From Phyllobates terribilis (Eukaryota): a stretch of 64,000 bases of DNA. Of the stretch, positions 1 through 64,000 are shown in pieces (positions within the stretch are counted from its first letter, which is position 1; every line of letters starts with the position of its first letter). Made by a program: the position numbers and the translations under genes. A model generated the notes under the pieces. The model searched no databases. It saw only the letters and a program-made list of their open reading frames with translations, and was not told where the DNA came from. The stretch covers positions 368,342,001-368,406,000 of the forward strand of contig NW_027362767.1 of NCBI RefSeq assembly GCF_046119375.1, given 5' to 3'.

Positions 1-1256
1 ACACAGCTGATAGTCCTACTGAATAGACCGTTAGAATTTGTATTATGGCAAGAAAAAAGCGGCTAAGTAAAGAAAAATGAGTGGCCATCATTACTTTAAG
101 AAATTAAGGTCAGTCAGTCCGAAAAATTGGGAAAACTTTGAAAGTGTCCCCAAGTGCAGATGTAAAAACCATCAAGCGCTACAAAGAAACTGGCTCACAT
201 GAGGACCGCCCCAGGAAAGGAAGACCAAGAGTCACCTCTGCTTCTGAGGATAAGTTTATCCGAGTCACCAGCCTCATCGCAGGTTAACAGCAGCTCAGAT
301 TAGAGACCAGGTCAATGCCACACAGAGTTCTAGCAGCAGACACATCTCTACAACAACTCTAAAGAGGAGACTTTGTGCAGCAGGCCTTCATGGTAAAATA
401 GCTGCTAGGAAACCACTGCTAAGGACAGGCAACAAGCAGAAGAGATGACTTTGGGCTAAAGAACACAAGGAATGGACATTAGACCAGTGAAAATCTGTGC
501 TTTGGTCTGATGAGTCCAAATTTGAGATCTTTGGTTCCAACCACCGTGTCTTTCTACGATGCAGAAAAGGTGAACGGATGGACTCTACATGCCTGGTTCC
601 CACCGAGAAGCATGGAGGAGGAGGTGTGATGGTGTGGGGGTGCTTTGCTGGTGACACTGTTGGGGATTTATTCAAAATTGAAGGCATACTGAACCAGCAT
701 GGCTACCACAGTATCTTGCAGCGGCATGCTATTCCATCCGGTTTGCGTTTAGTTGGACCATCATTTGTTTTTCAACAGTACAATGACCCCAAACACACCT
801 CCAGGCTGTGTAAGGGCTATTTAATCAAGGAGGAGAGTGATGGGGTGCTACGCCAGATGACCTGGCCTCCACAGTCACCAGACCTGAACCCAATCGAGAT
901 GGTTTGGGGTGAGCTGGACTGCAGAGTGAAGGCAAAAGGGCCAACAAGTGCTAAGCATCTGTGGGAACTCCTTCAAGATCCCTTGAAGACCGTTTCCAGT
1001 GACTACCTCTTGAAGCTCATCAAGAGAATGCCAAGAGTCTGCAAAGCAGTCATCAAAGCAAAAGGTGGCTACTTTGAAGAACCTAGAATATAAGACATAT
1101 TTTTAGTTGTTTCACACTTTTTTGTTAAATATATAATTCCACATGTGTTAATTAATAGTTTTGATGCCTTCAGTGTGAATTTACAATTTTCATAGTCATG
1201 AAAATACAGAAAAATCTTTAAATGAGAAGGTGTGTCCAAACTTTTGGTCTGTACTG
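1..1256 (+). mobile_element. Tc1/mariner-superfamily DNA transposon, DD38E (Intruder-like), decayed; left end lies outside the window
   Basis: Transposase homology from ATG ~45 to 1093. The right end ...ccaaacttttggtctgtactg (1256) is followed by TA. Confidence 0.9.
45..1093 (+). pseudogene. Tc1-like transposase (frameshifts/stops); catalytic part in ORF 497-1093
   Basis: Motifs WSDESKF, KHGGGGVMVWGCF, QQ(D>Y)NDPKHT and SPDLNPIE. There are 38 residues between the second D position and E. Confidence 0.9.
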
Positions 1257-2329
1257 TATAACAATTAGGGCAAGGGATATGAGTCACCAGAAAGTGCTAG
1301 TACATGAATAATTGTTGGTCAGAGTGCCCAGAATATGCTGCTTTCTGGACACTCATCAGCCAGCGGGATAATGGGACCAGTAAATGACCCAGAGTAGGTC
1401 CCAGAGGGTTCCTGTGAGGTTGGGGCCTTAGTGTCGCTTCTGGCTACCTCTAGCCAGGAATTTTGAATTGCCCTACCCGTAGATGCCAGTCTTGTGGCAC
1501 TGAGTGATCTCACAGAGAAGTTCATCTACGAGTCCAAGAAGGAAAGGGTCTTGTGGGGTCCAGTGAGGTTGTGCCATGACATGTGCTTGAGAGACGATCT
1601 GTAAATAAGTCTCCTTTTCCACCTCTAAAAGGGGGAGGTGTCATAGAGAAAAATGAAAATCCATACAGACATCTCTAGAGAAAAAGGAAGAGCTGACACT
1701 TCAACCTACATTGAAGTAGGCCCTCACATTGAACATATCAGATTAATTGGACCTAGGAACATAATGTCTAGTTAAAACAAGGGAAATGAGAGAGCTAACA
1801 CTTCAATATCCATTGAAGTAGGGGCCTCCTGTGGTGACCAGGTAATTACAACATGCTTTGTGGGGGGGAGTGAAAAACACAAAGTCTGAGATCTGTATAT
1901 TCAAGAGGCAGTGAAGTGGAAAATCTAACACCTTCAGAAGTAACTCTTGTTCTCTTCAAAGAAAAACTGGACAATTGCACTTAGACACTCTGTCTCCAGT
2001 GTCCAGATATAAATATTGGGGTTTGCATCGATCCAATATTTATGGGAAATATATTTTCAGAGTCGTAGCAAAGGGATGGACATAACTTCATTGATCAATG
2101 ACATCATCTACCTAGTGATATTTAAGGCCCATTTAGACACACACACACCTGTGTCCTGGGATTGAGACTAGTGTTCCTTGTTTGGTATGCTCTATTATCT
2201 GTTCTTCTGTGTTTCAACTCGCATCCATCCTTAGTGGGTTCCCCTCCATCTGTCCATCTAGTCTTGAGCCCCCACGTGTCCTCTGAAAGCTGCACCAACG
2301 CCTGAGGTCTGTGTGCCTACCAGGACCAG

Positions 2330-2716
2330 AGGCTTAGTGGATCCACCTCAACTGGTGTGCACTTACAGTTTTCCTCAGGCAAATTGGGCCAAAAAACTGA
2401 CCCTGTAAACTCAAAAAATTGTTACAAGTCTTAAAGAAGGATGCAGCGTTATTGAAATTGCTAAGATATTGGGGCATGATCACAGAACCATCAAAAGATT
2501 TGTTGAAAATAGTCAACCGAGTCCCAAAAAATGTGTTGAGAAAAAAGATGAACATTAACTGCCAAAGATTTGAGAAGAATCAAACGTGAAGCAATTAGGA
2601 AGCCTTTACCCTCCAGTACTGTCATATTCCATAACTGCAACCTCCCTGGAGCTCAGAAGCACAAGGTGCTCAGTGCTAAGAGACGTGACCAAGGTAAGGA
2701 AGGCTGGAAATGACCA
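2330..2716 (+). mobile_element. Fragment of a Tc1-like (TRT/DD37E-type) transposase N-terminus
   Basis: Degraded translation GQKTD...KIV..L.EGCS..EIAKILGHDHRTIKRFVENSQ...KDLRRIKREA.R.PL.SS.VIF.NCNLPG resembles the HTH region of TRT-type elements (recognised from memory). Confidence 0.7.
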
Positions 2717-4098
2717 GCATCTATGGCTCCATTCTGTTTTTAACTCATATTTTCAGTATTTGTAGTGAAACAGGTGCACAGAAACAGAAACAGTATGGTC
2801 CCAAAGAACGATGAGCACCTGCTAATCCTATTAGCAGATTCAGAGAACTTTTTTTTCTTGCTTTTTCCCTAGAATTTACATCTTCACAGGAACGACTATG
2901 ATGGAGGCACGGGGATTTCTTAATCACTTTACAGATTGCCTTCCTGAAAAGGATTAAACATTGTTTGTCTTCCTGGAAAAAGGAAATATTTGGCTGCGTG
3001 CCCTTGTCAAATAAAATCTGGAAACCTTTAGTACCTAGTTTACATTTTTAGCACAAATTCCTTTTAACTACTTATAAGCCTGGCCATTTTATGTCTTAAA
3101 GACCAGGCAAGTAATATGACTGAATGAGACCTTGGTTTTTTCCTGAACATGCTGAACTTTCTACTTTTAACATGCAAACTTTAGCATTTTATCGACTTTA
3201 TTTAATTCTGACAAACTAAATCCACGAGTCTTCTTTATTTTTTTTTTCTTTACCCTGTTCCCCACTGACTTAACTCAAGTGTATATAATTAAAGTAAAAG
3301 TTGTTGCCCACATGGAAATACCAAAAAAATTATATTATGTATTTTAGTAAATAAAATGTTTCATTTAGAAAAAAAAACATTTTTATTGCAACTTTACATT
3401 TTTTTTTAAATAATATGATGCAGGCATTTTTCTGGACAAGCACAGATATATTCACTCAGACGCATGGATTGGAGCATGTGACTAGTATGTCCTAGGGCAG
3501 TGGTGGTGAACCTATGCCACGCATGTCAGAGGGGGCATGCAGAGCCCTCCTGGTGGACACGCGCACCATCTCCTCAGCACTGCCGCTGCCATCACCACTC
3601 TCCTCTGCACAAACGCCCTCCCACCAGGCTGTGCGCTCTCTCATCAGTCTGTGAACGTGCTGAGGAGGGTGAGGTGATGGCGCGCAGGCTGATGAGAGTC
3701 AGAACAGCGTTGGAATGGGCAAAGGTGAGTAGTTATTTATTTTTTAATGTGGTGCCATTATACTGTATGGAGTACTATATGGGGCCATTATACTGTATGG
3801 AGCATCATGTGGGGCCATTATACTGTACGGAGCATCATGTGGGGCCATTATACTGTATGGGGCACTATGTGGGGCTATTATACTGTATGAAGAATCATGG
3901 GGGCCATTATACTGTAGGGAGCATCATGGGGGGGCCACTATACTGTATAGATCATCATGGGAAGCCATTATACAGTATGGAGCATCATGTGGGGCCATTA
4001 TACTGTATAGAGTATCTTGTGGGGCCCATTATACTGTATGGAGCATCATATCGGGCCATTATACTGTATGGAGTATCATGTGAGGCCTTTATACTGTA

Positions 4099-4552
4099 GA
4101 GACACGTGACTTCTCGGGGGCGTACTTAAAGGTCCTGTAAGCGCTACCATACATGCCTCTTGAGAAAGCCAAGAGTAATCACCGGTGAAACGCGCGTCGA
4201 GGCTTCCTTTTGCCAGTGTCCTGTCCCTGTGCGGTTCCTCTCAGATTTGGACCCTCCTTTATTGGGTGAGTGAGGTGTAATGTACCTTTTGTGGTGGAGT
4301 GGGCTCCATAACCTAACATTAGTGTATGTAAGTCGTTTGAGTATTAGTCTCTCTCTCTATCCCTGCACTAGCATTCCTTATGACCCCTGGGATGGACCCT
4401 CTGTAGAGGTCTGCATTAAAAATGGGGGACTATTTGTCTGCATGTCTTAGTCTGTACAAAATTCTAAATTGTTGATGTGATGTACTAATCTTAAATTAAT
4501 TATTTATGAAATAAAGTTTCTTATGCCACTATACTCAATGGTTCTCCTATCT
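4099..4552 (+). mobile_element. Penelope-like element terminal (pseudo-LTR) fragment inserted in the minisatellite
   Basis: Non-repeat insert containing cttgagaaagcc...ggtgaaacgcgcgtcgagg (hammerhead-like), then GGTGAGT and an AATAAA near the 3' end. This layout is typical of vertebrate PLE terminal repeats. Confidence 0.6.
4155..4203 (+). ncRNA. Putative minimal type I hammerhead ribozyme, U3-A8 core variant
   Basis: GCCUC / UUGAGAA / stem II / GAAA / C-GCGC-G / UC / GAGGC. Stem I is 5 bp, stem III is palindromic, and the GUC triplet ends at 4198. Confidence 0.55.
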
Positions 4553-6076
4553 ATACATACAGTATGGGGCACTATGTAGAGCCATTATACTGTATGAAGG
4601 ATCATGGGGGCCATTATACTGTAGGGAGCATCATGGGGGGGCACTATACTGTATAGATCATCATGGGAAGCCATTATACAGTATGGAGCATCATGTGGGC
4701 CATTATACTGTATAGAGTATTATGTGGGGCCCATTATACTGTATGGAGCATGATATCGGGCCATTATACTGTATGGAGTATCATGTGAGGCCATTATACT
4801 GTATGGAGTATCATGTGAGGCCATTATACTGTATGGAGCATCATGTGGGGCCATTATACTGTATGGAACATCATGTGGGGCCCATTATACTGTATGGAGT
4901 ATCATATGGGGCCATTATACTGTACGGATCTTCATGTGGGGCTATTATACTGTATGTAGCATCATGTGGGGCCATTATACAGTATGGAGGACTATGTGGG
5001 GCCATTATACAGTATGAAGCACTATGTGGTTCCATTATACTGTATGGAGTATGATGTGGGGCCATTATACTGTATGGGGCATCTTGTGAGGCCATTATAC
5101 TGTATGGAGCACTATGCAGGGCCATTATACAGTATGGAGCACTATGAGGGGCCACTATACTATATGGAGGACTATGTGGGGCCCACTATACTGTATGGAG
5201 GACTATGTGGGGCCCATTACACTGTATGGAGCACTGTGTGGGGCCCATTATACTGTATGGAGCACTATGTTGGGCCCTTACACTGCATGGAGCACTATGT
5301 TTGGCCCATTACACTGTATGGAAGACTATGTGGGACCCATTACACTGTATGGAAGACTGTCTTGGGCCTATTACACTGTATGGAGCACTATATGGGGCCA
5401 TTATTCAGTATGGAGCACTATGTGGGACCCATTACACTGTATGGAGCACTATGTGGGGCCCATTACACTGTATGAAGCACTATGTAGGGCCCATTATACT
5501 GTATGGAGGGCTGTGTGGAGATTACAGTTGGAGAATCATACTGTGATGGGGGTCACCATTCTTTGTTGGGGGGATTGAGGGAGAGGGGTACAGTAGGGTC
5601 ATCATACTGTGAGTGTGAAGGAATTCACTGTGGGGGGGGGTATCATACTGTGTTTGGGGGCAGTTTTGTTTGCATCATAGTTTATTATCTGTATTATGCA
5701 ACTTTTTTTATTCTTTGTTATTACATATTTAAATTAGGCAATTAGTCCATATGCTTTTTACTGCTCTTACATAATATATTATATTGTTCCACTATAATGC
5801 TAAAAATTAACTGTTTTATTTGATAAGGAAAAACTTCCTAAATTGTAGACATTTTTTTAACAAATATCAAGGTTGGCCCACGACTTTGTCAAAACTTTTA
5901 AAGGGAATCTGTCACCCCCTGGGAGTTATCAGACCTCTAATATGGGCATACAGGTTATAGAAATGTAAATCTATACATATCTGTATGTCCCATATTAGCG
6001 GTCTGCAGAGAAATGTCTTTTTTATAAAATCTGTTTTCATATGCTTGACGCCCGGGGGACGCCAAGCAATCCCTGC

Positions 6077-6659
6077 ATGCGGCAGTGACCGGGATCATAT
6101 ACGAGGGACGTTATATATCCCCCAGAATGTGTACAGAGACCTATTAAATCCATTGGAGTGCATTGCAGTCACAAACTCACCTGCGGCTGCAATGCAGGAA
6201 TGAAGGTGAGCAAGGACCTGGTCAGACTACCTGGCTAAGGCAGATTAAGTAAAACCTGGCAGGGCCTTCATTTCTTGGAGGAGGTCACAGGAGGCAGTGG
6301 GGGCGGCCTCCTCCCTCCAACCCGGGTTTTCCAGTGGCTCTTACCACAGGTCCTTTAAAAATCCTGCACTAAGGATTAGTGTTGTTCTGTACTGGAACCT
6401 GCTAGGAGCTTAGCAGGACAGCTCAGCAGGATTGAGTGTGGCTGAACCCACGCCTGGGAAGACTCTGCACCTGTCAGGCTCTGAGCGGCCCGGCGCGGCC
6501 GTTGCCCACGGCAACCGTTGTTTAAGGACTCATGTTAACCCGGCTGCGAACCAGAGGACTTTTCTGTTTACCCATGAGTTGCTGAATAAAGCTGTTTATG
6601 TTGGACTTGCTTGGGTCACTGCCTCAGTTACTGCATGATGTGAACACGGCCGCTTTACA
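6077..6659 (+). repeat. 5' LTR of the Gmr1-like element
   Basis: Matches 20610-20707 plus 22605-23094. Ends ...TTTACA, with AATAAA at ~6586. The first bases are degenerate. Confidence 0.88.
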
Positions 6660-6662
6660 GCT

Positions 6663-6681
6663 TGGTGGAGAATGCGGGCAT
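6663..6681 (+). promoter_or_regulatory. Primer-binding site, tRNA-Ala
   Basis: TGGTGGAGAATGCGGGCAT is the reverse complement of the vertebrate tRNA-Ala 3' end (...TGCCCGCATTCTCCACCA). Confidence 0.9.
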
Positions 6682-6760
6682 AGTGACTGAGGCATACCTC
6701 ACCGGCAGCTGCATGACCACAATCTGGCTGGCCACCTTTCAGCCCCACCCTGTGGACAAA

Positions 6761-8239
6761 ATGGAGGAGCTGTTAAAGCAGCTGGTACTTTCCCAGCAGC
6801 AGCAGCTGCAATCTCAGCGGCAACAGCAGGAGCAGCACCTGAGCCTCCAGCAGCAACAGCAGGAGCGGGAACAGCAACATAATCAGCAGCAGCAGCTACT
6901 GTACCAGCAGAAACAAAAAACAAATGAACTCTTACTGCAACAGATTGCTGCCCTGCGGGAGACACCGGCGGCACCTGCCCCAGAATGTCGCGAGGCCCGG
7001 GACAAGGTTCGCTCAGCGTTGAGGAATATGGGATCGGAGGACGATGTGGAAGCCTTCCTGACCATTTATGAGTGCACAGCAGAGTGGGAAAACCTAGCAG
7101 CCGGCCAGTGGGCAGAAGTGGTGGCTCCGTTTCTGGTCGGTGATGCCCAAAAGGCCTACTTCGACGTCAGTCGGGAGGACGCTGAGGACTACCAGAGGCT
7201 CAAAGGTGAGATCCTTGCCCAACTGGGGGTCAATACATATGTGAGGGCTCAGCGTGTATTTTCATGGGCCTATGTGGAGACCCGACCAGCCCGGTCTCAG
7301 GCGTATGACCTCCTGCAGCTGGTAAAGAGGTGGCTCCAGCCTGAGACTTTGTCTCCAGCCCAGATGGTGGAGAAGGTGGTGGTTGACCGGCTGGTGAGGA
7401 CTCTGCCAGCCGCTATCCAACGTTGGGTGGGGCAAAGGGACCCTGGCACACTCGATCAGGTAGTCAGCCTGATCGAGCGCTACTCAGCCACTCAAGACTT
7501 TATCCGGAACTCTGCCACCTAGCGGCTGTCACGCCGATCCCTACCAACCCAGGAACCTGGGAAGGTGTTGCGTCACTCTGCTGAGGACAGTCAGCACCGT
7601 ACCCTTGCTAAAGGGGTACCCAGGAATGAGAGTGGCAGGATACCGGTCCCCCCAACGGTCATAAGACCTAACAGTACTTCCACCATTAGATGCTGGCGGT
7701 GTCAGGGGCCGGGACATGTGGTTGATAACTGCCCCCTGACTACGGAACCCATGGACTGCGGGTATAACCGCTGGGTCTCAATGTATGCCCAGACCGTCTG
7801 CACTGCGAGCGCCAACCCCCCGGACAGTGAACCCCAACAGTGCCAGGTACTGGTTAATGGGTACCCCACGGAGGCTTTCCTAGATTCAGGGAGCCTAGTG
7901 ACTTTGGTACATGGGTCGCTGGTGGCAGGAGACAACCCCAGTGGATGGACAGTCGGGGTTGTGTGCATCCATGGGGCCCTCCGAGAGTACCCAACCGCGG
8001 AGGTAGTTTTGTCCACGCCATGTGGAGACATAAAACATGTGGTGGGGGTGGTAAAAACTCTTCTCTATGAGACTGTGTTGGGAAGAGATTTGCCCCTGTT
8101 CTGGACTCTGTGGAAAAACAAAATCCACTCTCCCCCGGTAAAATGCGTTACAGGCAGGTACCAAGTCAGAGGTACCTGCCGTAGGGGTGTCCAACTTAGG
8201 GACAGTGTGACCGTGATAGGTTTCCCCTAGAGGTGCTGG
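6761..8239 (+). pseudogene. gag: Gmr1 gag (Q-rich coiled coil, SCAN-like domain, CCHC knuckle) plus aspartic protease; in-frame stop at 7520-7522
   Basis: Motifs EDDVEAFL, LLQLVKRWLQPETLSPAQMVEKVVVDRLVRTLP (SCAN-like), CWRCQGPGHVVDNCP and FLDSGS. Confidence 0.88.
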
Positions 8240-9274
8240 TGTGGCACCCTGCTGTTCACAGGTACCACAGGACCCAGGGTGCATGGATGAACTTCTCCAC
8301 AAGAGGCCCTCATTACATACAAACACCTCCACCCTTCCACCTCATACCACCAGAGGGAGCCAGTTAGGGATATATATATGGAGGGTGGAGCCAGGCAGTT
8401 AGTCAGTCAGACAGAATCTGAGAGCGTGCTGACGCTGAGAGCAGCGAAGACGCAGCACGTCTACTGCTGAGTTCTGAGGGCCCCGAGTGTGGCCGAAGGC
8501 AAGAGGAGAAAGGAGAGAGGAGTTGAGGGGGGCAGAGGTGCATATAGGCTCGCCCCGATATACAAACCGGACACCGGGTCTGCGCCTACAGGGTCCCTTT
8601 ATACCCAGTAGGGATCACCGGCATTCCAGGAGGACTACAAGTCTCTGGCCGACCTGAAGCTAGACCCATTACAGGACCAGGAACCACGAAGGCCCTGGCG
8701 CCCAGGGATAGTGGTTGCCAGCAGAAGGTCCTACTACCGAGCAACGGGTGAAGGAACAGTACGACACATAAGCTAGACCCAGTTGCAGGCTGGCCAGGAG
8801 CATACAGAGAGGCAGACACGGACCAGGAGGCCTTATACCCCCCTCACTGGGGAGAAGTCCTGAAGTGCACCCATCCTACTGAGTACCCAGGACCGTACCT
8901 GACATCCGCACCAGTAAAGGTATTGAAGCGAATCCCCTGTCTTTGTCAGTTACTCCTGCTGCGCCCTCCCGCCTGCACTACAAGCCCCAGCATCACCACC
9001 CACCATCAAACTCCACACTGCCCCGGGGGCCCGCTCCACCTGTGGGGAGCAGAAACATCTCAGCTGCCATCCCAACACCCCCGGAGGTCTGAAGCAACGC
9101 TGGTAATCATTACCAGGTACCACAGGTGGCGTCACGAACTGTTTATTTTATCCAAGTTCCAATCCCCTTTTCAAGAGTGACCCCAGGGTACAGGCCCGGG
9201 AGCTGACCACCGCGACACCCCCTAACCAGGCAAAGGCCCCGGTACCGAGTTGTCCCCATCCCCTGGGCGCGACA
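8240..9274 (+). repeat. 5' LTR of the nested Gypsy (TG...CA, ~1035 bp)
   Basis: Near-identical to 16746-17785. Confidence 0.95.
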
Positions 9275-9284
9275 TCACTTTTCC

Positions 9285-9303
9285 TGGCGTCACGAACAGG
9301 ATT
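9285..9303 (+). promoter_or_regulatory. Primer-binding site, tRNA-Ser(CGA)
   Basis: TGGCGTCACGAACAGGATT is complementary to a tRNA-Ser(CGA) 3' end (...AATCCTGTTCGTGACGCCA). Confidence 0.85.
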
Positions 9304-9619
9304 TCTTGCCCGTTTCCACCGGGTACTGTGCACCCTAAATAACTGTGTCGCATACCGTGGTGAAGTTTTCCCACCAATTGCCGCTGTTTCCCACCATTGT
9401 CTGTCATTTTCGAGTCGCCGCGCGGGAAGAAGAGGGGCGTAACCGCGGGAATCGGAGAGGTGTGACTGCTGGAAGCGCACGAAGCTCAAGCCCTGCCTTG
9501 CGCTCTAACGCAGCACTAGGAAGCATCAGGTCCTGGAAGGAGACCGTCGTCTGTGGAGCTGCGGCCTACCCGATTAAAGAAGCAGGAGGTAGGCTACGGT
9601 TCACTAGGGGGGCGCAACC

Positions 9620-10708
9620 ATGGCCGACGACCAGCAAGCCGCCAGAGCACCGGTTAACGCTCCTGATGCTCAACTTGCGCCCGGCGCTGCACAGGCAGGA
9701 GCGGCCGCCCCACGAGCAGGGGTCGTGACTCAGTTGATACCCATGGCCCTGCCGTATATCCCTGGAGTGAAATGGCTTCCCCAGTATGATGGCAAACCAG
9801 ACACCCTGTCTGGGTTCAAGAGAAAAATATGCGGTGTACTGGACATGTATTCTATGACTGGTAAGCAGAGAGCCGCTGTTGTGCTGGGACAATTGACTGG
9901 TGCTGCAGAGTGGGAAGTTGAAACCTGGCCAGCCACAGACCAGGAATCAGTATCCATTATCTTTAAGAGACTGCAAACTGTGTTTGAAAACCGCACTGAG
10001 ACAGATCTCCGGATGAGGTTCTACCACTGTACCCAGAAACCTGAGGACAGTATCCGGGACTATGCTTGGCGTCTACAAGAGGCCCTGCGTGCCCTGAAAC
10101 AGGTTAGTCCAGCCAGCATACAAGATGAGAATAAAATGCTGACAGAACAATTCATCCGGGGGTTGAGGTCCCAGGAGGAAAGCAGAACTGTACGGTGGTG
10201 GGCTTTAAATCATCCAGATGCCAACTTTGACACCCTGAAAGACATGGCTATTAAGGGTCTTCAGCCCCTGGAAATATCAGGGACTGCTATCCAGCATTAC
10301 CAGAGTGGGGCCACCCCAGTGCCCGCAGCACCCACTGCTCCTTCATTAATGGCTGAAACAAAAATGCAAACAGTGCCCCCTAGCGAGCTGGACAGCCTGC
10401 GCTCTGAAGTGCGTCAGCTAAGTAAAACCCTGGCCACTGTCCTGAGCACCCAGCAGCTACAGATGGAGCCCAAGCCAGAAGGAAGGATCCTACTCGCCGA
10501 CAGCCCTGAGGATGTCCCCTCGATGAGGAGAAGGAGGAGGACAACGCCACCCCATAGGAGGGCAATGCCACCCCGTGGGAGGACCAACGACCAACGTCAC
10601 CCTCCAGGAGACTTCATCTGCTACCGTTGCCAAAAGGCAGGCCACACAGCGCAGAACTGTCCTTTAAACGGGCAAACCCTGGGGACGAGGGCAGACACCC
10701 AGGAGTAA
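9620..10708 (+). CDS. gag: Gypsy Gag (intact ORF, 362 aa) with CCHC knuckle
   Basis: Motifs LPQYDGK, QKPEDSIRDYAWRLQ, FIRGL and CYRCQKAGHTAQNCP. Confidence 0.88.
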   Translation: MADDQQAARAPVNAPDAQLAPGAAQAGAAAPRAGVVTQLIPMALPYIPGVKWLPQYDGKPDTLSGFKRKICGVLDMYSMTGKQRAAVVLGQLTGAAEWEVETWPATDQESVSIIFKRLQTVFENRTETDLRMRFYHCTQKPEDSIRDYAWRLQEALRALKQVSPASIQDENKMLTEQFIRGLRSQEESRTVRWWALNHPDANFDTLKDMAIKGLQPLEISGTAIQHYQSGATPVPAAPTAPSLMAETKMQTVPPSELDSLRSEVRQLSKTLATVLSTQQLQMEPKPEGRILLADSPEDVPSMRRRRRTTPPHRRAMPPRGRTNDQRHPPGDFICYRCQKAGHTAQNCPLNGQTLGTRADTQE

Positions 10709-13700
10709 ATCAACCAGGCCAATCAAGCTGGTACCATCGGTTTGTAGGAGGAAGGCCTTTCCTGTTCATCGTGCTGGACGGTATAGCAACACCTGCATTA
10801 CTGGACACCGGCTCACAGGTAACCATCATACCTGATGTCCTCTACAAAAGGTACTGGTCCATAGATGAACTCCATCCGCCAGCCCCGAACCTCTGTGTAT
10901 GCCTCTAACGGCCTTCCTCTTAACCTAGTAGGGGTTAAGGACGTGACAGTGAAGGTGGGGAGAGCGGAACTAAAAGACCAAGGACTGATTGTAGTGGAAT
11001 CTAACCCTGTTACAAATACTTGGTACAAATATTGTTGGTAACTGTTTGGGAGAAGTGTTGTTTTTACTCCAACAGATTGCTGACACTGCCAAACCAGGGC
11101 AGAGGAAGGTGCTCCAGAGAGATTCGAGCCCTCCTGTACCAGCAATAGGTAAAGCTAACAGGTGGTGAGATTGGTAATGTACGGGTGACAGACTCGATAC
11201 CCATTGTGATTCCCCCAGTGAGTGAGATGCTGATTTGGTGTAGGGCAGCAATAGGTCTCAAGGGACAGAACTACCAGGCGGTAGTGGAGCCCATTAGCTC
11301 AGAGCACAGACCTACACTCTTAACTGATAGAGGGGTAGTTGATGTATGCAATGGGAGGGTACCCATACGTCTCCTAAATTGTGGGGTGGAGGAAGTTAAA
11401 TTACCAAGATACGCCACTGTTGCCAGATTGCATTCTGTGAATGATGATGCTATATACAGAGTGGAATCCTTGACCCCACCAGACACAGTGGAGGACAATA
11501 ACTCCGAAGCTCAGCTGGAGGATTGGTGTCAACAGCTCCATGTTGGGACTGACGCCACTCCTGTCCATCAAAAACACGGTGTTTACAGAGTGGTTCAGGA
11601 ATATGAACAAGTGTTTAGTAAACACCCACTTGACTTTGGAAGGGTTAAAGGGGTACAACACCTCATACCCACCGGTAACCATCCACCCATCAAGGAGCGT
11701 TACCGACCCATACCACCAGCACATTATCAGAAAGCCAAGGAAATGTTACACGACATGAAAATGGCAGGGGTAATAAGGGATAGCTGTAGCCCTTGGGCAG
11801 CTCCCCTGGTCCTGGTCAGGAAAAAGGACGGTAGCATGAGGATGTGTGTAGATTATAGATAGATTAATCGCATAACACATAAAGATGAATACCCTTTGCC
11901 CCATATAGAGGAATCCCTGGCTGCACTAAAATCTGCCAATTACTTCTCTACACTGGATCTCACTAGCGGGTACTGGCAAGTCTCTGTTGCTGAGGCAGAC
12001 CGGGAGAAGACGGCCTTCACCACCCCGATGGGACTGTGCGAGTTCAACAGTATGCCGTTTGGACCCTGCAATGTACCCAGAACGTTCCAGAGGCTGATGG
12101 AGTGTTGCTTGGGACACCGGAACTTCGAGACAGTGCTGCTGTACCTGGATGACGTTATCGTGTACTCGAGGACATATGAGGACCATCTGAAGCACCTGGC
12201 GGAGGTATTTGAAGCATTGTCCCAGTATGGGATGAAACTAAAGCCTTCTAAATGCCACTTGCTCAAGCAGAAGGTTCAGTACCTGGGGCACGGAGGGAGT
12301 AGCACAAGATCCGGAGAAGGTCACTGCCATCCAGAAGTGGCCTGAACTGAGAAGCATCAAAGAAGTACGGCAATTCCTGGGACTGGTCGGGTACTACAGG
12401 AGGTTCATAAAGGACTATACCAAAAAGGTATCACCTCTACAAGACCTCCTGGTAGGACAGTCCAAAAGAGGAAAGGGTCCCCCATTCCAGTGGGGCAAAG
12501 AACAGGCCGAATCCTTTGCAGTAATGATGGAAATCCTGACTGGTGAAGAAATCCTGGCTTACCCTGACTACAGACAGTCTTTCCTGCTGTACACCGATGC
12601 CAGCAATGAGGGACTGGGAGCTGTGTTGTCCCAGAAGCAGAATGGAAGAGAGAAGGTAATTGCGTATGCCAGCAGGAAGCTATGCCCTACTGAGAGGAAC
12701 CCGGAGAACTACAGTTCCTTCAAGCTGGAGTTCCTGGCTTTGGTCTGGGCTATCACTGAAAGGTTCAAGCATTAACTAGCCTCAACTAAGTTTACAGCTT
12801 TTACAGACAACAATCCCTTGACACACCTGGAGACATACAGGTTGGGAGCCATGGTACAGTGTTGGGTGGGCAGACAGTCAAATTATCAGTTCACCATCAA
12901 GTACCGGGCAGGTCACAAGAACACCATTGCTGATGCCCTGTCAAGGATGCCCCACCAGTCGGACACCAAGGATGAAGTGGATGATTTAGAGGAAGTTGAA
13001 TTACCTGCTTTCTGTAACATCCCTGGTGGCGTGCTTGCATAGCGCACCACCTCCCACTATGCAAGACCGCAATCTTACCTGTCAGTCCAGCCTGCAAATC
13101 TTGCTCCAGTTCATGCTGTGTGCATGTCTCTTGACTGACTGTTTAGGTCGGCGGCCCGGTTACTTCCTGATTCTTATAGCTGCTGTGGGCGCACCCCTAA
13201 TGCGTCTTCAGCCTATTGCTATGAGTCTCTGGATATTTAAACCCCCTCCACCCAGTAGGAGGTGCCTGAGCAACACTATCATTCAGTGTGCTCCTTGACT
13301 CTGAAGTTGCCAGGTCCAGCTCTGCTTCTTCTCTGTTTCCACCATCTCTGGGGGCTGCATACCCAGACCGGTTATCTGTGACTACTTGTCCGTTACGGCC
13401 ATCTCTGGGGGCTGTATACCCAGGCCTGTTATCTCTGACTTCTAGTCTGTTTCGCCTCTCTGGGGGCTGTATACCCATGCTCGTTCTTGTATCTCATTGC
13501 AGTAGCAGTTCCTGTCTGAACTGTATCCTAGCCTGTTACGTGTTTTTCTCTATGTCCGTACCTTCCCTTTTCCTGCAGTATCTGAACCTGCACCTAACTC
13601 CAATACGTTGTCTCTGTACTTCTGTTTGTGAGTTTTGTGTCCACTCGCTACTTCATAGTAAGTACCTTGTGTGTATCTGGTTCTGCTTGTCCCTTTTCCC

Positions 13701-16291
13701 TTCCTCCGTATCCACCTCCTGTTTTCTAGCCATCTTCCTGCATTTTCCAGTCTATTCCATGTGAACAGAGCCCTGTCCTCTCTGCCTGCACCTTCTGCCC
13801 TGTTCTGCTCTGCCTTGTCCACCGCACCTGCGGTTTCGCTCCACTCTGTCTTGCCCACCGCTGCTGCGGTTTCTCTCTGCTCTGACTTACCCACCGCTCC
13901 GGCGGTTCCGCTCTGCTCTGCCTTGTCCACCGCACCTGTGGTTTCGCTCCGCTCTGTCTTGCCCACCGCTCCGGCGGTTTCTCTCTGCTCTGACTTGCCC
14001 ACCGCTCTGGCGTTTTCTCTCTGCTCTGACTTACCAACCACTCCGGCGGTTTCGCTTTACTCTGCTTGTCTACCGCATCTGCGGCTCTGTACCTGTCTCC
14101 CAGTCTGTACTGGACCCTATCCAGCCTGCGCTCCAACCTGCTAGTACCTCCCTGTCTGCACTACAGCTTGCCAGTGCCCACCTGTCTGCATACCAGCCGT
14201 GCTTGCCAGTGCCCACCTGTCTGCATACCAGCCGTACTTGCCAGTACCCACCTGTCTGCATGCCAGCCGTACTTGCCAATACCCACCTGCCTGTATGCCA
14301 GTCTAACCTGCCTGTTCCTGCATTCCCCAGTGTGGGTCAACAACTGTGACCGGGGTCTGACCTGGAGTCGCACCTGGTCCCTCTGCTCGGTTCCTCCTTG
14401 GTCCACGAAGTCGACTAAGCCGCCGTGCGACCTTGGTCGGATCGGGTTGATACTTAGTTACGCCCCTCCAGGCACTCCTCGGTTCATGGTACAGTGGGAT
14501 CACTAATCACGCTCACGCCAGTCAGTCTGGACGTGAGCATAACACTTTCCACAGAAGCGCAGTGGTCCATGAGCAACACGTCACCAGAAGACGTCGGGGA
14601 AGGACGCTGAATCCTCTACCCCACCACAGTTGGAAGGAGACCCAGGACAGTGACCCGGTTGTCAGCCTTATCAAAAGACTGATCACCCAGGAAGGTTCCC
14701 ACCCGGAGAAGAATTCTCCTCCACAAGCTAAGCAACTGTGGAATGAAAGAAGCCGGCTGTTCATCTACAGAGAGAAGCTGTGCAGAAGATATGTCAACCC
14801 CAAGACCCATGAAATGTTGTGGCAGATTGTTGTACCCAGAACAGATATCCAGATGGTGTTGGAAGCCTACCACGATCAAGCAGGTCACTTTGGCTGGAAG
14901 AAGCTGGAAACCCTGCTGAAGGACCGGTTCTACTGAGTTGGAATGCGGAGCTCCATAGAGAGTTGGTGCCGGAATTGTGGGCCCTGTAGCCTCAGAAGAA
15001 AAGACTACGGCAGCCAGAAAGCACCCTTGCAGTCCATCAAGACAACCCAGCCCCTGGAGATTGTCGCTCTGGATCACGTCAAGCTGTCACCCAGCAGGTC
15101 AGGCTACTCCTATGCCCTGATCATGGTGGATCACTATTCCCGGTTCCTGGTGGTAGCCCCTGTCAAGGACCTGACAGCAGAGACTGCAGCAAGAACGTTC
15201 CAAGCATACTTCTTCAGGCCCCATGGATACCCGGACAAAGTGCTGACGGATCAAGGCCCTGCCTTTGAAGCCGAGCTGTTTAAAGAATTCTGTCATCTGT
15301 ATGGGTGCAATAAGATCCGGACTACGCCGTATCACCCTCAGACTAATGGTTTGTGTGAGAAAATGAACAACATCGTCATAGACCTGCTGAAAACCTTACC
15401 CTTGGAAGAAAGGAACCAGTGGCCAGACAAACTACCTGATCTGGTAGATCTGTACAATCACATACCTGTGAGTTCTACTAATTGTATCCCAGCATACCTC
15501 ATGAGAGCAAGACCCGGAAAGTTGCCCATGGACCTGGAACTCGGAGTGGTAGAGCCTGAAGCAGATATGTCCACTGAAGACTGGGATACAAATCGGCAGG
15601 AGCAGTACAGGAGAGTACAGGCCTGTGTCGAAGACAGTCTGAACCGAGTAAGGGAGAGGCAGGAAGAACAGTACAATAAACATGCACCAGCAGAACCCTT
15701 GGCACCTGGAGAGATAGAAGAAGTCACAAGCTCGATGACCAGTGGAAAAGAGAGCCCTACACAGTGCTGAACTCCAGATTTGACAATAGTAAAACTTGCC
15801 TGATTAGCAAAGATGGAGGAAAAACGACCGCAACAGTCTCAAGAGACCATTTGAAAGTGTGCCCAGGTCTACTGAAGACAACGGAGGAAGAAGTACCTCC
15901 TATAGCACCGGAAGAACCCAAAGAAGAAGTGCTTCACACAGTTCTAGGAGATTTCCCTGTGGACTGGCCTCAACTTGATGAAGCAGTTATAATACCGGTG
16001 ATACACTTCTATCAACAACCAGAAGAACCTGTGAGCGCCCTGAAAGAGCCTGCTCAGGAACAGGAAGAGTCCCCAGTAAGAGGAGAATCACCAGTTGAAG
16101 CAGAGTCTGCAGGCCCAGTGGACAGTGCACTTGCAAGTCCCATAGAGAGATTAAGGCAGTTCTATAATCTACCAGCACGTACACCTGCTAGATTAACAGA
16201 AAGTGCATGCACAGACACTAGTAACACCCCAGTGCTACGAAGGTCCACACGCAGCACACAAGGACAAATCCCTGCCAGGTTTAGGGAATAA
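10709..16291 (+). pseudogene. pol: Gypsy pol (PR, RT, RNase H, IN), fragmented and interrupted by a solo LTR
   Basis: LLDTGSQVT (PR); SPWAAPLVLVRKKDGSMRMCVDYR and LYLDDVIVYS (RT); YTDASNEGLGAVL (RH); H-H-C-C, ALDHV, VDHYSR, TDQGPAFE and YHPQTNGLCE (IN). Confidence 0.92.
13013..14544. mobile_element. Solo LTR (1532 bp) of a third LTR family, with internal tandem repeats
   Basis: TGTAAC...ATAACA with 5-bp TSD CTTTC (13008-13012 / 14545-14549). Removing it restores ELPAF-HRSAVV. Internal short tandem repeats at about 13340-13480, 13780-14060 and 14170-14300. Confidence 0.9.
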
Positions 16292-16745
16292 GCACAAAGT
16301 GCCTACATTATAAATAGTTACCCAGTAGGGTATTGCTTATTGTTTATTGTGTAAACTGAAATTAAATGTGTGCCTGTAGTTACCCGTCAGGGTACAGAGA
16401 CTTGTAGGCTGAGGACTGTGAGCAGCCAAAAACTTTATTTGTAAATAGTTTCACTCATCAAAAGTGCCCCCATAATTGACCACTGAGCAAAAACCCATTT
16501 GGCGTGGCCGAATACGTGGTCCAGCACCTGGATCACTTATGCCCTGTAGCCACGCCCAGGGCCTACGTTGAGGGTTTTCAGGCGGGTCCCTCATGTTACC
16601 CTTGTTACACTTTCTTCGGTGAAATGGACACCTGGTTACGGGACTTACTGTAACTTAATTATTGTTATTATTATAATTGTTATTATTGTTGTAACCTGTT
16701 ACAAAATGCTTCAGTCCAGGAGTACTGAATTGTACTAGGGGGGAA

Positions 16746-17785
16746 TGTGGCACCCTGCTGTTCACAGGTACCACAGGACCCAGGGTGCATGGATGGACTT
16801 ATCCACAAGAGGCCCTCATTACATACAAACACCTCCACTCTTCCACCTCATACCACCAGAGGGAGCCCGTTAGGGATATATATATGGAGGGTGGAGCCAG
16901 GCAGTTAGTCAGTCAGACAGAATCTGAGAGCGTGCTGACGCTGAGAGCAGCGAAGACGCAGCACGTCTGCTGCTGAGTTCTGAGGGCCCCGAGTGTGGCC
17001 GAAGGCAAGAGGAGAAAGGAGAGAGGGGTTGAGGGGGGCAGAGGAGCATCATAGGCTCACCCCGATATACAAACCGGACACTGGGTCCGCGCCTACAGGG
17101 TCCCTTTATACCCAGTAGGGATCACCGGCATTCCAGGAGGACTACAAGTCCCTGGCCGACCTGAAGCTAGACCCATTACAGGACCAGGAACCACGAAGGA
17201 TCTGGCGCCCAGGGATTGTGGTTGCCAGTAGAAGGTCCTACTACCGAGCGACAGGTGAAGGAACAGTACGACACATAAGCTAGGCCCAGTTGCAGGCTGG
17301 CCAGGAGTATACAGAGAGGCAGACACGGACCAGGAGACCTTATACCCCCCTCACTGGGGAGAAGTCCTGAAGTGCACCCATCCTACTGAGTACCCTGGAC
17401 CATACCTGACATCTGCACCAGTAAAGGTATTGAAGCGAATCCCCTGTCTTTGGCAGTTACTCCTGCTGCGCCATCCCGCCTGCACTACAAGCCCCAGCAT
17501 CACCACCCACCATCAAGCTCCACACTGCCCTGGAGGCCCACTCCACCTGTGGGGAGCAGAAACACCTCAGCTGCCATCCCAACACCCCCGGAGGTCTGAA
17601 GCAGCGCTGGTAATCATTACCAGGTACCACAGGTGGCGTCACAAACTGTTTATTTATTTTATCCAAGTTCCAATCCCCTTTTGAAGAGTGACCCAAGGGT
17701 AAGGGCCCGGGAGCCAACCACCGCGACACCCCCAAACCAGGCAAAGGCCCGGGTACCGAGTTGTCCCCATCCCCTGGGTGCGACA
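16746..17785 (+). repeat. 3' LTR of the nested Gypsy
   Basis: Preceded by a G-rich PPT ending GGGGAA. Matches 8240-9274. Confidence 0.95.
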
Positions 17786-17789
17786 CTGG

Positions 17790-20609
17790 CAGGAGAGGTC
17801 GAGGAGACCCCATCGATTCCCGAGCTGGAAGTGTCCCGGGGCACGTTTGAGACAGCTCAGCTACAGGATCCCACTCTGACTCGGGCGCAGGAAAGGGTGT
17901 TAAAGGTAAATGGCATAGCTCAACAGCAACTGCAGATCCTGTATTTCCACGCATGGTAGTAAACGGTGAGTTGCTCTATAGGGTAGACAAAATCAGGGTC
18001 GAGGTCGTGGAACAGTTAGTGGTACCTCAGTCGTACCATCGGGCGGTTCTGGAGTTGGCACACACACACCTGCTGGGTGGACACTAAGGGGTTAAAAAGA
18101 TGCAAGAGCGTATCTTGCAAAGGTTCTTTTGGCAGGGGATTTACGCGGAGGTCCAAAAGTACTGTGAATCCTGCCCCGAATGTCAGTTGCCCACACCCAC
18201 CGCAAGTTTCTGTAGCTCATTGGTACCCTTGCCAGTGATAGAGGTACCTTTTGAACGGATTGCAATGGACTTGGTAGGGCCCATTGTAAAATCCGCTCGT
18301 GGCCACCAACACATACTGGTGGTCGTCGACTATGCCACCCAGTACCCTGAGGCTATTCCGCAACGCCACACCTCGGCAAAACTGAATGCACGGGAGCTGT
18401 TTGCCTTGTTCTGTCGCCTTGGACTACCTAAGGAGATCCTGATGGATCAGGGGACCCCTTTTATGTTCAAAGTGACAAGGGAACTGTGCAAACTGCTAAA
18501 AATTAAACAATTGCGCACCTCGGTGTACCACCCTCAAACCGACGGGCTAGTAGAACGGATCAATAAAACCCTCAAGTCCATGTTAAAAAAGGTGGTTTCT
18601 AAGGACGGAAGGGATTGGGACATGTTGCTACCCTATTTGATGTTCGCCATCCGTGAGTTACCCCAGGCTTCCACAGGGTTCTCTCCCTTTGAGTTATTGT
18701 ACGGCAGACACCCTAGGGGTCTGTTGGACGTAGCCAAAGAGACATGCGAACAAGAGCCGACTCCACATAGGAGTATAATTGAACATGTGGCTAGTATGCA
18801 GGACCGGATAGCGGCGGTCATGCCCATCGTGAAAGAACATCTGTTAGATGCCCAGGCAGCCCAGAGGCGCACATATAATAAAAGAGCCAGAGTCAGGTCT
18901 TTTAACAAGGGCAATCGGGTGTTAGTACTGGTACCCACAGCTGAGCGTAAGCTCATGGCCAAGTGGCAAGGGCCATATGAGGTTAGAGAAAAGGTGGGGG
19001 AGGTAAATTACCGGGTGTATCAGCCCGGAAGGAGGAAACCTGAGCAGCTTTATTATGTAAACCTGATAAAACCTTGGAGAGATCGAGAGTGTTTAGTTAC
19101 ACACGTCACTCCGGGCATGCCGCCAGAGAGTTCTCTACCTTCAGCCAGGGATGCATCCGGGGGAGAGGTCACGATAAGTGATGCTCTCACTAAACAGCAG
19201 CGATGGGAGGCTCGCTCACTGGTGCAGCAGAATACTGACGTGTTCTCAGAGCTACTGGGTAGGACTACAGTTCTCCAACATGACATAGTCACCGAACCTG
19301 GGGTAAGGGTGCGAATGAGACTGTACCGGGCACCCGAAGCCCGGAGGCAACCCATCACGGCTAAGGTAAAACAAATGCTCCAGTTAGGCGTCATCGAGGA
19401 ATCACGGAGTGAGTGGGCTAGCCCCATCGTACTGATTCCGAAACAAGACTGATCGTTACGCTTCTGTAACGATTTCCGAAAACTAAATGAAGTGTTGAAG
19501 TTTTACCTTTATCCAATGACCAGGGTGGATGAGCTGATTGAGAGACTAGGGCAGGCCCAGTACTTTACCACGCTCGATCTCACCAAAGGTTACTGGCAGG
19601 TACCTCTCATGAAATCGGCGAAGGAAAAAACTGCCTTCATAACTCTGGAAGTTCTATATCACTATGTGGTCTTATCTTTTGGGTTACATGGGGCCCCGGC
19701 TACATTCCAGAGGTTGATGGACATAGTGCTCAAGCCTCATCAGGAGTACGCGTCTGCGTATCTAGATGATATTATCATCTTTAGCACCGACTGGCATATG
19801 CATCTATCCCAGGCTCAAGCAGTGCTGGATTCACTCAGAGCCGCGGGGTTAACGGCAAACCCCAAAAAATGTGCGATAGGGCTAGAGGAAGCCCGATATT
19901 TGGGGTATGTCATTGGCTGAGGAGTTATCAAGCCCCAAATCAATAAAGTTGAGGCCATAAAAAATTGGCCTAAACCATCAAGTACAAAGCAGGTGAGGGC
20001 GTTCCTTGGCATCCTTGGGTATTACCGCCGGTTTATACCTAATTTTGCTGGGAGAATGGCGGCCCTGACCGATCTCTTGAAAGGAAAAAATCGGTGATGG
20101 TTCGGTGGAACCCTCAGGCAGAAGAAGCCTTTCAGTCCATGAAGTTGACCCTGTGTGGACAGCCGGTCCTCATCAGCCCCAACTTCAAGGAAACCTTAAT
20201 TGTACAGACAGATGCCTCGGAGGTAGGCCTAGGGGCGGTATTGTCACAAAACGTGAATGGTGAAGAGCACCCGGTCACCTACTTGAGTAGAAAACTTGTT
20301 CCGGCAGAGAAAAACTATAGCGTGGTAGAGAAAGAGTGTTTGGCTATTAAGTGGGCCTTGGAATCACTACGTTATTATTTATTTGGGCGTCAGTTCTGCT
20401 TGGTGATGGACCACTCACCCTTGGTATGGATGAGAAATGCCAAGGAGAGGAATGCGCGAGTCACCAGGTGGTTCCTGTCACTGCAAAATTTCAGTTTCTC
20501 TGTAGAACATCACCCTGGGAAGTCGCAGGCAATCGCGGATGCCCTCTTCCGGGCACCCTGTATGGTGGCAAATGTTCAACCCCACAAGTTTGAACAGAGG
20601 GGGGGGATA
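17790..20609 (+). pseudogene. pol: Gmr1 pol: integrase (ORF 18100-19452), then RT and RNase H
   Basis: IN motifs HTHLLGGH, CESCPEC, MDLVGP, MDQGTPF and YHPQTDGLVER come before RT SAYLDDIII and RH QTDASEVGLGAVL. Confidence 0.93.
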
Positions 20610-23094
20610 TGTGAGGCAGTCACCGGGATCGCATACGAGGGACGTTATATATCCCCCAGAATGTGTACAGAGACCTATTAAATCCATTGGAGTGCATTGC
20701 AGTCACAGACACACCTTCAAACAATGGTACAGCGGTCTCAGGGAGCGCCAAAGGAATACTGGACAAGTAAATGGATAATAACCGACCTTTATTCTTCCTC
20801 CAATGCCACTGCCACAACGCTTTTCCACGGTCTAAGCCGTCTTCATCAGGTGTGGTAAAGGAGAATGTTATAATGGCAGCTTTATAAAAGGGTGGTATTT
20901 TACACAATTTGGACCACATGTTGTAATCAATTAACCCTTTCATTGTAGAACTCCATATAATGCATTCTTTACCAATTAACCTCTTATTTCCCCTTGAAAC
21001 AGCATTGTGCACTCATATTTAAAATTCCCTAGATGGATTCATAAGCTCACAATTTTTAATAAAAACTTCCTATTTATGTTTAAAAATGAAAATAAATACT
21101 GAATAATAAATAATAAAAAAAAATTTTATAATGAAAAAAAAATATATATATATATAATACCACATCGCTGCAGATTGTCAGACTACAGAACCCAACAGAT
21201 TGCTAAAATCACCCTTAAAGCCTTCTTAGGGTGTCTTGACAATAATATACTGTGATTTCCAACCCCAGTTCCAAAGTTAAGTTTCATAAAGGGACAATAC
21301 ACTTTCATATAAAATGGCCGAAAATAACTTTGTACAGTTGCCCACTACTATTATAAACCCCACAAGTTATTGGAGTCATCCTGGGGACCTTTTTAGGGTG
21401 TCTTAACAAAGCTATACTATGATTTCCAGCCCCCAATTCAAAAGTTAAGTTTCTTAAAGAGACAGTACACTTCCATTTAAAATGGCCGCAAATAACCTTG
21501 TACCTTACTCACTAATGTTATGAACCCCATGAATTGTTACAAATTGTTAAAAATTGTTAAAATCACCCATGGAACCTACCCAGGGTGTCCTGATAATGCT
21601 ATACTGCGATTACCAACCCCCAATTCAAAAGTTAAGCTTCTTAAAGAGACAGTACACTTTCATATAAAATGGCCAAAAATAACCTTGTGCGGTTGCCCAC
21701 TACTGTTATAAAGCACCTAAAACCCGATACTCTCCATTATCATGATCAGAACCTATGCTTCCAGTGGACCAAATATCCGACAACAATAGGAAAAATGAGC
21801 TAAGTGACAACCCAAAAGGGCGAATAAGTTTCCTACCGGGCTGCCCCATACCATGACTTCAATCCTATCTAGGTGACCCCACAAGCCCCCTTTATACGTC
21901 TGATGACAACCCGGGAAAGATATGAAAGGGACAACATTAAACCTTCTCGGATTTAATGGTTTGATGTGTTTTCAATCATGAGGTTCAAACCCTCAGGGTA
22001 CAAAGTACCCATTTTGTAAATCCAGAAACTTTCTTTCTTTATAAGTGTACTCAAACGTTCGTGTCCATTATCCACAATGTGGTCGATGATGGTTATTTTC
22101 ATTTTGCTCGGGTCTTTGTGGTGATGGTTTGCATAGTGTCTTGAGACACTATGTAATTGATATCCTGCCCTTATATTTGATCTGTGTTTTTTTAATCAGG
22201 CATGGGCCGTTTGGATTGTCCGGCCGATGTATTGCAAGCCACAGGGGCACTCCAACAGGTATACTACATAGGTGGATTGACATGTTAATCTCTGTTTAAT
22301 CTGAAAAACCTCATTAGTGGTATTAGATTTAAAGGTTTTTGCATTATTAGTTATAACGCCCCAACACATACATTTAGGTGTATTACATGCGAAACAGCCT
22401 CCTGTGTTGGTATTAGTCATCAAATCCCTTATTTTCTTCTTCTTTCTGTTTATGTTGCTGGGAGCAAGCAAGGTTTTTAAACTTCTAACTACACGCTTAA
22501 TCTTGGTTGTGTAGAAGTACACAACCATTATAGGTGAGTGCACTTTTAATTTATACAAATAGCCCTGTGTGTCTACACATGCGCCCTTTCCCTTTTTCTT
22601 TTTACACAAACTCACCTGCGACTGCAATGCAGGAATGAAGGTGAGCATTGACCTGGTCAGGCTATCTGGCTAAGGCAGATTAAGGAAAACCCAGCAGGGC
22701 CTTCATTTCTTGGAGGAGGCTACAGGAAGGTAGTGGGGCGGCCTCCTCCCTCCAACCCGTGTTTTCCAGTGGCTCTTGCCACAGGTCCTTTAAAATCCCT
22801 GCATTAAGGATTAGTGTTGTTCTATGTTGGAACCTGCTAGGAGCATAGCAGGAAAGCTCAACAGGATTGAGTGTGGCTGAACCCACGCCTGGGAAGACTC
22901 TGCACCTGTCAGGCTCTGAGCGGCCCGGCGCGGCCGTTGCCCACGGCAACCGTTGTTTAAGGACTCGTGTTAACCCGGCTGCGAACCGGAGAACTTTTCT
23001 GTTTACCTGTGAGTTGCTGAATATAGCTATTTATGTTGGACTTGCTTGGGTCACTGCCTCAGTTACTGCACGGTGTGAACACCGCCGCCTTACA
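20610..23094 (+). repeat. 3' LTR of the Gmr1-like element, split by a Penelope insertion (20708-22604)
   Basis: 20610-20707 and 22605-23094 together align to the 5' LTR. CACA is duplicated at the junctions. Confidence 0.9.
20708..22604 (-). mobile_element. 5'-truncated Penelope-like element (GIY-YIG endonuclease remnant, internal ~170-185-bp repeats, hammerhead-like motif)
   Basis: Minus-strand CFACNTPKC...TCQSTYVVYLLECPCGLQYIGRT. Three related repeats start near 21249, 21415 and 21601. CTGATGA...GAAA motif at 20811-20860. Confidence 0.85.
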
Positions 23095-24085
23095 CTGCCT
23101 ATCTGCTTAATTTTCATATTCCTCCCCTCCCCTGCATGTCACAGGGCCCCGTGACGTGCACTCTTCTCGTTCACATCTCTCGCATGCGCAAAGCGCCTCT
23201 AACGTCAGGCGTGCTTTTTTTTCTCCCGGTCCTATTTTTCCCTGCAGTAGTCTAGTGCGCAGGCGCACTAGATTCCCTGTATCTTTGGCCCTCTGTGTAT
23301 TTGAGTTAGACATCCCTGGCTTAAAGGGTTATTCTCATCATGATAAAGGGTTACAATTACAACGAGGTTGTAAAAACAAACAACTTTGCAATTTTACTTT
23401 TGATTAAAAATGCTCTCCATTCTCAAGAACAGACCTCCTCTGCAATTGGTAGCTAGTATCTTAGGCTTGGAGTGCAGTGCTTACAAGCTCTTTGCAATAG
23501 ACTATAGCACTCTAATGTAAGAGTTGTTTTTCTAAACTAAAACCTCAGTATTTAGGTTAAATGACCGTGTTGGCACTTTACTATAAATAAGTGGGGTTTG
23601 GATTGAAGTTTAGGCACTCGGTCTCTAAAAGGTTCGCTGCACTAGAGGCTGTGTCCTTGTATTTCCTGCTGATTTTAGTGTGGAGACTTGTGAGCACTGA
23701 TTCTCCTTTGTACAGTTGCATTCTTTTTAGTTGCAGCACTAAAGGAAATAACTGCAGAAATCAAAGTTTTTTTGTAAGAGTTAATTTACACAAGCAAATA
23801 ATCGTTTAAATGATATGATCGTAACTCACGACGAGCATGCAATGTCAGACAAGTGTTAATTCAGAGTGAGAATTGTGAATGAAATGGTTGTTAGATCGTA
23901 AGATTGAACATCATGCACTTTGATCACACGGATAATCTGAAGTGTAGTTATATGTTCCACATTCAACTCCCATAAGAGATGCTAATTATTTGAATACAAC
24001 AATTCAAACTATTGTACAAACATTTCCTTTAACTCTGCACAAAAAATATTTCATCGAATGAGCAACATTTTTTTGGGGTAATTAT

Positions 24086-27000
24086 TAGTGATGGGCGAGC
24101 ACTAAAATTCTCGGGTGCTCATTGATCGGGTCGAGCACATTGGAATACTCGGGTGCTCGACCCGAGCAACGAGTCCAATGTAAGTCTATGGAAAACTCGA
24201 GCATTTTTCAGGTGGCTCCCCCCGGCGGTCTGCAGAGGGCCTAAAAATTGCCCAAATCGATGGGAACAGTGCTCGTATGGCATGGGAACAGCATGGTGAA
24301 GACCCCTGGAAGCATTTATGACTCCCAGGTCACTGCTGTCAACAACGTTGTCAGAGTATTACGCCACTTTTACTGACTAACAATAAAACATACTAAAACT
24401 AAAAAAAAAAATGGATTTTCCTGGGAAATATGTTAAAGAACATCCTTTCCAGGGTAATGACTTGTATATAAGGCAAAATAAATAACCCAAAACAAAAATA
24501 CTCCTCCACACCATAGGCTATGTTCACACGTAGCGTTTTTGATGCGTTTTCGCACTTTTGTATTGCTTTCCACTGTGACAAATGCATTCACTGGGAAATG
24601 TCATTTTAACATTTTACAACCTTATCTGGCCATGTGGTGTGTGACACATCACCAGATACATCCTGTTTCATTTATGAAGGAGGGACTCTGAAAGTCACAA
24701 AGCCTATTTTTATGGGGCCATCAGTTGGCCCTCACTATTCTTAGAGAGCCATCAGTCGGCTATGCTTTGTTGTTCCCATTATTAAAGAGTGGGACTCCTA
24801 TACTGTTATTGTGTATGCAGTGAGTGGCAGGGCTGCCCAAAACTTGGACACACCCCAATACCCCTTTGGAAATTTGGATGCAACCCAATACCCCCTTGAA
24901 GAGACTTAGAGGAGGGCCTCCTGAAAACAATGTTCCCATTATTAAGAAGTGGGTCTCCCATAGTAATGGCCTATGCAGTGAATGCAAGGGCTGCCAAAAA
25001 TTGGGAGGCACTCCAATGCCCCTTGGTAGAGACGTATAGGGGCTCATGAAAGAATGTTCCCTTTATTGGGAAATGAGTCTCCCATAGTGTTGGCGTATGC
25101 AGTGAGTGCAAGGGCTACCAAAAATTGGGAGGCACTCCAATGCCCCTTGGAAGAGTGGTGGAGGAGGGCCTTATAAATTTTTTTTCCATTAGAAAGAAGT
25201 CTCCTATACTTGTAATGTCCATGCACTAAGTGTATGGGCTGACAAACATTTACCCCTGGGGAGTATACATGAACATACTGTATAAAATGTTTATTTTACG
25301 GGCATCATAAACACCCTTTGAAAAAATTATGTGGGTGTTGCACCACGGATCACCGTCACCCTGGTGATATGGTGGTGGAGGATGAGGAGAAGGAGGAAGA
25401 CAAGAGCAAATAGCCAAAATCAGGAAGCGTATACCCATGTGTGGGTGTGAAAAGGTGCATGGGAATACACCTCCCAAAAAAGACACTGGATTGGAGTTTG
25501 CTACGTTGCTATCATTCGGTGGTGTTGAGAAGTCTGGCCCAATCCAGCCCTTGTTCATTTTTATAAGAGTTAGCCTGTCAGCATTTTCAGTTGACAGGCG
25601 GATGCGCTTATCAGTTATAATTCCACCAGCGGCACTAAAAACCTGCTCTGATAAAACGCTAGCGGCAGGGCAGGCCAGGACCTCCAAGGCGTAGCGAGCC
25701 AGTTCATTCCACGTATCCAGCTTGGATACCCAATAATTATAAGGCACAGAGGAATCACGGAGGATATTGGTACGGTTGGCAAGGTACTCCCTCAGCATCT
25801 TCCCAAACTTTGCACTCCTTGTGAGAGTATCACGCGCCTCAGGGCCTGTGCGATGGGAGGGGCTGAGAAAATTCTCTCAGAACTTTGACAGTGTTCCCCT
25901 GCCTCTGCTAGATTGGAGTTGTGTCTCTCTCACCTGTAGTCCTTGGTTGTCCAATGAACTGTGACCTCTGCCGCCAGAGTTTTCTGATGGGAAATTTTTT
26001 AATAGTTCCGCAACAAGGGCCTTCTGGTACTGCCCCATTTTTGTAGACCTGTCCGCCTCAGGAATAAGAGATATAAAGTTCTCCTTATAGCGTGGGTCTT
26101 GAAGAGTCACCAAGCAGTAACGACCGTCACCCAAAATTTTGAGAATGCGAGGGTCATGGGAAAGGCAGCGTAACATAAACTCAGCCATGCGTGCCAGACT
26201 GCTAACAGGCAAGACTTCCGTGTCCTCACCAAGATGACGACTGACCATGCTCTGCTCCTCCTCCTCTCTGTCCTCAGTCCATCCACGCTAAACAGACGGT
26301 ATGGCAGTTGTGCAGGTAGTACCGTCTATAGTGCATGAAACTAGCTCCTGTTCTTCCTCCTCCTCCTCTTCCTCATTGTCACCGAATCCACATTGGGATG
26401 AGATGAGGCTGGGCTGTGTGTAATCACCCTGTATGGTTCCTTGCTCCATCTCATCGTGCTCCTCCTGTAATGCATTGCCTCTCCCCATCTTGGTGAAGTC
26501 CTCAAAGGTTTTGAGGATGGTACATATGTCTGACATCCATGTCCACTCCTGAGGTCTTATATGTGGTATCTGAACTTAATACCGATGGCCTTGTTGATGC
26601 TGCTACACAACAACTGCCCTCTTCTGCTCACAAATCCTTCTCAACATCTGAAGTGTAGAGTTCCAACACGTGGGGACATCACACACCAGTCTGTGAGCCG
26701 GAAGCTGCAAACGCTGCTGAAACACGGCAAAGGCGGCTGAAGATGAAGGTGACTTTCTAAAATGGGCACACAGGTGGCGTACTTTAACAAGCAGATCCGG
26801 CAGCTCCGGGTAGGATTTGAGAAACCGCTGAACCACGAGGTTAAGCACATGGGCCAGGCATGGTACGTGTGTGAGCTCGCCTCGCCTCAGAGCCGCTACC
26901 AGGTTCCGGCCATTGTCACACATGACCATGCCTGGCTGTAGGTTCAGTGGTGTCAGCCACAGATCTGCCTGCTCTTTCAGAGCTGTCCACAACTCTTCAG

Positions 27001-29606
27001 CATTGTGCGGTTTGTCACCTAAGCATATTAGCTTCAGCACCGCCTGTTGCCGCTTGGCTGAGGCAGTGCTGCAGTGCTTCCAGCTTGTGACTGATGTGGT
27101 CATTTTGGAGATGGAGGCTGAAGAGGAGGCTGAGTAGGGTGAGGTGCAGGAGCTGTAGACTGTGGGGGCAACCCTGATTGCCCTAGGGCCCGCAATCCTT
27201 GGGGTCGGGAGGACGTGTTCCGTCCCAAGGTCCTACTGGGTCCCGGCTTCCACTATGTTAACCCAATGTGCCATCAGTGAGATGTAAAGTCCCTGCCCAC
27301 AAGCACTTGTCCGTGGTTAGGTGGACTTTCCCGGTAACTGCATTGTTGAGAGCACGGCTAATGTTTTGGGACACATGCTTGTGTAATGCGGGGATGGCAC
27401 ACTGGGAGAAATAGTGGCGGCTGGGGACTGAGTACCGAGGGATGGCCACCCCCATCAGGTTGCGGAATGCTTCCGTCTCCACGAGCCTAAAAGGCAACAT
27501 TTCGAGCGCAAGCAGTCGCGAAATGTGTGAATTTAGTACTGTGGCCTGTGGGGCGTTGGCTGCGTATTTGCGCTTGCGTTCCAAGGACTGGGGTATGGAC
27601 AACTGAACACTGCGCTGGGACAAGGACTTGGACGTGCTTCCTGATGCTGCTACTTGAGAGTGTGTAACGACAGGTGCAGGGCAGGAGGCATCTTCGCATG
27701 CACTATGGATAGGGGATTGGCTTGCATGCACAACAGCGGAAGAAGCAGTGGTGCCACCCATAGATACTGTTCCTGGACCCTGAGGTTCGGCCCACAAAGT
27801 CGGGTGCTTTGCTGCCATGTGCCTGACCATACTGGTGGTGGTCAGGCTGGTAGTTTTGCCACCCCTGCTGATGCTGGCCTGGCAGGTGGTGCAAATGGCC
27901 TTTTTGGGGTTACCGGCACAGTCTTTAAAAAACAACCAGACTCGGTAAGCCCTAACAGTTGTTCAGCAACTTCCTTCGTGTTGGTGTTACGGGGAACAGT
28001 TGCCTGCATTCTGTCTGTGGCCACCACACTGCTTTTTCATGCCTGTTGATGTGCTCTGCCTCTCTCCCCCTGTGTGCTGCTGTCCTCGCTTTGCATGTCC
28101 TCCTGCCAGGTTGGGTCAGTTAGTATATCATCCACCACCTCGTCTTCCACTTCCGCACCCTTGTCCTCCTCCTGACTTTCTGGCAATTGTGCCTCATCAT
28201 CGTCCACCTCTTGTGACACTTTCCCACCGTCGCTTTCGCGTGTGACCGTTGCTACATGCAATCTCCTCTTGCCCCGCTTCAAGTGAACAGGGCGAGAGGC
28301 CCGAATCTATAAATGGAAAAGTGAACACCTCTTCGGAGTGTCCAAGTGTGGGATCAGTTGTCTCCAGGCACTCGGCATGGTAGGAGGAAGGAGGTTCAGG
28401 GTGAGGAATATGCGGTCCAGACTCATGGCTACTGAGACTTGACCGTGTGGAAGACAGGGTGGTGGTGGTGGCTAAGTGACTGGAAGCATTATCTGCTATC
28501 CAAGCAATAACCTTTTCACATTGCTCTGTTTTCAATAGTGGTGTTCTGCGGTCCCCTATTAATTGGAACAGGAAGGGCGAGCGAGAAGATGTGGGTGTTT
28601 GTTGTGGCACAATTTCAGCTTGCCCATGGCCTCGGCCTCTGCATGCACCATCACCATCACGTCCAGTTCCCAGTCCCTTGCCATGTGCCTTGCCCATTTT
28701 AAATAGAGGACAATATCTTCCACGCTCACTACAAATGGCTGAATTTGGAGCGAACTTACATGTGATCCGTGTGACGGGCAAACCACAGTTTTAAATACCT
28801 GGCCTGTAGGTAACTATTTTGAACAGCAAATCGGTGTCAAAAACTTCGCTGACACACTGAAACAAATTTTTAATGGAGGCCAGAAATGGCAGTATTTTCT
28901 GAAAATGTATATATGATCCATGTGATGGAGAAACCATAGTTTTAAATAGCTGTATTTTTAGCGCTGTAATATGGAAAGAACCTGGCTGTATTCTGCACTG
29001 CCAACAAGCAAATGGCACAGAAAAACGGTGTTCTCTGGATTTCTTTTTAAGCAAATAATGAGGATTAAGATCCCCCAAAAAATTATTCCTGTCCCCTGAG
29101 ACCTGGGCCTATGTCAGCAGCAGCAGACAGAACTAGAATGGAGCCTCTTGCTATATGCACTGCAGTCTGCTATGTACACTGCCTGCCTGATATCTCTGCA
29201 GATGGATTAGTCCTCAGAAGGACTGTTTGTTGAGATGGATATGTGTAATATGCTTCTGTTCTACCTACACTACCTAATAAACAAGCAAATCTCTCCCTAG
29301 CTCAGCAGCACCTCTCCCTACACTGTCTGATTGTGGAGTAGACTGACGAGCACGGCGGCACCAGGTCTGATATAGGCCTGATGATGCTGTGCGGCCGGCC
29401 AATCACTGTAATGCCACAACCAACATGGCTGCGGAATTACAGTGAGTTACATGTTCATTGGCTCTGTAAAGAGCACCAAACGTGCAGGGAGGGGACCCGA
29501 GCATCCGCCCGAGCATCTCACAAGTACTTGGCGAGCTCCGAGCATCTCGAGTACTGAGATGCTCGGGCGAGTACCGAGTACTTGCGAGTATGCTCGCTTA
29601 TCACTA
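24086..29606 (-). mobile_element. Full-length hAT DNA transposon (5.5 kb), transposase decayed
   Basis: TIRs TAGTGATGGGCGAGCA / TGCTCGCTTATCACTA and a perfect 8-bp TSD GTAATTAT (24078-24085 / 29607-29614). Confidence 0.95.
25370..28700 (-). pseudogene. hAT transposase (BED finger, DDE core, C-terminal dimerisation domain), frameshifted
   Basis: Motifs AICTTCQASISRG...MVRHMAAKHP, HLTTD, CLAHVLNLVVQ, CDVPTCWNST and LACPAASVLSEQVFSAAG. Confidence 0.92.
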
Positions 29607-31629
29607 GTAATTATTACAAAGATGTTCTTGTTCTTTCTGTGAATATGTACTAGTTCCAGTGCTCCAACTGCTACTGAACTATTTATTGTCTTGGAATATG
29701 GTCAATTCTATTTAGGACTTGAATTTCCTCTCCTCCATTTTTGTTGGTTTAATCATTGAAGAATCTCCATTTCCATTACCGAATGTTTGAAAATTGATCA
29801 AGAATTTTTTGCTTGCCTAAACGATTTGATGCACAATGAACGAGCGTTTTTGGGCACATCCCTCAGTTGCTCAAACTATTCACATTACATCATTCTGACA
29901 GATTATCGACCAGTATAAATTAGCCTTCATAGATCTCTGTGGTGTGGGCTTTTTTGTCAGTATGTGACATGCTCTCAATTAAGGGACACTTTCTCTGTGC
30001 AGTCTATTGGTGTCCCTTGGTCAAAGAGTTTACAGCAAAAAGGAAAACTGCACCACAAAACCACAGTAGTTTTTATGCAGTTTTGCGTATAGCATTATAC
30101 GTTTATCTGTGTGCAAATAAAATACTAAACATGCCTTCCTCCAATTGCCTCAGTACCTGATTCTATTAATGATTGGACACCAATCTCCAAAGTCATAGGA
30201 ATAATTAGGAATTATTTTAAAACACCTAAATCATCAAACCAGGGTCAGGTGAGCATTTATTGTTGAAGAAGATTATCCCTTGTCATTATGGTGGTATTCT
30301 GGATGTTAAGGGTTATTATTACCAATTTTTACCATTTCACTATCTCTCATTCATGGAAGGTAAGGCGGTCTCCCTTCTCCAGGATCTTATTAAAGTAATT
30401 TGGATGTCCACTGTTATAGATATAATTGTAAGATCTATAAAGTTCTCATATAAACATATAAGCATGGATTACATGGAGCTAAATGTAGCTCTATGACCTC
30501 CAGATGATCCTTAACTGTAGCTGGGACCATATAACTCCCCTTCCTGCAAAAAGATAATTAAAGTTGGTCATCTGATAGATCACAGACATGAATTCCATCT
30601 TCCTCAGCTTGCAGAAGAATGGGGGAGGTGACAGATTTATGGCCGGTGAAGATAACCTATCACCTCTAGCCTCAGCTTGAACAGAAAGGTAAGCAGAATA
30701 CTTCTAGCTCTTTTGTTTTTTTTCCAGTTATAAATGTTGTTCTTTTTATGAAAAGAAAGGGTCCTACAGTTATGAAAGACATATTTTTGACTTCCTGATA
30801 AAGTTGCACCTCCAATCTAATATCGGGCAGATGGATGATGCTATCCATGCTATGTTTGTTTTCTAAAGAAATGTAAAATTGTGATAGTAAACATCACAGT
30901 AATATCTCTCTTCTGGGACCTCCAAAGATAAAGATATTGTGGAAGTTGAGGTTCCCATAATTTTTTAAAAGGCATAGCCACAGCCCATGACCATCCCTGT
31001 TATTAGTCACCGGAAGGGAGGTAGGGCGTGACTTGTTTTAATAAAAACAAATGGCAAACTATAATCAGTGCCAGTCATGAAAGATACAGTGCACTGTGAT
31101 TCTATCCATTGCACTAAGGAGTGGTGCCCTCTGCTAAGCTCTGAACTAATTCTGTAACACAGGTTTAATAATTTTTTTCTGTTCATCCTTTTTATTGTAT
31201 GTAATTGTTTATATTGTATTATTTTGTTCTTTTTGTAACATCTTGTATATTTTTATAAACACTGCCTTGTTTTCAGATTAAATTTATAAAATTTAATAGC
31301 TCCATTCCTTTTACTCTATAAATTGCACCCCTGAAGCAATACGCTATCTTTATTTGGTGTCCAATCAGCCTGTATAAATGATTGATGGTGGCAGCTAGCT
31401 CCTTTTGTTATTGTGGAATTTGGCATTGACTGTACCGGGGTTTATATATGTCTATATATACATATATACTCTATGCATTGGAATGTGTATATACTATATG
31501 CTCACTGTGAGTTCCTCAATAACTGACCTAATAGTGAAAACAGCCGGGGCTTTGTCCATCACTCGTCAGTCAACTGCGTAATTGTCCTAATGTTTGTAGG
31601 CAGCTGACTGTTTTTCCTTGATAAATTGG

Positions 31630-31644
31630 TGGCAGCGGTGGGAT
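31630..31644 (+). other. Orphan tRNA-Leu PBS-like site, probably a relic LTR-element junction
   Basis: TGGCAGCGGTGGGAT is a 15-nt complement of the tRNA-Leu 3' end. No partner LTR or ORF was found. Confidence 0.4.
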
Positions 31645-32715
31645 CTGCGTGATCTCTCGGCTGTTATCCTTGACATCCACTTGTGTCCTAGGGAGGGTGC
31701 TTTGCCAGTTTCTCCATGAGGTGTACCAGCTCAATGATTTCATATTATCTGACTTCTGCTCTGGTCCATTTTAGCAACTGTTCTGCTCCTGATAAATCTA
31801 GTGCCATGCTATGAGTGTTGTTTTGCCACATTCTACATCAAAGTAAACTATAAGTTACCGGGGTATCCTGATGTTGCCTGTTCATTTTCTTGAGCTTCAT
31901 ATTATCAACCCATTGACGAAGACTCTATAAACCACTAAATTGTATTTAAAACGTGACTTCTATACAATTTATGAAACCTATAAATATGATGTATGACACA
32001 AATTAATGTAGAGAATTATTTTATTTAAATTAAAACAAATTAATAAACAACAATAAAAAATATAGGGGACAAGAAACCAAGTGGAAAAATGCGGAGAAAG
32101 TGGGAAAATACAATCAGATAGCAGCATAAATAATTACATAAAAGATGACAAGTATATCAAGTAAAAATGCTGAATTAAATATCCAATAAATGAAAGGTCA
32201 GTGTAAATAGAATTGGTTCCGGTAAAAATGAAAACTAAATGCAATATGTACAAAATCTCATGATAAATATATCCACTAGTGTGGTTAAAAAAAGTGACAG
32301 TGCAAAGTATAAAAATAAATATATACCATCAATTATATTATATATACTACAATGTATTGTGTAGAGAGGATGCAAAGTATTAAATATAACTAGTAATAGG
32401 GCAAAAAAGTGACAGAGCAGTATATGGAAACATAGGTAGATATACACTATATACACTATATACTCCAAGAGATGTAAACTAAAAAAATGACAGTGCAGCG
32501 TATATTGACATAGATAGCTGGTACAGAGACATATTGCACATAGAGAAGATGTCAAGTAAGGGAACCAACAGATGAAGTCATTAAATAAAGTGCTAATTCA
32601 TAGAATAAAGAACAACTGACCAATGTAGGTAAATCCCACTCACCAACCGCCACTTCCAACGTGCGTTTCGTCTGGGCTTTGACAGGTGACAAAGCCCAGG
32701 CGAAAGTCCTGGTAG

Positions 32716-33312
32716 TGTGAAAGTTTCACCAATTTAAGATACACTAGATAACTGCTCTCCTCCAAATTAAAGATGTCCGAATGCATGCAAAGAAGCTAAT
32801 TAACCAAATCTACTAATCTGGTTGAAAAACTTCACTCAGAGACTGAACCACGCAAATGGCATACTTTATTATGTAGACATGGGGTTATATAGTATTCTCC
32901 TTCTAGGTGGGATTAGTAAAATGTATTGCTCTTTTCTGATAACTCGGCACACTGTAATTTGTTCATTTATGTATCTCCTGGCCTTAGTAACGCCTTAGGA
33001 ATTCCTATGGGAGGGGGTGAGTTCGTCTCTCAGCGCCATCTTTGCCAACTTGACATGAATCTCTCTGTTATCAGCCATGCACATGCATACGTCATTCCCA
33101 GGAAATCATTTAGTTGTTTATGTCTACAAATAAGAACAGAAGCTGTTAGTTATATATTTATTAACTATTAATATAATTCATGTGCATATACACATTTGCA
33201 TACATACATACACATAGATTATTCCACCATCTCTATATTGATTCACACTTATTAGGTAATCTGTTAAAAGAAACTAATTGATTTTCTATAATATATATAT
33301 TTTACCTTGACA
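32716..33312 (-). repeat. ERV 3' LTR
   Basis: Matches 45685-46277. Purine-rich tract (minus strand ...TTTTAGGGGGGTC) adjoins at 33313. Confidence 0.95.
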
Positions 33313-34826
33313 GACCCCCCTAAAATCAATTATTTCCTTTTAACCCCTTAATAACATCTGACGTACTAATACGCGTCTGTGCCCTGGGACTTAAGAGCCA
33401 GACCCATATTAGTACGTCATCGCGATCGCGCGCGCACACAGGCTGTGCGGGCGCGATCGCCGCCGGGTGTCAGCTGATTGTCACAGCTGACACCCGGTAC
33501 TATGTGCAGGGAGCGGTCCTGCACCGCTCCCAGCACATTAACCCCCGCGATGCTGCGATTGAAGTCGATCGAAGTCGATCGCGGCATTGCGGGGGCAAGG
33601 GGAGGTGATCGGCGATACTCACCTCCTCTTCCGGCTTCCAGCGCAGTCTGCAAAGGCTTCCCGGGTGTTGCCATGACGACCCGATGTCGTCATGACAACA
33701 TCCGGGTCACCAGAGAGCAGGAAGATTGCTTGGACATGCGCAGTTCATCTCCAAGCAATCTTCACACTGTGCACTTCTGACAGCCTTCATGGCATAGGGA
33801 TGGTGCTCCATTCCTGTGCCATGCAGGCGATCAGAAAAAAAAAGGTGAAAGTCCCAGAGTGGGACAAAGTAATAAAGTGTATAAACTGTGTGAAAGTGGG
33901 GAAAAAAAAAAAAAAATGTGCAAAAATATTATAAAAAAATAAAAAAAATAATACACCAAAAATAAAAATATAATGTACCCATCAATAAATATTATTATAA
34001 AAAAAATAAAAAAAAAACAATAAAAGTACACATATTTGGTATCGCCGCGTCCGGAACAATCTGACCTATAAAACTGTCCCACTAGTTAACCCCTTCAGTG
34101 AATACGGTAAAAAAAAAAAAAAAAAAAACGAAGCAAAAAACAATGCTTTATCACCATACCGCCAAACAAAAAGTGGAATAACACGCGATGAAAAAGACGC
34201 ATATAAATAAAAATGATACCGCTGAAAACGTCATCTCGTCCCGCAAAAAACAAGCTGCCATACAGCTCCATCAGCCGAAAAATAAAAAAGTTATAGCTCT
34301 CAGAATAAAGCGATACTTAAAAATATTTTTTTCTATAAAATAGCTTTTATTGTGTATAAGCGCCAAAACATAGTAAAATGATACAAATGTGGTACCGCTG
34401 TAAACGTACTGACCCGAAGAATAAAGCTACCTCATCAATTTTACCACACGCGGAACAGAATAAAAAAAAAAAAAAAAAAACAATTCCTGAATTGTTGTTT
34501 TTTGTTTATTCTGCCTCCCAAAAATCGGAATAGAAAGCGATCAAAAAATGTCACGTGCCTGAAAATGGCACCAATAACAACGTCAAGTCATCCCGCAAAA
34601 AACGAGCCGTCACATGACTGTCTGCCAAAATCTGGAAAAATTATAGCTCTCAAAATATGGCGATGCAAAAACTAGATTTTACAAAAAATGCGTCTTTTAG
34701 TGTGTGACAGCTGTCAGTCATAAAAACCCCATATGATTCTGGCATTGCTGTAATCACACCGACCCGAAGAATAAAGTCGTCTAATCAATTATACCGCACA
34801 AGGAACGGCGTCAAAAATAAACTCTT

Positions 34827-34939
34827 GGGTTAGGATTGGGCTAGGGTTAGGGCTGGGTTTGGGGCTAGGGTTAGGGCTGGGTTTGGGGCTAGGGTTGTGC
34901 TGGGGCTAGGGTTGTGCTAGGGTTAGGGCTGGGGTTGGG
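34827..34939 (+). repeat. Telomere-like G-rich repeat (GGGTTA/GGGCTA/GGGCT variants)
   Basis: Directly visible GGGTTAGGGCTGGGTTTGGGGCTAGGGTTAGGG... Confidence 0.85.
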
Positions 34940-34981
34940 ATTTTTTTCAAAAGTAAGAAAAAAAGATGACGATATGGCGAC

Positions 34982-35281
34982 TAGTGTTGAGAGCAAGTGC
35001 TCGCTACTTGAGTTTGCATCGGGTGCTCTGGTATGCATTGAGTATCGTGGGTATTTGAGTGACATGCTCGAGTCTCTGCCCCATATGCTTCGCGGCCAAA
35101 AAACTTTACGGGGATTGCCTGCCATGCACGAGCGATACCCGCATGTTTTTTTTTGGGTGTCTAATAACCGTGAAACATGCGGAGCAGGGACTCGAGCATG
35201 TCACTCGAGCACACGCTGTACATGGTGCATACCTGAGTACCCGATGCAAACTCAAGTAGCGAGCACTTGCGCTCAAGAATA
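34982..35281. mobile_element. 300-bp hAT MITE nested in the TTAA element
   Basis: ~47-bp TIRs starting TAGTGTTGAG. Decayed 8-bp TSD ATGGCGAC / ATGACAAC. Confidence 0.85.
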
Positions 35282-35369
35282 ATGACAACTTATTCAATAT
35301 GATGACCTAATGTAAACAAATAATGTGCCGTACCTCTGGGTTCAAAATGTTCACTATACACCTTAATAA

Positions 35370-37730
35370 AATCCTTGAGGGGTATAGTTTCCAAAATGGG
35401 GACACTTGTGGGGGAGCTCCACTGTTTAGGCACATCACGGGCTCTCCAAACGCGACATGGTGTCCGCTAACAAATTGAATGGAAAATCGGCTCAAATTGT
35501 TAGCGGACGCCATGTTGCGTTTGGAGAGCCCCTGTGTGCCCAAACATTGGAGCTTCCCCACAAGTGACCCCATTTTGGAAACTAGACCCCCCAAGGCACC
35601 TATCTAGATGCATAGTGAGCACTTGGAACCCCAAGGTGCTTCACAAATTGATTCGTAAAAATGAAAAAGTGAAAAAAAAAAACACTTTTTCATTTTTATG
35701 AATCAATTTGTGAAGCACCTGGGGTTCCAAGTGCTCACTATGAATCTAGATAGGTGCCTTGGGGGGTCTAGTTTCCAAAATGGGGTCACTTGTGGGGGAG
35801 CTCCAATGTTTGGGCACACAGGGACTCTCTAAATGCAACATGGTATCCGCTAACAAATTGAATGGAAAATCGGCTCAAATTGTTAGCGGACACCACATTG
35901 CGTTTGGAGAGCCCCTCTGTGCCCAAACTTTGGAGCTCCCCCACAAGTGACCCCATTTTGGAAACTAGACCCCCTAAGGCACCTTTCTAGATGCATAGTG
36001 AGCACTTGGAACCCCCAGGTGCTTCACAAATTGATTCGTAAAAATGAAAAAGTGAAAAAAAAAACACTTTTTCATTTTTATGAATCAATTTGTGAAGCAC
36101 CTGGGGTTCCAAGTGCTCACTATGAATCTAGATAGGTGCCTTGGGGGGTCTAGTTTCCAAAATGGGGTCACTTGTGGGGGAGCTCCAATGTTTGGGCACA
36201 CAGGGACTCTCCAAATGCAACATGATATCCGCTAACAAATTGTCGGCTCAAATTGTTAGCGGATATCATGTTGCATTTGGAGAGTCCCTGTGTGCCCAAA
36301 CATTGGAGCTCCCCCAAAAGTGACCCCATTTTGGAAACTAGACCCCCAAGGCACCTATCTAGATGCATAGTGAGCACTTGGAACCCCAGGTGCTTCACAA
36401 ATTGATTCCTAAAAATGAAAAAGTGTTTTTTTTTTCACTTTTTCATTATTACGAATCAATTTGTGAAGCACCTGGGGGTTCCAAGTGCTCACTATGCATC
36501 TAGAAAGGTGCCTTGGGGGGTCTAGTTTCCAAAATGGGGTCACTTGTGGGGGAGCTCCAAAGTTTGGGCACAGAGGGGCTCTCCAAACGCAATGTGGTGT
36601 CCGCTAACAATTTGAGCCGATTTTCCATTCAATTTGTTAGCGGATACCATGTTGCATTTAGAGAGTCCCTGTGTGCCCAAACATTGGAGCTCCCCCACAA
36701 GTGATCCCATTTTGGAAACTAGACCCCCCAAGGCACCTATCCAGATGCATAGTGAGCAGTTGGAACCCCCAGGTGCTTCAAAAATTGATTCATAAAAATG
36801 AAAAAGTGTTTTTTTTTCACTTTTTCATTGTTACGAATCAATTTGTGAAGCACCTGGGGGTTCCAAGTGCTCACTATGCATCTAGATAGGTGCCTTGGGG
36901 GGTCTAGTTTCCAAAATGGGGTCACTTGTGGGGGAGCTCCAATGTTTGGGCACACAGCGGCTCTCCAAACGCAACATGGTGTCGCTAACAATTTGAGCCA
37001 ATTTTGCGTTAAATTTGTTAGCGGACACCATGTTGCATTTAGAGAGCCGCTGTGTGCCCAAATATTGGAGCTCCCCCACAAGTGACCCCATTTTGGAAAC
37101 TAGACCACCCAAGGCACCTATCTAGGTGCATAGTGAGCACTTGGAACCCTCAGGTGCTTCACAAATTGATTCATAAAAATGAAAAAGTGTTTTTTTTTTC
37201 ACTTTTTCATTGTTACGAATCAATTTGTGAAGCACCTGGGGGTTCCAAGTGCTCACTATGCATCTAGATAGGTGCCTTGGGGGGTCTAGTTTCCAAAATG
37301 GGGTCACTTGTGGGGGAGCTCCAATGTTTGGGCACACAGGGACTCTCTAAATGCAACATGGTGTCCTCTAACAAATTTAACGGAAAATCGGCTCAAATTG
37401 TTAGCGACACCATGTTGCGTTTGGAGAGACGCTGTGTGCCCAAACATTGGAGCTCCCCCACAAGTGACCCCATTTTGGAAACTAGACCCCCCAAGGCACC
37501 TATCTAGATGCATTGTGACCACTTGGAACCCTCAGGTGCTTCACAAATTGATTCATAAAAATGAAAAAGTGTTTTTTTTTTTCACTTTTTCATTGTTACG
37601 AATCAATTTGTGAAGCACCTGGGGGTTCCAAGTGCTCACTATGCATCTAGAAAGGTGCCTTGGGGGGTCTAGTTTCCAAAATGGGGTCACTTGTGGGGGA
37701 GCTCCAAAGTTTGGGCACACATGGGCTCTC
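35370..37730. repeat. Array of ~6 x ~382-bp units, each made of two inverted arms
   Basis: TTTCCAAAATGGGG recurs at 35388, 35772, 36154, 36526, 36908, 37290 and 37673. Its reverse complement occurs once between each pair. Confidence 0.92.
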
Positions 37731-38817
37731 CAAACACAACATGGCGTCCGCTAATTATTCAAGCAAATTTTACAATCAAAAAGTCAAATGGCGCTCCTTC
37801 CCTTCCGAGCCCTGCCGTGCGCCCAAACAGTGTTTTTTCCCCAAATATTGGGTATCTGCGTGCCCAGGGGAAATTGCACAACAAATTTTGGGGTCCATTT
37901 TTTCTTGTTACCCCTGTGAAAATAAAAAAAATTGGGTCTAAAGTAACATTTTTGTGAAAAAAGTTAAATGTTCATTTTTTTCTTCCACATTCAAAAAATT
38001 CCTGTGAAGCACCTGAAGGGTTAATAAAGTTCTTGAATGTGGTTTTGAGCACCTTGAGGGGTGCAGTTTTTAGAATGGTGTCACTTTTGGGTATTTTCTG
38101 TCATAAAGACCTCTCAAAGTGACTTCAAATGTGATGTGGTCCATAAAAAAATGGTTTTGTAAATTTTGTTGGAAAAATGAGAAATCGCTGGTCAACTTTT
38201 AACCCTTATAGCTCCCTAACAAAAAAAAATTTTGGTTCCAAAATTGTGCTGATGTAAAGTAGACATGTGGGAAATGTTATTTATTAACTCTTTTGTGTGA
38301 CATATCGCTCTGATTTCAGGGCTTAAAAATTCAAATTTTGAAAATTGCAAAATTTTCAAAATTTTTGCCAAATTTCCGTTTTTTTCACAAATAAACGCAA
38401 GTGATATCGAAGAAATTTTTCCACAATCATGAAGTACAATATGTCACGAAAAAACAATCTCAGAATCAGGGGGATCCGTTGAAGCGTTCCAGAGTAATTG
38501 CCTCATAAAGTGACAGTGGTCAGAATTGTAAAAATTGGCCCGGTCATTAACGTGCAAACCACCCGCGGGGCTTAAGGGGTTAATATCCATATGCTAAAAA
38601 TCAGAGGGGGAGAAGAATTGACCCTATGTTAAGGCTATTCTGGAACCCTACAATGTGACGGGCTCCCCGTCCCTTTCAGACAGACCCACCGACGTTTCTA
38701 AATCTAACTCAAACGAAGACCTACAGGAAAGGGATGGAGACCCTAAAAGATCTAGTGACTGGGTAATCGAGGGCCACCCCTAACACAGAAATATGGATAT
38801 TAACTTTACAAACTCAT

Positions 38818-39351
38818 TTACTTCCGGTAATCTCTCTGGTACAACACTTTTGTTCTAAGGAGAACTGTTTGTTCATAGATTTTGAGAGCCTTAGTAACTT
38901 TCCCTGTGGGACCGGTATTGTCTGGGATATAAGTACAACAATGCTCACCTATCATTTTGCATACCCCTACTTTTTCTGCAAGTAACATATCCAGAGCTAT
39001 TCTGTTTTGGAAGGCCATGGTAGATGTGGGTGCTGGTTGGTCAGCTATCCCTTGTAAGGCATCTTTGGTGTAATTGACAAATCTTTGTTGGTTATAATAT
39101 ATGTAATTTATCCAATCTACGTTCCTGTTAACAGTTATTATGGGTATTATGGACTCAAATCCCGCCTTCACTTGGTCTTGGGCCTTGAATTCGTCTGGCA
39201 CCCCCCTAAGCACTCCGAGAACATCAATATATATATGTGGGTCAAAACTTCCTTTGGGGTTAACTTCTCTCTTGGCCCTGTATGTGCCTGCAAACGCAGC
39301 CTTTATTTTCTTTTTGGATTCCTGGGACTCAGATATAAGGTAAACAGACAT
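38818..39351 (-). pseudogene. env: ERV env remnant (SU/TM junction and TM ectodomain); most of SU and the TM C-terminus are missing
   Basis: Furin site RAKR, ISD QNRIALDMLLAEKVG, and CKMIGEHCC (CX6CC). Confidence 0.9.
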
Positions 39352-39529
39352 TATTGCTTTATTTAAGGCACATTCCCCAGTCTATTGGCCCTCCAATCTA
39401 ATCCTAATCATCATGTCACCACATTCAAGGAAGTGTTGTACCAGAAAACTGGAATATCATTCTGTTTAGTAATAATTGCTTGGAATGCACGTGTTACCGT
39501 AACAAAGGCTTCCCCCCCAGCTACTGTCA

Positions 39530-42511
39530 TCAGACAAAGGAACATCGGGGTTGTGGGTCTGAGACCACCTTCTTGCAATGGGATGTGTGGACCCATGATG
39601 TTTGGCCTTCGACCTTCACAGCAGTATGTGATGTAAGCAACACTTGGTAGGGCCCTTCAAATCTGGCATCCAGTATGCCTCGCACGTGATTCTTTATCCA
39701 GACAAAATCTCCAGGCTGGATGCTGTGAGTACCTGGTTCAAGATCTGAGTCTGGAATAGAAGAGTACACTGGAGCATTTGTTAGTTTTAACTCTTTAGCA
39801 AGTCCGACAACAAAATTCACAAGCTTATCATTCCCTGAACTAAGCTGCTCTGGGTAATATCGACCCATTCTAGGTGGCCCCCCAAACAAGATCTCATATG
39901 GTGTGAGCCCTGCGGGTTGTCTCAAGGTATTTTGGACTGAGTATAGGGAAATAGGCAGCACCTCCGGCCATGAAAGTGACAATTCTTTACTGGCTTTAAG
40001 AATTTTGTTTTTTAAAGTGCCATTCATCCTTTCAACTTTGCTGCTACTTTGAGGATGATAAGGAGTATGCAGGCCCAAATCCGCCGCAATCATCTCCCAG
40101 ATTGATTTGGTAACTTCTGCAGTGAAGGCGGGTCCTTGATCACTTTCAATCACTTCTGGAATCCCTAATCTGCAGATAAGTTCTGCCAGAAGCCTTTTCA
40201 CTGTAGTTCTAGCAGTCATGTTGGTTACTGGGTATGCTTCTGTCCAGCTGGAAAACATATCCACCACCACCAGAACATACAGTTATATGAAAAAGTTTGG
40301 GCACCCCTATTAATCTTAAGCTTAATGTTTTATAAAAATTGGTGTTTTTGCAACAGCTATTTCAGTTTGATATATGTAATAACTGTTGGACACAGAAATG
40401 TTTCTGCCTTGAAATGAGGTTTATTGTACTAACAGAAAATGTGCAATCTGCATTCAAACAAAATTTAAGTTCCATATTCATCTGCATATCTGGACCCGTC
40501 AGTATACAGTATCAGATCCGCTTCAGGCATTGGCTGCTCAGAGACAGTAGGTAGGTGAGAGGGTTCTGCCTTCATGACCTCAAGGCAATCATGGTCACTT
40601 GAATCAGGGTATTCATGGTCTTCTGAGGACCCCCCTAATTCTTCAGAGCAGTCCCCCCTCGACAGAGGAAGCAGAGTGGAGGGGTTCAAGACAGTACATC
40701 GCTGAAGAGCTATATTTTCTGGTAAAAGGAGCTCACATTGGATTCTGACACGACGTTGCATAGATAGATGGTTGTGCTGGGTTTGTGCAAGGATAGCTTT
40801 CAAATCATGAGGGCCTAATATAGTTGTAGGATGGCCAAGTACAACATCTGCTGTTCTGTGGAGGAGTTCTGTAGCTGCCAGCACTGCTTTGAGACATGTT
40901 GGAGCTGTTTGCGCCACTGGATCCAATTTACTGGAATAATATCCGATGGGTCTCATGCGGCCTCCATGTTTTTTTTTTTTTGTGCCAGAACTCCTGAGGC
41001 ATGGCCACACGCTTCAGATACAGATAGAAAGAATGGAAATTCATAGTTGGGAATCCCCAGTGCAGGGGCTGAAATGATGAGTTCTTTCAACTGGTCCATT
41101 GCATCTTCAGCTTCTTGGTCAAAATGTAGGTCAAGCTCAGAAGAGTGGACCTGATCATATAGAGGTTGCATGAGAGCTGACACATTAGGGATCCACTGCC
41201 TGCAGTATGTGACCATTCCCAGGAAGGCTTGGAGTTGTTTGACTGTTCTCGGGTACGGGATGTCACGGATGGCAGTTTTTCTCTATTCTGTGAGATGCTT
41301 CGTACCTTGGGATATGCAATGACCCAAAAACACAACTTTGGTACAACACCATTGTAGCTTTCACAGAGTAACTTTGCATCCGATGGTGGCCAGAAATTGG
41401 AGCAAAGAATAGCTGAACCTGTGGCAAGTTTGGTCGTCGGGACAACAGAGGAGTAGATCATCGACATATTGTATCAATATGACTTCAGGGTTCTCACTCT
41501 TCCAGGGTTGGAGACAGGTAGTTTAGGCCAGTGTGAAGTGATGAGGAGAGTTCTGAGCTCCTTGAGGCATAACGGTCCAGGTGTACTGTACTCCTCTGTG
41601 CGCAAAAGCAAAAAGATACTGACAGTCTGGATGCAGGGGCACACTGAAGAAGGCACTTGCCAAGTCGATTACTGAAAAATGCGTTGCCTCAGGGGGAATT
41701 TCACTGAGTAATGTATGTGGATTTGGCACCACTGGGATCTCCAGGATTGTAACTGCATTCACAGCTCTCAGATCTTGCACCATCCTGAATTTATCCAGTT
41801 CTCCTCTTGCAGTTTTCTTCTTCACGGGAAGCAATGGAATATTAGCAGGAGAAACACAGGGAATTAATGCTTCTTTCTTGAGTAATTCTTGCATCTGGGC
41901 ATCTAATGAAGCTTCTTGGGCTGCTTTCAGTGGGTAGTGTGGGAGTCTGGGAATCCGTGCACCTTCTTCAGGAAAACTTGGACTGGCGGGACAGGCAGAC
42001 GGCCAATACTATCAGGACCTTGAGACCAGAGTTCAGGTGGTATCCAGTCAAGATAATGCTGTGGTATGACGGTTGTCGCAAATTGGATGACACACAATTG
42101 GAGGGCATGTACCTTTGCTTGTTCCTCTTATGATAATGGAGTAGACACATCTAGATGCATTCCATTCTCATCATATGATATCTGAGCATTTAACTTCTGG
42201 AGTAGATCTGCTCCCAACAAATTAAGCGGGCAGGTGTCTGAAGTGAGCAATCTGGCCAGCAGCTTCTGTTCTTTCCCAATAGGCAATGGAAATGTTAGTC
42301 GGGATGAGTGTGGTTTTCCATCCACTCCCACACATGAAAGGAAATCATCAGATATAAGCGATTCATAGGGAAAATCTCTTGACCGTATTACTGATCTGGC
42401 TGCACCCGTGTCTACTAGGAAAGGTAAAGTTCTGTCCTCTACATCAATTTTGACAGTAGAAATCAGTCCAGATTTAGTGGGGACGTTTGCAACTGAGGTC
42501 AAGGTGAGCAC
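39530..42511 (-). pseudogene. pol: ERV pro-pol (PR, RT, partial RNase H, IN core)
   Basis: FLVDTGAARS (PR); QDLRAVN, IDLASAFFSVPL, PQGAQNSP and QYVDDLLL (RT); YTDGS (RH); VDMFSSW, SDQGPAF and HPQSSSKVERMN (IN). Confidence 0.93.
40280..40466 (+). mobile_element. Truncated Tc1-like terminal fragment replacing the RNase H-IN junction of the ERV
   Basis: TA|CAGTTATATGAAAAAGTTTGGGCACCCC is a Tc1-type TIR start. ERV coding sequence is lost across it. Confidence 0.7.
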
Positions 42512-42526
42512 GGGCTTGCCACTGTC

Positions 42527-44907
42527 CTATGCGGGGTAATTCTGATCTTCCCCCGCAAACCGACATGGTGGGTCCCTGTTATTTTGGTACATCTGTTGCG
42601 GTGGCTGGTCTCTGTAATTCTGCACAGGTTCTCTTGGCGTTGTCTCATACTCTCTCTGTGGTGGCTGCCGTGATGGCTGTCTATACTTTTGGCAGGAGTA
42701 CCGTGGATTCCCTTGGTAGCGTGGAGAATCTCTTCTTTCAAATTGCGGGTTGTAAGAGTGGCATCGAGCCATAGAAAGGATTCCCTCTTTTCACTGGACA
42801 TCCTCCTCTGAAATGACCCAGTTGGTTACAACGGTAACAGATTGGTTCCCTTAGTCTTAAACTCGGTCCTCTGTACATTTGTTTCTCTATAGCTTTAGCA
42901 ATGAGCAGTACCATTCGCGGGGACATGTCCACATATTCTGGTCTGGAGTCTGTAAGCATCGCTGAGATTTCCTCTCTGAGTCCCCTAACAAATGAAATGA
43001 CTAGCAGATTCTGTTGGATCCTCTGACCTTCATCAAACCCTTGATCCTTGAACAGAGTATAGATTCTGGTGTAAATTTTTTTTGACATTCTCCCCTGATT
43101 CTTGAGTACAGTCCAATACACTGGTAGATGAGTCTGTAAGCTGCTCCTTGGCCCATTGCTGAAGTTCTTGACAAAAAGCTCCTCCTGATTGGTAAGTCTC
43201 CTTGTCTGTCCCTTGGCTGTCATTTAGAGCTACTTGAATTATTGGCCAGAAGGCATCTCCCGCTTTAATTCTAGTGATGTCATGAAGATCTTTCTAAGTG
43301 GCTGAATAAGTTTGTTGAATTTGTCTGATTCTTCTGTAGAACGCCATAGGGTGTCAGTCTGGGTCAGGTAGTTGTCTAATCACTGGATAAACTTGCGAAG
43401 GTGTGAATGCCACATATCTATTATGGTAATCTGGCCCTGGAGATTCTGACTGAGAAGATGTTGAGGGAGATACTGGCAACACAGCAACAGGAGGGGAGTT
43501 AGTTTGTCCAGGAAATAGTTCATTCGGGTTATGTTGTGAGGTCATCTGGCGGCTGAGTGAGTCTGATCTAGCTGTGGCACTTTCCACAGCTCGGGTGAGA
43601 ATTTGAGATTTATGATAGTCATTGCTGATTAGTCTTATCTCCTCCAACATAGTTAATCTTCTATACTTCCGTACAGCTTGGACTATCGCTTGGGCACAGG
43701 CTTGCATAGGAAATCCATACATTCCAGAACTTATAGCAGGAAGAGCAATAGAAGTAAGGTTCCTTGTTCCAACATAGTTCAGAGTATTGTTGATTGTAGC
43801 TCTAAGGTGTGTCACACACTGATCATGATAATCTTCATCATACACATTCTGGGTATAGTGTGTATTGCGGCCTGTATTCTGGGTGTGCCAAGATGGCCGC
43901 CACCGGAAGGAAGCACACTACAGGAAGGGTGCGCCAACATGGCCGCCACCAAAAGGGACATCTGGTCAGAGGCCAGAGGTGATGCAATGGGTGTAGCAAC
44001 ATGGCCGCTGCAGGAAGGGTTGGAACTTTGGGCGGATATAGGTATAACAGATGAGGATGGGGCACTAGGAGTGGCTTGGATAGTAGCAAGGGGTGGGCCT
44101 CCTGGACGGGGCGCGTGACATGCAACGCAATAATCTGCTGACAATGGATTTTGCTGGCCACAATTAGAACACCCCCAACAATTCATTGCACTGCCATTAT
44201 AGGGCGGTGGCGGAGGCATGGTGGGGAGGGGAGGAACAGTGTGAGGTCTGGGACGTGGTGCCCCGCATGCAAGAGAAGTATCTCTATTATCAGGATTCAG
44301 CTGACTGCAATTTGTACAGGTCCATCCCCCGCATCCGCCATTATCGGGCGGTGGCTGGAGAGCAGTATCTTTGTAATACACATAACATGGCATCTTTCCC
44401 TTATTGTCTGTATTTTCTTCCTCCACCCACCCTTCTTTTGACAAATTCTCTGCTGTTCTATTCCAAGCCAAGGCTGTTTGTAACAATCCTTTATCTTCTA
44501 GCTTGCCCTTTTTCTTCTTCAAAATTTCTTGCTATTCTAGCAGCTGTAACCGGCCCTTATCTGGTAGCTCGCATATTTTAGTTAACTGTTTAAGTTTCTG
44601 CACATACTTTTTTACCTTTTTTTGACAAACTCGACGCAGCGTTTTTCCACATGTATTAACTTTGCAATGACCCATTATCTTCCAGTTTTCCCGTTTTCAC
44701 AAATTGCTGCATTCAACATCTCGTACTGTAATCTACCCCCTGGGTACAACCCACAAAATGACATTACTTTTTTGGTTTTCTCTACATATTTCCTTCCTTC
44801 TCTTCTAGCAACTATATCTTTGGGGTCCTGTAGCTCCTGATCGAGCAACCCCTGCAACACAAACAATGTCTTTAGTTTTTTCATGATTTTGGCTCCAGTC
44901 GTCCCAT
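42527..44907 (-). pseudogene. gag: ERV gag: MA (Met-Gly start), 2x RanBP2-type ZnF, macrodomain-like segment, CA, CCHC NC; frameshifted
   Basis: Motifs WTCTNCSQLNPDNRDTSLAC, WGCSNCGQQNPLSADYCVAC, SIALPAISSGMYGFP, YVAFTPSQV..IRQLPDP and CYRCNQLGHFRGGCP. Ends in a TAG in frame with pro. Confidence 0.85.
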
Positions 44908-45009
44908 CCCCTTAGACTTATGATCAGACCATGCAGCTGATACACAAGTAGAATTGTAACAAGTCCCTACACTCTCTACCAAGCACTCATTTGATTCTTT
45001 TACGACTTA

Positions 45010-45290
45010 ATGAAGCACTGAACACCCCGTGCACCCGCGTCCTAGTGACGTCTTAATATACAACTTAACGATGCAGTTGGCTCCCTGTGTATTCCACGTC
45101 TTAATAGAGGATTGGTTAACCCCGCGTGCCCACGTCCTAATGAGATCTTAATACATGACTTATCAGTAACTTCACTCCCGCGTGTCCCACGACTTAATAG
45201 AGGATTGGTCTGCCCCGCGCGCTCGCGTCCTAATGACGACTTAATACACGACTTATCAGCAACAGCGTCACTCCCTGCGTGCCCGCGTTA
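45010..45290. repeat. Degenerate tandem repeats in the ERV 5' leader
   Basis: Recurring CGCGTCCTAATGA..CTTAATAC..GACTTA and CTTAATAGAGGATTGGT blocks. Confidence 0.6.
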
Positions 45291-45664
45291 TAAACAAAGA
45301 AATTTTCCCAAATTCTCAAGTGTATACGTGTACGCCCCTGCGTACAAAGATCGTTCTAATGGGACGGGACCCCTGATATACCACAGAGCAGCAGTTAGCG
45401 ACGAGTGACTACACACCAGAGTTCTTGGAATCACACAGCGGGGACCCGCCCAGTCGCACGGGCTGTCCCTAAGGGCCAATCTAGACACCACAAACTCACC
45501 AGAGACCGCTCAAAATATGAGTAAGTACTACGGATTCATTAAATCTGCAGACTTACCGTATTCAGTGATGAGAGTTGATCAGGCTCTCGCTTTAAGCAGT
45601 CCCGGCTCATCCGTAGGTGGTCCGGTGATGGGCACCCCAAGACCTAGAGTTCCCCTTGAGTGTG

Positions 45665-45682
45665 ATCCGAGTCATGGCACCA
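45665..45682 (-). promoter_or_regulatory. ERV primer-binding site, tRNA-His
   Basis: Minus strand TGGTGCCATGACTCGGAT matches the tRNA-His complement TGGTGCCGTGACTCGGAT at 17/18. Confidence 0.9.
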
Positions 45683-45684
45683 TT

Positions 45685-46277
45685 TGTGAAGGTTTCACCA
45701 ATTTAAGATACACTAGGTAACTGCTCTCCTCCAAATTAAAGATGTCCGAGTGCATGCAAAGAAGCTAATTAACCAAATCTGCTAATCTGGTTGAAAAACT
45801 TCACTCAGAGACTGAACCACGCAAATGGCATACTTTATTACGTAGACATGGGGTTATATAGTATTCTCCTTCTAGGTGGGATTAGTAAAATGTATTGCTC
45901 TTTTCTGATAACTCAGCACACTGTAATTTGTTCATTTATGTATCTCCTGGCCTTAGTAACGCCTTAGAAATTCCGATGGGAGGGGGTGAGTTCGTCTCTC
46001 AGCGCCATCTTTGCCAACTCGACACGAATCTCTCTATTGTCAGCCATGCACATGCATACGTCATTCCCAGGAAATCATTTTGTTGTTTATGTCTACAAAT
46101 AAGAACAGAAGCTGTTAGTTATATATTTATTAACTATTAACATAATCCATGTGCATATACACATTTGCATACATACACATAGATTATTCCATCATCTCTA
46201 TATTGATTCACACTGATTAGGTAATCTATTAAAAGAAACTAATTGATTTTCTATAATATATATATTTTACCTTGACA
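45685..46277 (-). repeat. ERV 5' LTR
   Basis: Matches 32716-33312 and is adjacent to the PBS. Confidence 0.95.
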
Positions 46278-46619
46278 GTAGGACACTCATGAGTTTGAAG
46301 AACTGTCGCGCTTTTCTGTGATGTTGGGGGTATGTCCCGACTTCAATTGGATCTCTATCTCTCCACCTCTATCTCTCTATCTCTAGCTCTCTTCCCAGAC
46401 TTCCCACGGAACTCCGAACATTGCAACAGACTTCTGGGAGAAGTCCGTCTTTGGTGTTTAGTACCGAACACTAGCTGACCGTTACTTTTAAGTTCGGGTT
46501 CGCTGATCTCTACTGAGAATGTCACTACTTGAAGGTCTTGGCAGGACCTTCAGGTACCACCAAGACAGGCAACAGAGCCTAGTTCAGTAACACGGGAGCA
46601 GTGAGCAGCGGGACTGTAG

Positions 46620-48190
46620 CGGCCATCATGTTGTGTGGTAAAATTGTGGGAGCATCATATTATGTGAGAGGGGGACTTTTGTTGCATCATATTGTGTAAG
46701 GGAGGCTGTGGGGAATCATACTGTGTGAGGAGTGACTGGTGAATATGGTTCTGTGTAGGGTAGCTGTGGGGGGCATTATACTATGTGGAAGAATATACTG
46801 TAGAACATCATACTGTATGTGGAGGGGGCCACTGTGGGCATCATACTGTGTATAGGGGAATGGACTATGGGGGCAAACTAGACAGACCACATACTCAAAC
46901 ATGCAACAGAGTCCAGCTCAGTAACACTTGAGCAGTGAGCAGGTTGATTGTAGGGGCCATCATACTGTGAGTGGGAACTGTGATGACATCATAATGTGTA
47001 TGTAGGGAATTGTGGAGTATCATTATTATGGAAGGTGGAATGTACTGTGGGGGGAGCATCATACTGTATGTGGGGATTGTAAAAGCATCATACCAAATTT
47101 GTTGGACTATACAGTGGGAGCATCATACTGTGTGAAGGGGAATGTAGTGTGGGGACATCATACTGTAGAACTGGAAATGTACTGTGAGGGCATCACACTG
47201 TGTTGTTGGCTATGAAGACATTATATTATGAGGAGGAATGAATTGTAAAGGCATCATTTTGTGTGCTGGGAAATATACTGTGGGGCATAATACTGTTTGA
47301 GGGGAACTGTGAAGGCATCATACAGTGTGAGGGGAAATGTACTGTGGGGGCACCATACTGTGGGAGGGGGAATTTACTGTGGGGACATCATATTGTGTAT
47401 GGGGGCCATGAAGGCGCCATAAGATAGGTGGTGGAATGTAATATTGGTGCATAATACTGTGTGTCTGGGATTATAATTTGGGGGAATCATACTGTGTTAT
47501 GGGGACTGTACTGTGGGGGCTTCACACTGTGTGTGGCTGACATCAAACTGTGTGGGAGAATGTAGTATTTTGAGGGCATCCTACTGAATGTGAGGGCTGT
47601 GGGTACATCATACTGTATGTTGAGGAATGCACTGCTGGTGGTATCATACTGAGTGTTCAGTAATATTCTGTTGGAGACATTATACATTGTGTAGGGGAAT
47701 GTACGGTGGGGTCTTCATACTGTGTGTAGGAAATGTACTGTGGGTTGCATAATACTGTGGGATGGGATGTACTGTGGGGAGATCATACTGTGTGAGAGGA
47801 ATGTGCTGTGGAGGGCATCATATTATGTGATGGGGATTATAGTGGAATCATACTGTGTGTGGGAGAATATACTGTGGAGTTATCATAATGTGGATAGGGT
47901 AATGTGTTTCCGGGGACATCATACTTTGTATGAGGGAATTTACTGTGTGGGGCATCACACTGTGTGTGGGGAATGTGGGGTGGTGAGTTCCCCTTCAATG
48001 GACGTCTTCAAACAGAGGCTGGACAGACATCTGTCTGAGATGGTTTAGTGAATCCTGCTTTGAGCAAGGGGTTGACCAGATGACCCAGGAGGTCCCCTCC
48101 AACTCTACCATTCTATGATTCTATAATTCTATGTACTATGTGGGGACATCATATTGTGTGTGGAGGAAAATATTGTGGGGTCATCATACT
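46620..48190. repeat. Old, degenerate (CATCATACTGTGTGGGGG...)-type minisatellite
   Basis: Recurring catcatactgtgtg / actgtggggg motifs, related in composition to the 3750-5520 array. Confidence 0.75.
47977..48133 (+). mobile_element. CR1 LINE 3' end fragment
   Basis: ...TTCAAACAGAGGCTGGACAGACATCTG...GAGGTCCCCTCCAACTCTACCATTCTATGATTCTAT, a CR1-type 3' UTR with an ATTCTAT repeat tail. Confidence 0.85.
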
Positions 48191-49612
48191 TTGTGTCCCT
48201 GTTTCTTCTTTTTAAAGATGGGAAGTATACTGACATGTGAAACTGGCTTAATTTTTACTAGGGAGACATAGGAGGGAGCTTTATGCTTAGCTACAGTCCC
48301 AAATAGGGTTAGTGCAAAAGGGCTGTCTGAATCCCTGCAGTTTGGTTTAGAATGAGCTCAGGTCATGAAGCAGACTTTGAACAGTTTTTTTTAAATAATT
48401 GAGATAAATTAGATAATCTTATAAATTTGCCCCTGCTGTGTACTGTCTAATGGCTGTCTGACCGTGCAGGAACATGGTCTGATCATACCACATCTCCTCG
48501 TCAGAGTAGGAAGCAAAAGAGTATACAGACATTACAGCATGAGATTGCAAATAATTCTTTCTTTGAGGTAAAACATTTTTTAAAAACAGGCAGAGAAATG
48601 CTTTATCTCACAGAAAGAATCAGCTGTGATCCCGTACTGTGCTATCTGTATCCTCTCTTTTTCCCCCACCCCTGCCCAGGAGCTGTGATATGATCAAACA
48701 TGTTCCTGCACAGTCAGACACAGCCATCACACAGTACACAGCAGGGGCACATTTATAAGATTATCTCAGCACAGGAAATTTTTTTTTAAACACATCCAAT
48801 TATGGAAATTATTATTATTCCAAAATCTATTGATTAAAATCAACTTTAAAATTAACTTTGTTCATGGGAAAACCCCTTTAATAAATAATGTTTTCCTGCC
48901 AAGTTAACAATTAGTCACTTAGTTATTCTTGCGCGTCTGTAGATGCTGGGAACTACAGTAGTTTAAACTTTGATTCCGTTATTACTGGTAATACCCTATT
49001 ACACATCCATTACCATAACTTTAGGCTAAATAGATACAAATCTATCCTGATCTGATCAAATGTGATGCATAGAAAATGTAACAACAAACACAAAAAAGTG
49101 CAGACGGGATAGATATTCTTGACTTTGATATAGAAGGGTTAATATTTTTCTCCATTGTATGTTTTTTTGACTATTAACTAGTTTCCTATTTTAAGATTTT
49201 TTAAGGTTTCATATTTTTTCTAATATTTTCTTATCTCATGTGTGTTATGGGTAGTATACTGGGAAAGGCATGATAGCTAAAAGTTATCACGACATACAGT
49301 ACTTCTGAGATGGGGGCGGCTAGTGGAAATTCCAATGGGAACTTTGAATGTAGTATTACTTTTGTCTGTAAATGATATAAGGAAACTGCATATAGGGCAA
49401 TAAACAGAATTGCTTATGCTCACAACCAGTATGCATTCTCTTCTGCAAGTGCTCATGATTAAGAGGTCCAAGACCCATAATTTGGCCTCACTGGTGATTC
49501 TGTAATCTGACTTCGGGTCAGAACAAAACAGCTACAACAATTTTGTGCTGCTATTTCCTACTTTTCTATTAGGATTATAAGTCTCTTTGCTAGTGCAAGC
49601 AATGTGGTCATG

Positions 49613-50533
49613 TGTTAGGAGGGCGGTTGCAGACAACTTTATTATAATGGAACGCAACCGACCCGGGGTCTGCGATGCAGCCTGGAGGACTGCTGCCGAA
49701 CACTCTCCGGGTGAAACGGAAAGCAACCAACTTAAATGATAAACCCTTCCGTGTTACTGCACACAGGAATGGGTATAGAGGTTCGCTCTATCTCCGTTAA
49801 CAGCACGGGAGATGTGCAACCGGGAAACTATCTGTAGCCCTGTTAACTACACAGGGACTACACTGGCGGCGCTAGGATGCGTGTGTGACTACGCCGACGA
49901 GTACACGTGCCTCCAGCTGGCGTGCTACCGGACTACAGGGAATTACTCCACGTGTCTGACAGACGATGGCCATGAACAGGACGTCTGCAGGCTGCTCGGG
50001 GTGTTAGGCGACCCCTTTGGCTGAGCCAGACTGCTAGACGAAGCTACCTGCCTCTATGGAGCTAACCTGCCTCTATGGAGCTAACCTGCCTAGCGGAAAC
50101 TACACGTGGAACAGAGTCGTCCACACAACAGCATCACTGCTCAATGATCAGAGCGCGCCGCCATGTTTGTGGGCGGGCCTTTTAAAGACTAAGCCCTGCC
50201 CACCGACGCGCCATTGGTGACGCTACCCATGGACCAATCAGGCGGTGCCAGGTCACCAGGTCAGGTGGGTGCCAAACCACCAATCACGATCCGCCAGGTC
50301 ACAGGCATGCTCAGTGCGGCAAATCCTGGACTTAGACTCCAAAAGCCCTGTCTCCCTCTGCAACCTATGCTTAACGTTGCTAGGCACAAATACCCGGGAG
50401 ACAATCTGCACATCTCGTGGACCAGCTAGGCATTGGGGCTGATGACGATGCATCAGCCCTGGCTGGACCGAAATGGGAGACCGTAGAAGGTTCTGGACCC
50501 ATTTCGAATCCAGCAATAGACCGACGCCTAACA
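49613..50533 (-). repeat. 3' LTR of the sushi-like element
   Basis: TGTTAGGAG...CCTAACA, matches 61338-62247. Confidence 0.95.
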
Positions 50534-51653
50534 TTATCCCCCCTTCTAACAGCCCCTTCCACTTGACTCTCATTTTCCTCCATGAGCCGGGGGGCAAGAA
50601 TTAGGTCCACCGGGTCACAGAGAGGACTCACAGAACCGTGACCCCTCCGGTGTACAGGGTACCCTTTTTTAAAGTGGGGGGAAAACTTAGCAGACTCCCC
50701 GCATACTTCAGTATTGCGGGCCGAGAGCCACACTCTGTCGCCCGGATAGAATATGGGGACAGGGCGACGAGAAGTGGCAACCGACTCACTATGTGTGGAG
50801 TCCGTCACGGGTGACAGATGGGGAAGACCAACCGGACTTTGGCGGAAAGATTTAACTCTCGCACAGAAGGGACATGCGAGAACAATGTCCCTGACGTCCT
50901 GGCGCCACCGGGGCCACCAATAGGACCGTTGAAGGGACTTAGCGGTACGTTTGACCCCCAGGTGGGCTCCGATCTTAGGGACATGAGCCCAGGAGAGCAC
51001 CATATTCTGTAGATTAGGGGAAACAAACGTCCTCCCAGACAGAACCGGGTTAGAGGAAACTGCAGCCACCCTCTCTACCTGAGAGTTCTTTTTGACATAG
51101 TCTGACAAGACCCGGGTCCTGGGGACAGACAAAGAATCAGTACCGGCGGCCACATCGGTAGAGGGATCAGAGACTACCCTCCCGGTGACTTTGACCATAC
51201 ACTGAGATGCACAATTCTCACTAAAGGAAGAAATTCTCCCCATATTCCAGTCAATGTGTGGAGTATGACAGTGTAGCCAGGGGAGACCCAATAACACCTC
51301 GTCTAATCCACCGGGAATAATAAGAAATGAGATGACCTCCCTGTGGCCCTGAGGAAATTACATGGTGAGGGGAATCGACTGGTGTGTGATTTGCGTGTCC
51401 AGGAATGAACCATTGACAACACTAATGTTCATTGGTCTTGAGAGTAATTCTATAGGGATGGCATGCCTCTGGGAAAATGTAGATGATAAAAAATTGCCAT
51501 CAGCATCAGAGTCCACCCATGTCTTGGCAGTAACTGCAGATGTACCAAAAGACAATGTCACGTTATATAATAATTTGGAGGAAGAAGTCCCAGAATTTAA
51601 TACACCTCCTCCAACGGTGGTAAGACCTACTCGTTTTCCCGACTGCTTGGAAC
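50534..51653 (-). pseudogene. Protease plus fused integrase remnants (HHCC finger, GPY/F-like module) of the sushi-like element
   Basis: Motifs TWVDSDADGNF, VLLGLPWL, AHVPKIGAHLGVKRT...YWWPRWRQDVRDIVLACPFCAR and FYPGDRVWLS. No RT/RH motifs. Confidence 0.8.
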
Positions 51654-52154
51654 TAGTGTTGAGCCACCCGCGTAGTGTTCGAGTTCGGTTCGGTTCATCG
51701 AACACCCGTGTGTTCGCCGAACTGTTCGTCGAACTGTTCGTCGAACACCTTCGAACACCGTTAAAACCAATGGCAGGCAAACAAAAACACATAGAAACAC
51801 ATAGAAAACACCTTCAAAGGTGTCCAAAAGCTGACAAACTGCTCAGAAGACACAACTAACACATGGAAAAGTGACAAGTACATATAGTCATGCGAAAAGA
51901 AAAGAGGTGGAGGAGTAAAAGGAGGGGGAGACACAGATATAGGCATGTCATGCCCTTCTAAAATCCAAAAAGTGAGAAGCCGAGACGGCCAGTCCGCTCC
52001 TGCCCATGCCACCTCCGTGTCGCCGGGTTTGTGCCAGAGCCGCGGTGAACCCTGACGGCCAGCCCCCCTCTCCCAATACTGGTGCCTGTCCGGTGGTGGG
52101 TCGAGAGAGCCCCCCTGTGGTGGAGGCAGCTCTAAGCTTTTTAATTTAAATTGT

Positions 52155-52431
52155 CCCTCTAATTTGAATGAATACACTTTAAATCCATTTACAAGGATCT
52201 ATTGGAGGGCAAGTCTCATGCCAGCAGCCGCGTAATTCCAGCTCCAGTAGGGTCCACTAAAGCTGCTGCAGTTAAAAAGCTTTTATAAGGATCGAGCTCG
52301 GCTGTCCACCGCAAGGCATCCTAGTGCCAGTCCCAGCCCCTATGCCTTGGGGTGCTTCCTGATGCTCTTCACTAAGTATCCCGTGGTCCCGAAGCATTTC
52401 CTTTGAAAAAATTAAGTGTTCAAACTACAGG
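52155..52431 (+). pseudogene. Diverged 18S rRNA fragment (530-loop region into V4) inside the hAT
   Basis: CACTTTAAATCC...ATTGGAGGGCAAGTC..TGCCAGCAGCCGCG-TAATTCCAGCTCCA...GCTGCAGTTAAAAAGCT...CCCGAAGC.TTT.CTTTGAAAAAATTA.GTGTTCAAA is collinear with vertebrate 18S as recalled. Confidence 0.92.
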
Positions 52432-52526
52432 TGGTGTAGCTTGCTTAACAGCCGGGATAATCCGCTGACTAGCAGACACTGCTACTAGGCACAAAGTATT
52501 TCCTGGGCTAGATGCAGTTAAAAATT

Positions 52527-54348
52527 TGTAAGTAGATACTCTCGTTGGATGCTGAGAAAGCATTCCATAGAGTCTCCTGGCACGCCATATATGATTCTCT
52601 TAAAAAGCTTGGGGTAGGGGTCTAGGGGACCCTTTTATAGCCAAAATCACGGCCCTGTATCACAATACGTCACCTAGGCTGAAGATAAATGGAACTGTAG
52701 CACCGAGGGCTCGGTTGCTACAGACGTATTGCACCTCACCCAGAGGTGTGATATCTCACTCTCAGATAAGGATGGAGTGTGGATCAGGACCCGACACCTG
52801 CATGCATTACACCACATTGCCCTGGGGCAGGGCGACCAATATGCCCCTGAGATGGGCACGACAGTCCCTGTCCCTGGCTGGAGTGGGGGGAGGGAACACT
52901 GAGGAAGGGGAACCCTGCAGTGCAGGAGCAGGGAGGAAGCAGTTCCTGGGTGCATTGAGAAGGGAGTATAAAAGGTGGGCACCATCTTAGTTCAGTGCAG
53001 AGAAGTCTGAGCAGAAGTGGCAGGGAGCAGGGGCTCTGCATGAGCTCTGCTCCGGAGGCGGGCCTAGTAACAGAGGCCCAGGCCTGCAAGAGGGAGAAGG
53101 AAGGAAGAGGAGCGGAGAAGGCTCCAGGAACGAGGAATGAAGGGATCCCAGGGGTGCGGACGGGCGAGTCGCCACCGCACGCCCGAATCCACCTGCGTGG
53201 AGGGGTCAGGCCAAAGGGGGAGACCGGTCCCCGAACTAGTGGAGGCAGGAAACGACCCTCAGCTAGAAACCGGAGGCTCTGACATTTTATGTGGCGCAGC
53301 CCCTTGCTCCACCCGCTAGGAAGGCACCACATAGGGTCAGGGAAACTGGCGCCAAGTTTACCAAGAGGAGGCCCGAGGCAGCCGGACAGAAGTGTTGGTA
53401 AGAAAGGCCAGACAAAGGACACACAAAGGGGGTCCTGTGAAGCGCTCCAAAGTTATCTGGGAGTTGTCTGAGCCCCTCACCTGGTGAGCACAGTACGACG
53501 TGGGCAGCCGTTACCTGCAGACGTGGTCTGGATAATAAGAACTGTGAGTAAAGGCCCTGAACTGCATCACTGACTCCGTGTCGTTACTGCTGCTGCCCTG
53601 CACCATCACCCCCATCCTCCGCATACACTGCCCTGAGGCTATACTCCTCCCGTGGGGAGTTATGCTACGCTCTGCTGCACCCACAACACCAGCCTTAGCG
53701 GTCTGCCCTGTAGCGGCGGTTCACTCTGACCGCAATCCACGGGTGGCGTAGTCGGACATTTAAACATCAAAACCACATAAATAGTTCCGCCACTGGTTTG
53801 ACCGCCCTGAGCCACGGAACCGGATCGCCGCCACGAAGACTACAACCACCAGCATCCACCAAAAAGGGTCCGGCTCCGGGTGTCCCAAGGCCCAGGGGGT
53901 GCGTCAGAACATTTTCATCACCTTTCACAATCACCAATGGGACAAGGCAGGGATGTCCTCTGTCCCCTCTCTTATACATCCTAGTGACGGAGCACCTGCT
54001 CTCATCAATTCGCCATAACCCCAATATTAGGTGGATTGAGGTGGGAGGCACCGAGTACAAGTGCTCTCTATTTGCTGATGATGTCCTAGTATATATCACT
54101 CAATCACATATATCCATCCCTGCTGTTATGGCTGAAATAGATCACTTTGTTATATGGTAAAATTTTAAAATCAATGCAGCGAAGTCTGAGGCCCTCGATG
54201 TCTCCCTCCCTAAATCCATATAGGATTCCATCCAGTCCAACTTTCCCTTTGCCTGGCCCTCACAGGGTATCAAATACTTAGGAATTCCTATTCATAGAGA
54301 CCTCTCCCATCTATGTTATCTTAATTTTGGGCCCTTTATTGAGCAATT
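52527..54348 (+). mobile_element. L1-clade LINE ORF2 (RT) fragment, split by a solo LTR
   Basis: LSLDAEKAF.RVSW ... RLKINGT|FSSPFTITNGTRQGCPLSP ... SLFADDVL ... IKYLGI. Confidence 0.9.
52696..53906 (+). mobile_element. Gypsy solo LTR (1211 bp)
   Basis: TGTAGC...GCGTCA with 4-bp TSD GAAC (52692-52695 / 53907-53910). AATAA at ~53533. Confidence 0.92.
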
Positions 54349-57300
54349 CCATACAGACCATGGTTGGCAAGTTAGAACTGTAAGATTCACTACGTGAACC
54401 ACTGGTGTTTTGTGGAAAAGCACATGTAAGATTCTGCAACAGTCTCTGCTGATACTCCTGCATGCGTGCATCCCTTTCTATGGCAGGAATAATTTCTGCA
54501 AATTTACTTTTGTACCGGGGATCTAACAGTGTGGCAACCCAGTAGTCAGGATTATTTCTAATTCTCACAATTCGAGGGTCATGTTGCAGGTAGTGCAGCA
54601 AGAAGGCACTCATGTGTGTTGCGCATCCAGGAGCACCAAGTCCCTGTTGTGTTGGTGGCGAGGTAACAATCATGCTTCCTTCCTCTGTCCTCTCCCCCCA
54701 ACCTCGCACAACAGAAATGTGATCAAGGTCTCCCTCATCTGATGAGTCTTCCATCAGTTCGTCCTCCACTTCTTCCTGGGCTCCTGCACCTTCCTCACTA
54801 GTTTGGCTGCTACCATGCGCCCTGGTAAAATCATCTCCCTCACCCTCACATGCCTGCCGCCCTGGTGCTGCCGACCGTCTGGACCTTGCAGATGTTAGCC
54901 CTTCCGCATACAACTCCTCCTCCTCTACTTCCTCCACCTCCTCTTGTGCCACCACCTGACTCCGAATTCTGTTTAACATGTGCTCCAGCATGTAAATCAC
55001 CGGAATAGTCATGCTGATAATGGCATCGTCAGCACTAAACATCTTCGTCGCCATTTCAAAACTGTGCAGAAGGGTGCATAGGTCCCTGATCTGAGACCAC
55101 TCCTCCAGCGTGATTTGCCCCACCTCTGAATCTCGTTGGCCCAGGCTATACGTCAGAACGTATTGCACCAGGGCTTGTCGGTGCTGCCACAGTCGCTGCA
55201 ACATGTGCAGAGTTGAATTCCACCGGGTAGGCACATCGCATTTTAGCCGGTGAAGTGGCAGGCCCAACGACTTCTGTAGAGATGTAAGTCGCTGAGCTGC
55301 GGGATGCGAACGGCGGAAGTGAGCACACAGCGACCGTGCCCTCTGCAGAAGGCCATCTAGTCTGGGATAGTGGGCTAAAAATTGCTGGACAACCAGGTTC
55401 AACACGTGAGCCATACAAGGCACGTGTGTGACATTGCCCCGGCGAAGGGCCGCACCCAGGTTTGCAGCATTGTCGCACACGGCCTTCCCTGGTTTCAGGT
55501 CCAGTGGAGACAACCATTCATGAAATTGGTTCTCCAGAGCTGACCACAACTCCTCAGCTGTGTGACTCACATTTCCCAGACATTTCAATGTAAAACCGCC
55601 TGATGACGTTGAGCCCTACTGCCAGCATAGTAAGGAGGTGTGCAGGATCCCTTCTGCGCAGTTAGAAAGCTTGTGGCATGACCAGACAGGCTTTGGGTGC
55701 AGGTGGAAGACCGAGAGGAGGTTGAGGAGGCAGAAGCAGTGGAGGAAAAATGACATAAAGAGGATTGACGCACAACTCGTGGGGACGGCAAGACTTGGAC
55801 AGCAGCCCCTTGTCCTGCTGTCACCATAGTTACCCAGTGCCCAGTCAGCGACATGTAACGCCCCTGTTCATGCCTACTCGTCCAAGTGTCTGTGGTGAAA
55901 TGCACCCTGTCACACACAGAGTTTCTCAAAGAAGCGGTGATGTTGTGTGCGACATGCTGGTGGAGCGCAGGCACACCTTTCTTTGAGAAGTAGTGCCGAC
56001 TGGGCATCTGGTACTGGGGCACTGCGACGGACATAAGGTCTCGAAAATCCTCTGTGTCCACCAGGCGGAAAGGCAGCATTTCTGTAGCCAAGAGCTTGCA
56101 GATGGTGAAATTCAACCTCTTAGCTTTCTCAAGGCTAGGAGGAAATGGTCTTTTACTTGTCCACATCTGAGGGACCGAGGGCTGGCTATTGTGCTTAGAC
56201 GGGGTTGATAAGGGTGTCCCCGGCAAACTGCCGGTCTGTGAGGAAGATGCAGGCGGACATGTTAGGTTGCCTTGATCCAAAGGTGGTGCTATCGATGTCG
56301 GACAGCGCTCAAGACCAGCTGGTGTTACCACCTCCAAAGAAAATGATGACCTGCCAATCACGCTGGCTGTTGCGGGTAAAGAGGTGGCAGGTCTGCGCCC
56401 CAAAACAGGTGTGACTGCTGTCCCCCCAGTCACAGAGGATGAAGAGGCCGTGGATGCACAAGATATGGCAGACGGTGGTTGGCCCGGCCGGCTAGACCGC
56501 ATTGTAGCACACTGAGCTTCCCACTGCAACTTATGCTTCATGTCCATGTGCCGGTTCATGCATGAAGTACTCAAACTATGTATTTTTTGGCCTCTACTTA
56601 GCTTTTGCTGACAAATGTTACAGATAACACGAGTTGGGTCATCTTTATCGATCTGAAAAAATGCACAGGCTATGCAAGGCTTAGCACCCATGCGACCTGA
56701 AGAGCCACCACGACTTGTGGTGAGAGGCAGAGTTGTGTTTGAGGATGCAGTTGTTGACGTGCTTCCAGTACTACGTCTCTGTCCAGGAAGGCGCAACCTG
56801 ACCTCGTCGTCACTAGCATCTTCCTCCACCTCCTCTGCTGACCTCACCTCTTGGCTGACTGTGGGTTGACAGTAAGTGGGATCTCCGACCTCATCATCAT
56901 CACCCTGTGCGTTATCACACCCGTCGTCCTCAGAGCCAACCTGTTCCTGCCCTGACAAAAAACTAAAGTTGTCGCTCCAATCAGGTATTTGAGTCTTATC
57001 ATCGTCTTCCTCATTGTCTCCACCAACAGGAGTTACAGTTTGGGAATGAGGGTCTACATTATGGTCAGAACCTTCTGCGTCTGGTCCTGGATCCGACTCA
57101 TAAAGATTCTGGGCATCAGTGCAGATCATTTCCTCGTCTGGATTCACAGAAGCGCTGGAGTCGACCTCTGATTCCCAGGCTATAGTATGAGTAAACAGCT
57201 CTGCAGACTCAACCATCTGTTCTACCTCATACTTAGACGGGCAGCTGGAGATTTGGGAGCTGTGAGGAAGCAAGTGCGATTTGGGTGACACCTTTGAGGA

Positions 57301-57585
57301 CTGGAGTATTTGTGATGTTGAAGTTGATGTGGAGGAGAGCCCACTTAAAGGAGCACTTGATATCCATTGAAGCACCTGCTGTTTTTGTGCCTCATCTGGA
57401 ATTTGTAGCGATTGGCGTGGCCGTAAGAAAGGGATCTTATCACATTGTCCGCTAAAAGAAGTAGACATTTTAGTTTGGCTGGAAGATGGTCTTTCTTCTG
57501 CACCTACCCCACGGACACAACCTTTTTTCCCCTTCCCAACACGCCTATTCCCCTTTCCACCAGCAGCAGGCCTTTTTCCACTCAT
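54349..57585 (-). pseudogene. hAT transposase (ORFs 55585-57585 and 54311-55588); dimerisation domain lost
   Basis: BED finger CNICQQKLSRG...CMNRHMDMKH, HFTTDTWTS, CMAHVLNLVVQ, CDVPTRWNST and ATLLDPRYK. Confidence 0.92.
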
Positions 57586-57699
57586 TTTGGTGGTTAACTA
57601 ATTCACAACTCTGGAGTTGTTTGCACAAAAAAACAATGGATGGTAACCGAGCAGAGCTGAGTGGCCAAACTGTGGTATTAGGCCAAAACTATTGGCTGG

Positions 57700-59527
57700 G
57701 TTAGATGCAGAAAAAAATTATTTTTAATTTGCAACCTGATGGAGGTCAGTATAGATGGACTAATAGACCAAGTCCCACACACCGCTAGAAGCCCAAATAT
57801 TTTTTCAGAGCTAGATGCAGAAATTTTTTTTATTCAATTTGCAACCTGATGGAGGTCAGTATAGATGGACTAATAGACCAAGTCCCACACACTGCTAGAA
57901 GCCCAAATATTTTTTCAGAGCTAGATGCAGAAAAAAATTATTTTTAATTTGCAACCTGATGGAGGTCAGTATAGATGGACTAATAGACCAAGTCCCACAC
58001 ACCGCTAGAAGCCCAAATATTTTTTCAGAGCTAGATGCAGAAAAAAATTATTTTTAATTTGCAACCTGATGGAGGTCAGTATAGATGGACTAATAGACCA
58101 AGTCCCACACACCGCTAGAAGCCCAAATATTTTTTCAGAGCTAGATGCAGAAAAAAATTATATTCAATTTGCAACCTGCTGGAGGTCAGTATAGAAGGAC
58201 TAATAGAACAAGTCCCAGACACTGCTAGAAGCCCAAATATTTTTTCAGAGCTAAATGAAGAAAAAAATTATTTTTAATTTGCAACCTGATGGAGGTCAGT
58301 ATAGATGGACTAATAGACCAAGTCCCACACACTGCTAGAAGCCCAAATATTTTTTCAGAGCTAGATGCAGAAAAAAATTATTTTTAATTTGCAACCTGAT
58401 GGAGGTCAGTATAGATGGACTAATAGACCAAGTCCCACACACCGCTAGAAGCCCAAATATTTTTTCAGAGCTAGATGCAGAAAAAAATTATATTCAATTT
58501 GCAACCTGCTGGACGTCAGTATAGAAGGACTAATATAACAAGTCCCACACACTGCTAGAAGCCCAAATATTTTTTCAGAGCTAAATGAAGAAAAAAATTA
58601 TTTTTAATTTGCAACCTGATGGAGGTCAGTATAGATGGACTAATAGACCAAGTCCCACACACTGCTAGAAGCCCAAATATTTTTTCAGAGCTAGATGCAG
58701 AAAAAAATTATTTTTAATTTGCAACCTGATGGAGGTCAGTATAGATGGACTAATAGACCAAGTCCCACACACCGCTAGAAGCCCAAATATTTTTTCAGAG
58801 CTAGATGCAGAAATTTTTTTTATTCAATTTGCAACCTGATGGAGGTCAGTATAGATGGACTAATAGACAAAGTCCCACACACTGCTAGAAGCCCAAATAT
58901 TTTTTCAGAGCTAGATGCAGAAAAAAATTATTTTTAATTTGCAACCTGCTGGAGGTCAGTATAGATGGACTAATAGACCAAGTCCCACACACTGCTAGAA
59001 GCCCAAATATTTTTTCAGAGCTAGATGCAGAAAAAAATTATTTTTAATTTGCAACCTGATGGAGGTCAGTATAGATGGACTAATAGAACAAGTCCCACAC
59101 GCTGCTAGAAGCCCAAATATTTTTTCAGAGATAAATGAAGAAAAAAATTTTTTTTAATTTGCAACCTGATGGAGGTCAGTATAGATGGACTAATAGACCA
59201 AGTCCCACACACTGCTAGAAGCCCAAATATTTTTTCAGAGCTAGATGCAGAAAAAAATTATTTTTAATTTGCAACCTGATGGAGGTCAGTATAGATGGAC
59301 TAATAGACCAAGTCCCACACACCGCTAGAAGCCCAAATATTTTTTCAGAGCTAGATGCAGAAAAAAATTATATTCAATTTGCAACCTGCTGGAGGTCAGT
59401 ATAGAAGGACTAATAGAACAAGTCCCACACACTGCTAGAAGCCCAAATATTTTTTCAGAGCTAGATGCAGAAAAAAATTATATTCAGTTTGCAACCTGCT
59501 GGAGGTCAGTATAGATGGACTAATAGA
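57700..59527. repeat. 110-bp tandem array (~16.6 copies) in the hAT subterminal region
   Basis: GCAACCTG recurs exactly every 110 bp from 57731 to 59491. Confidence 0.97.
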
Positions 59528-60444
59528 ATGATGCTATGCCCAAAAGATTTTACTTCACTAGGTGCAGTAAAAAAATTGGTATTCTATACACAGGTGGTAT
59601 ATCTTGCAACACAGATAGGCTACTCCACTGACTAACACACTCTGCAATAGGCCAAAAAGGATTAGCTTTGCTAGATTCAGCCAAATGCTGTGAAAAAAAC
59701 TTGCACAGCACTGGCACAGACCTGCCTGGCAAAAACTGATAGGAACTGATGTAACCTAGTCCTGAAAAGGACTCCAATTACAATTAGTCTTTACTCCCAC
59801 AATCTATCTATTTAAGAGCACAGACCTGCCTGATAAAAGTCGTAGGAAATGCTGTAACCTAGTCCTTAAAAGGACTGCAATCACAACTATTCCCTACTCC
59901 CAAGCTATCTGTATATTTGTGCGAAAATTGGCTTGAAATTATCAAGGTATAGCGCACACAGCAACAGCGGTGCCGTCTAACACGCAGCTGCAGCAGTGAG
60001 AAAATGGTGGCGACGGGGAAAATGGCTTGGTCTTATAGGGCAAGGACATGTGACATACACTGCCAATCACACATGCCCTTGCTTGTGTGAAAAAAAGCAC
60101 TTCGCTCCGTGTGTGCGCTGCTGATAGGCTGACAGATTGCACCTCCCCACTGCAAATGCGGGAAAGAGAAAAAAAAATGGAGATCTTCATTGCTCCTGCA
60201 GAGATCCATCCCCTGCCCCTCCCCCCGCCCCGCTGTACACTCAAACTGCGTATTAACATTAATTTTCATCATTACTGAGAAAAAATCCAGTTATGATTTT
60301 GGTGCACGAACAGTTATCGAACATAACCTCGAACAGCCGAATTTTTCTCAAATTGTTCGTGTTCGCCGACCGGCTCGAACACCGCCCAAAACAGCTCGAA
60401 TTTAAGATTGGCGAACAGTTCGAGTAGAACAACGCTCATCTCTA

Positions 60445-61291
60445 CTTGGAACCCTTTTTTACGGGGTACTCCAAGAGATGTGCAGGATGGGAATGAGAAG
60501 GACCAGACTCAGTCCGGGATATATCCATAGCCTCAGGCTCCGGGTCGAGAGTCTCGGGTTTGGAAATGGGTCTAGAGAAGGATGGTGCCAACTGATACTG
60601 AGGTCTGGCAACCTCCAGCTCTAACTTGTGTTCCGCATGACGCAAATCTATACGGTCAGCGAGAGATATTAACCCCTCCAGGGAGGTTGGAATCTCTCTG
60701 GTAGATAGAGCATCTTTAATATGCCCAGCCAGACCCTTCCAGAACACCGGGATAAGCGACCGCTCAGACCAATCCAGTTCAGCCGCTAGGGTTCTGAACT
60801 GGATGGCATAGTGGCTGGCGGTGGCCGAACCCTGGATCAACGCAAGAAGCTTAAGAGCCGTATCATGCGTGACCTGAGGACCTAGAAATACACCTTTTAA
60901 GGTCTTAAGGAAAAGACCCGCATTTACTACAACCGGATCATTCCACTCCCATAGAGGAGTAGCCCACTCCAGAGCCCTGTGAGAGAGTAATGAGATGATA
61001 TATCCCACTTTGGCTCTTTCGGGTGGGAACCGTGCCTCCATCATCTCCAAATGAATGGAGCATACATTAATTAAAACCCCTGCAGAGTTTACTGTCCCCA
61101 GAAAATTTTTCCGGGAGAGCAAAACGGGGTAATGGGGCACTTGCAGTGCTTGCACTATTCACCGCAGCCGAGTTAATAATATTGGCTGCTAGAGTAGCCG
61201 TGTGGGTAGCTACTGCAGTGATTTCAGCGACCGGGACAGCTTGTTCCAGAGATTTAAGTCTGGCCTCAATTCGCTGTATATACTGCAGCAA
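60445..61291 (-). pseudogene. gag: Sushi/PEG10-like Gag
   Basis: Motifs LPEKFSGD, KVGYIISLLSHRALEWA, LIQGS...YAIQFRTLAAELDW and FWKGL..IKD.L. Confidence 0.88.
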
Positions 61292-61337
61292 TTGCTAGTT
61301 GTCGGTCATATTCGGCAAGACCCTGGCGCTCTGATAC

Positions 61338-62247
61338 TGTTAGGAGGGCGGTTGCAGACAACTTTATTATAATGGAACGCAACCGACCCGGGGTCCGCGA
61401 TGCAGCCTGGAGGACTGTTGCCGAACACTCTCCGGGTGAAACGGAAAGCAACCAACTTAAATGATAAACCCTTCCGTGTTACTGCCCACAGGAATGGGTA
61501 TAGAGGTTCGCTCTATCTCCGTTAACAGCACGGGATATGTGCGACCGGGAAATTATCTGTAGCCCTGTTAACTACACAGGGACTACACTGGCGGCGCTAG
61601 GATGCGTGTGTGACTACGCCGACGAGTACACGTGCCTCCAGCTGGCGTGCTACCGGACTACAGGGAATTACTCCACGTGTCTGACAGACGATGGCCATGA
61701 ACAGGACGTCTGCAGGCTGCTCGGGGTGTTAGGCGACCCCTTTGGCTGAGCCAGACTGCTAGACGAAGCTACCTGCCTCTATGGAGCTAACCTGCCTAGC
61801 GGAAACTACACGTGGAACAGAGTCGTCCACACAACAGCATCACTGCTCAATGATCAGAGCGCGCCGCCATGTTTGTGGGCGGGCCTTTTAAAGACTAAGC
61901 CCTGCCCACCGACGCGCCATTGGTGACGCTACCCATGGACCAATCAGGCGGTGCCAGGTCACCAGGTCAGGTGGGTACCAAACCTCCAATCACGATCCGC
62001 CAGGTCACGGGCATGCTCAGTGCGGCGAATCCTGGACTTAGACTCCAAAAGCCCTGTTTCCCTCTGCAACCTATGCTTAACATTGCTAGGCACAAATACA
62101 CAGGAGACAATCTGCACATCTCGTGGACCAGCTAGGCGTTGGGGCTGATGATGATGCTGAGCAGCATCAGCCCTTGCTGGACCAAAATGGGAGACCGCAG
62201 AAGGTTCTGGACCCATTTCAAATCCAACTACAGACTGACACCTAACA
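61338..62247 (-). repeat. 5' LTR of the sushi-like element
   Basis: Matches 49613-50533 and is adjacent to the gag leader. Confidence 0.95.
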
Positions 62248-63187
62248 TTATGGCCATCTAAACATTACATTAACTCTGCACATGCCATTCCAGAATACTG
62301 GTGCAATGAAGATGATGCCTGTATTATGACCAATTTCCAATACGATGTTGGGGGTGGTATCAAAAAGTTTTACTATTATTTGTTACCTGTCTGTTCCAAA
62401 ATAGTGATATTGATCAGGGTATGTTCCTTTCTGTTCACTTTTGTTTTTACATCCCGATTTTCCAATCACTTTACTTTCCCGTCTTCATACTATAGCTGTA
62501 TGTAGCTGTATGAGTTACTTAATCTTTTTATAGTTTCTTGTTTACTTTTATCTTGATTGTTTTTTATCAAGGGAGATTGACCTTCTTAAGTAATTTGTTT
62601 TACATATTACATATTGTTTTTCGAATACTCTGAGAATCCTTTGCTAATTCAGCATTAAACAATCTTAACAAATATTTAAAACTGTTTGTTCATTTGATTC
62701 ATCCTAAAGTATTATACTGTTTCTTATCTGTAAACCTGATGAAAATAACTTTTTTGGGCCAATTTCATAAGCAATATGTTCTTGAAGTGATTGGGGAACG
62801 TTCCAACGACTATGTGAACAAAGCTTTTGTGTGGACTTACTAGTGATACAACAAATCTTTTTAATTGTATCCATCGTTTTTGCATTTTATGGTTATTGTT
62901 TCTTTGTTTATCCTTAATTGATTCTGACAATTTCTTTATTTCAAATCATCAAAATGTGATCTTTTCTTGTCCAAAATAATATCTAAAACAGGTTCTCAGG
63001 AGATTGGAGTCTGTTTTTCTCCCAGAATCAGAGCAACGCTTTGTTTTCGGACTTGTATTGCCACTCCGTCTCATTTCAATGTAGTACCAGACAGAACCCA
63101 TGGACGAGTGACACTACTTTGGGTAAAAAAAGAGGACCCTTTTTCTCAATCTCAGAACCATTTGGTGTATTTCAAGTGACATCTAAC

Positions 63188-64000
63188 TAGTGTTGAGCCA
63201 CCCCCGTAGTGTTCGAGTTCGGTTCGGTTCGTCGAACACCCGTGTGTTCGCCGAACTGTTCGTCGAACTGTTCGTCGAACACCTTCGAACACCGTTAAAA
63301 CCAATGGCAGGCAAACAAAAACACATAGAAACACATAGAAAACACCTTCAAAGGTGTCCAAAAGCTGACAAACTGCTCAGAAGACACAACTAACACATGG
63401 AAAAGTGACAAGTACATATAGTCATGCGAAAAGAAAAGAGGTGGAGGAGTAAAAGGAGGGGGAGACACAGATATAGGCATGTCATGCCCTTCTAAAATCC
63501 AAAAAGTGAGAAGCCGACACGTTCAGTCCGCTCCTGCCCGTGCCACCTCCGCGTCGCCGGGTTTGTGCCAGAACCGCGGTGAACCCTGACGGCCAGCCCC
63601 CCTCTCCCAATACTGGTGCCTGTCCGCTGGTGGGTCGAGCGAGCCCCCCTGTGGTGGAGGCAGCTCTAAGCTTTTTAATTTAAATTGTCTCTCTAATTTG
63701 AATGAATACACTTTAAATCCATTTACAAGGATCTATTGGAGGGCAAGTCTCATGCCAGCAGCCGCGTAATTCCAGCTCCAGTAGCGTCCACTAAAGCTGC
63801 TGCAGTTAAAAAGCTTTTATAAGGATCGAGCTCGGCTGTCCACCGCAAGGCATCCTACTGCCAGTCCCAGCCCCTATGCCTTGGGGTGCCTCCTGATGCT
63901 CTTCACTGAGTATCCCGTGGTCCCGAAGCATTTCCTTTGAAAAAATTAAGTGTCCAAACTACAGGTGGTGTAGCTTGCTTAACAGCTGGGATAATCCGCA
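63188..64000 (-). mobile_element. Second copy of the 18S-bearing hAT family (runs off the window)
   Basis: Starts TAGTGTTGAGCCACCC and is near-identical to 51654-52465. Confidence 0.95.
63689..63965 (+). pseudogene. 18S rRNA fragment, second copy
   Basis: Same 18S-collinear segment as 52155-52431. Confidence 0.92.

Follow-up and report, generated by a model that had tools for sequence, protein, structure and literature searches.

RanBP2-type zinc fingers in a frog Gag protein have already been reported: AnERV9 of Gastrophryne carolinensis is described as having a Gag with two such fingers, one CCHC knuckle and no myristoylation signal (bioRxiv 10.1101/2024.07.05.601823). Macro-domain genes have been described in fish epsilon-like ERVs (Basta et al. 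2009, cited in PMC4977317, PMC10499221). Viral macrodomains are recorded for Coronaviridae, Togaviridae, HEV, rubella and Iridoviridae in an overview that names no retrovirus among these groups (PMC7729036), and they have been proposed to be captures from PARP14-like MD1 (PMC13224862). The hydrolase activity of macrodomains is linked to Asn/Ser and Gly flanking loop 1 and to a hydrophobic plus an aromatic residue in loop 2 (PMC10221186), and both PARP9 MD1 and PARP14 MD1 are proven hydrolases (PMC10499325). We describe here a frog provirus whose Gag carries part of such a domain, together with intact relatives.

The stretch analyzed, 64,000 nucleotides of the Phyllobates terribilis genome (the window), contains a dead class I provirus flanked by LTRs; all features below lie on its reverse strand unless stated otherwise. 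The 5' LTR (TG...CA; 45685..46277, found by self-BLAST) and the 3' LTR (32716..33312, by self-BLAST and comparison with the 5' LTR) align over 598 columns with 18 mismatches and 4 gap columns; a 4-bp target-site duplication (46278-46281 and 32712-32715) flanks the element. Directly after the 5' LTR lies a tRNA-His-like primer-binding site (45665..45682), which we take to be that of tRNA-His. The broken pro-pol (39533..42526) retains a DTG protease, a YVDD RT and the integrase core and C-terminus (Pfam RVP, RVT_1, rve, MLVIN_C), and the env remnant (38821..39381; Pfam TLV_coat, E=8.8e-6) retains a TM with ISD and CX6CC. Besides the deletion in gag described below, the provirus has large deletions in pol, where the greater part of RNase H, along with the integrase N-terminus, seems to be gone (near 40300-40490), and in env, where SU is mostly lost. 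An unrelated 5.2-kb TTAA-flanked insertion (33340..38583, no strand assigned) separates env from the 3' LTR. Class I (gamma/epsilon-like) hallmarks are thus present in the LTRs, the 4-bp duplication, the primer-binding site, the gag-pro-pol-env order and an in-frame stop codon between gag and pro, which gamma/epsilon retroviruses pass by readthrough (PMC13517186). They extend to the MLV-type affinity of the RT (MLV RT 99 bits; Ty3 and foamy 57-64; lentiviral <=39), the MLV-type integrase C-terminus (MLVIN_C) and the gamma-type TM (TLV_coat). We use 'epsilon-like' for this lineage provisionally, following the anuran ERV literature.

The gag gene (42527..44884), delimited from the ORF list, the relatives' alignment and the translation, is broken; its terminal TAG shares the reading frame of pro. 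It encodes, in order, two matrix-like repeats, two units of a PPxY motif plus a RanBP2-type finger, the C-terminal half of a macrodomain, the capsid and a CCHC knuckle. A preliminary description made from the sequence alone had cautioned that this copy is frameshifted, and we count four frame breaks (near 44692, 43861, 43078 and about 42790) and four in-frame stops (44658, 44534, 43356 and 43296). The Met-Gly start it had placed at about 44907 was ruled out: the ATG-GGA there opens only an 8-codon frame, and ATG 44884 is the homologue of the relatives' annotated starts. As these starts are gene predictions, translation may still begin upstream of ATG 44884.

Pfam Macro, PDB match, profile and tree identify a segment between the fingers and the capsid (43603..43872) as the C-terminal half of a MacroD/MD1-type macrodomain in which loop 2 (G-M-Y-G-F-P) is retained. 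The segment SIALPAISSGMYGFP matches Pfam Macro (PF01661) with E=3.4e-9 and 37.1 bits (cut-off 22), spanning only profile positions 63-117 of 118. The macrodomain-like module that had been proposed between MA and CA is therefore real in its C-terminal half; its N-terminal half, described before as not convincingly recognizable, is absent from this copy. A host-only profile run over 43701-44950 in all six frames found no trace of it (the best other domain reached E=0.33), the relatives' residues about 165-402 have no tblastn match, and the finger-to-His spacing is 105 codons in the window gag versus 270-318 in all five relatives. A Pro/Ser-rich linker (43863..44102) ends, judging from this spacing, at or near the deletion junction, where about 165-210 codons are missing, the macro N-terminal half among them. 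The adenine-binding Asp and loop 1 are absent in all six frames, loop 2 (M-Y) alone is left, and because of the missing codons the window copy cannot encode a working macrodomain. On the host-only profile the remnant scores 69.8 bits, above the C-terminal halves of intact ERV domains (48.6-61.6), and is therefore not long decayed; part of this score reflects selection bias, the host set having been collected with the remnant as query. We infer that the N-terminal half was lost in this copy or shortly before.

Five intact Gag relatives were recovered, four from Ascaphus truei and one from Anomaloglossus baeobatrachus (P0046 and four others), the first of them among the best 150 of 410 HMMER matches to the window remnant. 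They are protein records without genomic context from two distant species only, and all five are currently annotated as 'uncharacterized' or 'hypothetical'. Every one has a full-length Pfam Macro domain (87.6-99.2 bits) between finger and capsid. The macro segment thus belongs to the Gag of the lineage, as had been suggested, with a complete domain at the same site in two frog genera; the contrary outcomes named in advance, a lack of a Macro HMM or fold match or relatives devoid of the segment, did not occur. We are almost certain that the lineage-wide architecture is matrix - PPxY - RanBP2 finger - Pro-rich linker - macrodomain - capsid - CCHC. Two word-based searches missed these five proteins: the window macro piece gave no Gag and one match among 695 candidates, a fish PARP14, and the finger piece gave 0 matches among 1975 candidates. 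Relatives lacking the macrodomain may therefore also be missed. An atlas search with the macro piece returned only leads below 0.9, and none of the 48 pattern matches from a genome scan with the Gag alignment was confirmed.

The remaining parts of the window gag were compared with the same proteins. Repeat 1 at the matrix position (44614..44884) shares 21/59 plus 11/26 identities with residues 3-88 of the relative P0156, a score matched by 0/1000 shuffles, and repeat 2 (44415..44624) shares 36/70 identities with residues 24-93. The repeats are identical to each other at 121/199 DNA positions (score 59; shuffle maximum 38, n=300), and by this likeness the matrix-like core was long ago duplicated in tandem to give repeat 2, a feature overlooked before. 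The name 'matrix' rests on position, because a fold search with a single-sequence model of the N-terminal domain (pLDDT 51) gave no clear match (best Z 3.4, with RSV matrix at Z 3.0 among ties). The CA-like region and the CCHC knuckle of the preliminary description are both present. The capsid (42870..43416) was delimited by comparison with P0156 (36% identity across macro-C and CA together) and has Gag_p30 as its top atlas match (0.91); the single knuckle (42798..42839) scores E=0.019, below the cut-off, and was assigned with the help of its sequence. In a full-length P0156 model with a mean pLDDT of 41, used only for the capsid C-terminal domain and the macro matches, the stretch of residues 693-780 aligns structurally with the MLV CA C-terminal domain (Z 9.8, rmsd 2.9, 85 aligned).

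Unit 1 (44250..44354) combines a PPPD motif with finger 1, whose third ligand is Ser, and was assigned by translation and DNA likeness to unit 2; unit 2 (44103..44210) combines a PPPY late-domain motif with the four-Cys finger 2. The Trp codons of the fingers lie at 44324 and 44177, where two fingers had been reported. The pattern W-x-C-x2-C-x3-N-x6-[C/S]-x2-C, with its one Cys-to-Ser change as described, is found twice when all six frames of the window are read and never in 100 mononucleotide shuffles. The PPPY or PPPD motif preceding each finger had escaped attention. Finger 2 matches Pfam Zn_ribbon_RanBP (PF00641; E=3.2e-6) at 26.7 bits and finger 1 gave no separate match in the Pfam search of the window, so that of the two Pfam models proposed as a check, Macro is exceeded in the window but the best finger stays slightly under its 27-bit cut-off. 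At the DNA level the units are identical at 80/120 positions (score 59; shuffle maximum 34), which marks them as a duplication of the PPxY+finger unit in the window gag. The four-Cys pattern W-x-C-x2-C-x3-N-x6-C-x2-C is shared by finger 2 and by the one finger that each of the five relatives has; against PF00641 the Ascaphus fingers score 15.8-23.2 bits (cut-off 27), and P0156 has no match at E<=0.05. Tandem fingers, first taken for a lineage trait, are on this comparison specific to the window copy or its sub-lineage. AnERV9, an anuran ERV with an epsilon-like Pol and a gamma-type Env, agrees with the window gag in having two fingers and one CCHC and in lacking a myristoylation signal; we compared it by its description only, the main text of which uses the word 'macro' 0 times.

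Between the two frog genera, the macro N-terminal half is 51-54% identical, the capsid 49-52% and the linkers 25-34%; the macro C-terminal half, at just 25-32%, is not above the linkers. The Asn and the Gly of loop 1 are each found in 5/5 proteins, as is the hydrophobic-aromatic pair of loop 2 (L3/M1/I1 then F4/Y1), whereas these hydrolase-type residues are often missing from the MD2/MD3 domains sampled. In the four Ascaphus proteins another residue stands in place of the Gly that follows the loop-2 aromatic, and in P0153 the macrodomain end is partly lost. The P0156 model matches the macro alpha/beta/alpha fold of PARP9 MD1 (Z 9.3, rmsd 3.5, 156 aligned), which is weak support beside the sequence evidence because the model is of low confidence in the macro region. 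Judged by their residues, the intact Gag macrodomains are probably active ADP-ribosyl hydrolases.

We then considered the donor. The named structures closest to the ERV macrodomain are PARP9 MD1 (122.6 bits) and PARP14 MD1 (102-104), which share with it an H-x-G-G-L-A loop 1 and a hydrophobic-aromatic loop 2 (PDB 9qyd, 3q6z); YmdB (63), MacroD1 (56) and SARS-CoV-2 Mac1 (32 bits) are more distant. The window remnant and the intact ERV macrodomains form one group in the tree (support 96/92). Without prokaryotes this group is sister to PARP9-like MD1 at an unstarred node; once prokaryotic domains are added, which come about as close as MD1 of PARP9/14 (37-49% identity to the P0156 macrodomain), the ERV macrodomains stand as a branch of their own outside the PARP9-like MD1 clade (98/96). 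The labels PARP9-like and PARP14-like rest on the domain architecture of the host matches. The final tree used 23 of 80 prokaryotic rows. Three P0008 domains, P0048, P0003 (long branches) and P0035 were dropped beforehand. An AU test rejected none of the placements (p=0.47 for PARP9, 0.46 for prokaryotic, 0.27 for the PARP14 core). A simple 'captured from PARP9' thus did not outlast the addition of the prokaryotic domains. The diagnostic columns are divided among host (11), prokaryote (9) and neither (11). On the host profile, the four Ascaphus domains, which took no part in selecting either profile set, exceed their prokaryotic-profile scores by 15-20 bits; for the P0156 domain the prokaryotic profile is ahead by 4 bits. 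Macrodomains from plasmids (99 records) and phages (8 records) lie further away (25-39% among the matches listed). On this evidence we lean slightly towards a host macro-PARP MD1 as the donor. The fuller scenario, in which an ancient frog retrovirus captured macrodomain 1 of PARP9/PARP14, built it into Gag and kept it catalytically intact, is tentative and on balance doubtful.

The role that we favor is a Gag-borne ADP-ribosyl hydrolase opposing interferon-induced PARPs, an explanation to which, taken whole, we give an even chance. The intact domain would bind ADP-ribose and hydrolyze mono-ADP-ribosylation, as its residues suggest by likeness to macrodomain 1 of PARP9/14 and to coronavirus Mac1. 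By general retrovirology it would be made and packaged at Gag copy number, as a part of Gag, and the viral protease would probably free it. It could then remove the marks of interferon-induced PARPs in the producer cell and again right after entry, ahead of any viral gene expression. The PPxY motifs would serve budding, and the finger is probably an adaptor, with ubiquitin, Ran or RNA as candidate partners. The hydrolase-type residues kept in all five relatives fit an anti-PARP role, and whether counter-defense was the selected role of the domain seems to us evenly balanced.

The macrodomain sits in Gag where MLV has p12, likewise between matrix and capsid and with a PPPY late motif. MLV p12 is a short, unstructured peptide; unlike it, the frog region runs to about 450-490 residues and contains a zinc finger as well as a folded, enzyme-like domain. 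The domain might therefore be a reader that binds ADP-ribosylated chromatin or damage sites and docks the pre-integration complex as p12 does, the finger perhaps adding a Ran or nuclear-pore contact. Such a tether would suit the conservation, the nucleotide-binding N-terminal half being the best-conserved part of the macrodomain, and the finger, whose best PDB matches are those of Nup153 and RanBP2. Thr-Phe and Leu-Val pairs after the second Cys are signatures of RanBP2-type finger subtypes, and the Leu-Val pair has a role in Ran binding. The Gag finger has neither, lacking the Leu-Val pair seen in the Nup153 fingers of the PDB alignments, and the residues retained in 5/5 relatives are those often lost in reader domains (MD2/MD3). 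We consider a tether unlikely despite the p12 precedent, in which p12 anchors the pre-integration complex to nucleosomes (PMC6021111).

A hydrolase might also act independently of interferon, clearing ADP-ribose from Gag, from the genome RNA or from cDNA ends while particles assemble or reverse transcription proceeds. The same residues would be kept, and nucleic acids are mentioned as MD1/Mac1 substrates (PMC10499325, PMC13224862). However, coronaviruses need the same domain class against PARP14 (PMC13224862), and the atlas clusters nearest the window capsid show no Macro share, so other retroviruses manage without the domain; we rate this housekeeping role as quite improbable. A cellular fragment acquired once and simply tolerated by a flexible Gag segment would fit a region that accepts duplications and deletions and a macrodomain damaged in the window copy and in P0153. 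It is very improbable, since the N-terminal half is conserved like the capsid between genera, unlike the flanking linkers, and the pocket residues are invariant in 5/5 relatives. Less probable again are host-domesticated Gag genes under selection for a function in the host, restriction or signaling for example: the long intact ORFs, seen as proteins without genomic context, would allow this, but one species holds four divergent copies (60-77% identical to P0046), and in the window the domain sits within a provirus that has LTRs on both sides and pro-pol-env. That a host PARP fragment inserted into the window copy alone, as suggested by a half domain whose best non-ERV blastp match is a PARP9-like MD1 (63.9 bits), is refuted by five intact Gags that have the domain at this very site and stay collinear across the macro-capsid junction, and by the grouping of the remnant with them.

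The favored hydrolase reading bears on how retroviruses meet ADP-ribosylation. Viral macrodomains are established counter-defenses in positive-strand RNA viruses, and a hydrolase-type macrodomain conserved like the capsid within Gag implies that ADP-ribosylation has pressed on retroviruses as well. A structural polyprotein would then hold an immune antagonist or a chromatin reader. If the PARP9/PARP14 capture were true, each particle would deliver a Gag-stoichiometric dose of ADP-ribosyl hydrolase to the target cell, the domain, carried as a structural protein, would be to retroviruses what Mac1 is to coronaviruses, and this would amount to fossil evidence of ADP-ribosylation restricting retroviruses. 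The five natural intact domains are directly assayable in isolation, and the lineage adds an independent example in which the acquisition of MD1-type domains by viruses can be traced. The literature searched contained no earlier report of a macrodomain within a retroviral Gag. In the fish ERVs, as cited, the macro domain is in 'additional open reading frames', whereas in the frog ERVs it is fused into Gag in the finger-to-capsid interval. With the macrodomains described for Coronaviridae, Togaviridae, HEV, rubella and Iridoviridae, that of the frog ERVs shares a MacroD-class fold and a proposed anti-PARP role; those domains, as described, are non-structural or stand-alone and distant in sequence (Mac1 32 bits), whereas the frog domain is part of a structural polyprotein.

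Word-based homolog searches with the macrodomain and finger pieces of the window copy, a minus-strand provirus, found no Gag. In an HMMER search, P0046 stood out among the 150 matches listed of 410 in also matching the N-terminus, finger and capsid of the window copy; nearly all the other listed matches were macro-PARP-like. With P0046 as query, five proteins including P0046 itself emerged among 8000 candidates scored. Four belong to Ascaphus truei and the fifth to Anomaloglossus baeobatrachus, and every one is annotated as either hypothetical or uncharacterized. Each has an N-terminal domain, PPxY, one RanBP2-type finger, a Pro-rich linker, a complete macrodomain (87.6-99.2 bits, Pfam Macro), capsid and CCHC, in that order. 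The capsid was assigned from residues 693-780 of one of them, P0156, whose fold matches the C-terminal domain of MLV capsid (Z 9.8, rmsd 2.9, 85 aligned), and from an atlas match to Gag_p30 (0.91). A fold search with the N-terminal domain yielded no convincing match. The macrodomain in Gag proposed in the preliminary description is thus real and part of the viral lineage, complete in all five relatives and preserved in broken form in the window copy.

Both finger positions put forward there were confirmed: two instances of the pattern exist in the window and none in 100 shuffles, finger 2 matches Pfam RanBP at E=3.2e-6 and 26.7 bits (below the cut-off of 27), and the best matches among solved structures are Nup153 and RanBP2 fingers. 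The tandem arrangement holds for the window copy but not for the relatives, with their single finger. A Met-Gly start at 44907 is untenable, as the ATG-GGA there opens eight codons only; the start homologous to those of the relatives is ATG 44884. Two duplications had been overlooked. The N-terminal core at the matrix position, single in all five relatives, is present in tandem at 44415-44884 (-), with 121/199 DNA identity (~61%) and a repeat score of 59, where none of 300 shuffles exceeded 38; this duplication is old, and therefore probably existed in an active virus. PPPD or PPPY precedes each finger, motif and finger forming one repeated unit (80/120 identity; score 59 vs 34 in shuffles).

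The macrodomain-like segment of the window copy (43603-43872, minus strand) matches Pfam Macro at E=3.4e-9, but over profile positions 63-117 of 118 only. Its N-half, earlier called not convincingly recognisable, is contained in no frame of this copy. From the macro His strand through the capsid, the window copy is collinear with the relatives (33-36% identity to P0046 and P0156), and its finger-to-His-strand distance is 165-213 codons shorter. The remnant scores 69.8 bits on a host-only profile vs 48.6-61.6 for intact ERV C-halves, a high value that is partly selection bias; it argues against long decay and makes recent deletion the likelier cause of the loss. Immediately upstream of the deletion junction (43902-44008, minus strand) are three short GCGGCCAT-T repeats, presumably resembling a YY1 motif, and a GGGHLGTP stretch of the window copy resembles GGHLTTP of the P0156 linker. 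A second case of damage is found in P0153, an intact Ascaphus Gag in which the last strand-helix of the macrodomain is lost in frame.

The provirus is flanked by LTRs at 45685-46277 (5') and 32716-33312 (3'), minus strand; their 598-column alignment has 18 mismatches and 4 columns with gaps, and a 4-bp target duplication is present. A primer-binding site, which we take to be His-like, directly follows the 5' LTR. Pfam domains run protease, RT, RNase H-like, integrase core, MLV-type integrase C-terminus and TM remnant; gag terminates at a TAG in frame with pro, and among solved structures RT best matches MLV RT (99 bits vs <=64 for others). The element is a class I ERV; the label epsilon-like and a frog host are inferred from relatives and literature. 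The copy is dead, because gag is broken (four frame breaks, bearing out the frameshifts reported earlier, and four internal stops), large stretches of pol and env seem to be deleted, and a TTAA-flanked 5.2-kb element lies ahead of the 3' LTR (33340-38583). This insertion holds an array of ~383-bp units of alternating orientation.

Elsewhere in the window, a gypsy-like LTR element (classed by eye; 8240-17785) has 1040-bp repeats 95.6% identical and gag, RT and integrase frames, and adjoins a second pol remnant at 18088-20681. Long transposase-like frames at 491-1093 (+), 25250-28790 (-) and 54311-57597 (-) are presumably of Tc1 and hAT type. A tandem satellite of 110-bp units occupies 57555-59614, and 49613-52465 and 61338-63999 comprise two block pairs, 94-98% identical and ~11.5-11.7 kb apart.

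Against solved structures, the P0156 macrodomain scores highest with the first macrodomains (MD1) of PARP9 (122.6 bits) and PARP14 (102-104), and lower with the more distant YmdB (63), MacroD1 (56) and SARS-CoV-2 Mac1 (32 bits). A prokaryotic genome scan gave 518 confirmed matches in 600 stretches, the best 80 of which show 37-49% identity to the P0156 macrodomain and score similarly to host MD1s. This subgroup, comparable to host PARP9/14 MD1 in its similarity to the ERV domain, is widespread (Fervidibacter, Armatimonadota, Thermotogota, Acidimicrobiia, some archaea), with the match near 501-1016 in most loci; its closeness bears on any claim of PARP14 origin for viral macrodomains. In the final tree (72 rows, including 23 of the 80 prokaryotic ones; P0035 and five long-branch rows excluded; PARP9-like and PARP14-like host rows named by architecture only), the ERV macrodomains and the window remnant form one group (support 96/92) outside the PARP9-like clade (98/96), the tree giving no firm deeper placement. 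Of the suggested capture of a host-like domain, a single old acquisition is supported; the AU test singled out no sister (PARP9, p=0.47; prokaryotes, 0.46; core PARP14, 0.27; none rejected). Loop 1 carries Leu in all five ERV domains and a majority of host ones, and Val in 72/80 prokaryotes; this residue and the biology favour a host macro-PARP as donor. Two unnamed matches carry macrodomains in unusual fusions: P0145 is a Deltex/RING protein that contains one internally, and P0110, perhaps fused only by gene prediction, joins DUF5587 to a pair of PARP9-like ones.

According to PMC10221186, the determinants of hydrolase activity are Asn or Ser plus Gly flanking loop 1 and, in loop 2, a hydrophobic residue paired with an aromatic one. 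All of these are kept in the five intact ERV macrodomains. The first macrodomains of PARP9-like (37 rows) and PARP14-like (44 rows) proteins mostly have them too, and many of 18 sampled MD2/MD3 rows do not. Counting against activity, the Gly following the loop-2 aromatic is substituted in all four proteins from Ascaphus, one of which, P0153, also lacks part of the macrodomain end. Gag domains enter particles in stoichiometric amounts and are cleaved by the viral protease, and the budding machinery is recruited through PPxY. There is perhaps an even chance, judging from sequence, that intact viruses would carry an ADP-ribosyl hydrolase within Gag that counters interferon-induced PARPs. PARP9/14 MD1 and Mac1 remove glutamate-linked ADP-ribose by hydrolysis (PMC10499325), and Mac1 antagonises PARP14 (PMC13224862). 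A chromatin-reading tether is a possible but distinctly weaker reading: MLV p12, which holds the same Gag position as the ERV macro region, links the pre-integration complex with chromatin (PMC6021111). A housekeeping eraser, drawing on the same hydrolase residues, seems improbable. Between the two genera, identity is 51-54% in the macro N-half and 49-52% in the capsid, and 25-34% in linkers and only 25-32% in the macro C-half; that the domain is a mere passenger is quite unlikely, and domestication slightly more so.

A frog Gag with two RanBP2 fingers, AnERV9, had already been reported; 'macro' occurs nowhere in the preprint's main text, and its tables and supplements could affect priority. 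A review (PMC4977317) credits macro-domain ORFs of fish epsilon-like ERVs to Basta et al. 2009, and PMC10499221 cites them likewise; the accessible parts of PMC12690878, PMC8672886, PMC4695847 and PMC7729036 mention no retroviral macrodomain. Searches of the open literature, which includes few subscription journals, turned up no account of a macrodomain inside Gag. Viral macrodomains are known; what is notable here is the seat of one in a retroviral structural protein, with its hydrolase residues intact.
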